Below are positions 1 to 32,000 of a DNA stretch of 32,000 nt, piece by piece; within the stretch, counting starts at the first letter, position 1, and each line of letters starts with the position of its first letter. The notes beneath the pieces are model-generated. The model ran no database searches and had not been told where the DNA came from. It was given only the letters and a program-made list of their open reading frames with translations. The stretch is from contig OY776328.1 of assembly GCA_963675515.1 (NCBI GenBank), forward strand, positions 420,001-452,000. Reading direction: 5' to 3'. The stretch is from Coprobacillaceae bacterium. Lineage in GTDB: Bacteria; Bacillota_I; Bacilli_A; Erysipelotrichales; Coprobacillaceae. Position numbers and translations under genes: made by a program.

Positions 1-1
1 T

Positions 2-670
2 ATCGCTATGGGGTATATCGCAAGTGCCGAACCTGCTGAGTATTTGGAAAAAAACCATAAGGTGCCATTCAACCTGATTCCGATGCCAGTAGGTGTTGGA
101 TTGACTGATAAATACGTTATGGCTTTACGTGACATCTCTCATCAAGAAACACCGAAAGTGTTGGAAGATGAACGTGGACGTTTGGTGGATTTGATGTTGG
201 ATTCACATGCTTATACATACAACAAGAAAGTTGCGATTTTCGGTGACCCTGATGTGGTTCATGGATTTACTTCACTGGCGCTGGAAATGGGAATGATTCC
301 TAAATATGTGATCACAGGAACTCCTAAATCTTCTTTCGAAAAACAAATCAAAGAATTGTTCGACCAATACGGTGTTGATAGTTCAGAGTGTGTAATCAAA
401 GCCGATACAGACTTGTTCTACTTGCACCAATTGATCAAAAACGAACCAGTTGATCTGTTATTGGGAAACTCATACGGTAAGCAAATTGCCAAAGCTGAAG
501 ATATTCCATTTGTCAGAATGGGATTCCCGGTATTGGACCGTTATGGTGATTCAATTCAAGCAACTGTCGGATATGCTGGGGCGATCCGATATGTTGAAAA
601 AATTCTGGACAAATTGATGGATAGAATGGACGAAGTTGCCGCAGACGAAGATTTCGAATTAGTAATGTAA
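2..670 (+). CDS. nifK: Nitrogenase MoFe-protein beta chain (NifK-type), C-terminal ~222 aa; 5' end lies outside the window
   Basis: The reading frame is open to the window start. Motifs ERGRLVDLMLDSH, VAIFGDPD, LLLGNSYGK and FVRMGFPVLDRYG match the conserved C-terminal domain of dinitrogenase beta subunits. nifE-nifN follow directly. NifK versus Vnf/AnfK cannot be settled from this fragment alone. Confidence 0.85.
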   Translation: MAMGYIASAEPAEYLEKNHKVPFNLIPMPVGVGLTDKYVMALRDISHQETPKVLEDERGRLVDLMLDSHAYTYNKKVAIFGDPDVVHGFTSLALEMGMIPKYVITGTPKSSFEKQIKELFDQYGVDSSECVIKADTDLFYLHQLIKNEPVDLLLGNSYGKQIAKAEDIPFVRMGFPVLDRYGDSIQATVGYAGAIRYVEKILDKLMDRMDEVAADEDFELVM

Positions 671-690
671 TAATTATTGCTGTTGTTTGT

Positions 691-716
691 AGCCGAAGAG
701 ACAAAATTCTTCGGCT
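691..716 (+). promoter_or_regulatory. Intercistronic stem-loop between nifK and nifE (possible mRNA stabiliser or partial terminator)
   Basis: 9-bp perfect stem AGCCGAAGA (691-699) / TCTTCGGCT (708-716) with an 8-nt loop. It is followed by GCAAATTTATT, so there is no strong U-tract. Confidence 0.45.
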
Positions 717-744
717 GCAAATTTATTAGAAGGAGGAATGCTCA

Positions 745-2106
745 ATGGTTAATACAATTAACAAAAATATCCTGGATGATCGTGAAAAGCATATAAAGAC
801 AAAGCAGACTGGTGGCTGTGGCGGTGATGGAATGCACTGTGACACAAACTCTGTCTCTGGTTCGGTAAGCCAAAGAGCTTGCGTGTATTGTGGCGCAAGG
901 GTTGTCTTGAATCCGATTACCGATGCCTATCATATCGTCCATGGACCTATTGGGTGTTCTAGTTATACATGGGATATCAGGGGAAGTCTTACCAGCGAGG
1001 AAGACATCTTCAGAAACAGTTTCTGCACGGATCTGCGGGAAACCGACATCATCTTCGGAGGAGCCGACAAGCTGGAAAAGGCAATTGACGAACTTTGTGA
1101 AAAACAAAGTCCCAAATTGGTGTTCGTTTACCAGACATGTATTGTCGGAGTCATCGGAGACGACGTTGAAGCGGTCTGCAAAAGAGCTGAAGAGAAGTTC
1201 CACATACCTGTCATACCAGTCAAATCACCAGGATTTTCTGGAAACAAGTCGACTGGATATAAAATGGCATGTAATGCCATCATGCAACTGCTGATGCCTT
1301 ACAAGGACATTCAAAAAGTCAAGGGTGTCAACATCCTGGGCGATTTCAACCTTGCGGGTGAAATGTGGATTATCAAAAATTACCTGGAAAAAATAGGGGT
1401 CAATGTAGTCTCTACGTTTACCGGTGATGCCAGTCATGACAACATGATTGAAGCTCCCGGGGCCACCTTAAATATAGTTCAATGTGCCGGTTCATCAACC
1501 TATCTGGCAAACAGAATGGAAGAAGAGTTTGGCATTCCTTTTATCAAGGTGAGTTTCTTTGGAATCGAGGACACGACCAACTCCCTGATCAGGATTGCTG
1601 AGGCTCTTGGAGATGAGAAGGCAAGAAGCAAAGCGGTCGAATTCTGTTCGACCGAAGGGAAGAAAGCCCAAGAGGCTATCGACAAATACCGCATGAACCT
1701 TGAAGGTAAAAAAGCGGCGATTTATGTAGGAGGTGGCTTCAAGGCCATCTCGCTGATCAAACAGTTCAATGCCGTGGGGATGGATACCGTACTTGTCGGC
1801 ACCCAGACCGGAAAAAAAGACGACTATGAAATGATCGAGAGTCTGGTCAACGATGACACGGTCATTCTCGATGACGCCAATCCGGCGGAACTCGAAGCGT
1901 TCATGATTGAAAAGAGCGCCGATATACTGGTTGGGGGAGTCAAAGAGCGGCCGCTGGCATACAAGCTGGGTGTCGCCTTCTGTGACCACAACCATGAAAG
2001 AAAACATGCCCTGGCTGGATTTGAAGGGATCTACAATTTCATTGAAGAGATCAACGACAGTATCAACAGTCCGGTCTGGGGATTCATCAAGGAGGGCAAT
2101 TTATGA
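745..2106 (+). CDS. nifE: Nitrogenase FeMo-cofactor biosynthesis scaffold protein NifE
   Basis: SD AAGGAGG (730-736) lies 8 nt upstream of the ATG. Translated motifs CVYCGARVVLNPITDAYHIVHGPIGC, VYQTCIVGVIGDD, NIVQCAGS and LGVAFCDHNHE are typical of NifE (NifD paralog). Position between nifK and nifN. Confidence 0.9.
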   Translation: MVNTINKNILDDREKHIKTKQTGGCGGDGMHCDTNSVSGSVSQRACVYCGARVVLNPITDAYHIVHGPIGCSSYTWDIRGSLTSEEDIFRNSFCTDLRETDIIFGGADKLEKAIDELCEKQSPKLVFVYQTCIVGVIGDDVEAVCKRAEEKFHIPVIPVKSPGFSGNKSTGYKMACNAIMQLLMPYKDIQKVKGVNILGDFNLAGEMWIIKNYLEKIGVNVVSTFTGDASHDNMIEAPGATLNIVQCAGSSTYLANRMEEEFGIPFIKVSFFGIEDTTNSLIRIAEALGDEKARSKAVEFCSTEGKKAQEAIDKYRMNLEGKKAAIYVGGGFKAISLIKQFNAVGMDTVLVGTQTGKKDDYEMIESLVNDDTVILDDANPAELEAFMIEKSADILVGGVKERPLAYKLGVAFCDHNHERKHALAGFEGIYNFIEEINDSINSPVWGFIKEGNL

Positions 2107-4775
2107 AAAGTAAGGTAAAACCTTTAGTAAATCTGAATACGAACCCTTGCAAGATGTGTATGCCGATGGGGGCGACTAACGCACTTTATGGGATCAAGGA
2201 ATGCATGACCATTCTCCATGGTTCCCAGGGGTGTGCGACCTACATTCGACGCCATATGGCTACCCATTACAATGAACCGATCGACATAGCTTCATCTTCA
2301 TTGACTGAAGAGGGTACTGTCTATGGCGGGCACAACAACCTTAAAAAAGGATTGCTGAACCTGATCAGCCTGTACCACCCCAAAGTTATCGGAATCATGA
2401 CAACATGTCTGGCTGAAACAATCGGAGAAGACATCGAAGGAATAACCGAAAGCTTCTATGAGGAAAATCCTCAGCATCGGGATATCACGATAATTCCGGT
2501 TCAAACACCGGGGTATTCGGGTACCCAGTATGAAGGTTACATGGCTGCGCTTTGTTCCGTCGCTGACAAACTGGATATGGATCTCACACCTAACGAAAAA
2601 GTTAATGTCATCCTGCCGCCACACAGCCCTGCCGATCTCCGTTTCATCAAACAGGAGTTCGCCCGGTTTGGAGTCGATGCCATCTTCCTTCCTGACAACT
2701 CCGACAACCTTGATGGCGGACATGAAAAACGCTATTCGAGATTGCCGCTGGGCGGGACACCGATCGAGGAACTGCGGAAAATGGCCGGTGCCCGGCTGAC
2801 TATCGAAATGACCGATGTTGATGGCAAGCTCTCGCCAGGCAAGGTCCTGAAAGAGAAATACGGGGTGGAGTACATCCAGATAAACAGCCCGATCGGTCTA
2901 AGAGCGATCGATAAGTTCTACAAGACACTCAAGGAGGTTTCCAAGAAGGAAATTCCTGCGGACATCCAGAAACAAAGAGACCGTTATCTTGACGGGATGA
3001 TCGATTCCCACAAGTACAATTCTGGCGGGAGAGCAGTCATCTTCGGGGAACCGGAATTTGTCATTTCGACAGTCAAGCTTTGCGAGGAAAACGGAATCAT
3101 GCCGGTCGTTGTCACTACCGGGAACGTGTTCCCGGAGCTGGACAAGTACGTAAGACCAACCCTGCAGTCGATGGCGAAAGGTTACTTCATCGATGAATTC
3201 ATCATCGCCGATGATGTCGATTTCAAGGAAATCGAGGAATTCGCGATCAAGACGGGAGCGAACCTGATGATCGGGAACTCGGATGGCAGAAGACTCGAGG
3301 AACATCTTGGGATTCCTTTGGTAAGACGGGCTTTCCCGATCCATGATCGAATCGGAGGCCAACGTTTGAGAACTCTTGGTTATGAAGGGAGTCTGACATA
3401 CCTGGATGATATCACCAATGCCATCCTGGCGCAGACCGAAACCGGGTTCAGGGAAGAAGCGTATGAAAAATATTACAAAGGGTCTGTGGCTCAACAGAAA
3501 AAACTAGCTAAAGAAGCCACAATCGCAACAAGCGTGGCCAAAGGAGAAGCGGTTATGAATGATATCGAAAAGAAAACCAAAGAACATCCGTGTTATACAT
3601 GCGGTGATCATAAATATGCAAGAATCCATCTGCCAGTTGCACCTTCTTGTAATGTCCAATGCAACTATTGCGTAAGAAAATTCGACTGCGTCAATGAAAG
3701 CCGGCCGGGAGTGACTTCTACAGTCCTTACTCCTGAACAGGCGTTCGATCGCTACAAAGCGGTCAAGGAAAAAATGCCTAACCTGACTGTTGTGGGAATC
3801 GCCGGGCCGGGAGATGCCTGCGGTGAAAGTTTCCCACAAGTCAAAAAGACACTGGAACTTATCCGCGAATATGACCCTGAAGTCACATTCTGTGTGTCGA
3901 CAAACGGGTTGATGCTCCCTCAAAGAGCCAATGATTTGATCGAGCTTGGAGTAAGCCATATTACTGTCACCATGAGTGCGGTAGATCCGGTTATTGCAGG
4001 TAAGATATATAAATATGTCAACTATATGGGTGAGAAATATGAAGGTACTCCAGCCGGTGCGATCATCCTATCAAACCAGCTGGCCGGGTTGCAGATGCTT
4101 ATCGACAAAGGCATTGTCTGCAAGGTCAATATCGTCACATTGAAAGGCATCAATGACCACCATATCAAAACCGTGGTTGAAAAATGCAAGGAGATGGGTA
4201 TCTTCATCACCAACATCATGCAGATGATTCCAGTCAAAGGAAGCGCCTTTGAAAACCTGCCGATGGTAAGCATGAAAGAAATCACGGAACTAAGAAAAGA
4301 ATGCGATACAATCCTGAAGCAGATGTATCATTGCAGACAATGTCGTGCCGATGCCGTAGGTACTCTCGACAATGATGTCTCAGTCGATCTCAAAGCCTTC
4401 TTTGAAGAAGAAAAGGCCAAAGAAGCAGCGGCTGCTGCGCCAGTAAAATTTGCAGTGGCTTCTAAGAGCGGAATCAATGTGGATCTCCACTTTGGCAAGG
4501 CAGCTGAATTCTACATTTACAATTTTGAAAAGGGTGAAATCAGATTTGTGGAAAAACGCAACGTTGACAAGTACTGCAGTGGCAATGACGAATGTGATGA
4601 TCATGACAGCAAAATTGCCAAGATCGTTTCGGCTATTGGGGATTGCAAAGTGGTCCTGGCGATGCGGATTGGCGAATCACCAAAAGAACTGTTGAGCGAA
4701 AAAGGAATCCGGGCGATTTCAACATTTGCGAATATCGAAACCGCAATCCAGGCGACTGCGACAAATCTAATCTAA
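2103..4775 (+). CDS. nifN-B: NifN-NifB fusion protein with a C-terminal NifX/NafY-like domain (clostridial NifN-B type)
   Basis: ATGA start/stop overlap with nifE. The N-terminal ~450 aa is NifN-like (ILHGSQGCATY, LMIGNS, PLVRRAFPIHDRIGG). The central part carries the radical-SAM motif CNVQCNYC (nt 3648-3671) within a NifB-like core (VVGIAGPGD, SHITVTM). The C-terminal ~110 aa (about nt 4440-4772; KFAVASKSGINVDLHFGKAAEFYIY ... GDCKVVLAMRIGESP) has the dinitrogenase FeMo-cofactor-binding (NifX/NifB-C) fold signature. Confidence 0.9.
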   Translation: MKSKVKPLVNLNTNPCKMCMPMGATNALYGIKECMTILHGSQGCATYIRRHMATHYNEPIDIASSSLTEEGTVYGGHNNLKKGLLNLISLYHPKVIGIMTTCLAETIGEDIEGITESFYEENPQHRDITIIPVQTPGYSGTQYEGYMAALCSVADKLDMDLTPNEKVNVILPPHSPADLRFIKQEFARFGVDAIFLPDNSDNLDGGHEKRYSRLPLGGTPIEELRKMAGARLTIEMTDVDGKLSPGKVLKEKYGVEYIQINSPIGLRAIDKFYKTLKEVSKKEIPADIQKQRDRYLDGMIDSHKYNSGGRAVIFGEPEFVISTVKLCEENGIMPVVVTTGNVFPELDKYVRPTLQSMAKGYFIDEFIIADDVDFKEIEEFAIKTGANLMIGNSDGRRLEEHLGIPLVRRAFPIHDRIGGQRLRTLGYEGSLTYLDDITNAILAQTETGFREEAYEKYYKGSVAQQKKLAKEATIATSVAKGEAVMNDIEKKTKEHPCYTCGDHKYARIHLPVAPSCNVQCNYCVRKFDCVNESRPGVTSTVLTPEQAFDRYKAVKEKMPNLTVVGIAGPGDACGESFPQVKKTLELIREYDPEVTFCVSTNGLMLPQRANDLIELGVSHITVTMSAVDPVIAGKIYKYVNYMGEKYEGTPAGAIILSNQLAGLQMLIDKGIVCKVNIVTLKGINDHHIKTVVEKCKEMGIFITNIMQMIPVKGSAFENLPMVSMKEITELRKECDTILKQMYHCRQCRADAVGTLDNDVSVDLKAFFEEEKAKEAAAAAPVKFAVASKSGINVDLHFGKAAEFYIYNFEKGEIRFVEKRNVDKYCSGNDECDDHDSKIAKIVSAIGDCKVVLAMRIGESPKELLSEKGIRAISTFANIETAIQATATNLI

Positions 4776-4790
4776 TAGGAGGATTGAACA

Positions 4791-5099
4791 ATGATTCAAC
4801 CAAAATATCATGTATTCATCTGTGCGAGCAGCAGAATTAACGGGCAACAAAGAGGGTATTGCCACCAACAGAAAAGCGTCAACCTTATCCAGTCATTCAT
4901 GCAGGAAATCGAGGATCGGGAACTAAGCGGTGATGTGATGATCACGAATACCGGATGCTTTGGCATCTGCGAAAAGGGACCGGTGGTAGTTGTCTATCCT
5001 GAGGGTGTCTGGTACGGAAATGTCAGCGAGGCTGACGTTGAAGAAATCTTCGATGAACATTTTGAAGGTGGGAAACCTGTAGAAAGACTGATGATCTAA
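4791..5099 (+). CDS. fdxA: Thioredoxin-like [2Fe-2S] ferredoxin (Clostridium pasteurianum 2Fe-Fd type)
   Basis: 102 aa with Cys at residues 11, 24, 56 and 60. This is the same length and ligand spacing known for the C. pasteurianum [2Fe-2S] ferredoxin, and the same position after nifN-B. SD AGGAGG lies upstream (about 4777-4782). Confidence 0.85.
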   Translation: MIQPKYHVFICASSRINGQQRGYCHQQKSVNLIQSFMQEIEDRELSGDVMITNTGCFGICEKGPVVVVYPEGVWYGNVSEADVEEIFDEHFEGGKPVERLMI

Positions 5100-5128
5100 A
5101 ATTAAAAAAATGTGATGGGGGTGGTTTT

Positions 5129-6109
5129 ATGGGATTCGTTATAGATGCCACATTGAGTGTGCTGGACGATTACAACCTTGGTAATGAGGATATTTGTGAA
5201 TTTATCGATCTTATCCGCAATCTTGGGATCAGGAACATCAAGATCTCATCAAAGATTCTTGGAGCAATTGAAGGGCAGTTGCCGGGTAATATCACCTATT
5301 ATATCGATTCGCTTGATAACGGTGTGACCGATTGCGATTCGCTGTCGAACAATATCCTCCGCTTTTCCCATCATGACACCATTTCAATCCACCACAACAT
5401 CCGCACCCGCGAAGTCAATGAAGTGATATTTGATCAGGATGGCTTCATATGTGATATGGTCCATCTCAAAGGTTTCGATTCATTGATACTCGATGGCAGT
5501 GAAGGCATTCTTGACCGGCTGGACCGAAGGATATCATATGAAAAACTGATTGTGACTCCCGGGGACAGCCATCGGTGCGCCAATGCGATCGCCTATCTGT
5601 TTTTACAAAGGGGTGTCCATGGGGTTATTACCACTTTGACCGGTGTTTCAAATCACGCATCGACCGAACAGGTAGTGATGGCCCGCCAGGTCATAGCAGG
5701 CTGTGACATCTATGATGTCTCTGTGTTTTCCAGACTGGCTGACTGGTTCGAGCGGGTGACTGCGGCTAAGATACCGCCTCACTTTCCGGTTTTGGGCAAA
5801 AGAATATTCCATGTCGAATCGGGGGTCCATGTCGATGGCATTCTCAAAAGGTCATCCAACTATGAACCATACAGTCCCAGTCTGGTCGGGCTCAAGCGGG
5901 AAATAGTGATTGGCAAACTGTCGGGAAGGGCATCCATCAATTACAAGTTGAGAATGCTTCTTGATCAGTCAAGATCGAAAAGCGATATTGATCTGATCCT
6001 TCAAAGGGTCAGGCAGCTTTCAATCGTTAAAAAGGGCAAGTTGACCGATGAGGACTTTGTCACTATCGTAAAGGAGTTGGATGTCTGTGAAGAATATAAA
6101 AATAGTTGA
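5129..6109 (+). CDS. nifV-omega: Homocitrate synthase omega subunit (NifV-omega): degenerate TIM-barrel plus conserved C-terminal segment
   Basis: The C-terminal part HVESGVHVDGILKRSSNYEPYSPSLVGLKREIVIGKLSGRAS aligns with the NifV/IPMS-family segment HEAGIHVDGLLK...YE...P..vG....lvlGKhSG. The N-terminal part resembles the barrel, but catalytic motifs are lost (VIDATLSVLDD instead of DxTLRDGxQ; no HxH). Gene order omega-alpha as in C. pasteurianum. Confidence 0.75.
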   Translation: MGFVIDATLSVLDDYNLGNEDICEFIDLIRNLGIRNIKISSKILGAIEGQLPGNITYYIDSLDNGVTDCDSLSNNILRFSHHDTISIHHNIRTREVNEVIFDQDGFICDMVHLKGFDSLILDGSEGILDRLDRRISYEKLIVTPGDSHRCANAIAYLFLQRGVHGVITTLTGVSNHASTEQVVMARQVIAGCDIYDVSVFSRLADWFERVTAAKIPPHFPVLGKRIFHVESGVHVDGILKRSSNYEPYSPSLVGLKREIVIGKLSGRASINYKLRMLLDQSRSKSDIDLILQRVRQLSIVKKGKLTDEDFVTIVKELDVCEEYKNS

Positions 6110-6884
6110 TTCAACCCTGCGTGATGGATTGCAGCAGCCGGGCATTCATCTCACAAACGAGCAGAAACTGAAAATCGCATTGCTTCTTGACAAGATGAAT
6201 GTTTATGAAATCGAGCTGGGCGTCTATGACTGGAATGGTGAAGACAGAGATTTCTATGAAACGCTAATGGAAGAAAAGAAGAATTCGAAAGTGTCACTTT
6301 GGTCGCGGCTGAACAAGACCGATGTGGAACAAACGTGTCTCCATCAACCCGACATCATCCATATCTCGATACCTGTTAGCGATATCCAGATAGCATCCAA
6401 AATGCATACCGACAAATCCTCTTTGGAAAAGCGGTTGCTGGAGTGCCTTGAAGTCGCCAATCAATACAAGATCGATGTCACACTGGGACTGGAAGACGCT
6501 TCCCGGGCCGAACTGGAATATCTTATCGATATTTCCAAACTGGCCAAACAAAACAATGTGAAGACAATCCGGCTGGCCGATACGGTTGGAGTGTACACAC
6601 CGGTGAGTGCTTTGGAGGCTATTGAAGCCATCAAGAAGGAAGTGGATATCGCCATTGAAGTGCACGAACACAATGACTTCGGGATGGCAATTGCCAACTC
6701 GATCACGATGCTCAACGGAGGGGCCGATTACATGGACTGCACATTGTTGGGGATCGGTGAAAGGACAGGCAATTGCGACCTCAGGGAATTCATAGAGGCT
6801 ACAAGAGATTACTATGATTCAAGAACCGATATCGGTGCCCTTGAAGAACTGGACGAATATATTAAAGAAATACTGATAGAATGA
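6081..6884 (+). CDS. nifV-alpha: Homocitrate synthase alpha subunit (NifV-alpha), catalytic HMGL-like barrel
   Basis: VDSTLRDGLQQPG, EVHEHNDFGMAIANS and LLGIGERTGNCDL are catalytic-barrel motifs of homocitrate / 2-isopropylmalate synthases. The protein stops where the NifV C-terminal domain would begin. It overlaps the nifV-omega stop. The start could be ATG 6081 or GTG 6087. Confidence 0.85.
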   Translation: MSVKNIKIVDSTLRDGLQQPGIHLTNEQKLKIALLLDKMNVYEIELGVYDWNGEDRDFYETLMEEKKNSKVSLWSRLNKTDVEQTCLHQPDIIHISIPVSDIQIASKMHTDKSSLEKRLLECLEVANQYKIDVTLGLEDASRAELEYLIDISKLAKQNNVKTIRLADTVGVYTPVSALEAIEAIKKEVDIAIEVHEHNDFGMAIANSITMLNGGADYMDCTLLGIGERTGNCDLREFIEATRDYYDSRTDIGALEELDEYIKEILIE

Positions 6885-6903
6885 TTGGGATTGCTGCAGG
6901 CAG

Positions 6904-7197
6904 GTGAATATGGAATCGAAAATTTTAAGACTCAAACCGGGCTATATTTTAAGGGAATTGGGCGGTGAGTTCTGCATATTTAATGAACTGGATAGTAATG
7001 CGGGATCACTTCTGGGATTGCCTTCGGTCAACGAGACATGCGCATTTCTCTGGAACCGGCTGGAAATCGGGGCCGTGAAGGAAGAGCTGGTCAAAGCGGT
7101 GATGATCGAATGCGACCTTGAAGAAGATGACGCCTTATATGAGGTTCATGAAGTGTTGGCAAAGCTGATTCATGGCCGGATTATTGAAACGGAGTAG
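6904..7197 (+). CDS. PqqD-family-like small protein (putative RiPP-recognition-element / peptide chaperone fold)
   Basis: 97 aa. The pattern LKPGYILRELGGEFCIF...SLLGLPSVNETCAFLWNRLE..VKEELVKAVMIECDLEEDDALYEVHEVLAKLIHGRII matches the PqqD layout (short beta strands, LNETaa..w, then D..eFl..L...gli). It starts 19 nt after the nifV-alpha stop. The start is ambiguous (GTG 6904 or ATG 6910) and the SD is weak. Confidence 0.6.
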   Translation: MNMESKILRLKPGYILRELGGEFCIFNELDSNAGSLLGLPSVNETCAFLWNRLEIGAVKEELVKAVMIECDLEEDDALYEVHEVLAKLIHGRIIETE

Positions 7198-7207
7198 GAG
7201 ATTAATT

Positions 7208-7837
7208 ATGAAGAAAATTGCTGTATTCTTGAATGAGGATAAGAAACTGGATAATTTTTACAATTGCAATACGATAATGATATACGGCGGAGGGGTGAGC
7301 GAGTGCCTGGTTCTTGACGAACAGGCATTTGACAAGATCACGCCGACATCAACCAGGGTGATAATCGACCAGACCGGCGACATATCAGAGAAAGTCGACG
7401 ACTGCAGCGCAATCGTATTTGGCGAAATCGCCGGGGTCGCATATTCCGTATTCGACAAAGCCAAATTCAAGATATTCACAATTGAAGAAAATTCTCCAGA
7501 TGCAATCATATCAATCTTCCGCGACTTGTTTGAGTTGGACAAGGAAATCGCCAAGAAAAAGGAAGCCCTTCTAGAACTCAAACCGCATGAAACAAGCGAA
7601 CCAGGCATCTATTATTTCGATCTGTTCACAGCCTTGCAGGACAATCCGGAAGTGTCTTCGAAAAAAATGTTGAAGGAATTTTTCGACAGTATTCCCTTTG
7701 TCATGCTGAAAATGAAAGTCAACCATATGCCACCATGGATTGAGCGCGATGGAAGATTCAATGTCGCATCGGATGAACAACAACCGATCCAAACTGTAGT
7801 TGTCACAAAGAAAAAATGTAATCAGGAGGACAGATAA
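7208..7837 (+). CDS. NifX/NafY-fold N-terminal domain protein, possibly AnfO family (nitrogenase accessory)
   Basis: SD TAGGAG (7195-7200) lies 7 nt before ATG 7208. The longer 7172 start merely overlaps the previous gene. MKKIAVFLNED...DDCSAIVFGEIAGVAYSVFDKAKFKIFTIE resembles the FeMo-cofactor-binding domain layout (MKIAv..., gC..vi...iG..a...L...gikv). Overall size (~209 aa) and nif context are reminiscent of AnfO. The family assignment is not verified. Confidence 0.55.
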   Translation: MKKIAVFLNEDKKLDNFYNCNTIMIYGGGVSECLVLDEQAFDKITPTSTRVIIDQTGDISEKVDDCSAIVFGEIAGVAYSVFDKAKFKIFTIEENSPDAIISIFRDLFELDKEIAKKKEALLELKPHETSEPGIYYFDLFTALQDNPEVSSKKMLKEFFDSIPFVMLKMKVNHMPPWIERDGRFNVASDEQQPIQTVVVTKKKCNQEDR

Positions 7838-8821
7838 ATGATGAACTATATGGTATTAGATGAAGAGCACATTCAAATGGAATTTGGAATTATCGGAGCT
7901 GTTACCTCGTTTCGAAAATATCCTTCGGGAGAACTGGAAAGTGTCAATGTCAGTGATATGAACATGGTGGTGACTCACGCTGGTGAGCTTATACCCGCCT
8001 ATACGACAACCGCCCGCAGAAAACAAAAACCCTCAATCACATTCAGCCGCAGCGGTCTGATCAAATCGGTCCATATGGAAGAACAGACTGAAATCGAAAC
8101 ACCGATCGGCACATTGCCTGCTGAATATGTGACCTTCTATGAAACCGGCGAAGTACACCGTGTATTTGTGACTGACGGACAAATCAGCGGCTTCTGGAGC
8201 GAGGAGGATGAGATGGAATATGTGATTCCTCTTACCTTTGAATTTGATTTCGCTAAATTCACCGCCCGGACAAACGGGATATGCTTCTATCGAAGCGGTG
8301 CGATAAAATCGATCACCCTCTATCCAGGAGAAGAAATAGAATTGCAGACTCCGGCTGGAAAGATGAAAACGAAAATCGGTTTCTCGCTCTATGAAAACGG
8401 GGAACTCGAATCGGTTGAGCCTAGCAGTGAAGTGCTGATCAACACACCGATTGGAATGTTTACGGCATCTGATTCGATGGCGGTGGGAGTGAATGCTGAC
8501 AAGAACTCGATCAAATTCAATGAATCAGGGGTGTTGGTTTCTTTCAAGACATCGGATCAAAGAGTCGTTGTCACAACTGACGAAGGAAGTTTCAAGATAT
8601 TCATGCCGGTTGAAGTGCCTCATCCGCTCCTGGATGATATGCCAATGCTGCTGCCAATGGAGATCAATTTCGACTTCAAAAAGGACACAGTCACCATCAA
8701 GACCGACAAAACCGGAGAATTCTCAATGGAAAAAGACAAGTTTGTCGTATCCCAACTGCCTAAAGACGGTCCGGGATGTTCGCCGGTTGATTGTGCGACA
8801 TGTTCAATCTGCAACAATTAA
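7838..8821 (+). CDS. Repeat protein (6-7 MORN/YwqK-like beta-hairpin repeats) with C-terminal CX4CX2CX2C tail; function unknown
   Basis: SD AGGAGG (7824-7829). The ATG immediately follows the previous stop. Repeated core [FY]-x-[SNT]-G-x-[LIV]-x-S-[VIF] occurs at residues 28, 69, 100, 150, 184 and 227 (YPSGELESV, FSRSGLIKSV, FYETGEVHRV, FYRSGAIKSI, LYENGELESV, FNESGVLVSF), often followed by ..TP[IA]G. The tail is GPGCSPVDCATCSICNN (Cys codons within 8777-8812). Confidence 0.7.
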   Translation: MMNYMVLDEEHIQMEFGIIGAVTSFRKYPSGELESVNVSDMNMVVTHAGELIPAYTTTARRKQKPSITFSRSGLIKSVHMEEQTEIETPIGTLPAEYVTFYETGEVHRVFVTDGQISGFWSEEDEMEYVIPLTFEFDFAKFTARTNGICFYRSGAIKSITLYPGEEIELQTPAGKMKTKIGFSLYENGELESVEPSSEVLINTPIGMFTASDSMAVGVNADKNSIKFNESGVLVSFKTSDQRVVVTTDEGSFKIFMPVEVPHPLLDDMPMLLPMEINFDFKKDTVTIKTDKTGEFSMEKDKFVVSQLPKDGPGCSPVDCATCSICNN

Positions 8822-8862
8822 TAAATAAATGCGCTGGAATTTTGATAATCCGGCAAGCTTTC

Positions 8863-8889
8863 AAAGGCGCATCCCTATGCGCTTTTTTT
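8863..8889 (+). terminator. Rho-independent terminator ending the nif maturation operon
   Basis: Stem GCGCAT (8867-8872) / ATGCGC (8877-8882), loop CCCT, followed by T7 (8883-8889). Confidence 0.8.
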
Positions 8890-8915
8890 GCGAATTGAGC
8901 ATGTTGTCCTGAACG

Positions 8916-8950
8916 CAAAAAAGGAAAGCTGTCATAGAAGCTGCTTTCCC
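8916..8950 (-). terminator. Rho-independent terminator of the regulator gene (minus strand)
   Basis: On the minus strand, GGAAAGC...GCTTTCC (plus coordinates 8923-8929 / 8944-8950) encloses the stop codon and is followed by TTTTTT (complement of A6 at 8917-8922). Confidence 0.6.
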
Positions 8951-9876
8951 ATATTTGTCACGTCGTATGCCTGCAGGGCGGAAACCTGTTCCTTGAATTC
9001 GTCGGACTGGATTATCCTGATCATCTGGGCGATTTCAGGACGCTTCAAGTCGCTTTTGCGCACCGCAAGATCGTATTGTTCCTGTTTTGCGAAGACGAAA
9101 TCGATATTGGGGAACTGGTTCGCGACACTTTTGGTTCCCCAGGCGCAATCGGCACCGCCCTTTGCGACCAGTGCGGCTGCTGCCAGGTGGGAGTTGACGG
9201 TTCGAGAATAACCGGCCACTTGCTCGTGCTCGATGCCCGTAGCCTTCATCAAAGAATCGGTAAGGACGCGGATACCGCTGCCTCTTTCCCGGTTCACCAT
9301 GATCACATCAGGGCGGGAAAGATCCTCGATGCCGATTATGTTTTTCGGATTGCCTTTTTTCACATATATCCCGACTGGCCGATTGGCGATATGGTAGAGA
9401 TTTATTTCCTCGCCAGGAAGCAGGCTTTTTATGAACGGAATATTGTAGGTGTCCGTTTCCATGTCCCATAGATGGGTTGTGGCCACGGTCACATTGCGTT
9501 TGTACATCGAATACAAGCCGTTGTAGCTTCCCTGATAAGACCTGATGAACTGGGTCCCATGCAATTGCTGGTTGACCGCCGAACAAAGCATGTCGATAAT
9601 CAGATCCTGCCCACAGACAATGATGTTTGTCGAAGAATCGGCGGCATCGGTCGTTGTCACATCCTGGTCGATAGTTGTTATGGCCTGCTCCAAAGGAGGT
9701 TTAGGACTGGTAGCGCCCGGATCCAAGAGGGCGTAAACATCGGATTCCCATATTCGAAATTGCTTGCCCACTTTGGTGGCCGGCAGTCTGTTTTTCTTGA
9801 TCATGTCATATATCGTATTCTGCCTTACTTTAAGGATGGCAGCCGCTTCCTTTGGCGATATCAGTTTTCTGTTCAT
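8932..9876 (-). CDS. Transcriptional regulator: excisionase/MerR-like HTH fused to a periplasmic-binding-protein-like (putative oxyanion/molybdate-sensing) domain
   Basis: The N-terminus ISPKEAAAILKVRQNTIYDMIKKNRLPATKVGKQFRIWESDV is a classic HTH_17/excisionase-type motif. The C-terminal ~230 aa has the PBP-like domain pattern found fused to HTH or MoeA in anaerobes. SD AGGAGAGG (complement of 9884-9891). Divergent from modABC. Confidence 0.7.
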   Translation of the reverse strand: MNRKLISPKEAAAILKVRQNTIYDMIKKNRLPATKVGKQFRIWESDVYALLDPGATSPKPPLEQAITTIDQDVTTTDAADSSTNIIVCGQDLIIDMLCSAVNQQLHGTQFIRSYQGSYNGLYSMYKRNVTVATTHLWDMETDTYNIPFIKSLLPGEEINLYHIANRPVGIYVKKGNPKNIIGIEDLSRPDVIMVNRERGSGIRVLTDSLMKATGIEHEQVAGYSRTVNSHLAAAALVAKGGADCAWGTKSVANQFPNIDFVFAKQEQYDLAVRKSDLKRPEIAQMIRIIQSDEFKEQVSALQAYDVTNMGKQLL

Positions 9877-9902
9877 AAGAGTTCCTCTCCTGCGTATTGG
9901 CT

Positions 9903-9908
9903 ATTATA
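9903..9908 (-). promoter_or_regulatory. Candidate -10 box (TATAAT on the minus strand) for the regulator gene
   Basis: The complement of ATTATA at 9903-9908 reads TATAAT, about 27 nt upstream of the start codon. Only a weak -35 (TTTGCT-like) is visible. Confidence 0.3.
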
Positions 9909-10015
9909 AGTATACCAAATCCAAAGCAAATACACTAGAAAAAAACACTAAACATAAAAAAACATAACAAACATGATAAAAACGTAATAAAACGCATTAA
10001 TAAATGAAAACAAAC

Positions 10016-10044
10016 TTGACAAAACATTATTATTGAGATAATAT
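10016..10044 (+). promoter_or_regulatory. Sigma-A-type promoter of modABC
   Basis: TTGACA (10016-10021), 17-nt spacer, TAATAT (10039-10044). Confidence 0.7.
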
Positions 10045-10092
10045 TGTCTTATCAACAAAGGGCTGTTCGGACTTCATTTATTTGTTGATAAG
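10037..10092. promoter_or_regulatory. Candidate operator region: GATAA-N7-TTATC palindrome over the -10 box, plus a perfect 12-bp inverted repeat
   Basis: GATAA (10037-10041), N7, TTATC (10049-10053). CTTATCAACAAA (10048-10059) and its exact reverse complement TTTGTTGATAAG (10081-10092) are separated by 21 nt. The 3' arm abuts the SD GGGGGAGGG. Confidence 0.55.
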
Positions 10093-10107
10093 GGGGAGGG
10101 TATTGCC

Positions 10108-10953
10108 ATGGAAAGAAATGTTTATGAATTGACGAGGTTTTACAAGGCTGTAAAAACAGTCAAGATGATTGGATTCTCATTTTTGATATTGTCGCTTGTC
10201 GGGTGTGGCCAGGCAACCGCAAATACAACAATCGAGCAGTTGACATTTGGCGATGTGGATACTGACAATGTGACAACTATCGCTTTGGGGAATTCTGATG
10301 TTCCGGTCGGGCAGTATTCACAGGAAATTTTCACAAATATGGGAGTGTGGGACAATATTCAATCAAAGATCTCTTATTGTTCGAATGTGAAAGACGTATT
10401 GTCGCAAGTTGAACAGGGGGCAGTCGACTGTGGGGTTGTTTACGCGACTGATGCGGCGACAAGCACTGGTGTGACGGTGGCTGATCTGGCGACCAGTGAG
10501 GAATTGCCTGTTGATGTGAGTTATCCGGTTGCGATAACTGCAAGTTCAACACAAAAGCAGGCGGCAGCGGTCTTCTTGAACTTCCTGCTGACTGACACAG
10601 CCAAAGCGGAATTCGAGAAAGTCGGATTCACAATGGACACAAACAAGACCAGCGAGGATATGGAATTCACAGATGACGTGACCCTGACCGTATTTGGCGC
10701 TGCAAGTCTGACCGAATCGCTGAGTGCCATCGAAACCGGGTTTGAGGAAGCTTATCCAAGCATCGATCTTGAAATAAATCTAAATTCCAGCGGGACCTTG
10801 AAAACCCAGATCGAACAAGGGGCTCAGGCTGATGTGTTCTTCTCAGCAGCCCAAAAACAGATGACCGGTCTGATCGAGGGTGGCTATATCGACGAGTCGA
10901 CCAAAATTGATTTGTTGGTAAATCGGGTCGTACTGATTGTACCTGCTCAATAA
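10108..10953 (+). CDS. modA: Molybdate ABC transporter substrate-binding lipoprotein, apparently circularly permuted ModA
   Basis: Strong SD GGGGGAGGG lies 7 nt upstream. Lipobox LSLVGC (Cys33). Residues ~57-176 (IALGNSDVPVGQY...NVKDVL...CGVVYATDA...YPVAI...KVGFT) align with the C-terminal half of canonical ModA. Residues ~191-281 (LTVFGAASLTESL...NLNSSGTL..QIEQGAQADVFFSA...NRVVLIVPA) align with its N-terminal half. Confidence 0.8.
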   Translation: MERNVYELTRFYKAVKTVKMIGFSFLILSLVGCGQATANTTIEQLTFGDVDTDNVTTIALGNSDVPVGQYSQEIFTNMGVWDNIQSKISYCSNVKDVLSQVEQGAVDCGVVYATDAATSTGVTVADLATSEELPVDVSYPVAITASSTQKQAAAVFLNFLLTDTAKAEFEKVGFTMDTNKTSEDMEFTDDVTLTVFGAASLTESLSAIETGFEEAYPSIDLEINLNSSGTLKTQIEQGAQADVFFSAAQKQMTGLIEGGYIDESTKIDLLVNRVVLIVPAQ

Positions 10954-10967
10954 AATAAGAAAGGGGA

Positions 10968-11645
10968 TTGGTGATTATGGACTATTTTCCGCTCTTCAAC
11001 TCAATCAGGATATCTTTGATAGCGACCGTAATCACCTTTTTCCTTGGTATCTTATGCGCATATTATATTGTGAAGTTGCCCCGGGTGATAAAGGGAGTTC
11101 TTGATACATTGCTTACCATTCCGATGGTGTTGCCCCCTACGGTAGTCGGTTTCATGATTCTGATAGTGATTTCGCCAAAAAGCGCCCTGGGCAAGCTGGT
11201 GGCAACTTACTTCAATACGACATTGACGATGAAATGGTACAGCGCGATCTTTGCGGTAGTGATGGTCACTTTTCCGCTGATGTATCGGACAGTGCGAAGT
11301 TCATTTGAATCGTTCGACCAGAATATTATCGCAAGTGCGAAAACATTGTGCCTGTCCAACACATACATTTTCTGGCATATCATCCTGCCAAACTGCAAGG
11401 AAGGCATTATCGCGGGAATCGTACTGGCCTTTGCGCGAGGTCTGGGGGAATACGGTGCTACGAGCATGGTGGCGGGCTATATCGCCGGAAAGACTTCTAC
11501 CATCGCCACGACAGTCGCTTATCTCTGGCAGACAAACCAGGACGGGGCGGCAATGAACTGGGTATTGATCAATCTTGCGATCTCGTTTGTGATCATGACT
11601 CTGGTCAATGTTTTTGAAAAGCAGGTCAGTATCGGAAGGAAGTGA
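10968..11645 (+). CDS. modB: Molybdate ABC transporter permease ModB
   Basis: Multi-TM protein with the EAA-loop region ASAKTLCLSNTYIFWHIILPNCKEGIIAGIVLAFARGLGEYGATSMVAG, typical of ModB/CysTW permeases. The start is likely ATG 10977 (SD AAAGGGGA at 10959-10966) rather than TTG 10968. Confidence 0.85.
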   Translation: MVIMDYFPLFNSIRISLIATVITFFLGILCAYYIVKLPRVIKGVLDTLLTIPMVLPPTVVGFMILIVISPKSALGKLVATYFNTTLTMKWYSAIFAVVMVTFPLMYRTVRSSFESFDQNIIASAKTLCLSNTYIFWHIILPNCKEGIIAGIVLAFARGLGEYGATSMVAGYIAGKTSTIATTVAYLWQTNQDGAAMNWVLINLAISFVIMTLVNVFEKQVSIGRK

Positions 11646-11649
11646 ATCA

Positions 11650-12717
11650 ATGTCTATCACATGCAGGATAAAAAAGAAACTGGGCAATTTCAATCTGGAC
11701 ATAGATTTTTCGGTTGACAGGGAAACTGTTGCATTGATCGGGGCTTCGGGATGTGGCAAAAGCGTTACTCTTAGATGCATTGCCGGGATTGAGACTCCCG
11801 ATGAGGGGCTGATCGTCATCAACGGGAAAGTGGTGTTCGACTCCAAAAGGAAAATCAACCTGGCACCTCAGAAAAGGAAAGTCGGTTACCTGTTCCAGGA
11901 TTATGCCCTTTTTCCCAATATGACAGTCGAAAGGAACATCAAAGCCGTGGTACCCAAGGGTGTTCCATATGATATCGATGAGATATTGGCCCGGTTTCAC
12001 CTTCTTGACCAGAAGGATCTGTATCCCCGGGAACTATCCGGGGGCCAGAAACAGCGCTGCGCCCTGGCCCGGATAATCGTGACCGACCCGGAAATAATCC
12101 TTTTGGACGAGCCGTTTTCCGCACTGGACAGTTATTTGCGCTGGCAGATGGAGCAGGAGGTCGTGTCGGTTATCCAACAGGCGAACAAACCTGCGATATT
12201 CGTATCCCATGACCGTGATGAGGTTTACCGGATCTCCGACAAAGTTGTTGTGGTCAATGAAGGAAAAAGTGACGAAATCCTGGAGAAACACATGCTCTAC
12301 CAGCATCCAAAGACATATGCGGATGCCCTGCTTACCGGATGCAAGAACATCTGCGAGGTTGAAATAAAGGGCGGCCATTTGCGAGCAAAAGACTTTGAAA
12401 TCACCATTCCTTATGATAAGATGAATGTGGGTGAAGCATTTCATCACGACAGGATACCGGCATCAATATCATATCTGGGAATAAGATCCAAGAAGATATT
12501 GCCTGCCCATCTGGCAGGTGGAGCTGGCGAAGTTGTCGTAATATCCTACGATATCGAAAGCGTAGCTGAGGGGTTATTTACCTATACACTGATGATCAGG
12601 CCTGAAAATGCGAAGAAAAGCATGTGCTGGGAAGTGTCGAAAGAAGTATATCGCAAACTTCAAGACCATCCCCGCAAAATCGCGATTCCGTTGAATGAAT
12701 GTTTATTGCTGGAATAA
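11650..12717 (+). CDS. modC: Molybdate ABC transporter ATP-binding protein ModC (with C-terminal TOBE-like region)
   Basis: SD GGAAGGAAG precedes ATG 11650. Walker A GASGCGKS, signature LSGGQKQR, Walker B ILLDEP, H-loop VSHD. The extra ~130-aa C-terminal domain is as in ModC/CysA. The 11608 start overlaps modB and is less likely. Confidence 0.85.
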   Translation: MSITCRIKKKLGNFNLDIDFSVDRETVALIGASGCGKSVTLRCIAGIETPDEGLIVINGKVVFDSKRKINLAPQKRKVGYLFQDYALFPNMTVERNIKAVVPKGVPYDIDEILARFHLLDQKDLYPRELSGGQKQRCALARIIVTDPEIILLDEPFSALDSYLRWQMEQEVVSVIQQANKPAIFVSHDRDEVYRISDKVVVVNEGKSDEILEKHMLYQHPKTYADALLTGCKNICEVEIKGGHLRAKDFEITIPYDKMNVGEAFHHDRIPASISYLGIRSKKILPAHLAGGAGEVVVISYDIESVAEGLFTYTLMIRPENAKKSMCWEVSKEVYRKLQDHPRKIAIPLNECLLLE

Positions 12718-12809
12718 TTAAACTCATCTTGAACCTTCCAAATTAAAGACGGTTTTTCCTGATAACAAACATAGGCTAATCTAAGTTGTAATAGTTAAAT
12801 ATATAGATC

Positions 12810-12838
12810 TTACAATAGAATCGCTCTTATTGTATGAT
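12810..12838 (+). promoter_or_regulatory. Near-consensus orphan promoter downstream of modC
   Basis: TTACAA (12810-12815), 17-nt spacer, TATGAT (12833-12838). Confidence 0.45.
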
Positions 12839-12844
12839 CAGTTC

Positions 12845-12965
12845 AATAAATCACTTTGTCTCTTTCTTTGTGGTTTATTCCATTGGGATGCTGCAACCAC
12901 TGATTTTGCAGTTCCCAGAACAAAAAGGCCGCACCGGACTCCAAATGGGTTTGGTGCGGTTTTTT
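12845..12965 (+). ncRNA. Candidate ~120-nt small RNA (three hairpins; the last is an intrinsic terminator)
   Basis: Hairpin 1: AAUAAAUCAC (12845-12854) pairs with GUGGUUUAUU (12870-12879), with one G-U pair, around a U/C-rich loop UUUGUCUCUUUCUUU. Hairpin 2: GGGAUGCUGCAA...UUGCAGUUCCC. Hairpin 3: CCGCACC (12929-12935) / GGUGCGG (12953-12959) plus U6. There is no SD-preceded ORF. Confidence 0.35.
12929..12965 (+). terminator. Rho-independent terminator (ends the candidate sRNA and/or the mod operon)
   Basis: 7-bp GC-rich stem CCGCACC/GGTGCGG, 17-nt loop, T6 (12960-12965). The upstream A-run gives weak bidirectional potential. Confidence 0.7.
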
Positions 12966-13190
12966 AGGTGTGCCGGGCATGGCCATAATTTCCGGATATG
13001 ATCGCAATGGAGTTGATTGTGAAGGGATTGTCCGGTACGTTATGGAAAATGGGAGTGCTTATGTTAAGTTTGGGCAACGAACTTTACCTGAAATTAACGC
13101 AATATGACTGTTTTTATGCGAGTTTATGTAACCACAAATCCGATAAATGGGCAAATAAATTATAATGACTCAAAAAATATATATTTTTCT

Positions 13191-13219
13191 TTACAATTTC
13201 ATTTTTGTGCCATTATAAT
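13191..13219 (+). promoter_or_regulatory. Promoter of the Na/Pi cotransporter gene
   Basis: TTACAA (13191-13196), 17-nt spacer, TATAAT (13214-13219). SD GGAGAG lies before ATG 13242. Confidence 0.6.
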
Positions 13220-13241
13220 GTACGGGTAGGAGAGTGATTAT

Positions 13242-14882
13242 ATGACTTTAGGACAAATTGACTGGCCGTTGATTCTCGGTGGTCTGGGACTATTCCTGTT
13301 CGGGATCGATTATATGGGCAATGGCTTGAAATCATTTGCCGGAGACGGTTTGAAAGACATAATTGACCGGTATACCAAAACCCCGTTTCATGGAATAATT
13401 GTAGGTACATTAATTACCTGTCTGATTCAATCATCATCAGGGACAACCGCCCTGACAATCGGATTGATCAGGTCGGGTCTGATGACTTTTCCCCAGGCAA
13501 TCGGGGTCATCATGGGGGCGAATATCGGGACAACAATCACGGCTTTCATCGTCGGATTGAAAATTTCGGAATATGCAGTATACTTCATAATTTTGGGGGC
13601 TGTGCTGATCATGTTCTCGTCAAGAAAAAGAATGAAGTATTTTGGGCAGATCCTATTTGGATTTGGGTGTCTGTTCTATGGTCTGGATCTGATGGGAGAC
13701 AACCTCAAACTCATATCGAAAGTCCCTGAGTTCACCCAGGCGACTGAAGTGCTTTCGGCCAATCCGCTGCTGGCATTGTTTGGTGGGACAGTGATGACGA
13801 TGGCGATTCAGTCATCATCAGCGGTTATCGCGATTGTCCAACAGATGTACGGCGTGGGCGCAATAACGCTGTCGATATCGTTGCCTTTCTTGTTCGGATC
13901 GAATATCGGGACAACAATCACAGCTATACTGGCTGCCTTTGGGGGTTCGACATCCTCAAAACGGGCCGCAACATATCATGTCATCTTCAATGTCTTTGGA
14001 ACGGTGCTGTTCATGTGCCTGCTGGCGCCATTCACAATGCTTGTTGTGAATTTGAGCCAATCGTTGCAGACGACTCCGGAGATGTCGCTGGCGATGGCCC
14101 ATGGGATCTTCAACATCACGACAACAGCCCTGATGTACCCGCTGATCCATACCAATGAAAAGCTGATCAAGAAACTGATCAAGAAAAAATCTTATGAGGT
14201 CGAGGTCGACCTGTCGACACTTGATGAAGATGTTGTGGGATTGTTCCCGGAAGCTTCATTGAATCTGGCGATCGAGCAGACGACAAAGATGGGGGCGTTG
14301 ACCTGCGAGCTGATATCGAGCGCGAAGGCATATTTCGATTCTGGAGTTCAGTCGAAAGCTGATTCCTGTCAGGAACTTGAAAATGCGATCAATATCATGG
14401 AAAAGAAACTTACCGTCTACCTGGCAAATATTCCTCATGAGAAGTTCGACGAACACACGGCAATTATGTACATCAATTCAAGCAAAATAATAAAGGATTT
14501 TGAACTTATCGCCGATCTTGGCGTGCGCCTTGTTTCCCTTTTTGAACAGATGAAGGATTCAAATGAGAACATGCACGAAAAGACCCGCGAAGAAATCGGT
14601 GAGCTGATGGCAATCGCGGTTGACCTGATTGACAAGACCTATATGGTTTACAAGGAATACAGCTATGATCTGGCTGAGGAAGTTGATGCGGGCGAATCGC
14701 TGCTTGATATCAAATATCATGAATTCAAAGACGCCCATGTCCACCGCGTCTTGAACAAGCAAGAACGGACCAATGTGATCAACTCGTTGTATGATGATAC
14801 CGCGAGTCTGATTGAAAGAATTGGCGACTATTGTCAGTCAATCAGTGAGAACGTTGCAAATATCAAAGGTGAATTAGTCTAA
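13242..14882 (+). CDS. Na+/phosphate cotransporter family protein with PhoU-like C-terminal domain
   Basis: Duplicated Na/Pi-cotransporter repeats (QSSSGTTALTIGL... and QSSSAVIAIVQ...GSNIGTTITA). A ~200-aa soluble helical C-terminus resembles the PhoU-like domains of NptA/YjbB-type proteins. Confidence 0.85.
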   Translation: MTLGQIDWPLILGGLGLFLFGIDYMGNGLKSFAGDGLKDIIDRYTKTPFHGIIVGTLITCLIQSSSGTTALTIGLIRSGLMTFPQAIGVIMGANIGTTITAFIVGLKISEYAVYFIILGAVLIMFSSRKRMKYFGQILFGFGCLFYGLDLMGDNLKLISKVPEFTQATEVLSANPLLALFGGTVMTMAIQSSSAVIAIVQQMYGVGAITLSISLPFLFGSNIGTTITAILAAFGGSTSSKRAATYHVIFNVFGTVLFMCLLAPFTMLVVNLSQSLQTTPEMSLAMAHGIFNITTTALMYPLIHTNEKLIKKLIKKKSYEVEVDLSTLDEDVVGLFPEASLNLAIEQTTKMGALTCELISSAKAYFDSGVQSKADSCQELENAINIMEKKLTVYLANIPHEKFDEHTAIMYINSSKIIKDFELIADLGVRLVSLFEQMKDSNENMHEKTREEIGELMAIAVDLIDKTYMVYKEYSYDLAEEVDAGESLLDIKYHEFKDAHVHRVLNKQERTNVINSLYDDTASLIERIGDYCQSISENVANIKGELV

Positions 14883-14920
14883 TTCATCTTTTTTTTTCGT
14901 ATCAGTTTAAGGGCATGAAA

Positions 14921-14948
14921 AAAAAGAAGAAGCCTAGGCTTCTTCTTT
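14921..14948. terminator. Bidirectional terminator between convergent genes (stronger for the minus-strand gene)
   Basis: AAGAAGAAGCC / GGCTTCTTCTT palindrome around CCTAGG. It is flanked by A8 upstream (T8 on the minus strand) and includes the aspartate kinase stop codon. Confidence 0.65.
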
Positions 14949-16259
14949 GACTATGAATTCGTCGTAAATGGCATTGATCGCCTTTTCGAAATGGATGTTT
15001 TTGACTCCGACGATGATATTTAGCTCTGATGAACCCTGGTCGATCATCTTGACGTTGATGTTGGCGTTGGCCAACGCTTTGAAGATCTTCGCCGCGGTTC
15101 CGCGGCCATCCTTCATTCCACGGCCCACGATTGCAATCAGGGCCAGACCAGATTCCAAAGTGATTGAATCAGGGTTGACTGCACGGTGGATTCCGGCAAT
15201 TACGTTCTGTTCCTTTTCGATGAAATCCCTGGTGTTTACAACGATTGTCATTGTGTCGATACCTGAAGGCATATGCTCGAAAGACAAACCGTTTTCTTCT
15301 AGAACCTGGAGCACCTTGCGGCCGAATCCGATTTCCGCATTCATCATGTCCTTTTCGATCATTATTGTCGCCATGTCCTTTTTACCTGCGATACCGGTAA
15401 TGATATTGCTAGGTTTGTGGCAAGTCGATTCAACTATTATCGTGCCCTTGTCTTGAGGACGGTTAGTGTTCTTGATGACGATTGGGATACCTTGGGAACG
15501 GATCGGGAAAATCGAGTTTTCATGAAGGACACTGGCTCCCATGTAAGAAAGTTCGCGCAACTCTTTGTATGTTATTGTCTCGATTGTTTCAGGGTTGTCG
15601 ACGATTCGAGGGTCGCAGACAAGACATCCTGAGACATCGGTCCAGTTTTCATAAAGATCGACATCCGAATTGCGGGCGATTACCGAACCGGTCACATCCG
15701 ACCCGCCACGTGAGAATGTCTGGATTGCTCCCGATTCATCATTGGCTTGGCCGTAGAATCCGGGAATTACCGCATAATCATGATTTTGCAGTGTTTTTTC
15801 CAAGATTGCATCGGTCTTCTTGTAATCGTAATTTCCATGACTGTCGATGTAGATGCATGTTGCAGGATCAATGAAATCGAAGCCCAGGTAATTAGCCAAG
15901 ATAATACCATTCAAGTACTCGCCACGGCTCGCGGCGTAATTAACTCCGATTTTGGCTTTGAAGTTTTTCTCAACTGTCTGATATTCTTCTTCTAAAGACA
16001 AATCAAGTTTCAGCCCGGCGATTATGCTGTCGTAACGTTCTTTGATTTCATCAAATGTTTTTCTGAATGTAGCTTCATCATCGGCGTAATATGCAGCGTA
16101 CAACAAATCAGTGACTTTGGTATCACCGTCATAACGGCGTCCTGGAGCACTGGGAACTACATAATGGCGACTCTCATCACTTGTGATGATGTCGTATACT
16201 TTCTTGAACTGATTCGCATCAGCCAAAGACGACCCGCCAAACTTAACTATTTTTTTCAT
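14934..16259 (-). CDS. Aspartate kinase (monofunctional, with C-terminal ACT domains)
   Basis: MKKIVKFGGSSLA N-terminal kinase motif, SRGGSDVTG, C-terminal ACT-like repeats (LIAIVGRGM...). SD GGAGG precedes ATG at 16259. The longer ORF start at 16292 has no SD. Confidence 0.85.
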   Translation of the reverse strand: MKKIVKFGGSSLADANQFKKVYDIITSDESRHYVVPSAPGRRYDGDTKVTDLLYAAYYADDEATFRKTFDEIKERYDSIIAGLKLDLSLEEEYQTVEKNFKAKIGVNYAASRGEYLNGIILANYLGFDFIDPATCIYIDSHGNYDYKKTDAILEKTLQNHDYAVIPGFYGQANDESGAIQTFSRGGSDVTGSVIARNSDVDLYENWTDVSGCLVCDPRIVDNPETIETITYKELRELSYMGASVLHENSIFPIRSQGIPIVIKNTNRPQDKGTIIVESTCHKPSNIITGIAGKKDMATIMIEKDMMNAEIGFGRKVLQVLEENGLSFEHMPSGIDTMTIVVNTRDFIEKEQNVIAGIHRAVNPDSITLESGLALIAIVGRGMKDGRGTAAKIFKALANANINVKMIDQGSSELNIIVGVKNIHFEKAINAIYDEFIVKEEA

Positions 16260-16490
16260 TAATATATGGACCTCCAACCTAAATATGCCCATACAATACC
16301 ACTTTTAAACACAAATTACAAGATTAATTGTGCATTTTTAGGAATTGTTAAAATAATAGTTGATAATTTATTATTTATAAAAAAATGTGTGGATTTGGTG
16401 GCTGATTATCGGGTTTTTCCGGATTTCAGCCGGCAATATTTTGGGTTGGTTTATTGCGATTAAATGTGTATAATGAAAAAGGTGATAGAA

Positions 16491-17300
16491 ATGAAGAAAA
16501 TATTGAATATAAATATAATTATGGCTCTGGCGGCCCTTGGAGTTATCGGGTATTTCATGGTAATGTATTTCCCGCTTTACCAGTTCCATACCTTAAGCAA
16601 GCAAGTCCGCTACGATATGGAACTTGAAGGTGGCGATTTCAACAACGCCTTCATCCTCGATGGTCTGAGCCTTTATCTTGATGACGACAATCAGGAATTG
16701 CATGGTGGCGAACTTACAATCCTGGGGGCAGGCAGTTTTGTGGATGGTATGGAATACAAACTTGAAGTGAACCTCAATGATGATGTGGTAATCTGCGACT
16801 ACCAGTTTGACTACGAGCCAAGTAAGCAGGAATATCAGATTGGAATCATTGATGACGCTGCGCTTCCCCAAAATGTCGACAAGGCGACGGCAACCATCTA
16901 CGGCGATTTTGACCAGGTTGTCGCCAAAGTGGAGCTTGGATTGGCGAAAGCCCGGTTGCTTGATGGCTACAACAGGAACATGCGGATGGAAAATGTGACA
17001 CTTACCAGCGGCCATATCAGGCTTGGACAATTGATCACGATGCTCGACCTTTCTGGATATGACAGCATCGCTCTGGAGTACCGTTATCTCATAAGCGACG
17101 ACCTTGACAAGGACGACAACAATTCATATAAGGTTTTTGAAAAAATCGAAGGGACCCCTGAAGAAATTCTCGACAGCACCGGTTATGGGACATACGATTT
17201 TTCAACTGATCAGAAACTGATCGCATCGAGACCGCTGTCGGTGGCGGTCATAATGAAAAAAGGCGACGAGACAAATGTGGTCAAAATCGACCTGGACTAG
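16491..17300 (+). CDS. Hypothetical membrane-anchored protein (N-terminal TM helix, acidic extracytoplasmic domain)
   Basis: SD AAAGGTGA lies 5 nt before ATG 16491. Candidate promoter TTGGTT-17-TATAAT (-10 at 16470-16475) lies downstream of the alternative 16464 start. No recognisable family. Confidence 0.6.
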   Translation: MKKILNINIIMALAALGVIGYFMVMYFPLYQFHTLSKQVRYDMELEGGDFNNAFILDGLSLYLDDDNQELHGGELTILGAGSFVDGMEYKLEVNLNDDVVICDYQFDYEPSKQEYQIGIIDDAALPQNVDKATATIYGDFDQVVAKVELGLAKARLLDGYNRNMRMENVTLTSGHIRLGQLITMLDLSGYDSIALEYRYLISDDLDKDDNNSYKVFEKIEGTPEEILDSTGYGTYDFSTDQKLIASRPLSVAVIMKKGDETNVVKIDLD

Positions 17301-17303
17301 GAG

Positions 17304-17735
17304 GTGACAGTGTTGAAAACAGTAAAATCATACAACATTCCCTACTCGCTGTTTGTGAATCTGGCAGTCACATTCGCCCCGGCCCTGGCTGCAAATCTTG
17401 GGGTCATCATGGCCTACTACCGGATATCACTGGCAGCTGGACTGGGAAGATTGTTTCTTGAAAACATATATACAACCGGCTACTTCATCTTGCTGTGGCT
17501 GATGAATTTCGTCATTTTCGAGGCGGTGGGGGAAATTTTCGAACAAGTCCCTGAGATAAGATACATTGAAAGATCAGGCCACCGCATTCTTTCAATCCTG
17601 CCACTTGGCGCGATCCTGATTGGCTTTTTGTTGGCAATGAGCATCCCGATCCTGTTCAAGTCAAACTTTATCATCCTGATCGCCGGCGAAATGCTGTATG
17701 TCTGGATGAAAGAAAAATATGGAGGAGGACATTGA
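17304..17735 (+). CDS. Hypothetical integral membrane protein (about 4 TM helices)
   Basis: SD AGGAGGTG (17299-17306). The true start is probably GTG 17310 or TTG 17313. Hydrophobic segments are consistent with 4 TM helices. It is translationally coupled to its neighbours. Confidence 0.55.
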   Translation: MTVLKTVKSYNIPYSLFVNLAVTFAPALAANLGVIMAYYRISLAAGLGRLFLENIYTTGYFILLWLMNFVIFEAVGEIFEQVPEIRYIERSGHRILSILPLGAILIGFLLAMSIPILFKSNFIILIAGEMLYVWMKEKYGGGH

Positions 17736-18392
17736 GTGAGCCGCAAAACTACAATACCGATTAACGGCAATCCGACGCCTCTTGACATCACCTATCGCGC
17801 CAATAGCGTCAATGTGAAGATCAGGGTGGATTCCCGGGTGATCAAGGCCAGCGCACCCAAAGGATATCCCCTCAAGCATATTGTTGCGCTGATCGAGAAA
17901 AACCAGGACAAGATTGCCCTAGAGCTCGAACGCCAGCGCCAGAGGGCAAGCCATTATGAAAACAGTGGCGAGGTCACAATTGTCGGAAAGACCTACAGGT
18001 TAATTAAGGTGGCCGGTCTAAGCCAGGCCCAATGCCGAGGCGATGAGCTGGCTATTGACCATATTAAAGGACAGGAACAGCTGGTGGGTTTCGCATACCG
18101 GCAGCTTCACAATTATGTCGCAAAAAAAGCGATCGAGGACAGGGTGGCGCTTAACGGGTTGCGGATTGCCCGATACAAATCGAAATGGGGTTCATGCAAC
18201 TACAAGACAAGGATACTGGCGTTCAATGGAGAACTTGCATTCTTGCCGCTTAATGTCATCGACTATGTCTTCTACCATGAAATCGCCCATCTCAAACACC
18301 CGAACCATTCGACGGATTTCTGGCAGGAGGTAAAGTCGCTCATGCCCGATTATCAGACATATAGAAAGGAGTTAAAGCAGGTTCAGATATGA
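17736..18392 (+). CDS. YgjP-like (DUF45 / M48-related) zinc metallohydrolase
   Basis: C-terminal HEIAHLKHPNHSTDFW (HExxH...H) is characteristic of the YgjP/DUF45 family. The GTG start directly abuts the previous stop. Confidence 0.75.
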   Translation: MSRKTTIPINGNPTPLDITYRANSVNVKIRVDSRVIKASAPKGYPLKHIVALIEKNQDKIALELERQRQRASHYENSGEVTIVGKTYRLIKVAGLSQAQCRGDELAIDHIKGQEQLVGFAYRQLHNYVAKKAIEDRVALNGLRIARYKSKWGSCNYKTRILAFNGELAFLPLNVIDYVFYHEIAHLKHPNHSTDFWQEVKSLMPDYQTYRKELKQVQI

Positions 18393-19120
18393 TAACTTCA
18401 TCTACCAACCAGACATTCAAAGATTTGCTCAAACTCAAGCAGAAAAAATACCGGGACGAGCACTACCTTGTCGAGGGAGATCATCTTGTCGATGATGCAT
18501 TAAGACATGGTGTTGCCGACCTGATTATCACAAGCGATGAAAACTACAGGAGTTCCCTGCCTGTTTTTTTGATCAGCCAGGGCCTGATGGAAAAGCTGGC
18601 TTTCACCAAAACGCCCCAGAATGTGATGGCCCGGGTGAAAAAGGTCCAGGAAAACACTCTTGGAGATTTCAATCGTTACCTGGTTCTTGACGGTCTTCAG
18701 GATCCCGGAAACATTGGAACCTTGATCAGGACAGCCCTGGCACTGGGCATCGAGCAGGTAATCCTTTCGGATGAGTGTGTCGACTTGTACAACGACAAAC
18801 TGCTCCGCTCGGCCCAGGGGGCGCATTTCAGGATTTCCATAATAAGGGGCGACCTGCATGAACTGATTCCCCGGCTCCAGGCAAACGGAGTTTTCGTCCT
18901 GGCCACCGCCCTTAGCGGCGGACAACCTCTGGATTTGATAGCCAAGAGGGAGAAAATGGCTTTTGTGCTGGGCAACGAGGGCAACGGGATGAACCGGGAT
19001 ATCATCGATTTGTGCGATGGGATCGGCTTTATTGAAATCGAAGCGATGGAATCATTGAATGTCGCGATTGCCGGAAGCATCCTGATGTACCACTTCAAAG
19101 CCGGGAGGCAGGACCGCTGA
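18389..19120 (+). CDS. TrmH/SpoU-family RNA 2'-O-methyltransferase (YsgA/RlmB-like)
   Basis: SpoU motifs LVLDGLQDPGNIGTLIRTA, FVLGNEGNGM and ESLNVAIAGSILMY. It sits immediately upstream of pheST, as ysgA does in Bacillus. ATGA overlap with the previous gene. Confidence 0.85.
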   Translation: MITSSTNQTFKDLLKLKQKKYRDEHYLVEGDHLVDDALRHGVADLIITSDENYRSSLPVFLISQGLMEKLAFTKTPQNVMARVKKVQENTLGDFNRYLVLDGLQDPGNIGTLIRTALALGIEQVILSDECVDLYNDKLLRSAQGAHFRISIIRGDLHELIPRLQANGVFVLATALSGGQPLDLIAKREKMAFVLGNEGNGMNRDIIDLCDGIGFIEIEAMESLNVAIAGSILMYHFKAGRQDR

Positions 19121-19129
19121 AAGTTACCC

Positions 19130-19157
19130 TTGAAATTTCAATAAATTTTGATATAAT
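19130..19157 (+). promoter_or_regulatory. Promoter of the pheST T-box leader
   Basis: TTGAAA (19130-19135), 16-nt spacer, TATAAT (19152-19157) preceded by TGA (extended -10 like). Confidence 0.65.
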
Positions 19158-19159
19158 AA

Positions 19160-19377
19160 GTTTCAAATCGATGATGTGGACTAGTAAATGTATCAACACG
19201 GCAAAGAGATGGAATGGCGCTGGGAATTTCCACCGGAAATATATTGAATTCACCACGGAGAGCGACTAATCATCGCCGTTAACTACGTTACAGTAATCAA
19301 GCGCATGGCATTTATTCTAGTGTCATGAAGTAGGATGGTACCGCGATTATTTCGTTCCTATACAGGAACGTTTTTTT
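19160..19377 (+). promoter_or_regulatory. T-box riboswitch leader (Phe specifier) with terminator
   Basis: Stem I elements GAUGAUG...ACUAGUAAAUG and AGAGA. Candidate specifier GAA-UUC-A (UUC at 19249-19251). T-box sequence GGAUGGUACCGCG (19333-19345). Terminator CGTTCC (19353-19358) / GGAACG (19365-19370) plus T7. Confidence 0.85.
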
Positions 19378-19395
19378 ATTTTAGGAGGAAATTTA

Positions 19396-20433
19396 ATGGA
19401 CAAGCTGTTGGAGATTTCAAAGGAAGCTCTAGAAAAAATCAGCCAAGTGGCGGATTTGAAGGAATTGAACGATTTACGGGTACACTACCTGGGGAAAAAA
19501 GGGCCGATTCAAGAGGCCATGAAATCGATGAAGGACATGGGACAGGAAGAACGCATCGCGTTTGGAAAAGTGTCAAACGAGGTGAAACAAAGCGTATCCC
19601 AAGCCATCGAACAAGCCAAGGAAAAACTTGAGCGAATAGTGATGGAGAAAAAACTGGCCAGTGAATCGATCGACATCACTTTGCCTGGTTTCAAGGTCGC
19701 ATCGGGATCTTTGCACCCATTGACCCATGTGGTCAATACCCTGGAAGACATTTTTCTGGGAATGGGTTACCAGATAGCCCAGGGTCCGGAAGTGGAAACC
19801 GACTACTACAACTTCGAGCTGATGAACCTGCCTCAGGGACATCCGGCTCGCGACATGCAGGATACGTTCTATATCGATGTGAATTACCTGTTGCGGACCC
19901 ATACTTCTCCGGTTCAGGCGAGGACGATGCTCAAGGCTGAAGGCAAGGGGCCAATCAAGGTCATCTGCCCGGGGAAAACATACCGCCGCGATGATGACGA
20001 CGCGACCCATTCACACCAGTTTATGCAGTGTGAGGGAATTGTGGTTGACAAGGACATCACAATGGCCAATTTGAAAGGTACCCTGGAACTTTTCGTCAAG
20101 GAACTGTTCGGAGAAAAAAGGGCGATCCGGCTGCGGCCATCTTATTTCCCTTTCACCGAACCTTCGGTCGAGGTTGATGTGAGCTGTTCGAACTGTGGCG
20201 GATCTGGCTGTGCGATGTGCAAGCAAACTGGCTGGATCGAGATCTTGGGAGCGGGAATGGTCAATCCAAAAGTGCTGAAGATGAGCGGATTTGATCCTGA
20301 AGTTTATCAAGGGTTCGCCTTTGGTATCGGGATCGAGCGTGTGGCCATGCTCAAATACGGAATCGACAATATCCGTGATTTCTACAACAATGACATTCGC
20401 TTTTTGGCGCAGTTTGCAAGAGAGGAAAAATAG
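19396..20433 (+). CDS. pheS: Phenylalanine--tRNA ligase alpha subunit
   Basis: SD AGGAGG upstream. Class II aaRS motifs ([39 protein letters not shown]). Confidence 0.95.
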
Positions 20434-20434
20434 G

Positions 20435-22822
20435 ATGCAAGTTAGTTTAAAATTATTGAACCACTATATAGATATCGAAGACCAAAGCGCCCAGGAGCTG
20501 GCAGCCAAGATAACTTCCATCGGTCACGAGGTTGAAGGGGTTGAAACATTGGCTGTGGGGGACAATCTTGTCATCGGTCTGGTCAAGGAATGCGAAAATC
20601 ACCCTGACAGCGACCATCTTCATGTTTGCCAGGTTCAGGTAAGTCAAACAGATGTATACCAGATTGTCTGCGGGGCTCCCAATGTCGAAGCCAACCAGAA
20701 AGTCATCGTGGCGCTGCCGGGATGCGCACTAAAGGAGCTGACTATCAAGAGATCGCAGATCCGCGGGGTCGAATCGAACGGAATGATCTGTTCCCTGGCG
20801 GAACTGGGACTGGACAGCCGCTTTGTCACCGAGCAACAAAAAGCCGGAATCGAAGTGCTTCCTGACGACGCGCCTTTGGGAGCGGATGCTCTGGACTACC
20901 TGGGGCTAAAGGACGACATTCTTGACATTTCCCTGACTCCCAACCGGGCCGACTGCATGGCCTTGCAGGCCTTGGCTTATGAAGTAGGAGCAATCCTGAA
21001 AAGAGATGTCAAACCGGTTGAACTAAACGAAATGGCAGAAAAGCCAACCGATGTGAAGATCAGAATTGAAACTGACAAATGTCCGGTATTTGGCATCAAA
21101 GTTGTCAAAGGGGTCACAACCAAAGAATCACCCCAATGGCTAAAAGCGGCGCTGATGGCCAGTGGCATCAAGCCAATCAACAACATCGTCGATATTTCCA
21201 ACCTGGTCATGCTTGAGACGGGACAGCCGATCCATATGTATGACTATGACAAGATCGCAGACAAGACGTTCACTATCAAGGACAATTACCAAAGCAAAGA
21301 AATGTTCCTGGATGGCAATGAGTATGAAATCGTAAATGGCGACATTGTCATCGAAGTCGATGGCAAACTGGGATGTCTGGCCGGGGTTCTTGGCGGGGAA
21401 TCGACCAAGATCACCGACGAGTGCGTCAATATCGCGATTGAAGCGGCAACCTTCGATGGTCCGGCTTTAAGGGAGACTGCCCGCCGGCTGAATCTTCTTA
21501 CCGACGCTTCGCAACACTATATCAAGGGTTCGATCGACAGCTCCAAGACTGCGGATGTGCTTGAGCGCGTGGCCAATCTGCTCCAAGTCCATGGCAACGC
21601 CCAGGAAATCTGCGAGACAGCAATAACGCCTTTTCAATTTGAGCCGACGTTATTGAAAATGAGCGCCGAAGATGTCAATGGCTTGCTGGGTACCGAAGTG
21701 TCCCTGGTGGAAATATGCGAGATTTTCACTGACCTCAAATTCCCCTATACCCTTGAAGGGACCGAGCTGAATATTGAGATTCCAAGCTACCGCAAGGATA
21801 TCACAATGGTTGCCGACCTGGTTGAGGAAGTTGCCCGGATCTACGGATATGACAAGATTCCAAGCTGCTTGCCGGAAATGGGCACAACCATCGGTAAAAG
21901 AACAAGCGAACAGGCAAAGGTGAAAATGATCAAGGATTACCTTTCAAACGTTGCTTTGCATGAAACTGTGACTTATACCCTGAGCTCGCCTGGCAAAGCT
22001 GACGACTTCAATCTGTTCCACACAGGTGAACAGATCCGGCTGATGTTCCCGCTTGGTGAAGAGCGTTCGGCAATCAGGAAATCGCTGATTCCTTCGTTGC
22101 TTGAAGTTGTCAAATACAATGTGGCGCGCAAAGTCAGTGACGTCCACATTTTCGAGATTTCAAACACTTATTCCAAGGAACAGGAAATCCAGACACTGGC
22201 TATCGCCTGCCATGGGACATATATCGAACAAAGCTTCCGGCAGATCCGCCACGGTTCCGATTATCTTCTTGTCAAAGGATTCGTTGAAACCATTCTTGAC
22301 AAACTGGCTATCGCACCTTCGCGTTACTGCCTGGTCCGGGTCGAAAAAGAAAACGAGTTCTATCACCCGGGGCGCAGTGCCTATATCAAAATGGGCAAAG
22401 ACATAATCGGAGTGGTGGGATGCATCCATCCAATGATGGCCAAGAAGTACGATGTCAAGGACGTCTATGTCTGCGAGTTGAATCTTTCGGCACTGTTGGC
22501 CATGAAGACCCCTAGCCTGAAAGCCGGGACAATCCCTCAATACCCTGCGGTAATGCGTGACGTGGCGTTTGTGATGGACAGGGAAACATACAGCTACGAT
22601 GTCATCCGCAAGATCGTTCAGGCTTCAAAAGGTCTGGCGACCAACGTCACCTTGTTTGATGAGTACATGGGTGAACATGTCGGCGTCAATGAAAAATCAG
22701 TGGCTTTCAAGGTGATGCTTCAGGATCCTAAAAAGACTCTGGATGAAAACACAATCAACAAGACAATGGAAAATATCGTTCAGGCGGTTGAAAAACAGTT
22801 CAACGCAAGCTTGAGAAAATAA
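20435..22822 (+). CDS. pheT: Phenylalanine--tRNA ligase beta subunit
   Basis: ATG 20435 lies 1 nt after the pheS stop (SD AGAGGAAAAA). N-terminal tRNA-binding domain (HPDSDHLHVCQV), B3/B4, B5 and C-terminal FDX-ACB domain. The annotated longer ORF (20291) overlaps pheS out of frame and is not used. Confidence 0.95.
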   Translation: MQVSLKLLNHYIDIEDQSAQELAAKITSIGHEVEGVETLAVGDNLVIGLVKECENHPDSDHLHVCQVQVSQTDVYQIVCGAPNVEANQKVIVALPGCALKELTIKRSQIRGVESNGMICSLAELGLDSRFVTEQQKAGIEVLPDDAPLGADALDYLGLKDDILDISLTPNRADCMALQALAYEVGAILKRDVKPVELNEMAEKPTDVKIRIETDKCPVFGIKVVKGVTTKESPQWLKAALMASGIKPINNIVDISNLVMLETGQPIHMYDYDKIADKTFTIKDNYQSKEMFLDGNEYEIVNGDIVIEVDGKLGCLAGVLGGESTKITDECVNIAIEAATFDGPALRETARRLNLLTDASQHYIKGSIDSSKTADVLERVANLLQVHGNAQEICETAITPFQFEPTLLKMSAEDVNGLLGTEVSLVEICEIFTDLKFPYTLEGTELNIEIPSYRKDITMVADLVEEVARIYGYDKIPSCLPEMGTTIGKRTSEQAKVKMIKDYLSNVALHETVTYTLSSPGKADDFNLFHTGEQIRLMFPLGEERSAIRKSLIPSLLEVVKYNVARKVSDVHIFEISNTYSKEQEIQTLAIACHGTYIEQSFRQIRHGSDYLLVKGFVETILDKLAIAPSRYCLVRVEKENEFYHPGRSAYIKMGKDIIGVVGCIHPMMAKKYDVKDVYVCELNLSALLAMKTPSLKAGTIPQYPAVMRDVAFVMDRETYSYDVIRKIVQASKGLATNVTLFDEYMGEHVGVNEKSVAFKVMLQDPKKTLDENTINKTMENIVQAVEKQFNASLRK

Positions 22823-22825
22823 TCA

Positions 22826-22849
22826 AAGACCCGGAAATTCCGGGTCTTT
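22826..22849. terminator. Bidirectional terminator between pheT and tmcAL
   Basis: AAAGACCCGG (22826-22835) / CCGGGTCTTT (22840-22849), followed by AGTTTTTT. It overlaps the tmcAL stop codon. Confidence 0.75.
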
Positions 22850-24419
22850 AGTTTTTTGTAAGATGAATTTGTTCCAAGACAGCGATCTCTTTTTGCAGGG
22901 TCTCATCGACTCCGAGCAGGCTTTTGTTTGTCGCTATTGCCTGGGCAACAGTGATGAATTCGCACGATGGTTTCATTGCCATGTTTTTGATTTTTACCAT
23001 GCAATGGTAATAGAAACTGCGGCTGGTCAAGGACGGGGCCTCTATTTGAATGACACCAAGAAATTCGAGCATCTGGGAAACTTGGACGCCGGTTTGATTC
23101 TCGATCTGGCTTTTCAAAAAATCGTGATAATCGTTGTGTTCGCTTACACCTCCAGGAAGGTAGAAAGCTCCGTTTCCCCCTTTGACCATGAGGATCTTGC
23201 TCTCAAAAAGACAGACGCCATAGAAGCTGACCGGTGGCGACGGGAACTTTTCCGGGGCATCGAGATTGATCATGAACGATGATGTCGTTTTCGGCTTGTT
23301 TGCAATCTCTCGGATATGGACATCATTGGTGCTGGAAATCAGTGACAAAAGGGCGGCTCCCTTAAGTTCGATTGAAAGGGCGGGATGGCTGTGGCTTGAG
23401 AAGTTGGTGATTAACTTGAAATCGGTCAACTCCTTTAGAATTCTTAGATAGCCAAACCCCGCGCCGTTGGATTTAAGGACTCTTAGATAATCGAGGTCTT
23501 GGGCGACGTTGATTTCCCGGGCGCTGTTGTTTAGCAGGATATGGATTATTGTCCGCTGGATCCGCGAGCGGGAATAACGCCGGGAAGTGAGGGAATTGAC
23601 GAAATCATGCATGTTGTGGCAGGACATGATATTCTTGAGCATCAGGTTTTCGATTCCTTCATCGACCAGATGGATCGCTTCTAGATCCGCAGGGCTCCGG
23701 GTAATCAGGTTGTACTTGAGCATTGGAAAAAGGTGCTCGAGATAAAAGAGGTCCAGGCAGAAATGCTCGGGCCCAATCAGGATATTTTCAAGGTTCCTCT
23801 TTTCATAGAGACCCAGGCGCAGCGAAGTTGCCGAGGGTATTGTTTGGATACTTTTTTCGTGGTAGGAATTAGACCGCTTGATGCAATGCAGCTTGATATG
23901 GGGATAGTTGTTGATTACCTCTTTGGTGTAGGCCAGTCCAAGAAGATTGTTGGGCGACGCGACACTTGGCATGTCGAGTTTCAAAAGGGCCTGGTTGCAG
24001 GCGTCGCTGTATGAAATTCCTGTCTTCAAAAGCTCCCGGACCAGTTCATGGTATTTTGTGGAATCCTGGAGTTTAAGGGCTATCTCCTTGAAAAAATCGA
24101 TGTCACCCGATTCGCTGCCAAAAACTATATCGGTCACCCTAAGTTCGTTCAGGAGTTTGATGGCTCCGTGGGCAAACTGGTTGGCCGCTTGCACCGAATA
24201 GACCAGCGGCAGTTCCACGACCAGGTCACAGCCATGTTTGACTGCGATATTGGCCCGGTCAAATTTGGAAATAATGGCCGGCTCGCCCCTTTGGACAAAA
24301 TTTCCGGACATGATTGCAACTGTCAGATCGGGCTTCACGATATCTTTGGCCGCTCGCAGGTGGTACAGGTGGCCCTGGTGAAACGGATTATATTCGACGA
24401 TAAGGCCAAGGATTTTCAT
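22848..24419 (-). CDS. tmcAL: tRNA(Met) cytidine acetate ligase (TmcAL/YlbM family) with a C-terminal degenerate Nudix-like domain
   Basis: The N-terminus MKILGLIVEYNPFHQGHLYHL (HxGH nucleotidyltransferase motif) and the first ~385 aa match the TmcAL/YlbM layout. Residues ~395-523 carry LPGGVSEHNDYHDFLKSQIENQTGV, a Nudix-box-like pattern with REUxEE replaced by SQIENQ. Confidence 0.8.
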   Translation of the reverse strand: MKILGLIVEYNPFHQGHLYHLRAAKDIVKPDLTVAIMSGNFVQRGEPAIISKFDRANIAVKHGCDLVVELPLVYSVQAANQFAHGAIKLLNELRVTDIVFGSESGDIDFFKEIALKLQDSTKYHELVRELLKTGISYSDACNQALLKLDMPSVASPNNLLGLAYTKEVINNYPHIKLHCIKRSNSYHEKSIQTIPSATSLRLGLYEKRNLENILIGPEHFCLDLFYLEHLFPMLKYNLITRSPADLEAIHLVDEGIENLMLKNIMSCHNMHDFVNSLTSRRYSRSRIQRTIIHILLNNSAREINVAQDLDYLRVLKSNGAGFGYLRILKELTDFKLITNFSSHSHPALSIELKGAALLSLISSTNDVHIREIANKPKTTSSFMINLDAPEKFPSPPVSFYGVCLFESKILMVKGGNGAFYLPGGVSEHNDYHDFLKSQIENQTGVQVSQMLEFLGVIQIEAPSLTSRSFYYHCMVKIKNMAMKPSCEFITVAQAIATNKSLLGVDETLQKEIAVLEQIHLTKN

Positions 24420-24858
24420 TGGCTTTCCTCCTTTTAAATAGGCGGAAAAACGTTCCGCTGATCAAAATGGCCACGGCAATGGCGCCCGAAATGATGATGG
24501 TGTCGATGAACGTTGCCAGAAACAAGGACTGATTGTTGTCGGTAAGATAAAGCATTGTTCTATAAATGCCACCGCCGGGAACCAGAGGCAGACAGCCGAT
24601 GACATAGAAAATGCTTGCGGGAGCCTTAAGCAAACGGGCGATGATTTCACCTAGAACAGCACAGGTCAATGCCCCCAGAAAGTATGCCAGGTAACTTGAT
24701 TGTCCCGAGTTTTCGATAATCCGGTAGACGCTCCATCCGGCCACGGAATTCAAAGAGGCGATCACCATGAATTTCAGGTTGAAACTAAGGTTGAAAATCA
24801 AGCCAAATGAGAACATGGCGATGAAGCAAAATACAGCTTCGTAAAGCAAATTTGTCAT
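24388..24858 (-). CDS. Threonine/serine exporter family protein, small subunit (ThrE_2 / YjjB-like)
   Basis: Four to five TM helices. The motif LPLVPGGGIY is typical of the family. ATGA overlap with the upstream partner gene. The 3' end overlaps the tmcAL start by 32 nt. Confidence 0.75.
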   Translation of the reverse strand: MTNLLYEAVFCFIAMFSFGLIFNLSFNLKFMVIASLNSVAGWSVYRIIENSGQSSYLAYFLGALTCAVLGEIIARLLKAPASIFYVIGCLPLVPGGGIYRTMLYLTDNNQSLFLATFIDTIIISGAIAVAILISGTFFRLFKRRKANENPWPYRRI

Positions 24859-25601
24859 TTCAATACCCCCAATACCAGACCCACGCCAAGGGCTATCGCG
24901 ATGGCGATCATCAAAGCTTCGATAATCCGCGATATGCCTGAAAGATAATCCTCATCGATGAAGTCGCGCAGGCTGTTCGTTATTGCAAGTCCCGGAACAA
25001 GGAGCATCAGTGTACCGATCTGGAGAATGTCGAGATTGCCGGAAAGACCATAACGGACAAGTCCGTTTGCTCCCAAGGAAATAAAGGTGGCTTCGATAAA
25101 GGTCCGCACCAGTCTGTTGATTTTGAGCTTGACCAGGAAATAATTCAATCCAAAGACACACAGCCCGATCAACAATGCGCTGATGCAATCATCCAACGCT
25201 CCACCGAATATGCCGGTGAAGCCAAAAGCCCCCAAACCATATCCGACGACCTGGAGCGAACTGCGATGTTCCTTATCCTTGATCTGGCGGATCTTCTTGG
25301 CAATCTGGTCGGAACTTTGATGGTTTGTTTCCAAATCACGCAGCAGCTGGTTGAGACTGGCAAACCGGTCGAAGTTGATCATATGGCTTGAAGTTGTTTT
25401 GGATATTGTGAATACATTGTCGTTTTTCAAGGTGACGGTTATGATAAGATACGATGGCAATGCGAACACTGTGACATCACGATAGTGATAGCTTGTCAAA
25501 ATACGGCTTATGCCGGTTTCAACCCGGGCAATCTCGCTGCCGCACTCGATCAAAGACACCCCTAATTCAATAAACTGTTTGACTAACTCTTTTTCTTCCA
25601 T
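24855..25601 (-). CDS. Threonine/serine exporter family protein, large subunit (ThrE / YjjP-like)
   Basis: Soluble N-terminal half followed by TM helices. LLVPGLAITNSLRD is the characteristic family motif. It is paired with the small subunit gene. Confidence 0.75.
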   Translation of the reverse strand: MEEKELVKQFIELGVSLIECGSEIARVETGISRILTSYHYRDVTVFALPSYLIITVTLKNDNVFTISKTTSSHMINFDRFASLNQLLRDLETNHQSSDQIAKKIRQIKDKEHRSSLQVVGYGLGAFGFTGIFGGALDDCISALLIGLCVFGLNYFLVKLKINRLVRTFIEATFISLGANGLVRYGLSGNLDILQIGTLMLLVPGLAITNSLRDFIDEDYLSGISRIIEALMIAIAIALGVGLVLGVLK

Positions 25602-25879
25602 GGCAATAATTGTAGACTATCTACAGCTCCTTAACCATTAGATTATAACGCAAATTCAAATGATTTTCAAAATTATTAAGTGGTGCATCACCCAAAAACT
25701 ATTGACCTATGTCGGATAGAAGGCCTAAAACATGGTATTTTAGAATAAAAAAAGGCGCAAAAGACAGATACTGCTTGTGGATCGCTGATTGAACATGTTT
25801 TTAGGCGAATGGAGCATCAGATGCAAATTATATGTATTTTTTCGAAAATTTAGGCTATAATAATCTACATGGAGGATAG

Positions 25880-27313
25880 ATGATGAACGAATTGAATACT
25901 TTTTCTAAAACCAAAATTGTTTGTACAGTGGGACCGGCTTCAGACAGCAAGGAAATCCTGACCAAGCTGGTAAAGGCGGGTATGGATGTGATGCGCCTCA
26001 ACTTTTCGCATGGGGATCATCAAAGTCATAAGGCCAAAGTTGATCTGATGCAGGAAATAAACCAGGAATTGGGGACCAAGGTTGCCTGCCTTTTGGATAC
26101 CAAAGGACCGGAAATCAGAACCGGGGATTTCGTTGATGGCATAGCTGAGTTTAAAAACGGCCAGGTGTGTGTCATCTGTATCGAGGATATCGACGGAACT
26201 TCGGAACGGTTCTCGGTGAGCTACAAGGACCTTTACAAGGATGTCAAGCCGGGCGGTTTCATCCTGATTGATGATGGACAGATTTCATTGTTGGTTGACC
26301 ATATCGAGGGGACCGATATCGTCACGGTCTGTGCCAATGACGGGGTTGTCAAAAACAAAAGAGGGGTCAATGTCCCCAATGTGAATCTGAAGTTCGAATA
26401 TCTTTCTCAAAAGGATATCGACGATCTTACCTTTGGGTGCAGCCAGCCTTTCCACTTTGTGGCCGCATCATTTACCCGTCGCGCACAGGACATTATCGAT
26501 ATCAAGAAAATTCTTATCGCCAACGGGCGTCCTGACATCCAGATAATCGCGAAAATCGAGAATGTCGAAGGTGTGGCCAATATCAGCGAAATCCTGAAAG
26601 TGGCCGATGGTGTGATGGTTGCCCGTGGCGATCTGGGGGTTGAGGTTCCCGCCGAGGAAGTTCCTTTCATCCAGAAAAAAATCATCCGCGAAGCCAAATC
26701 GCTGGGAAAGGTTGTAATTACTGCGACTCAGATGCTTGAAAGCATGCAGAACAATCCAAGACCGACGCGGGCGGAAGTCAGCGACGTGGCCAACGCCATT
26801 TACGACGGAACTGATGCGATCATGCTTTCGGGAGAGTCGGCTAACGGCAAATATCCACATGAATCCGTTTTGATGATGTCGAGAATCGCATCGTTCACCG
26901 AGGACAACCTGGACTATGACAGCCTTCATGCGGTAGCGGTGAAGACAGCGTCGGAAGGACCTAGTGAGGCGATCTGCATGTCTGCAGCCGAGATTGCGAT
27001 GCGCTTCAAGGTTGCGGCAATTATCGCTTTTACCGAAACCGGATATACCGCTCGCAAGATGAGCCGTTACCGGCCGCAGGCACCAATCATCGCGGCGACA
27101 CCATCAATGGCGACAATGGAATCGCTGTCGCTAAGCTGGGGAGTCAAGCCTTGCAGCTGCGTATCATTGGCTACCCGGGCAAGTATGATCGATTATGCCC
27201 AAATCATCGCAAAGGAAAACAATGTCAAGTCAGGTGAACTGATTCTGGTCACCGGAGGTACACCGGGACTAAAGGGAGACACCTCATATCTCGAACTTGT
27301 CCGTGTAATGTAA
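25880..27313 (+). CDS. pyk: Pyruvate kinase
   Basis: SD GGAGGA upstream. MRLNFSHG, LDTKGPEIRTG, MVARGDLGVE, TQMLESM, AIMLSGESA. 477 aa, without a PEP-utiliser extension. The start is ATG 25880 or 25883. Confidence 0.95.
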   Translation: MMNELNTFSKTKIVCTVGPASDSKEILTKLVKAGMDVMRLNFSHGDHQSHKAKVDLMQEINQELGTKVACLLDTKGPEIRTGDFVDGIAEFKNGQVCVICIEDIDGTSERFSVSYKDLYKDVKPGGFILIDDGQISLLVDHIEGTDIVTVCANDGVVKNKRGVNVPNVNLKFEYLSQKDIDDLTFGCSQPFHFVAASFTRRAQDIIDIKKILIANGRPDIQIIAKIENVEGVANISEILKVADGVMVARGDLGVEVPAEEVPFIQKKIIREAKSLGKVVITATQMLESMQNNPRPTRAEVSDVANAIYDGTDAIMLSGESANGKYPHESVLMMSRIASFTEDNLDYDSLHAVAVKTASEGPSEAICMSAAEIAMRFKVAAIIAFTETGYTARKMSRYRPQAPIIAATPSMATMESLSLSWGVKPCSCVSLATRASMIDYAQIIAKENNVKSGELILVTGGTPGLKGDTSYLELVRVM

Positions 27314-27338
27314 AAGGGGAGAAAATCTTCCCTTTTTT
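27314..27338 (+). terminator. Rho-independent terminator after pyk
   Basis: AAGGGGAG (27314-27321) / CTTCCCTT (27327-27334), with one G-U pair, then a T-run to 27338. Confidence 0.7.
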
Positions 27339-27419
27339 GCTTGGCCAATTGGTGGCAAAGAAGTGGTTTTGATAAGAGTCATTTGAGAAATATTTCGCTT
27401 AAATTACTGAATTTATCGC

Positions 27420-27448
27420 TTGAAATCGGATTTTTTAAATGCTATAAT
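27420..27448 (+). promoter_or_regulatory. Strong sigma-A promoter of hup
   Basis: TTGAAA (27420-27425), 17-nt spacer, TGcTATAAT (extended -10; TATAAT at 27443-27448). Confidence 0.75.
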
Positions 27449-27480
27449 TTACCAGTACTAAATGTTGGAGGGTAGTAAGA

Positions 27481-27753
27481 ATGAACAAAAAAGAATTGGT
27501 AGAGAACGTTTCTCAAGAGGCAAACTTATCAAAGAAAGAAGCGGAAGCTTTGGTAGATACAGTATTTGGAATCATCACCAAATCAGTTTGCAGCGGTGAT
27601 AAAGTATTAATATCAGGATTTGGTACATTTAACGTTAACAACCGCACTGCGCGAAGAGGGGTTTCGCCAAAAACGCAAGAGGAAATACTTATTCCGGCGA
27701 ATCGCACTGTTAACTTTAAGCCAAGCAAAATTCTTAAAGATCAGATGAACTAA
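27481..27753 (+). CDS. hup: Nucleoid-associated DNA-binding protein HU
   Basis: 90 aa. MNKKELV...GFGTFNVNNRTARRGVSPKTQEEILIPA is the HU/IHF signature. SD GGAGGG upstream. Confidence 0.95.
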   Translation: MNKKELVENVSQEANLSKKEAEALVDTVFGIITKSVCSGDKVLISGFGTFNVNNRTARRGVSPKTQEEILIPANRTVNFKPSKILKDQMN

Positions 27754-27754
27754 G

Positions 27755-27779
27755 CGGTTGCCAACGGCAACTGTTTTTT
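27755..27779 (+). terminator. Rho-independent terminator after hup
   Basis: GTTGCC (27757-27762) / GGCAAC (27766-27771), 3-nt loop, T6 (27774-27779). Confidence 0.8.
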
Positions 27780-27830
27780 GTCATATTGAGTTCATATTTC
27801 TAGTCTAGAATACTCTAAGAGGTGAATGAC

Positions 27831-28514
27831 ATGTCAAATTATATAATTGGATATATTTTGGTTGGTATCGCGATGATTGTAATGCTCGTGGCCCAATCGC
27901 AGGTTCAAAACGCTTATCGCAAGTATCGCAAAGTGCCAAATCATCTGAGGATCACCGGCGCCCAAGTGGCTCGGGAAATCCTGGATGGTAATGGTTTGCA
28001 CGATGTTCAGGTGGGTCAAGGTCGCGGACAGCTTTCCGACCATTACAACCCGATGTCAAAGACGGTAAACCTTTCAATGGACATCTACAATGGAACTTCG
28101 ATTGCTTCACTCGCAATCGCGGCCCATGAATGCGGCCATGCGATCCAGCATCAACAAAACTACACGCCACTTAAGATGCGTGGAGCCATCCTGCCGCTGG
28201 CCAATGTGGGCAACTATCTGGGCTGGGCAGCCATCATGATCGGATTTTTGACCGGGGCGACATCAATCGCCTGGATCGGAGTCGGCTTGATGATGGGGAT
28301 CCTGGCATTCCAGTTGATCACGCTTCCGGTTGAGTTCGATGCATCGGCTCGGGCGCTGGCTATTTTGCAGACCCGTTATCTTTCAAGCGACGAAATGGAT
28401 GGAGCGAGATCGATGCTCAATGCGGCTGCCTTGACTTACATAGCTGCGGCGTTCGCAACAGCAATGTCGATATTGCGGATTGTCCTTATCCTAAGTGGCA
28501 ACCGGAGAGACTAA
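27831..28514 (+). CDS. YugP-like membrane zinc metallopeptidase (Zn_peptidase_2 family)
   Basis: SD AAGAGGTGA (27817-27825) precedes ATG 27831. HECGHAIQH (HExxH) lies between TM segments. The N-terminal region ...YRKV.N..g.tGa.vAr.iL is typical of the family. Confidence 0.8.
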   Translation: MSNYIIGYILVGIAMIVMLVAQSQVQNAYRKYRKVPNHLRITGAQVAREILDGNGLHDVQVGQGRGQLSDHYNPMSKTVNLSMDIYNGTSIASLAIAAHECGHAIQHQQNYTPLKMRGAILPLANVGNYLGWAAIMIGFLTGATSIAWIGVGLMMGILAFQLITLPVEFDASARALAILQTRYLSSDEMDGARSMLNAAALTYIAAAFATAMSILRIVLILSGNRRD

Positions 28515-28516
28515 AC

Positions 28517-28543
28517 AAAGGAGTCAGGAAACTGCTCCTTTTT
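28517..28543 (+). terminator. Rho-independent terminator after the YugP-like gene
   Basis: AAAGGAG (28517-28523) / CTCCTTT (28535-28541), 11-nt loop, T-run. Confidence 0.6.
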
Positions 28544-28614
28544 ACTTTGCGATTTAATGACTGTAAAAAGGTCTGCCATTGTGATATCATAAAAATTGGA
28601 CTTGGAGGTTACTT

Positions 28615-29085
28615 ATGAAAAAATGGATCAAATACAGCTTGAGGGCCATCGGCCTGTCAATCCTGTTGGCTTTTTTGGCTTTTTTGATAATCTTCCATCT
28701 GCCCTATCAACAGAATCTAGACCGCCTGAATGCGATATTGGATGATATCGTTACCGCCAACGGATACGAATACGACAACTATTTCAACGAGTATCAAAGT
28801 GACGACTTGTATTATATCCTGGCGATTAAAGAGGCGGATGAAAATATATTTGTCGTAATAAACGACGAAAACCAGCTGGTGGCTAAACGGATGAACAACC
28901 GGCTTGATGACCAGGTGTTTATCGATGCGTTCGTTGCCAAGTACAATGTCAGCCCGACCAATCTGCAGATCGGGTATGAGAACTCGACCATGGTCGCCGC
29001 TTTGAAATATGTGGGGGAGGAGGAATTGATATACGCGTATTACAATCTCAATACCGGGGATCTGATCAAAGCGTATATTCTGTGA
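28615..29085 (+). CDS. Membrane-anchored PepSY-like protein, possibly TseB/YpmB family
   Basis: SD GGAGGT upstream. An N-terminal TM helix is followed by two small beta-rich modules. The C-terminal end IYAYYNLNTGDLIKAYIL resembles the YpmB end (YVDFTTGKILK). Synteny next to dnaD-nth-ponA as in Bacillus. Confidence 0.5.
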   Translation: MKKWIKYSLRAIGLSILLAFLAFLIIFHLPYQQNLDRLNAILDDIVTANGYEYDNYFNEYQSDDLYYILAIKEADENIFVVINDENQLVAKRMNNRLDDQVFIDAFVAKYNVSPTNLQIGYENSTMVAALKYVGEEELIYAYYNLNTGDLIKAYIL

Positions 29086-29086
29086 T

Positions 29087-29683
29087 ATGATCGAATATTT
29101 GAAGAAGAACAATCTGATAGATGTTCAAAGGCTCCTGCTTTTAAGGGGGAAGGAACTTTTTTTAAGCGACAATGAAATATATCTGTTGCTCCACATCATC
29201 AATCTTGAACAGATGAATGGAAGGGGCCTGACAATAATTGAAATTTCAAAGTATGTAGGATTCAGTGACAAGGTGCTCGATGACACATTCAAGACGCTGT
29301 TAAACAAGGATCTTGTCGCCAACAATGGCGGACTTTTCAAGATCTCCGGGCTGGAAGGATTCCTGCTGGGCAAATATGATATGCGCCAGAAGGAAGACAA
29401 GCCTGTCGATCTGATCACCCTGTTCCAGGAAAACCTGGGCCGGCTGCTTTCGCCTATCGAAATGGAGGTAATCCGCAATTTCGTCACCCAGGGCTACAGC
29501 GAAGAGATGGTTATGGAGGCCTTGAAGGAGGCGCTCAAGGCCGGTGTTCCCAAGCTCAACTACATTGAAAAGATATTGATCAACTGGCGCGAGAACGGGG
29601 TCAAGCACCGCTATGACCACAACAAACCCAAGCGGGAAGTCGATTACGATGTGGTAAAGTTCGACTGGTTGAATCAGGAATGA
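29087..29683 (+). CDS. dnaD: DnaD-domain replication initiation / primosome protein
   Basis: The C-terminal DnaD/DnaB_2 domain LSPIEMEVIRNFVTQGYSEEMVMEALKEALKAGVPKLNYIEKILINWRENGV is the hallmark motif. It lies upstream of nth, as in Bacilli. Confidence 0.8.
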   Translation: MIEYLKKNNLIDVQRLLLLRGKELFLSDNEIYLLLHIINLEQMNGRGLTIIEISKYVGFSDKVLDDTFKTLLNKDLVANNGGLFKISGLEGFLLGKYDMRQKEDKPVDLITLFQENLGRLLSPIEMEVIRNFVTQGYSEEMVMEALKEALKAGVPKLNYIEKILINWRENGVKHRYDHNKPKREVDYDVVKFDWLNQE

Positions 29684-30324
29684 ACGCTATGAAAACAAAG
29701 CGGGTACTGGATTACTTCGAGGAACTTTATCCCGATGCCTGCTGTGAACTGAACTATCGCAACACTTATGAGTTGCTTGTGGCCGTGATGCTTTCGGCCC
29801 AGACAACCGACAAGAAAGTCAACCAGGTCACTGCCAAGCTGTTTGAGAAATATCCCGATGCCAGGGCGGTTGCCGCCAGTGAGATTGAAGATCTCGAAGA
29901 GATTCTCAAATATCTTGGTCTCTATAAAAACAAGGCAAAAAACCTCAAGGCCTTGTCGCAGGTGCTTCTTGATGACTTCGATGGGATAGTTCCCGACCGG
30001 ATGGAGCAGCTCATAAAGCTACCCGGGGTCGGACGGAAGACGGCCAACGTGATCCTGGTCGAGGGTTTCAAAATACCCGCCATACCGGTGGACACCCATG
30101 TGACCCGGGTTTCGAAGCGGCTGGGGTTTGCCAAATGGGATGATGACGTGAACAAGATTGAAGCGAAGTTGAAAAGGTCGATACCCAAGGAACTCCAGGT
30201 AAAGGCCCATTCACAGTTCATCTTCTTTGGTCGCTACTTCTGCAAGGCCCAGAATCCCTCGTGCGGGCAATGCCAGCTGTTCGACATGTGCAAGGATGAA
30301 ATAAAATACAAGAAGCGAAAATAA
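29680..30324 (+). CDS. nth: Endonuclease III (DNA glycosylase / AP lyase)
   Basis: HhH-GPD motif LPGVGRKTANVIL, catalytic D in PVDTHV, and 4Fe-4S motif CKAQNPSCGQCQLFDMC (C-x6-C-x2-C-x5-C). Confidence 0.95.
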   Translation: MNAMKTKRVLDYFEELYPDACCELNYRNTYELLVAVMLSAQTTDKKVNQVTAKLFEKYPDARAVAASEIEDLEEILKYLGLYKNKAKNLKALSQVLLDDFDGIVPDRMEQLIKLPGVGRKTANVILVEGFKIPAIPVDTHVTRVSKRLGFAKWDDDVNKIEAKLKRSIPKELQVKAHSQFIFFGRYFCKAQNPSCGQCQLFDMCKDEIKYKKRK

Positions 30325-30346
30325 AGCCACCCCTCGGGGTGGCTTT
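30323..30346. terminator. Bidirectional terminator between nth and the PBP gene
   Basis: AAAGCCACCCC / GGGGTGGCTTT perfect palindrome around TC, flanked by A/T runs. Confidence 0.75.
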
Positions 30347-30350
30347 AAGC

Positions 30351-32000
30351 TTACCATTGGTTGTTGCCTCTGTTGGAACCGGGGCTGACATAGACGATGA
30401 TGTTCTTGGTGAACGAACCATAGCTGTCGCTTTCGGTGATTGTCACAGTGTAGGTGTCGGAACTCAATGAATCGACATACAATTCATTGGAAGTTGATGA
30501 ACCGATAACCTCTCCGCTTGAATCGGTGATTTCAAGGAAGAAGGTCGAATCTTCAGTCTGGTTCTGGGTCTGGACATACAGGCTGCTTGAAGATGTCGTC
30601 TCTCCACTTGTGAGCTTGTTGCCATCACTGTCGCGGATCGTGTAGACGATATCGCTGGTTATCGGTGATGAAATAGCGAGGTTCACGGTCAGCGTGTTTG
30701 AAACGATTTCATTGTTGTTGGCGAATTTGTAGTAACCGACAACCGCAACGTTGTCGTTGACCACGTAATCTACTGTGGCGCTGTTTTGTTGGTAAGTGCC
30801 GCTGTATACGAGTGTGTTGGAACTGTCGTAGACATCGACGCAATAAAGCAGTTCGCCATAGGCCGAGATGACATCCCCGATTGAAGAAGTGTCATAATTT
30901 GTGAATGCTACATTGATTTTCTTGTCCGCGCTTAATTCAGCAGAGAACGAATCCAGTCTTTGAATGGTGAAATTACTGGGAATGTAGTATTCGGTTGGTT
31001 GAGTGCCTTCTTTGAAGTAAGCCGCGATGCCGTTGCTCGCCAGTTTGTATGGATATACTTCAGGGGCAATTTTGACTTTGATCACGCCATCAGGCTGGGC
31101 CGGATATGACTTGGCGCTTTCATGGCGGGCCAGGTATTTCTGGATCTGCCCGTTGACATATGCCGATTTGGCTTTGTAATCTGTTGTGTTCTTCCCTTGA
31201 AGAATACCCTCTTGCAAGAATCCCATCCAGATTGAAACAGTGTAGTTAGGCGAAGCCGAAGTCATCCAGATGTCCCTTGAAGTGTTAGGACGGACATTGG
31301 ACTGGTCGCTTGACCAGTTTGAAGTACCGGTCTTGGCGATGATGTTGCTAAGTCCGCTAAAATAGCCATAAGAGCTATAACCGGTCTTGACGTATTCGAG
31401 CATTACCTGACGGATGATGAAGGCGCTTTGGGCCGATATCGTCTGGCTGGCTTCTAGCTGGATCTGTTCATCGACCTTGATGACATTGCCATTTGATTCT
31501 TCGATATAGTTGATTGTGTGGCTTTCGACATTGACACCGTTGTTGGCGATGGTCGAATAGACGTTGCAAAGCTCGATTGGAGTCGTTCCGTCAGGCCAGC
31601 CACCGATCGCATAGACCGGAGAGATATCGGAAGGGTTGACCGCCGACATGTCGATACCCATCGCTTCGAGGTTGTCATAAACCTGCTGCCGGCCTACGGC
31701 TGCGATGACATCGTCCAGAGCCCAGATGGCTGAAAGGTTCCATGATTTCATGATGGCTTCAGGCATCAATACCGTACCATGTTGCTGGTTGTCCCAGTTT
31801 GACGGATTCCATGAACCGCCTTTGGTGTACGTCGTGTCGTTGGTTGGATGTTGCGAACACCAATCGAGATACTCAATCGCATTGGCATAAGCGATTACCG
31901 GTTTAAGTGACGAACCAGGCTGCTGTTTGACATTGGCCAGATTCAAGTCGCCGGTTAGGTAATCCCTGGAACCGATTGCGGCAACAAGCCGGCCATCAAG
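30351..32000 (-). CDS. Class A penicillin-binding protein (PBP1A-like), transpeptidase domain plus C-terminal repeat extension; 5' part outside the window
   Basis: The frame is open to nt 32000. Transpeptidase motifs SSLK (SxxK, in QPGSSLKPV), SWN (SxN) and KTGT (IAKTGTS). The last 212 aa are a Ser/Thr/Asn-rich beta-type extension. Synteny with nth/dnaD is as for ponA in Bacilli. Confidence 0.85.
   Translation of the reverse strand, partial: LDGRLVAAIGSRDYLTGDLNLANVKQQPGSSLKPVIAYANAIEYLDWCSQHPTNDTTYTKGGSWNPSNWDNQQHGTVLMPEAIMKSWNLSAIWALDDVIAAVGRQQVYDNLEAMGIDMSAVNPSDISPVYAIGGWPDGTTPIELCNVYSTIANNGVNVESHTINYIEESNGNVIKVDEQIQLEASQTISAQSAFIIRQVMLEYVKTGYSSYGYFSGLSNIIAKTGTSNWSSDQSNVRPNTSRDIWMTSASPNYTVSIWMGFLQEGILQGKNTTDYKAKSAYVNGQIQKYLARHESAKSYPAQPDGVIKVKIAPEVYPYKLASNGIAAYFKEGTQPTEYYIPSNFTIQRLDSFSAELSADKKINVAFTNYDTSSIGDVISAYGELLYCVDVYDSSNTLVYSGTYQQNSATVDYVVNDNVAVVGYYKFANNNEIVSNTLTVNLAISSPITSDIVYTIRDSDGNKLTSGETTSSSSLYVQTQNQTEDSTFFLEITDSSGEVIGSSTSNELYVDSLSSDTYTVTITESDSYGSFTKNIIVYVSPGSNRGNNQW

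Follow-up and report, generated by a model that had tools for sequence, protein, structure and literature searches.

A conserved gene pair encoding an AnfO-family protein and a Cys-tailed beta-repeat protein beside Mo-nitrogenase genes: a candidate module for cofactor handling

Downstream of nifV-alpha in a Coprobacillaceae bacterium, the conserved unit is a pair of genes, ORF2 and ORF3, rather than the trio of ORFs present there, and the two products are tentatively read as a two-protein module handling the nitrogenase active-site cofactor for Mo-nitrogenase. The window, i.e. the whole stretch of DNA analysed, comprises 32,000 nucleotides (GCA_963675515.1 OY776328.1:420001-452000). No literature on the ORF2-ORF3 pair was found, and published nif gene tables leave these genes out, for example that of C. 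butyricum (PMC12342839).

Gene layout and upstream nif genes

The upstream nif cofactor genes (745-6884, + strand) were assigned by profile matches as nifE (TIGR01283, 610 bits, cut-off 505), a nifN-B fusion, a 2Fe-2S ferredoxin gene (fdxn_Clost, 173 bits, cut-off 150), nifV-omega and nifV-alpha, the last of which ends at 6884. The nifB domain of the fusion reached 428 bits against TIGR01290 (cut-off 344) and the C-terminal domain of the fusion is NifX-like, while the nifV genes showed HCS_D2 and HMGL-like domains. ORF1, ORF2 and ORF3 follow nifV-alpha in the same direction (+ strand) with gaps of 19, 10 and 0 nt. The Shine-Dalgarno sequence of ORF1 is weak, and those of the other two, read from the sequence, are AGGAG for ORF2 (7196-7200, 7 nt ahead of the ATG) and AGGAGG for ORF3 (7824-7829, 8 nt ahead of the ATG).

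An intrinsic terminator closing the nif...ORF3 unit is predicted at 8863-8889 (+ strand) by the minimum-free-energy fold of 8822-8900, with a 10-bp stem (8863-8872/8877-8886), a 4-nt loop and a subsequent U-run; it was overlooked by a consensus scanner because the stem takes up part of the T-run. Other terminator-like matches on the + strand from nifE to ORF3 were weak and at shuffle level (14 vs 11.5 +/- 3.7 in shuffles). Co-transcription of the unit up to ORF3 is predicted from this gene layout and the terminator. The gaps, the good Shine-Dalgarno sequences of the last two ORFs and the position of the only strong terminator of the block had all been given in an earlier, sequence-only reading of this DNA, and all were recovered here. 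In an Rfam scan of the window, no riboswitch was found near the module or modA, and the sole match was a T-box before pheS.

Judging from conservation, all three ORFs are real genes, since ORF3 has more than 346 homologues and, among related loci, ORF1 is kept in 36/83 and ORF2 in 78/83.

Conservation of the ORF2-ORF3 pair

Conservation was counted in a survey of 83 related loci in which neighbours were scored within 10 kb. In 78 of them an AnfO-like gene lies directly upstream of ORF3 and co-directional with it, the distance between the two ranging mostly from -30 to +37 nt, and in the remaining 5 no AnfO-like gene was detectable. The earlier description of a three-gene unit is not maintained, as the PqqD-like gene occurs in just the 36 loci mentioned above. 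The suggested co-localisation with nif cofactor genes, on the other hand, was borne out, nifE/nifN-B being found within 10 kb of the pair in about 72 loci.

Three placements of the pair were observed, namely at the end of a nif operon, divergent from nifH, and right after modABC, and the arrangement recurs in loci L085-L087 and in C. butyricum. The pair was found in Lachnospiraceae, Oscillospiraceae, Clostridium butyricum, Sporolactobacillus, Ruminiclostridium, termite-gut Treponema and Fibrobacteria, and its association with nif or mod genes spans Bacillota, Fibrobacterota, Spirochaetota and a Coriobacteriales MAG. In addition, natural single-chain fusions of AnfO_nitrog and ORF3 of 497-536 aa were identified (P0168, P0230, P0279, P0162). 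In the window, the TAA that ends ORF2 is followed immediately, and in frame, by the start codon of ORF3 (7835-7840, + strand; GAC AGA TAA ATG ATG), and translation of 7208-8818 in one frame gives exactly one stop, indicating that a single stop codon parts what is one polypeptide in some organisms.

ORF2, an AnfO-family protein

ORF2 (7208-7837, + strand) encodes a two-domain protein of 209 aa that matches AnfO_nitrog (PF09582) with 105.4 bits (cut-off 30.3, E 3e-30), residues 3-181 aligning with positions 1-176 of the 190-position profile. In the AF2 model (pLDDT 92.9), a long helix (97-122) links an N-domain (residues ~1-96) to a C-domain (~126-205). The predicted fold of the N-domain is NifX/NafY-like, with Foldseek matches over ~112 residues to NifX (9ian_F, E 3e-6) and the NafY core (1p90, E 7e-5) at a sequence identity of only 16-17%. 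These results agree with the NifX/AnfO-like character that had been proposed for the second ORF. The accompanying claim that no canonical nif gene is among the three ORFs is correct only in part, as ORF2 carries the RefSeq name 'Fe-only nitrogenase accessory AnfO family protein'.

AnfO of A. vinelandii is a fidelity factor of Fe-only nitrogenase (PMC9310841, PMC11938142), in which the apo-FeFe protein is recognised by the N-domain, whereas FeMo-co and FeV-co are bound by the C-domain, with an essential His203 located in Cys201-x-His203 (PMC11938142). NafY parallels AnfO in its division of labour, apo-NifDK being bound by one domain and FeMo-co, through a His ligand, by the other (PMC11938142). 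ORF2 resembles AnfO in belonging to PF09582 over both domains, in the order of NifX-like N-domain, linker and C-domain, the last with a conserved His that may correspond to that of AnfO, and in being directly followed by a gene of unknown function, as is anfO. However, ORF2 scored 63.3 bits against the AnfO equivalog TIGR02940 and did not reach the cut-off of 129.15, so that its activity may differ from that of AnfO. Further differences are the linker, predicted as a long helix in ORF2 and glycine-rich in AnfO, the near-invariant C-terminal Cys204 of ORF2, and the 327-aa beta-repeat protein as partner. With regard to the NafY/NifY/NifX proteins, ORF2 shares the fold of the N-domain and lacks a NafY-type N-domain, and the NifX-like domain of AnfO binds protein, not cofactor.

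The C-domain of ORF2 contains an invariant H173-x-P-P-W motif, and His173 (codon CAT, 7724-7726, + strand) is invariant in 18/18 and 27/27 aligned AnfO-like proteins. Most AnfO-like homologues have a Cys two residues before this His, and because this CxH resembles Cys201-x-His203 of AnfO, His173 is a candidate equivalent of the cofactor-binding His203.

Judged by locus neighbours, ORF2 and its homologues are encoded next to nifE, nifN-B and nifV of Mo-nitrogenase (in the window and about 72 of the 83 loci) or next to modABC and not, as AnfO, with anfHDGK. When ORF2 or a profile of 18 AnfO-like sequences was used in word-indexed homologue searches, the nif-linked clade alone was returned, and a tblastn search of plasmids for an AnfO-like gene returned C. 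butyricum only, where the neighbours of the pair are annotated nifH-D-K-E-B. The divergent AnfO-like matches P0132, P0140 and P0141 were again found in Mo-nif clusters. The alternative offered in the sequence-only reading, that a Mo-nitrogenase cluster has taken in a module of the anfO type, is a good fit for ORF2.

ORF3, a beta-repeat protein with a Cys tail

ORF3 (7838-8821, + strand) encodes a protein of 327 aa, for which no sequence relative was found in Pfam (even at E <= 10), NCBIfam or the PDB. Its AF2 model (pLDDT 89.3, pTM 0.82) predicts an all-beta hairpin-repeat protein of ~30 strands with no match among PDB folds at E <= 1e-3, and six [FY]xxxGx[LIV]x[SR][VIF] repeats were recognised. 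A distant likeness to MORN-variant (MORN_2/YwqK-like) repeats is seen in the ~30-residue beta-hairpin units and the [FY]xxxGx[LIV] signature, and 15/81 ORF3 homologues match MORN_2 (PF07661; best E 1.3e-7), whereas ORF3 of the window does not, and the Cys tail and the partnership with AnfO are specific to the ORF3 clade. The nearest relative is a Coprobacillaceae MAG (L073), whose ORF3 shows 78% identity.

The C-terminal motif C314-SPVD-C319-AT-C322-SI-C325 (Cx4Cx2Cx2C; 8777-8812, + strand) lies in a tail that is predicted to be disordered (pLDDT <50, AF2) and is a putative thiolate, Fe-S or metal-binding site. Together with the six repeats it matches the Cys-tailed repeat protein noted earlier. 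In an 81-sequence alignment the invariant cysteines are C319 and C322, with C314 near-invariant (>=90%) and C325 falling below 90%; in another alignment C314, C319 and C322 are invariant and C325 is near-invariant. A four-Cys motif is present in 74 of the 83 loci, and a further 5 loci have three Cys; the spacing is Cx4Cx2Cx2C (x3 in some) and, in distant relatives and fusions, Cx2Cx2Cx2C. A multi-Cys tail is lacking in ~44% of the best 150 ORF3-family representatives, and the C. butyricum homologue contains no cysteine at all, indicating that the tail is not essential everywhere.

The position of ORF3 immediately downstream of an AnfO-family gene is that of anfR in A. vinelandii, and anfO and anfR have been suggested to act in the same process (PMC9310841); the likeness is one of gene position, and none of the ORF3 homologues bears the name AnfR in any source. 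High-GC-looking ORF3 relatives with 1-2 conserved Cys were considered as proteobacterial AnfR and rejected, as their 80 metagenome loci have no AnfO, nif or modAB neighbours.

The ORF3 fold also has a sister clade with an HI0933-like flavoprotein, YdbH, DUF1318 and a HlyD/FtsX/ABC system as neighbours and no nif, mod or AnfO genes, indicating that the fold itself is not nitrogenase-specific. This clade, and the weak induction of the pair in C. butyricum described below, would be expected if the genes were hitchhikers unrelated to nitrogenase, e.g. encoding a generic protein-binding beta-repeat protein, that are kept by chance or shared regulation. Such an origin is highly improbable, as the nif/mod association persists over the three gene arrangements and several phyla, the partner ORF2 comes from a nitrogenase-specific family, and the fusions tie ORF3 to AnfO_nitrog.

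ORF1, a lineage-specific PqqD-like protein

ORF1 (6910-7197 from an ATG, alternative GTG start at 6904; + strand) encodes a PqqD-family (RRE-type) protein of 95 aa, which matches PF05402 with 27.4 bits (cut-off 23.4, E 4e-6), in agreement with the PqqD-like assignment made earlier. NCBIfam gave faint matches alone, to lasso-peptide PqqD chaperones and ScmD. Homologues of ORF1 are 95-104 aa long and, with one exception, lie between nifV-alpha and the AnfO-like gene; within nitrogenase operons they occur only in Lachnospiraceae-type clusters and in the lineage of the window. The 47 loci missing the PqqD-like gene keep the ORF2-ORF3 pair and mostly the Cys tail as well. From this distribution, ORF1 is regarded as a lineage-specific addition to the module.

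PqqD-type domains are peptide-recognition partners of radical-SAM maturases, and ORF1 is a stand-alone domain of ~95 aa, as are PqqD and the lasso-peptide chaperones. A RiPP-like maturation was therefore considered, in which the PqqD-like protein would present the ORF3 tail to the radical-SAM NifB domain, or to another radical-SAM enzyme, for loading or modification. Such a role would suit the family match of ORF1 above the Pfam threshold, the flexible Cys-rich C-terminal peptide of ORF3, the radical-SAM NifB domain encoded in the cluster and the four-Cys tail found in every intact PqqD-positive locus. It is nevertheless very unlikely, given that the pair persists without the PqqD-like gene and that ORF1 reaches no more than 15.6 bits against the specific PqqD-chaperone models of NCBIfam (cut-offs 70-100). 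Furthermore, no SPASM-type (SPASM/twitch) maturase or separate precursor peptide gene was found beside ORF1, which unlike typical RiPP recognition elements lies within a nitrogenase operon, flanked by nifV-alpha (19 nt) and the AnfO-like gene (10 nt); the sole radical-SAM domain is that of NifB in NifN-B, for which we know of no use of an RRE. The scheme of tail recognition by the PqqD-like protein and loading by NifB, as put forward in the sequence-only reading, is accordingly not general.

Molybdenum linkage and expression in C. butyricum

A convergent gene after the terminator (8932-9876, - strand) encodes an HTH_17 plus PBP_like regulator of the YvgK type (PF12727, 204 bits; PF12728, 44 bits), predicted to be molybdate-responsive, and is followed by a modA-modB-modC-type ABC transporter (10108-12717, + strand; SBP_bac_11, BPD_transp_1, ABC_tran), so that in the window the pair sits before the Mo regulator and then modABC. 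Across the survey, modB was found within 10 kb of the pair in 20/83 loci and immediately before it in Ruminiclostridium, Treponema and Fibrobacteria loci. The pair lies directly behind modABC or next to it in Ruminiclostridium, Family XIII, Syntrophomonadaceae, Treponema, Fibrobacteria, Oscillospiraceae and C. butyricum; in the Treponema and Fibrobacteria loci no related gene other than modABC was seen within 10 kb.

In C. butyricum, a regulator gene joins the AnfO-like gene and the ORF3 homologue in a single co-directional unit, which contains a 4-nt overlap and is oriented divergently from modABC, and this regulator, directly after the ORF3 homologue, shows 32% identity (E 2e-63) to that of the window. 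The homologous pair was not significantly induced there (log2 fold change +1.3 and +1.6), while in the same comparison nif genes rose by log2 +5 to +9 and mod genes by +4.7 to +5.9 (together 30- to 400-fold). This counts against the sequence-only reading, which had named a lack of induction under nitrogen limitation as a refutation.

A unit shared with the regulator and expressed independently of the strong nif/mod induction could point to a regulatory or sensing role, in which the pair would report cofactor or Mo status to the YvgK-type regulator and tune nif and mod instead of taking part in assembly. A homologous regulator also adjoins the pair in the window and in loci L005, L007, L009, L010, L015, L050 and L053. 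However, the regulator was found within 10 kb in only 7 of the 83 surveyed loci, most pairs are located inside or beside structural nif operons, and the AnfO family binds cofactor and is without a DNA-binding or signalling domain (PMC11938142), which makes this role decidedly unlikely.

The proximity to modABC also bears on a role in Mo donation. NifQ is the Mo donor for FeMo-co and carries a [Mo-Fe3-S4] group (PMC11605450), and its Cx4Cx2Cx5C sequence has been reported as the Mo-binding region (PMC4417242). Both NifQ and ORF3 are linked to nif and have four C-terminal Cys, the ORF3 tail (Cx4Cx2Cx2C) resembling the NifQ motif in spacing. ORF3 could accordingly be a functional analogue of NifQ, on whose tail a Mo-Fe-S or thiomolybdate-type centre would be built and from which Mo would pass to NifEN/NifH, with ORF2 as docking or cluster-holding partner, in anaerobes that are not known to have NifQ. 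This function is rather unlikely, as ORF3 has a beta-repeat body and no match to NifQ in Pfam or NCBIfam at E <= 10, the exact Cx4Cx2Cx5C motif was not found, and the spacing of the tail varies and includes three-Cys forms. Moreover, C. butyricum, which fixes N2 with Mo, lacks the tail, and its pair is not co-induced with modABC. A more specific version, in which the ORF3 tail beside the His pocket of ORF2 would form a new Mo-Fe-S or thiomolybdate hand-over site, is unlikely; if true, the pair would be the missing Mo-insertion or cofactor-completion factor of anaerobic diazotrophs in which NifQ, NafY and free NifX are lacking.

Proposed mechanism

The best reading of the pair is a cofactor-sorting or escort module for Mo-nitrogenase that is tied to Mo supply, and ORF2 and ORF3 may well help to select the metal cluster that is inserted into nitrogenase. 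An accessory role in nitrogenase metallocluster handling, as the earlier reading had supposed, is favoured by the nif neighbours and by the AnfO-family membership of ORF2, because AnfO, the characterised member of this family, interacts with apo-dinitrogenase and traps FeMo-co/FeV-co (PMC11938142).

If ORF2 works as AnfO does, its NifX-like N-domain would dock on cofactor-less NifDK, or possibly on NifEN, and its C-domain would hold a cofactor-type Fe-S cluster via the invariant His173. ORF3, fused to ORF2 in some organisms, would otherwise bind it, its body serving as a rigid beta-solenoid platform and its flexible Cys tail ligating, by thiolates, either the bound cluster or a small Fe-S/Mo-S centre. 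As a net effect, clusters would be captured or escorted, be it by delivery or by sequestration, and NifDK would receive finished FeMo-co only. The effect would be most important under fluctuating Mo supply, and this would account for the repeated linkage to modABC and the molybdate-type regulator. ORF1 would act as a lineage-specific adaptor, whose most likely target is a flexible peptide stretch in one of the partners.

Significance

Clostridia-type diazotrophs are not known to have NifQ, NafY/NifY or free NifX, the proteobacterial helpers of Mo delivery and FeMo-co insertion. A biochemical function was assigned to AnfO as recently as 2022-2025, and it concerns solely the protection of the Fe-only enzyme; new here is an AnfO paralogue with a Cys-tailed, sometimes fused partner that is widespread beside Mo-nitrogenase and molybdate-transport genes. 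The pair is therefore a concrete, directly testable two-gene candidate, and it is relevant to minimal gene sets for nitrogenase engineering.

Organization of the nif operon and its downstream genes

The first 9 kb of the window are a Mo-nitrogenase cofactor operon of the clostridial type, which starts with the 3' end of nifK and includes nifE (TIGR01283, 610 bits, exceeding the cut-off), a nifN-B fusion (2103-4775, + strand), a Clostridium-type 2Fe-2S ferredoxin gene, and nifV-omega and nifV-alpha, encoding a split homocitrate synthase. On the same strand, nifV-alpha is followed by ORF1 (PqqD-like, 6904/6910-7197), ORF2 (AnfO-like, 7208-7837) and ORF3 (Cys-tailed β-repeat protein, 7838-8821) after gaps of 19, 10 and 0 nt, the last two with good Shine-Dalgarno sequences. 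ORF2 and ORF3 share a reading frame, with a single TAA between them (7835-7840). No convincing terminator was found between nifE and ORF3 by the consensus scanner, and folding of 8822-8900 revealed a hairpin at 8863-8886 (10-bp stem, then a U-run), which the scanner overlooked because the stem uses up part of the T-tract. Sequence and folding thus bear out the coordinates, spacing, Shine-Dalgarno sites and terminator described in the sequence-only reading.

Downstream of ORF3 are a convergent gene encoding an HTH_17 + PBP_like regulator and modABC-type transporter genes. The remainder of the window is housekeeping, including a Na/Pi transporter, aspartokinase, pheST with a T-box, pyruvate kinase and others. 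Upstream of pheS/pheT (19396-22822), the T-box leader spans 19162-19362 (+; Rfam RF00230, 104 bits), and two adjacent ORFs with no Pfam match (16464-17300 and 17304-17735, +; 278 and 143 aa) are upstream of a YgjP-like metallopeptidase gene.

Conservation of the ORF2-ORF3 pair

At 90% clustering, the homologues of ORF3 number more than 346. Neighbours were surveyed by six-frame phmmer/hmmsearch in 83 loci, obtained by scanning a single genome of each species and adding three look-ups. An AnfO-like gene was immediately upstream of ORF3 and co-directional in 78 of the 83 and undetectable in 5; nifE/nifN-B-type genes were within 10 kb in approximately 72 loci, and modB in 20. The PqqD-like gene was present in only 36 (Lacrimispora, other Lachnospiraceae-type clusters and the lineage of the window). 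Of the proposed nif-associated trio, the ORF2-ORF3 adjacency and the nif linkage therefore stand, but ORF1 is not a regular member.

The pair remains intact in three arrangements: closing the nif operon (the window, Lachnospiraceae, Sporolactobacillus), as a separate unit running divergently from nifH (Oscillospiraceae, Sporobacter), and directly after modABC (Ruminiclostridium cellobioparum, Family XIII, Syntrophomonadaceae, Treponema, Fibrobacteria). No nif genes were found within 10 kb of the pair in the Treponema and Fibrobacteria loci. Mere hitchhiking of ORF2 and ORF3 with their neighbours is considered very unlikely. An exhaustive profile search for the ORF3 family (461 representatives at 50% identity) also recovered single-chain AnfO_nitrog::ORF3 fusions (proteins P0168, P0230, P0279 and P0162; 497-536 aa), composed of an AnfO_nitrog domain, the β-repeat body and a Cx2Cx2Cx2C tail, with CxH kept.

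In the Sporolactobacillus-type loci L001, L002 and L087 (~9300-14600), a pyruvate:ferredoxin oxidoreductase gene (1191-1194 aa) directly follows the ORF3 homologue, joined in two of them by a small 2x[4Fe-4S] ferredoxin gene; by analogy with nifJ, these would be a nif-linked electron supply.

ORF1 (95 aa) scored just above the gathering score of PqqD PF05402 (27.4 versus 23.4 bits) and matched none of the specific PqqD-chaperone models; its homologues have a core typical of PqqD-like proteins, ...NETCIFLW...EEDA..E..EFLAKL. It is thus a PqqD-family domain without the customary RiPP partners. That 47 of the 83 loci lack the PqqD-like gene weakens the earlier suggestion of RiPP-like loading, with the ORF3 tail recognized by ORF1 and loaded by NifB; this model is now very unlikely.

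In Lacrimispora-type nif clusters, an additional 464-aa gene lies between nifV-alpha and the PqqD-like gene (L014:7672-9066; L043:7973-9367; 30 loci in all); it is not found in the window. By phmmer against PDB (E 8e-37 to 1e-29), its product is a diverged paralogue of GroEL/Hsp60; it has no Pfam match at E <= 1e-3 and may be a nif-dedicated chaperonin, since the PqqD-like gene accompanies it in 29 of the 30 loci.

Features of ORF2 and ORF3

ORF2 (209 aa) matched AnfO_nitrog across both domains (E 3e-30) but missed the AnfO equivalog cut-off (63 versus 129 bits), which places it in the Pfam family but outside the equivalog. Unlike AnfO, the Azotobacter vinelandii Fe-only nitrogenase factor, it is not encoded with anfHDGK. 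In its confident AF2 model (pLDDT 92.9), the ~112 N-terminal residues superpose on NifX of the NifEN-NifX complex (E 3e-6) and on the NafY core (E 7e-5), in agreement with the description of AnfO (PMC11938142). The H173-x-P-P-W motif is invariant in ORF2 alignments, usually with a Cys two residues earlier, and a C-terminal Cys is near-invariant. In AnfO, the essential cofactor-binding residue is His203, beside Cys201 (PMC11938142), and His173 is a plausible candidate equivalent.

ORF3 (327 aa) is a member of no described family, with no relatives by sequence in Pfam, NCBIfam or PDB and no Foldseek match in PDB at E <= 1e-3. Its confident AF2 model (pLDDT 89, pTM 0.82) is all-β with hairpin repeats and a disordered stretch of 17 residues at the end; six [FY]xxxGx[LIV] repeats are present, and MORN_2 was touched by 15 of 81 homologues. 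In the tail (CSPVDCATCSICNN), C319 and C322 are invariant in alignments of 15 and 81 sequences, C314 is invariant in the former and near-invariant (>=90%) in the latter, and C325 reaches near-invariance only among the 15 sequences. Four Cys occur in the tail in 74 of the 83 loci and three in 5 more, and the Fibrobacteria version (260 aa) has lost residues ~236-300 and kept the tail. A multi-Cys tail is carried by only ~56% of the 150 best family representatives. Some relatives (L078:1157-2113; P0288, P0192, P0210) carry much longer Cys/Gly-rich tails, e.g., CGGCESCGDCGGC and GGCSGGSCSGGGCSGGC, indicating that tail length and Cys count evolve quickly while the β-repeat body is conserved.

A sister clade, sampled in 80 metagenome loci (L088-L167), has two other invariant Cys, of which one is internal and the second lies 1-3 residues before the C-terminus. 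Its neighbours encode an HI0933-like flavoprotein (convergent and downstream in 43 of 80 loci), YdbH and DUF1318 (upstream in 20-26 of 80) and an HlyD/FtsX/ABC system. No AnfO, nif or modAB neighbours were found in these loci, indicating that the ORF3 fold is generic and that the nitrogenase link is a property of the AnfO-partnered clade.

The pair in Clostridium butyricum

In C. butyricum, the pair is located on the chromid between modABC and nifH (L084, NZ_CP039706.1, 14361-16883), in one unit with a YvgK-type molybdate regulator gene whose product is 32% identical to the regulator of the window. In RefSeq, ORF2 carries the name 'Fe-only nitrogenase accessory AnfO family protein' and ORF3 is entered as a 'hypothetical protein'; both are missing from the published nif gene table (PMC12342839). 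A regulatory role together with the YvgK-type regulator is quite unlikely. In published RNA-seq (Table S5 of PMC4342158), nif genes (log2 fold change +5 to +9) and modABC (+4.7 to +5.9) rose significantly by adjusted p, whereas the AnfO-like gene (+1.3, adjusted p 0.58) and the ORF3 homologue (+1.6, adjusted p 0.45) did not. The expected co-induction with nif was thus not seen, and this single set of expression data speaks against a simple co-regulation of the pair with nif.

The C. butyricum ORF3 homologue contains zero cysteines. A NifQ-like Mo donor could be imagined from the similarity of the tail to Cx4Cx2Cx5C, but there is no homology to NifQ and C. butyricum does without the tail, making this role unlikely.

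Proposed role

AnfO is the sole family member with biochemistry: it attaches through its N-domain to dinitrogenase that lacks cofactor, and its C-domain traps FeMo-co or FeV-co in free form via His203, a two-domain logic that parallels NafY (PMC11938142). Extrapolating from AnfO, ORF2 would dock on apo-NifDK, possibly NifEN, and hold a cofactor-type cluster, while ORF3, its obligate or fused partner, would add a rigid platform and flexible thiolate ligands. Judged from context, ORF2 and ORF3 could in general terms be a cofactor-handling module controlling which cluster enters NifDK, a decision taken jointly, and we hold this tentatively, at slightly under even confidence. It may act by either delivery (NafY-like) or sequestration (AnfO-like). 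Such selection would be most important under limiting Mo, which is the proposed reason for the mod linkage.

In A. vinelandii, anfO and anfR are adjacent (PMC9310841), and ORF2-ORF3 mirrors this in gene position. Full-text literature searches found no paper dealing with the ORF3 family or with genes of the AnfO family located in Mo-only nif clusters. Since a terminal NifX-like domain is fused with NifN and NifB (radical SAM) in the 890-aa NifN-B, the organism of the window has no free NifX, which bears on what ORF2, through its NifX-like N-domain, might stand in for. We infer that the pair is a cofactor-handling module of the AnfO type that includes a new partner and was recruited to loci for Mo-nitrogenase and molybdate transport. 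It is widespread and testable, and relevant to Mo and FeMo-co trafficking in anaerobes.

Follow-up and report, generated by a model that had tools for sequence, protein, structure and literature searches.

Work on nitrogenase maturation and on the transfer of nitrogen fixation to crops depends on knowledge of the full set of accessory genes, which so far has been defined mainly in Proteobacteria. One described accessory protein is AnfO, which belongs to the Fe-only nitrogenase of Azotobacter vinelandii. Its N-domain binds apo-dinitrogenase and its C-domain binds FeMo-co and FeV-co; the cofactor ligand is a histidine, the essential His203 located in a C201-x-H203 context, and mutations of the conserved cysteines had no effect (PMC11938142). 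In the anfHDGKOR cluster of the same organism anfO is immediately followed by anfR, whose inactivation leads to poor diazotrophic growth, and both products have been suggested to participate in the same process (PMC9310841). Short cysteine peptides are a further point of reference: the 16-mer ferredoxin maquette FdM (KLCEGGCIACGACGGW) and even CGGGCGGCGGC (Cx3Cx2Cx2C) assemble [4Fe-4S] (PMC10946529).

The locus described here is contained in a window of 32,000 nucleotides from a Coprobacillaceae bacterium (contig OY776328.1, positions 420,001 to 452,000), where an AnfO-family gene is followed by the gene of a 327-aa repeat protein ending in a cluster of four cysteines. The obligate pairing with AnfO, occasionally a gene fusion in other organisms, is the most informative feature of this protein and was absent from the first-pass annotation of the window.

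Gene order of the locus

The window contains nifK', nifE, a nifN-B fusion, a 2Fe-2S ferredoxin, nifV-omega and nifV-alpha. The two nifV genes are followed by a PqqD-like ORF, an AnfO-like gene, the repeat-protein gene and a terminator, and downstream of the latter by a convergent Mo-type regulator and modABC. The operon is of the clostridial Mo-nif type and the repeat-protein gene is its last member. The features of this region are:

6904..7197, + strand: small ORF of the PqqD family (RRE-like; Pfam PqqD, 4.4e-06), 5' of the AnfO-like gene
7208..7837, + strand: AnfO-family partner gene, 209 aa (Pfam AnfO_nitrog, 3.7e-30; TIGR02940, 3.2e-17, a match below the family cutoff)
7823..7828, + strand: Shine-Dalgarno AGGAGG, read directly from the sequence, 9 nt 5' of the repeat-protein ATG
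7838..8821, + strand: repeat-protein CDS (327 aa, Cys4 tail; ORF and translation), last gene of the operon
8867..8889, + strand: intrinsic-terminator-like hairpin GCGCAT-CCCT-ATGCGC followed by T7, read from the sequence, closing the operon
8932..9876, - strand: convergent HTH_17 + PBP_like regulator (Pfam), a recurring context of the module
10108-12717: modABC (Pfam), after the regulator

The repeat-protein ORF has the coordinates first annotated and is bounded by an ATG start and a TAA TAA stop, and an identical protein is already present in a public collection (P0001). The product is computed to be acidic (pI 4.6) and soluble, and the absence of a signal peptide or TM segment, also stated in the first pass, agrees with a 19-residue Kyte-Doolittle mean that peaks at 1.0. 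The longest ORF of the AnfO-like gene begins at 7172; its TAA stop (7835-7837) abuts the repeat-protein ATG at 7838, which suggests that the two genes are translationally coupled. The hairpin at the operon end was not listed by a consensus terminator scan; RNAfold of positions 8856-8895 gave -13.3 kcal/mol.

Distribution and gene context

Eighty genome loci, drawn from about 195 species hits, were compared. Genes of the nif group were present in 77 of them, so the nif linkage of the repeat-protein gene is tight, and AnfG was identified in none (0/80). The gene directly upstream belongs to the AnfO family in 76 of the 77 loci having upstream sequence. This neighbourhood of AnfO-like and nif genes hardly varies in Lachnospiraceae, Oscillospiraceae, Sporolactobacillus, Ruminiclostridium and others, and across the genomes of about 195 species the repeat-protein and AnfO-family genes are near-constant members of clostridial-type Mo-nif clusters. 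In the reverse test, started from AnfO-like genes in metagenomes, a family member was located immediately 3' in 59 of 78 loci; the loci obtained from these seeds were all of the Mo-nif type or free of context, and AnfG was absent from them. A tblastn search of PLSDB plasmids with the repeat protein, the AnfO-like protein and AnfG as queries identified only Clostridium butyricum chromids and Nostoc vnf. The HTH_17 + PBP_like type of regulator also adjoins pairs of AnfO-like gene and repeat-protein relative in four loci (L001, L088, L091 and L095). The PqqD-like ORF was found in 39 of the 80 loci and is a possible member of the AnfO-like/repeat-protein module.

In the subfamily of the window, cysteine tail and nif linkage are both near-universal, but the wider family has exceptions to each, and as such cases had been named in the first pass as counter-evidence, its proposal is contradicted in part at family level. 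The exceptions are C. butyricum, with a nif-linked homologue lacking the tail, and C. pasteurianum, C. acetobutylicum and Anaerocolumna cellulosilytica, with tailed homologues unlinked to nif; the latter three and a Desulfovibrionales MAG carry tailed stand-alone copies away from both nif and AnfO.

The homologue searches recovered 346 word-indexed homologues of the 327-aa protein and 463 profile matches to its family among 1.84 billion representatives. Identities to its four closest relatives are 78, 78, 78 and 64%; between the window AnfO-like protein and the four AnfO-like homologues retrieved they are 72, 65, 65 and 59%. The whole repeat protein matched no Pfam or NCBIfam family, and a profile search of PDB sequences yielded only a chance match to SPC24 (E 0.65); with Foldseek included, no named nif protein family was matched, as had been supposed from the sequence. 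The gene is annotated only as 'hypothetical', and some sources call relatives 'antitoxin YwqK'. A literature search (AnfO-like/MORN/nif and the locus tags of named homologues) found, in the collection of papers covered, no publication on the family, which is unnamed yet widely conserved.

The repeat body

The features of the repeat protein are:

7895..8611, + strand: six degenerate MORN-variant beta-hairpin repeats of ~35-40 aa (regular expression with shuffles, hhalign, AF2 strand pairs)
7895-8011, 8021-8134 and 8123-8242, + strand: repeat units A, B and C (same basis)
8264-8377, 8369-8479 and 8495-8611, + strand: repeat units D, E and F (same basis)
8612..8770, + strand: non-repeat C-terminal beta segment, residues 259-311, bearing the tail (AF2 strands 258-306; not matched to any repeat unit by hhalign)
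8771..8818, + strand: tail GPGCSPVDCATCSICNN, predicted to be flexible, holding C314-x4-C319-x2-C322-x2-C325 (low pLDDT; conservation)

At least six copies of a unit with the core [FY]x[SNT]Gx[LIV]xS[VIF] had been noticed in the first pass. The strict expression is matched only three times in the 327 aa (residues 28, 151 and 185); with one optional residue and S/R allowed, it is matched six times (28, 69, 100, 150, 185 and 227), at the positions first proposed, and neither count was reached when the residues were shuffled 20,000 times. The six units, taken as segments of a family alignment of 29 sequences, were compared profile against profile with hhalign. With one another, units A, B, D, E and F gave probabilities of 85-97%, exceptions being A-D (73%), E-F (65%) and A-F (24%); unit C aligns to the other units over a core of ~12 residues only. 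The TP[IA]G turn, proposed to follow the repeated core, was located after units B, D and E (residues 88, 171 and 203) but not after all six. The ~70 residues ahead of the tail (259-311) are beta strands unlike the repeat (hhalign, AF2).

The AF2 model of the protein (pLDDT 86.5, pTM 0.80) is formed by strand hairpins, the sole helix of the body being short (residues 122-126). Foldseek of this model against the PDB gave no match at E<0.001, and for this reason no solenoid or propeller is assigned: a soluble all-beta repeat body is retained from the scaffold first proposed, as a prediction, but its solenoid or propeller topology is not.

The proposed resemblance to MORN/YwqK repeats holds for the repeat core and for the relatives, but not for Pfam detection of the window protein itself, which has no MORN_2 match even at E<=10. 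MORN_2 matches were obtained in 10 of the 29 aligned relatives (best E 1.3e-7), and many wider relatives have precomputed PF07661 matches; the AnfO fusions checked score 19-27.5 bits, under the gathering score of 29.6 bits. The window protein thus presents the tandem Y-x-x-G-x-h-x-x-h hairpin core of the YwqK type without MORN_2 at gathering score.

The cysteine tail

The four tail codons are those of C314 (8777-8779), C319 (8792-8794), C322 (8801-8803) and C325 (8810-8812), with the spacing Cx4Cx2Cx2C already given in the first pass; C149 is the only cysteine outside the tail. The pLDDT of the AF2 model falls to 52 for residues 311-320 and to 45 for residues 321-327, so the last 16 residues are predicted to be flexible, as had been proposed, and the motif that they carry is strongly conserved. 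In the 29-sequence alignment C319 and C322 never vary, and conservation of C314 and C325 is at least 90%; at least four cysteines within the last 25 residues were counted in 116 of the 120 closest cluster representatives, and Cx4Cx2Cx2-3C is kept in 72 of the 80 loci. The tails of more distant relatives switch to Cx2Cx2Cx2C or Cx3Cx2Cx2C, and the nif-linked homologues of C. butyricum-type loci are devoid of any Cys tail, for which reason the core role of the family cannot depend on it.

The label 'ferredoxin-like' given to the tail in the first pass is an analogy of spacing only, neither protein nor tail matching Fer4 or NifQ. No Fer4-type match was obtained for the protein or for eight family tails at E<=10 (Pfam, NCBIfam), and a ferredoxin domain was rejected, since the Cx4Cx2Cx2C motif lies on a low-confidence tail and is not the CX2CX2CX3CP of a beta-alpha-beta fold. 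The same eight tails, taken in isolation, matched no Fe-S family and no Zn-finger family in Pfam and NCBIfam. One distant tail gave a sub-threshold match to the 'FeoB-associated Cys-rich' family (E 0.009, 16.7 vs 27 bits), which is not relied on. We infer that the tail binds a metal or a cluster; with four cysteines so clustered, Zn binding or a redox switch is just as conceivable.

The AnfO-family partner

The AnfO-like protein carries an H-x-P-x-W motif, NHMPPW (7721-7738, with His173 at 7724-7726), which is kept in 54 of 56 AnfO-like neighbours; H185, P187 and W189 are invariant in the numbering of the AnfO-like alignment. Judged from sequence, this motif fits the C201-x-H203 context of the A. 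vinelandii protein and the essential histidine is kept.

Natural fusions of AnfO_nitrog and the repeat domain, as called in the databases, are P0141, P0203, P0251 and P0134; P0203 is located directly 3' of nifV-alpha. The apparent 537-aa 'fusions' of AnfO and repeat protein in Lacrimispora loci contain an in-frame stop and were discarded. The AF2 model of P0141 (pLDDT 87.7, pTM 0.69) matches 9ian_F (NifX in the NifEN complex), 1p90 (NafY core) and 2re2 over ~110 columns with probability 1.0. These NifX/NafY-fold matches apparently stem from the AnfO portion of the model, to which they were assigned because the repeat domain modelled alone gave none; the output carries no query coordinates.

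Proposed role and alternative readings

With slightly better than even confidence, the repeat protein is regarded as an accessory factor in the maturation or trafficking of nitrogenase metalloclusters, acting with the upstream AnfO-family protein. It is placed in cofactor trafficking by the adjacency and fusion to AnfO, which binds apo-dinitrogenase and cofactor, and pairing with such a cofactor-binding protein makes it probably an undescribed helper that builds or loads nitrogenase clusters. In the proposed mechanism the ~300-aa body of MORN-variant hairpins would be a docking platform for the AnfO-like protein, and probably also for apo-NifDK or NifEN, and the partner would supply the NifX/NafY-type fold and the cofactor-binding His motif. 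The disordered Cys4 tail would be a tethered set of thiolate ligands that keeps hold of a cluster of the Fe-S type ([4Fe-4S] or another cubane, perhaps a heterometal one) or, alternatively, caps a NifB-co/FeMo-co intermediate during hand-over. The repeat protein would physically contact the AnfO-like protein and presumably serves a particular maturation step. A cluster carrier or cofactor escort of this kind would make up for the NifQ/NafY/NifX-type genes that are apparently missing from these compact clusters, would carry the AnfO 'cofactor sorting', a recent discovery, over to Mo-nitrogenases and would offer, in natural form, a tethered Fe-S-binding peptide of the maquette kind.

A bolder and decidedly doubtful extension takes the pair to do in Firmicutes (and Desulfovibrionales) what NifQ/NafY do in Proteobacteria: [4Fe-4S] or [Mo-3Fe-4S] would be carried by the tail, or the tail would cap NifB-co/FeMo-co with its thiolates, the NifX-fold/His module of the AnfO-like protein would hold the cofactor, and heterometal or finished cofactor would be delivered to NifEN/NifDK. 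If true, the AnfO family would be a cofactor-trafficking system of general use and not something special to Fe-only nitrogenase, and the repeat protein, possibly the AnfR equivalent, would be its obligate second subunit.

The linkage to nif and AnfO fits equally a docking or adaptor protein whose tail binds Zn as a structural knuckle, or acts as a thiol redox/O2 switch, and is not a cluster carrier. The AnfO-like protein would remain the partner of such a protein, in maturation or protection, one example being a Shethna-protein-like protective complex in anaerobes. The tail-less nif-linked homologues, which show a separate function of the body, and the wide variation of tail spacing, expected of a loosely constrained metal or redox site, speak in its favour, but the CxxCxxC core, which recurs, has the spacing that is classical for cubane binding, the tail gave no match to a Zn-finger family and, to our knowledge, four cysteines in 12 residues are not the usual geometry of a Zn knuckle or ribbon; we consider this reading possible but on the whole unlikely. 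Quite improbable is a NifQ-type heterometal donor, a sub-case of the maturation role in which the tail assembles a [Mo-3Fe-4S]-type cluster and supplies Mo to NifEN/NifH in Firmicutes, from which, as far as we know, NifQ is generally missing. The Mo-Fe-S cluster motif of NifQ is Cx4Cx2Cx5C, the first three cysteines of the tail share its Cx4Cx2C spacing, and modABC, TOBE and molybdate-type regulators recurrently adjoin the gene, even outside nif clusters. This adjacency of mod and nif may however be incidental, the most Mo-rich contexts hold tail-less members, one relative adjoins an alternative (AnfG/VnfG-type) nitrogenase cluster, and no homology to NifQ was identified in Pfam or NCBIfam.

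The PqqD/RRE-family ORF two genes upstream, with its presence in 39 of 80 loci, and the conserved Cys-rich C-terminal core would also suit a tail that is the substrate of post-translational modification (RiPP-like or cross-linked), with the ~310-aa body as leader or scaffold and the PqqD-like protein as recognition element. Half of the loci with the same tail lack the PqqD-like gene, however, NifB is the only exception to the absence of a maturase (radical-SAM/SPASM, YcaO, Lan), protease or exporter in the inspected neighbourhoods, and at the identities given above, against those of the AnfO-like protein, the body is conserved beyond a leader; the protein was not classed as a RiPP precursor and this reading is very improbable. 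Next to negligible, and already disfavoured, is a generic MORN/YwqK-type protein with no role in nitrogenase that hitch-hikes at the operon end. Stand-alone homologues exist and some sources use the 'antitoxin YwqK' label, but the AnfO-like/nif synteny is near-invariant across lineages, AnfO gene fusions exist, stop and start codons abut and a toxin partner is absent; a toxin-antitoxin role was rejected.

Comparison with known systems

YwqK proteins (PF07661, COG2849) have the repeat core Y-x-[NST]-G-x-[LIV]-x-S in common with the window protein, whose units are longer (~35-40-aa hairpin pairs with the TPIG turn) and below PF07661 detection; YwqK proteins lack nif context and Cys tail, and the window gene lacks a toxin partner. 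NifQ is similar in having a short Cys motif and in being nif-linked and Mo-related. It differs in the spacing of the last cysteine and in sequence and domain (PF04891), and the motif of the repeat protein is placed on the disordered tail of a beta-repeat protein; membership was rejected, Pfam and NCBIfam giving no match and only the Cx4Cx2C spacing being common. With NafY, NifX and NifY the two-module logic is shared, apo-enzyme docking plus cofactor binding, and their fold is the one predicted for the AnfO-like partner; the repeat protein does not have it (Foldseek against the PDB), and their cofactor ligand is a His and not a Cys cluster.

The maquette FdM resembles the tail in its four cysteines in 11-12 residues, its CxxCxxC core and its one [4Fe-4S], and distant repeat-protein relatives share the identical Cx3Cx2Cx2C spacing. 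The maquettes are synthetic, whereas the tail of the window protein is natural and has a first spacer one residue longer.

The likeness to AnfR is one of place relative to anfO, established by synteny; one Firmicute relative follows AnfO beside an AnfG/VnfG-type nitrogenase cluster. Twenty clusters (relatives that are high in GC, tail-less or with a single Cys) were checked by name; they come from Desulfovibrionales/Deltaproteobacteria, and all are called 'hypothetical', none AnfR. AnfO itself is the partner of the repeat protein and not its homologue. The window AnfO-like gene belongs to a Mo-type nifHDKEN-BV cluster and not to an anf cluster, so the Azotobacter role of keeping the wrong cofactor out may not apply. 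The AnfO_nitrog domain (PF09582/TIGR02940) is absent from the repeat protein and present in the product of the gene upstream, and the natural fusions carry both.

Genomic context of the gene

The beta-repeat protein with a four-cysteine tail very probably serves the maturation of nitrogenase, jointly with the AnfO-like protein encoded directly upstream. The cluster in the window is a clostridial-type Mo-nitrogenase cluster, and the AnfO-like gene lies within this Mo-nif cluster and not in an anf cluster. The order is nifK (3' end), nifE, the nifN-nifB fusion, a 2Fe-2S ferredoxin (clostridial equivalog), nifV-omega, nifV-alpha, a PqqD-family ORF, the AnfO-family gene and the repeat-protein gene. 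The nifN-nifB fusion and the split, order-swapped homocitrate synthase, whose two genes overlap by 29 nt, are a known clostridial arrangement. The features are as follows.

2103-4775, + strand: nifN-nifB fusion of 890 aa whose C-terminal domain is NifX-like
5129-6884, + strand: split, order-swapped homocitrate synthase (nifV-omega 5129-6109, nifV-alpha 6081-6884)
6904-7197, + strand: PqqD-family (RiPP-recognition-element-like) ORF, 97 aa, between nifV-alpha and the AnfO-like gene
7208-7837, + strand: AnfO-like gene
7823-7828, + strand: strong Shine-Dalgarno sequence AGGAGG, upstream of the repeat-protein ATG
7838-8821, + strand: repeat-protein CDS, 327 aa, 36.4 kDa, pI 4.6
8867-8889, 3' of the repeat-protein gene: hairpin GCGCAT-CCCT-ATGCGC plus T7, RNAfold -13.3 kcal/mol
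8932-9876, - strand: HTH_17+PBP_like regulator of molybdate/tungstate type, convergent with the repeat-protein gene
10108-12717, + strand: modABC, after the regulator

The AnfO-like stop codon TAA (7835-7837) abuts the repeat-protein ATG, and the latter gene ends with a double stop, TAA TAA. Because the hairpin follows and the next gene is convergent, this is the last gene of the operon. The same type of regulator flanks AnfO-like plus relative pairs in loci L001, L088, L091 and L095 (C. butyricum chromid), including cases that lack a neighbouring nif gene. Two adjacent Pfam-less ORFs of 278 and 143 aa (16464-17300 and 17304-17735, + strand) lie upstream of a YgjP-like metallopeptidase gene.

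Conservation of the nif and AnfO linkage

A one-genome-per-species scan gave 195 encoding loci, 80 of which were fetched and counted. The association with nif and AnfO is evident in these: nif genes lie within the flanks in 77/80, and of the 77 loci that have sequence upstream, 76 carry an AnfO-family gene whose end is at most a few dozen bases away from the start of the family gene. The Cx4Cx2Cx2-3C tail is kept in 72/80, and an AnfG/VnfG gene was found in none of the 80. Host genomes belong to Lachnospiraceae, Oscillospiraceae, Ruminiclostridium or Sporolactobacillus, or are Christensenellales-like MAGs; a few more are MAGs from termite guts, binned as Treponema or Coriobacteriales. In the reverse test, starting from metagenome AnfO-like genes, a family member was identified immediately downstream in 59/78 loci and 4-7 kb downstream, beyond modA, in three more. 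Four database proteins (P0141, P0203, P0251 and P0134) fuse AnfO_nitrog to the repeat domain, the P0203 gene being directly after nifV-alpha. Apparent 537-aa fusions in Lacrimispora loci contain an in-frame stop and were rejected.

The pairing extends to more distant relatives. The C. butyricum chromid copy, ending ...LTLKGDL without cysteine, immediately follows an AnfO-family gene and forms a trio with it and the regulator, placed between modABC/TOBE and nifH; a second tail-less relative adjoins AnfO, a molybdate-type regulator, TOBE and modAB. One Firmicute set of AnfO-like gene, relative and regulator has an alternative nitrogenase cluster of AnfG/VnfG type as its neighbour, and a 68%-GC contig (L096) keeps the AnfO pairing. 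Copies in C. pasteurianum, C. acetobutylicum, Anaerocolumna cellulosilytica and Desulfovibrionales stand alone; L097 is a stand-alone locus.

Other genes were seen in these clusters. The PqqD-like ORF is downstream of the homologue in L073 and L074. The C. butyricum nif cluster (L095, NZ_CP039706.1) carries a peptidyl-prolyl isomerase gene (24971-25729) between nifN-B and nifV-omega. Lacrimispora-type loci, e.g. L028:7668-9062 (Lacrimispora sinapis), have an extra 464-aa ORF between nifV-alpha and the PqqD-like gene, with no Pfam match at E<0.01; by eye it looks like the part of GroEL near ...EGEAL...KAPGFGDRRK..., so that a divergent chaperonin-like protein specific to nif is a possible identity.

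Repeats and predicted structure

The six repeats described in the first-pass annotation were recovered with a slightly relaxed motif at residues 28, 69, 100, 150, 185 and 227. With the strict motif there are three matches; neither count was reached in any of 20,000 shuffles. The TP[IA]G turn said to follow them is present after three units but missing after the remaining three. When the units were compared profile against profile, most pairings within a set of five scored 85-97% probability, with lower values for A-D (73%), E-F (65%) and A-F (24%). The four tail cysteine codons are where they had been placed (C314-x4-C319-x2-C322-x2-C325), C149 being the only other cysteine. Since no stretch of 19 residues averages above 1.0 on the Kyte-Doolittle scale, the protein has no signal peptide or membrane segment.

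The AF2 model is confident (pLDDT 86.5, pTM 0.80); strand hairpins make up its fold, and it contains just two short helices. Its only long low-confidence segment is the tail (pLDDT 45-52), which fits a segment predicted to be disordered without ligand. No significant Foldseek match of the model to the PDB, no PDB sequence relative and no match to Pfam or NCBIfam was found.

Homologues and variation of the tail

A word-indexed search gave 346 cluster representatives, nearly all 320-340 aa long and, if named at all, called 'hypothetical', and the family profile matched 463 representatives among 1.84 billion proteins. At least four cysteines lie within the last 25 residues in 116 of the 120 closest representatives, with the consensus C-[ST]-P-x-D-C-A-x-C-[ST]-[LIM]-C; an alignment of 29 sequences (mean column identity 55%) shows no variation at C319 or C322. 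Distant members, from Clostridium sensu stricto, Desulfosporosinus, Syntrophomonadaceae and others, have a Cx2Cx2Cx2C tail in 54/117. Other distant tails are Cx2Cx2Cx3C and Cx3Cx2Cx3C, with Cx3Cx2Cx2C among the profile-search matches; the C. acetobutylicum homologue has CxxC only, and some distant members lack the tail.

The high-GC relatives often have a single terminal cysteine, 2-4 residues from the C-terminus (...PCAEG, ...YSC, ...FSCG). Relatives without the four-cysteine tail include database homologues P0245, P0236, P0228, P0264, P0258 and similar, and those of L096 and L097, from Desulfovibrionales/Deltaproteobacteria and other high-GC organisms.

The distant relatives as a group indicate that the repeat body serves its own function, one tied to AnfO-family proteins. 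It also follows from them that the tail, though frequent, is a dispensable addition to the body.

The AnfO-like partner

A. vinelandii AnfO has two domains: the N-terminal one binds the FeFe protein in its immature state, and the C-terminal one binds isolated FeMo-cofactor and FeV-cofactor, His203 being essential and Cys159 and Cys201 dispensable (PMC11938142). The motif C-x-H-x-P-x-W is conserved in 54 of 56 AnfO-like neighbours of the family, alignment A4 of AnfO-like proteins shows no exception at its H, P or W, and the window protein reads V-N-H173-M-P-P-W. By sequence, H-x-P-x-W fits the C201-x-H203 context of A. vinelandii AnfO. A cysteine occurs among the last 10 residues in 43/56 AnfO-like proteins (C204 of 209 in the window), one more thiol beside the partner's start or in the fusion linker.

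In Foldseek, the AF2 model of the natural fusion P0141 (pLDDT 87.7, pTM 0.69) had matches of ~110 columns, probability 1.0, to structures with the NifX/NafY/'FeMo-co dinitrogenase' fold, namely 9ian_F (NifX within the NifEN complex), 1p90 (core of NafY) and 2re2. These are assigned to its AnfO part because the repeat domain alone gave none; the constant partner is thus a cofactor-chaperone-type protein.

Proposed mechanism and comparison with known systems

Synthetic peptides KLCEGGCIACGACGGW and CGGGCGGCGGC assemble [4Fe-4S] (PMC10946529), and in NifQ a Cx4Cx2Cx5C motif holds the Mo-Fe-S cluster; a tail-cluster mechanism is therefore proposed. The beta-repeat body would dock on the AnfO-like protein, probably also on apo-NifDK or NifEN. 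In the course of hand-over, the flexible tail would hold an Fe-S-type cluster or offer thiolates as ligands for a cofactor intermediate. Four cysteines in 11-12 residues with a CxxCxxC core suffice chemically for one cubane. Binding of a metal or cluster by the tail is somewhat favoured; a NifQ-like Mo-donor role is a minority sub-case, distinctly unlikely.

The other readings exclude neither one another nor this mechanism. The same scaffold could carry a tail that is a Zn site or redox switch, which is unlikely yet the best placed of them. That the tail is modified in RiPP fashion, with the PqqD-like protein recognising it, is very improbable: that ORF occurs in 39/80 loci, being absent in half, and no peptide maturase other than NifB was found near it in the window. 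That the protein is an unrelated YwqK-type passenger is the least probable, being contradicted by the synteny and the fusions.

The AnfO partnership is of more interest than the ferredoxin resemblance. Identity with a ferredoxin or NifQ was rejected, as there are no domain matches. The protein works alongside an AnfO-family member and is not one itself, and its membership of the MORN-variant repeat class is no more than loose, because relatives match PF07661 and the window protein does not. The literature search found no description of the family, and AnfO-family genes in Firmicute nif clusters appear there solely as annotations. On shared synteny alone, the closest candidate for its identity is AnfR; in A. 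vinelandii anfR is directly downstream of anfO and its inactivation impairs Fe-only diazotrophy (PMC9310841). The family is widespread and previously undescribed, its architecture being new within the known kind of nitrogenase cofactor/cluster accessory proteins.

Follow-up and report, generated by a model that had tools for sequence, protein, structure and literature searches.

The 32-kb stretch of DNA analysed here, referred to below as the window, opens with a nif gene cluster and continues into a mod operon. The nif cluster (positions 8–7837, plus strand), identified by Pfam, contains the C-terminal end of nitrogenase component 1, nifE, a nifN–nifB fusion and a ferredoxin-like gene, together with a split nifV, a PqqD-like gene and an AnfO-like gene. 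It is followed by a gene for a conserved 327-residue protein without a Pfam match. On the minus strand, a divergently transcribed regulator gene (8932–9876) encodes an HTH_17 and a PBP_like domain (PF12727) according to Pfam, and is a candidate oxyanion-sensing regulator of the mod operon. The operon itself lies on the plus strand and consists of modA (10108–10953), the permease gene modB (10968–11645; Pfam BPD_transp_1) and the ATPase gene modC (11608–12717; Pfam ABC_tran). modA is the first gene, and the operon contains no other binding-protein gene. modB adjoins modA, and its product is 74–96% identical, in loci L001–L003, L005, L084 and L085; the adjacency of modC is conserved as well.

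modA is an intact open reading frame of 281 codons plus a stop codon and encodes a lipoprotein substrate-binding protein. Its signal peptide (10108–10206, plus strand), as read from the sequence, runs to a lipobox LVGC with Cys33 at 10204–10206. In the alignment of the closest homologs with the same architecture (group 1, defined below), almost every full-length member starts with a hydrophobic stretch that ends in [AGS]-C. A Shine-Dalgarno sequence, GGGGGAGGG, stands 7 nt ahead of the ATG. The initial annotation had described an intact reading frame with a lipoprotein signal, a Shine-Dalgarno sequence and modB as the next gene, and all of these are present, modB by its Pfam domain. Further upstream, a sigma-70-like promoter is proposed at 10016–10044 on the plus strand (TTGACA, 17 nt, TAATAT) from its consensus match alone, at 10 of 12 positions; a comparable TTGACA element lies 5′ of modA in L085, L084 and L001. 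Between this element and the gene is a perfect 12-nt inverted repeat, CTTATCAACAAA and TTTGTTGATAAG, whose arms are 21 nt apart (10048–10092, plus strand) and which stops just ahead of the Shine-Dalgarno sequence. A shorter form of the repeat is visible by eye 5′ of the L085 modA. A search of Rfam at the gathering threshold found neither a Moco riboswitch nor another RNA element 5′ of modA; the sole match was an unrelated T-box at 19162–19362.

The chain of this ModA runs in a swapped order. In phmmer searches against the PDB, query residues 188–279 aligned with residues 3–94 of C. difficile ModA (4KD5; i-Evalue 9e-13), and query residues 48–174 aligned with residues 103–229 of the same structure (i-Evalue 1e-18). 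Against E. coli ModA (4XXU), query residues 188–279 matched 24–114 and query residues 57–176 matched 138–256, and the halves were reversed likewise against ModA from Klebsiella, Xanthomonas and Acinetobacter. All 14 ModA-type PDB sequence matches that reported two stretches had them reversed relative to the query, and the order found in the window was absent from the solved ModA structures in this search. Each segment is 38–57% identical to canonical ModAs. The family models give the same picture: Pfam SBP_bac_11 (PF13531) matched in two stretches with 133.4 bits (cutoff 25), and TIGR01256 (modA) matched in two stretches in swapped order with 137.2 bits (cutoff 62.5). The full-length equivalog NF007958 reached 121.7 bits, below its cutoff of 253. 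None of the ModA family models or solved ModA structures aligned collinearly with the protein in a single stretch. A tblastn search of the whole 32-kb window with canonical ModA returned just two pieces, so that each part is present once, and found no second modA.

The initial annotation had proposed a circular permutant in which the two halves of ModA are reversed and each occurs exactly once, and the phmmer, Pfam, TIGR01256 and tblastn results bear this out. Pairwise alignment with canonical ModA, which it had suggested as a check, is non-collinear and becomes collinear only after the halves are swapped back. The permuted order of the window modA is thus confirmed.

The elements of the permuted protein follow one another on the plus strand. 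A tether (residues 34–47; 10207–10248), which is of variable length and low complexity in homologs, leads from the lipid-anchor Cys to the folded domain. Segment A (residues 48–176; 10249–10635) corresponds to canonical ModA residues ~103–229 in the phmmer alignments against the PDB, and comprises most of lobe II together with the second hinge strand and the C-terminal helices of lobe I. The motifs VPVGQY (65–70), SNVKD (92–96) and VVYATDA (110–116) lie in this segment. The linker DTNKTSEDMEFTDD (residues 177–190; 10636–10677) then joins the old C-terminus to the old N-terminus; counting of residues placed it exactly at the nucleotides that had been assigned to it in the initial annotation. 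Across group 1 the aligned linkers are conserved in length and variable in sequence, and they start with a GF-x-MA tail that is typical of canonical ModA C-termini. Segment B (residues 191–281; 10678–10950) corresponds to canonical residues ~3–94 in the same alignments and comprises the N-terminal part of lobe I and the first hinge strand, stopping two residues past LIVP. It contains the motifs GAASL (197–201) and NSSGT (226–230), and all five ModA motifs that had been named as retained were located in the protein. We considered whether a Cys that frequently precedes strand 1 in group 1 linkers might be the remnant of a lipobox, and set the idea aside: this Cys is absent from the window protein, and canonical relatives have 15–45 residues between lipobox and strand 1.

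An AlphaFold2 model of the mature window protein, built with a 75-sequence group 1 alignment as input, has a pLDDT of 92.1 and a pTM of 0.84. The linker is predicted with confidence (pLDDT 94–95 in the 10-residue blocks that cover it), and the sole disordered part is the first 8 mature residues, which belong to the tether and have a pLDDT below 50. As a control we modelled a canonical relative, P0111 (pLDDT 92.2). When the window protein was de-permuted by placing mature residues 151–249 ahead of residues 1–150, it became collinear with P0111 over 234 residues, with 54% identity and 95.3% agreement in DSSP state; only 137 residues could be aligned without the swap. After de-permutation the secondary-structure elements of the predicted models correspond one-to-one with those of canonical ModA. 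Foldseek, run with the control, matched the P0111 model to 4KD5 over 230 columns (TMt 0.95), with every ModA structure at the top of the ranking. The permuted model matched 4KD5 only locally, over 67–72 columns with an rmsd of 0.9, and its full-length sequential matches were other class II binding proteins with TM values of 0.4–0.57, among them B. subtilis OpuAC (2B4M, TMq 0.54, and 2B4L). This pattern, in which ModA is matched locally and OpuAC over the full length, agrees with the permutation relation that has been published for ModA and OpuAC (PMC2395249).

We refer to permuted ModAs with the order and breakpoint of the window gene as group 1. In a search of 5.8 billion proteins, 75 of the best 120 clusters had the swapped order (49–72% identity to the query) and the remaining 45 were canonical ModAs (50–62% identity per half). 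All searches together yielded at least 78 clusters at 90% identity that share one order and one breakpoint, which answers the question, posed in the initial annotation, of how widespread the permuted order is. Three group 1 proteins came up when 1.84 billion representatives at 50% identity were scanned. The C-terminus lies two residues past VVLIVP, at the same position in all 75 aligned sequences, and the folded part of group 1 starts I-x-S-F-E-D-V-N-T-D-K-V-S-L-I-A-L-G-N-S-D. Their sources are NCBI genomes and MAGs together with assemblies from JGI, ENA and Logan, and the NCBI entries include Lachnospiraceae, Clostridiales and Anaerotignaceae. One of them is from an isolate genome, Anaerocolumna xylanovorans DSM 12503, whose protein (WP_073590188.1) carries the annotation of an ordinary ModA. 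Judged from these sequences, permuted ModA is widespread in Clostridia. Group 1 forms a near-exclusive clade (Jaccard 0.975–0.987) in the neighbour-joining tree of either half.

In the group 1 alignment, 40 columns are invariant. The oxyanion ligands in the E. coli ModA structure 1AMF are Ser12, Ser39, the backbone NH groups of Ala125 and Val152, and Tyr170. Their equivalents in the window protein, by phmmer alignment, are S200, S228, V67, V94 and Y112. S200, S228 and Y112 are found in 75 of 75 group 1 sequences and V67 and V94 in 74 of 75. Selection on the permuted modA appears to be purifying. Compared with L085, the closest relative among the loci listed (a Logan assembly of SRR23823845), dN/dS is 0.11 overall, 0.10 in segment A and 0.05 in segment B, values that are rough, with dS near saturation. 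By the same comparison the permuted modA evolves faster than the genes around it: amino-acid identity is 69% for modA against 84–96% for the neighbours and 72% for the AnfO-like gene, and dS is 1.9 for modA against 0.8–1.1 for the neighbours.

The surroundings of the gene are conserved as well. The order nif genes, 327-residue protein gene and permuted modA–modB–modC is repeated in L001, L002, L084 (A. xylanovorans) and L085, and the permuted modA adjoins nif genes in at least five genomes. The regulator gene of the window is also found upstream of modA in L001, L084, L085 and L082; in L001, L084 and L085 it stands between the 327-residue protein gene and modA, and none was detected at that position in L002. 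Given its position at the end of a nif cluster, the mod operon most likely serves to supply Mo for FeMo-cofactor synthesis, as far as gene context can tell.

A second permuted breakpoint was seen in P0141, P0142 and P0201, which are representatives at 50% identity, and a search seeded with P0141 expanded this group 2 to 33 clusters. In coordinates of a canonical ModA HMM, group 1 proteins start at ~125–135 and end at ~125–130, and group 2 proteins start at ~140–150 and end at ~140–145. The group 2 cut thus lies ~20 residues later than that of group 1, on the other side of a short SFEDL helix in lobe II. When each half was placed in a neighbour-joining tree, group 2 broke up into three or more subgroups with canonical sequences in between, and groups 1 and 2 came jointly near a clade (Jaccard at least 0.95) in 0 of 100 bootstrap replicates for either half; these trees are distance-based and built on short alignments of 86 and 114 columns. 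Because the two breakpoints are distinct, the simplest reading of the sequences is that at least two permutation events took place.

The relatives of group 2 include tandem and partially trimmed forms. P0274 (468 residues, L082) consists of two ModA copies in tandem, and a search seeded with it found seven more full tandem ModA–ModA fusions, P0389–P0395, of 518–582 residues. The copies within P0389–P0395 are 80–96% identical to each other (80–98% when P0274 is included), and some of these fusions are found on as many as 7 contigs with lengths of up to 133 kb, or have as many as 50 member sequences. The L082 scaffold has an N gap inside the P0274 repeat; against a chimeric assembly, tandem fusions recur independently on many long contigs, which makes the architecture credible. 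The contig that carries P0306 starts within a first ModA copy. P0276 (406 residues) is trimmed on one side: it consists of a signal, an N-part, a C-part, a linker, a second N-part and a stop, and is known from a single metagenome scaffold of 3,989 bp (L081). P0452 has the arrangement B+A+B and is apparently truncated. The C-part and second N-part of P0276 are closest to permuted subgroup 2b (distance 0.12–0.19, compared with at least 0.26 to any canonical protein), and the linkers of P0276 and subgroup 2b, GFAPVGDTVPAAEAAETEKVELVVF and GFSPVGETIPAAEAAETEPVELIVF, are recognisably homologous. The loci are syntenic. The order MoCF_biosynth–modA–modB–modC is common to the tandem fusion P0393 (L088) and the permuted P0290 (L086, at least 23 contigs), and P0276 (L081) shares modA–modB–modC–TOBE with L088; the L081 contig ends before the upstream gene.

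We lean, by a little, toward a broader statement: ModA would have been permuted at least twice independently in Clostridia, with cuts ~20 residues apart; one lineage would still hold all the stages, canonical, tandem fusion, one-side-truncated and permuted, in syntenic mod loci, and the lineage of the window would be the one tied to nif clusters. These four forms in one family make up the series expected from permutation by duplication (PMC3320104).

For the window gene itself, the proposed route would begin with a tandem duplication of modA and an in-frame fusion of the copies. A stop codon would next have removed the distal C-part, and an in-frame deletion would have removed the proximal N-part with the signal peptide retained. 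Because the protein is secreted, the N-terminal trimming would have had to be such a deletion and not simply the gain of a new start codon. Both kinds of intermediate exist in relatives, tandem fused precursors (BA+BA) in P0389–P0395 and P0274 and partially truncated forms in P0276 and the apparently truncated P0452, in the group 2 lineage only. Among the best 120 matches and the best 150 representatives at 50% identity, we found no tandem or half-truncated intermediate of group 1. Several long matches were discarded as candidates: P0137, P0144, P0158, P0182, P0255 and others are canonical ModAs with N-terminal extensions, and P0195 appears to be a read-through. For group 1, duplication, fusion and trimming, as well as the order of these steps, are suggested by analogy with group 2. 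The initial annotation had proposed just such an origin; its idea gains indirect support from the tandem and half-truncated forms in the syntenic group 2 loci, and the best 120 matches and 150 representatives contained no group 1 counterpart.

An alternative origin is fission of modA and re-fusion of the pieces in the opposite order, or some other rearrangement. Fission/fusion and duplication are both accepted mechanisms of circular permutation (PMC3320104), and the lack of a group 1 tandem or half-truncated form among the best matches would fit the former. Against it, separate genes for the two halves of modA were not seen in the homolog searches; the short matches P0136, P0200 and P0236 have the canonical order and appear to be truncated gene calls. 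Two export signals would also be required if the binding protein were split, the sister lineage has tandem fusions and a one-side-truncated form, and the group 1 linker opens with the GF-x-MA tail of a canonical C-terminus, so we regard fission and re-fusion as unlikely. That the swapped order is a misassembly, a recent rearrangement or a non-functional pseudogene made of modA fragments might be suspected from the window, which is one single sequence. At least 78 independent clusters, one isolate genome included, have the same order and breakpoint, however, and the reading frame is uninterrupted and comes with both a signal peptide and a Shine-Dalgarno sequence. Invariant ligand residues, the dN/dS of 0.11, the pLDDT of 92 and the single copy of modA in the window speak against it too. 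Conservation across these sequences effectively refutes this reading, and we give it next to no credence.

A further possibility is a genuine permutant whose function has shifted, so that it would have tungstate or some other oxyanion as its ligand, or serve in sensing or storage, and not deliver molybdate to ModBC. ModA-family proteins commonly bind both Mo and W, modA shows faster evolution than the genes around it, its product is tethered through the other lobe, and the operon has its own regulator with a PBP domain; all of this counts toward such a shift. On the other side, all five molybdate-ligand positions are kept, invariant or nearly so, and the closest solved relatives are all ModAs. 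The gene is the first of modA–modB–modC, where it is the only binding-protein gene, and its adjacency to nif genes in at least five genomes favours Mo supply. A shifted function is improbable in our view. Judged by family scores above their thresholds, by its ligand residues and by its operon, the window protein would be a ModA in function.

The best explanation, which we hold with good confidence, is a permuted and functional ModA that delivers Mo and arose by duplication, fusion and trimming. The initial annotation had judged the gene functional and not a pseudogene, and the shared breakpoint, the retained ligand residues, the dN/dS of 0.11, the confident AlphaFold model and the conserved operon all agree with it. 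On this combined sequence and model evidence, the permuted ModA is real and very probably functional. It would serve as the lipid-anchored molybdate-binding component of a ModABC importer. The folded chain would start in a surface loop of lobe II just past the first hinge strand, at a point equivalent to ~92/93 of mature E. coli ModA, run through lobe II and the second hinge strand to the C-terminal helices of lobe I, and cross the ~14-residue linker. It would then complete the remainder of lobe I, and its last element would be the first hinge strand, which inserts into lobe II. The three-dimensional fold, both hinge crossings and the oxyanion site between the lobes would be kept, with Ser200, Ser228, the backbone NH groups of Val67 and Val94, and Tyr112 as the predicted ligands. 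Ligand binding and three-dimensional equivalence to ModA are suggested by the alignments and the predicted model. The permutation would make lobe I contiguous in sequence and place the lipid tether on lobe II, and molybdate would be handed to ModB2C2.

Canonical ModA, as in E. coli (1AMF, 1WOD) and C. difficile (4KD5), shares with the window protein the ligand residues and the partners modB and modC. The window protein differs in its reversed chain order, with new termini in a lobe II loop (~E. coli 92/93), in the ~14-residue linker that joins the old termini, and in a lipid anchor that sits on lobe II. At the superfamily level, class II binding proteins with permuted chain orders are already known (PMC2395249). 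CPSARST (Lo & Lyu 2008) reported circular-permutation relations among 2B4L, 1R9L, 1SW1, ModA (1AMF, 1ATG) and CysB at less than 24% identity; 2B4L, 1R9L and 1SW1 are glycine-betaine binding proteins, and the relation sets OpuAC and ProX against ModA and CysB (PMC2395249). That relation shows an alternative chain order to be tolerated by the ModA fold. The published relation was drawn between families, from structures, at less than 24% identity (PMC2395249), whereas the permutation described here lies inside the ModA family, at 54% identity, and its breakpoint and linker can be identified in the sequence.

Permutation by duplication with extant intermediates is known from DNA methyltransferases and from saposin/swaposin (PMC3320104). 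The ModA family likewise has canonical, tandem, one-side-truncated and permuted forms. It differs from these examples in that ModA is secreted, with the signal peptide kept by in-frame deletion, in that two breakpoints occur in one family, and in that the intermediates are documented in group 2 and not in group 1, to which the window gene belongs. Full-text literature searches turned up neither a permuted ModA nor ModA tandem fusions. This is consistent with the initial annotation, which knew of no described permuted ModA; the distant relation of ModA to OpuAC and ProX was published in 2008 (PMC2395249).

These findings leave the knowledge of molybdate uptake unaltered, and their interest lies chiefly in protein evolution and engineering and not in transport biology. 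Natural circular permutants are uncommon within any one well-studied family, the more so when they are ~54% identical to collinear relatives, and those whose tandem and half-trimmed intermediates survive are rarer again. For annotation, permuted ModAs are labelled as ordinary ModA and fail full-length equivalog models, and collinear alignments or trees will misplace them. For engineering, the two natural cut sites and their linkers mark where the ModA scaffold accepts new termini, which is of use for biosensor design. ModA is small and soluble, has a simple ligand and is represented by many crystal structures, so that its four forms, canonical, tandem, half-truncated and permuted, would be directly comparable in folding, hinge dynamics, affinity and docking to ModB. 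If the proposed history is true, ModA would be a natural and experimentally tractable series in which a secreted two-lobed binding protein has been re-threaded with its function kept.

The mod operon is directly preceded by a nif cluster (window positions 8–7837), as identified with Pfam. The first gene of this cluster is the terminal portion of a nitrogenase component 1 gene, and the cluster also contains nifE (745–2106), a nifN–nifB fusion (2103–4775) whose 890-residue product carries a Nitro_FeMo-Co domain at its C-terminus, a thioredoxin-like ferredoxin gene, nifV in the form of two separate genes (5129–6109 and 6081–6884), a PqqD-like gene, and an AnfO-like gene. Between the nif and mod genes lies a gene (7838–8821) for a 327-residue protein that has no match in Pfam and ends in a Cys-rich C-terminal tail, CSPVDCATCSICNN. 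The protein is kept, at 55–91% identity, in the comparison loci L001, L002, L084 (Anaerocolumna xylanovorans), and L085, the locus closest to the window. In all four its gene has the same location, with the AnfO-like gene on one side and the mod regulator or modA on the other, a placement that would fit a role related to nif or Mo.

The regulator gene (8932–9876, minus strand) is divergent from modA and encodes HTH_17 and PBP_like (PF12727) domains; it is also found in L001, L082, L084, and L085. The intergenic region between the regulator and modA (9877–10107) is AT-rich and contains repeated AAACATAA-like motifs, which recur in L001, L084, and L085 and may be operator sites. The same region holds a perfect 12-nt inverted repeat, CTTATCAACAAA ... 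TTTGTTGATAAG, with a 21-nt spacer (10048–10092), the 3′ end of which is just ahead of the modA Shine–Dalgarno sequence. On visual inspection, L085 has a shorter form of this repeat; Rfam gave no match here at the gathering threshold. Elsewhere in the window, Rfam identified a T-box leader (RF00230, 104 bits; 19162–19362, plus strand) that is unrelated to the permuted ModA.

Most members of group 1, the permuted ModA clusters with the breakpoint of the window protein, have a Cys directly ahead of the T-L-N-V-F-A-A-A-S-L strand, in the linker column before strand 1 (alignment A1). The canonical relatives have no Cys at this position, and the window protein has a Val there (V191).

The searches also returned full tandem ModA–ModA fusions, namely P0389–P0395 (518–582 residues; for example, L088 5001–6563) and P0274 (L082 4497–5903), in which the ModA copies are 80–98% identical to each other. 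These fusions occur in several metagenomic lineages, their genes lie 5′ of modB–modC–TOBE, and we found no description of such proteins in the literature. P0396 and P0404 (Pseudoflavonifractor sp. AF19-9AC; ~525 residues) are double binding proteins of another kind: a canonical ModA is joined to a second SBP_bac_11-type domain, only remotely related to it, that starts LMIYCGAGM, and the two halves share 26–30% identity.

Downstream of modC lies a Na/Pi cotransporter gene with PhoU domains (13242–14882), which is 95% identical in L085. Most genes flanking modA are 84–96% identical to their L085 counterparts (dS 0.8–1.1). In contrast, the permuted ModA (10108–10953) is only 69% identical to that of L085 (6001–6867), with a dN of 0.21 and a dS of 1.9; the AnfO-like gene likewise stands apart from the other flanking genes (72% identity, dS 1.6). 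The divergence of the permuted ModA relative to most of its neighbors suggests that this surface-exposed binding protein has evolved faster or undergone allelic replacement.
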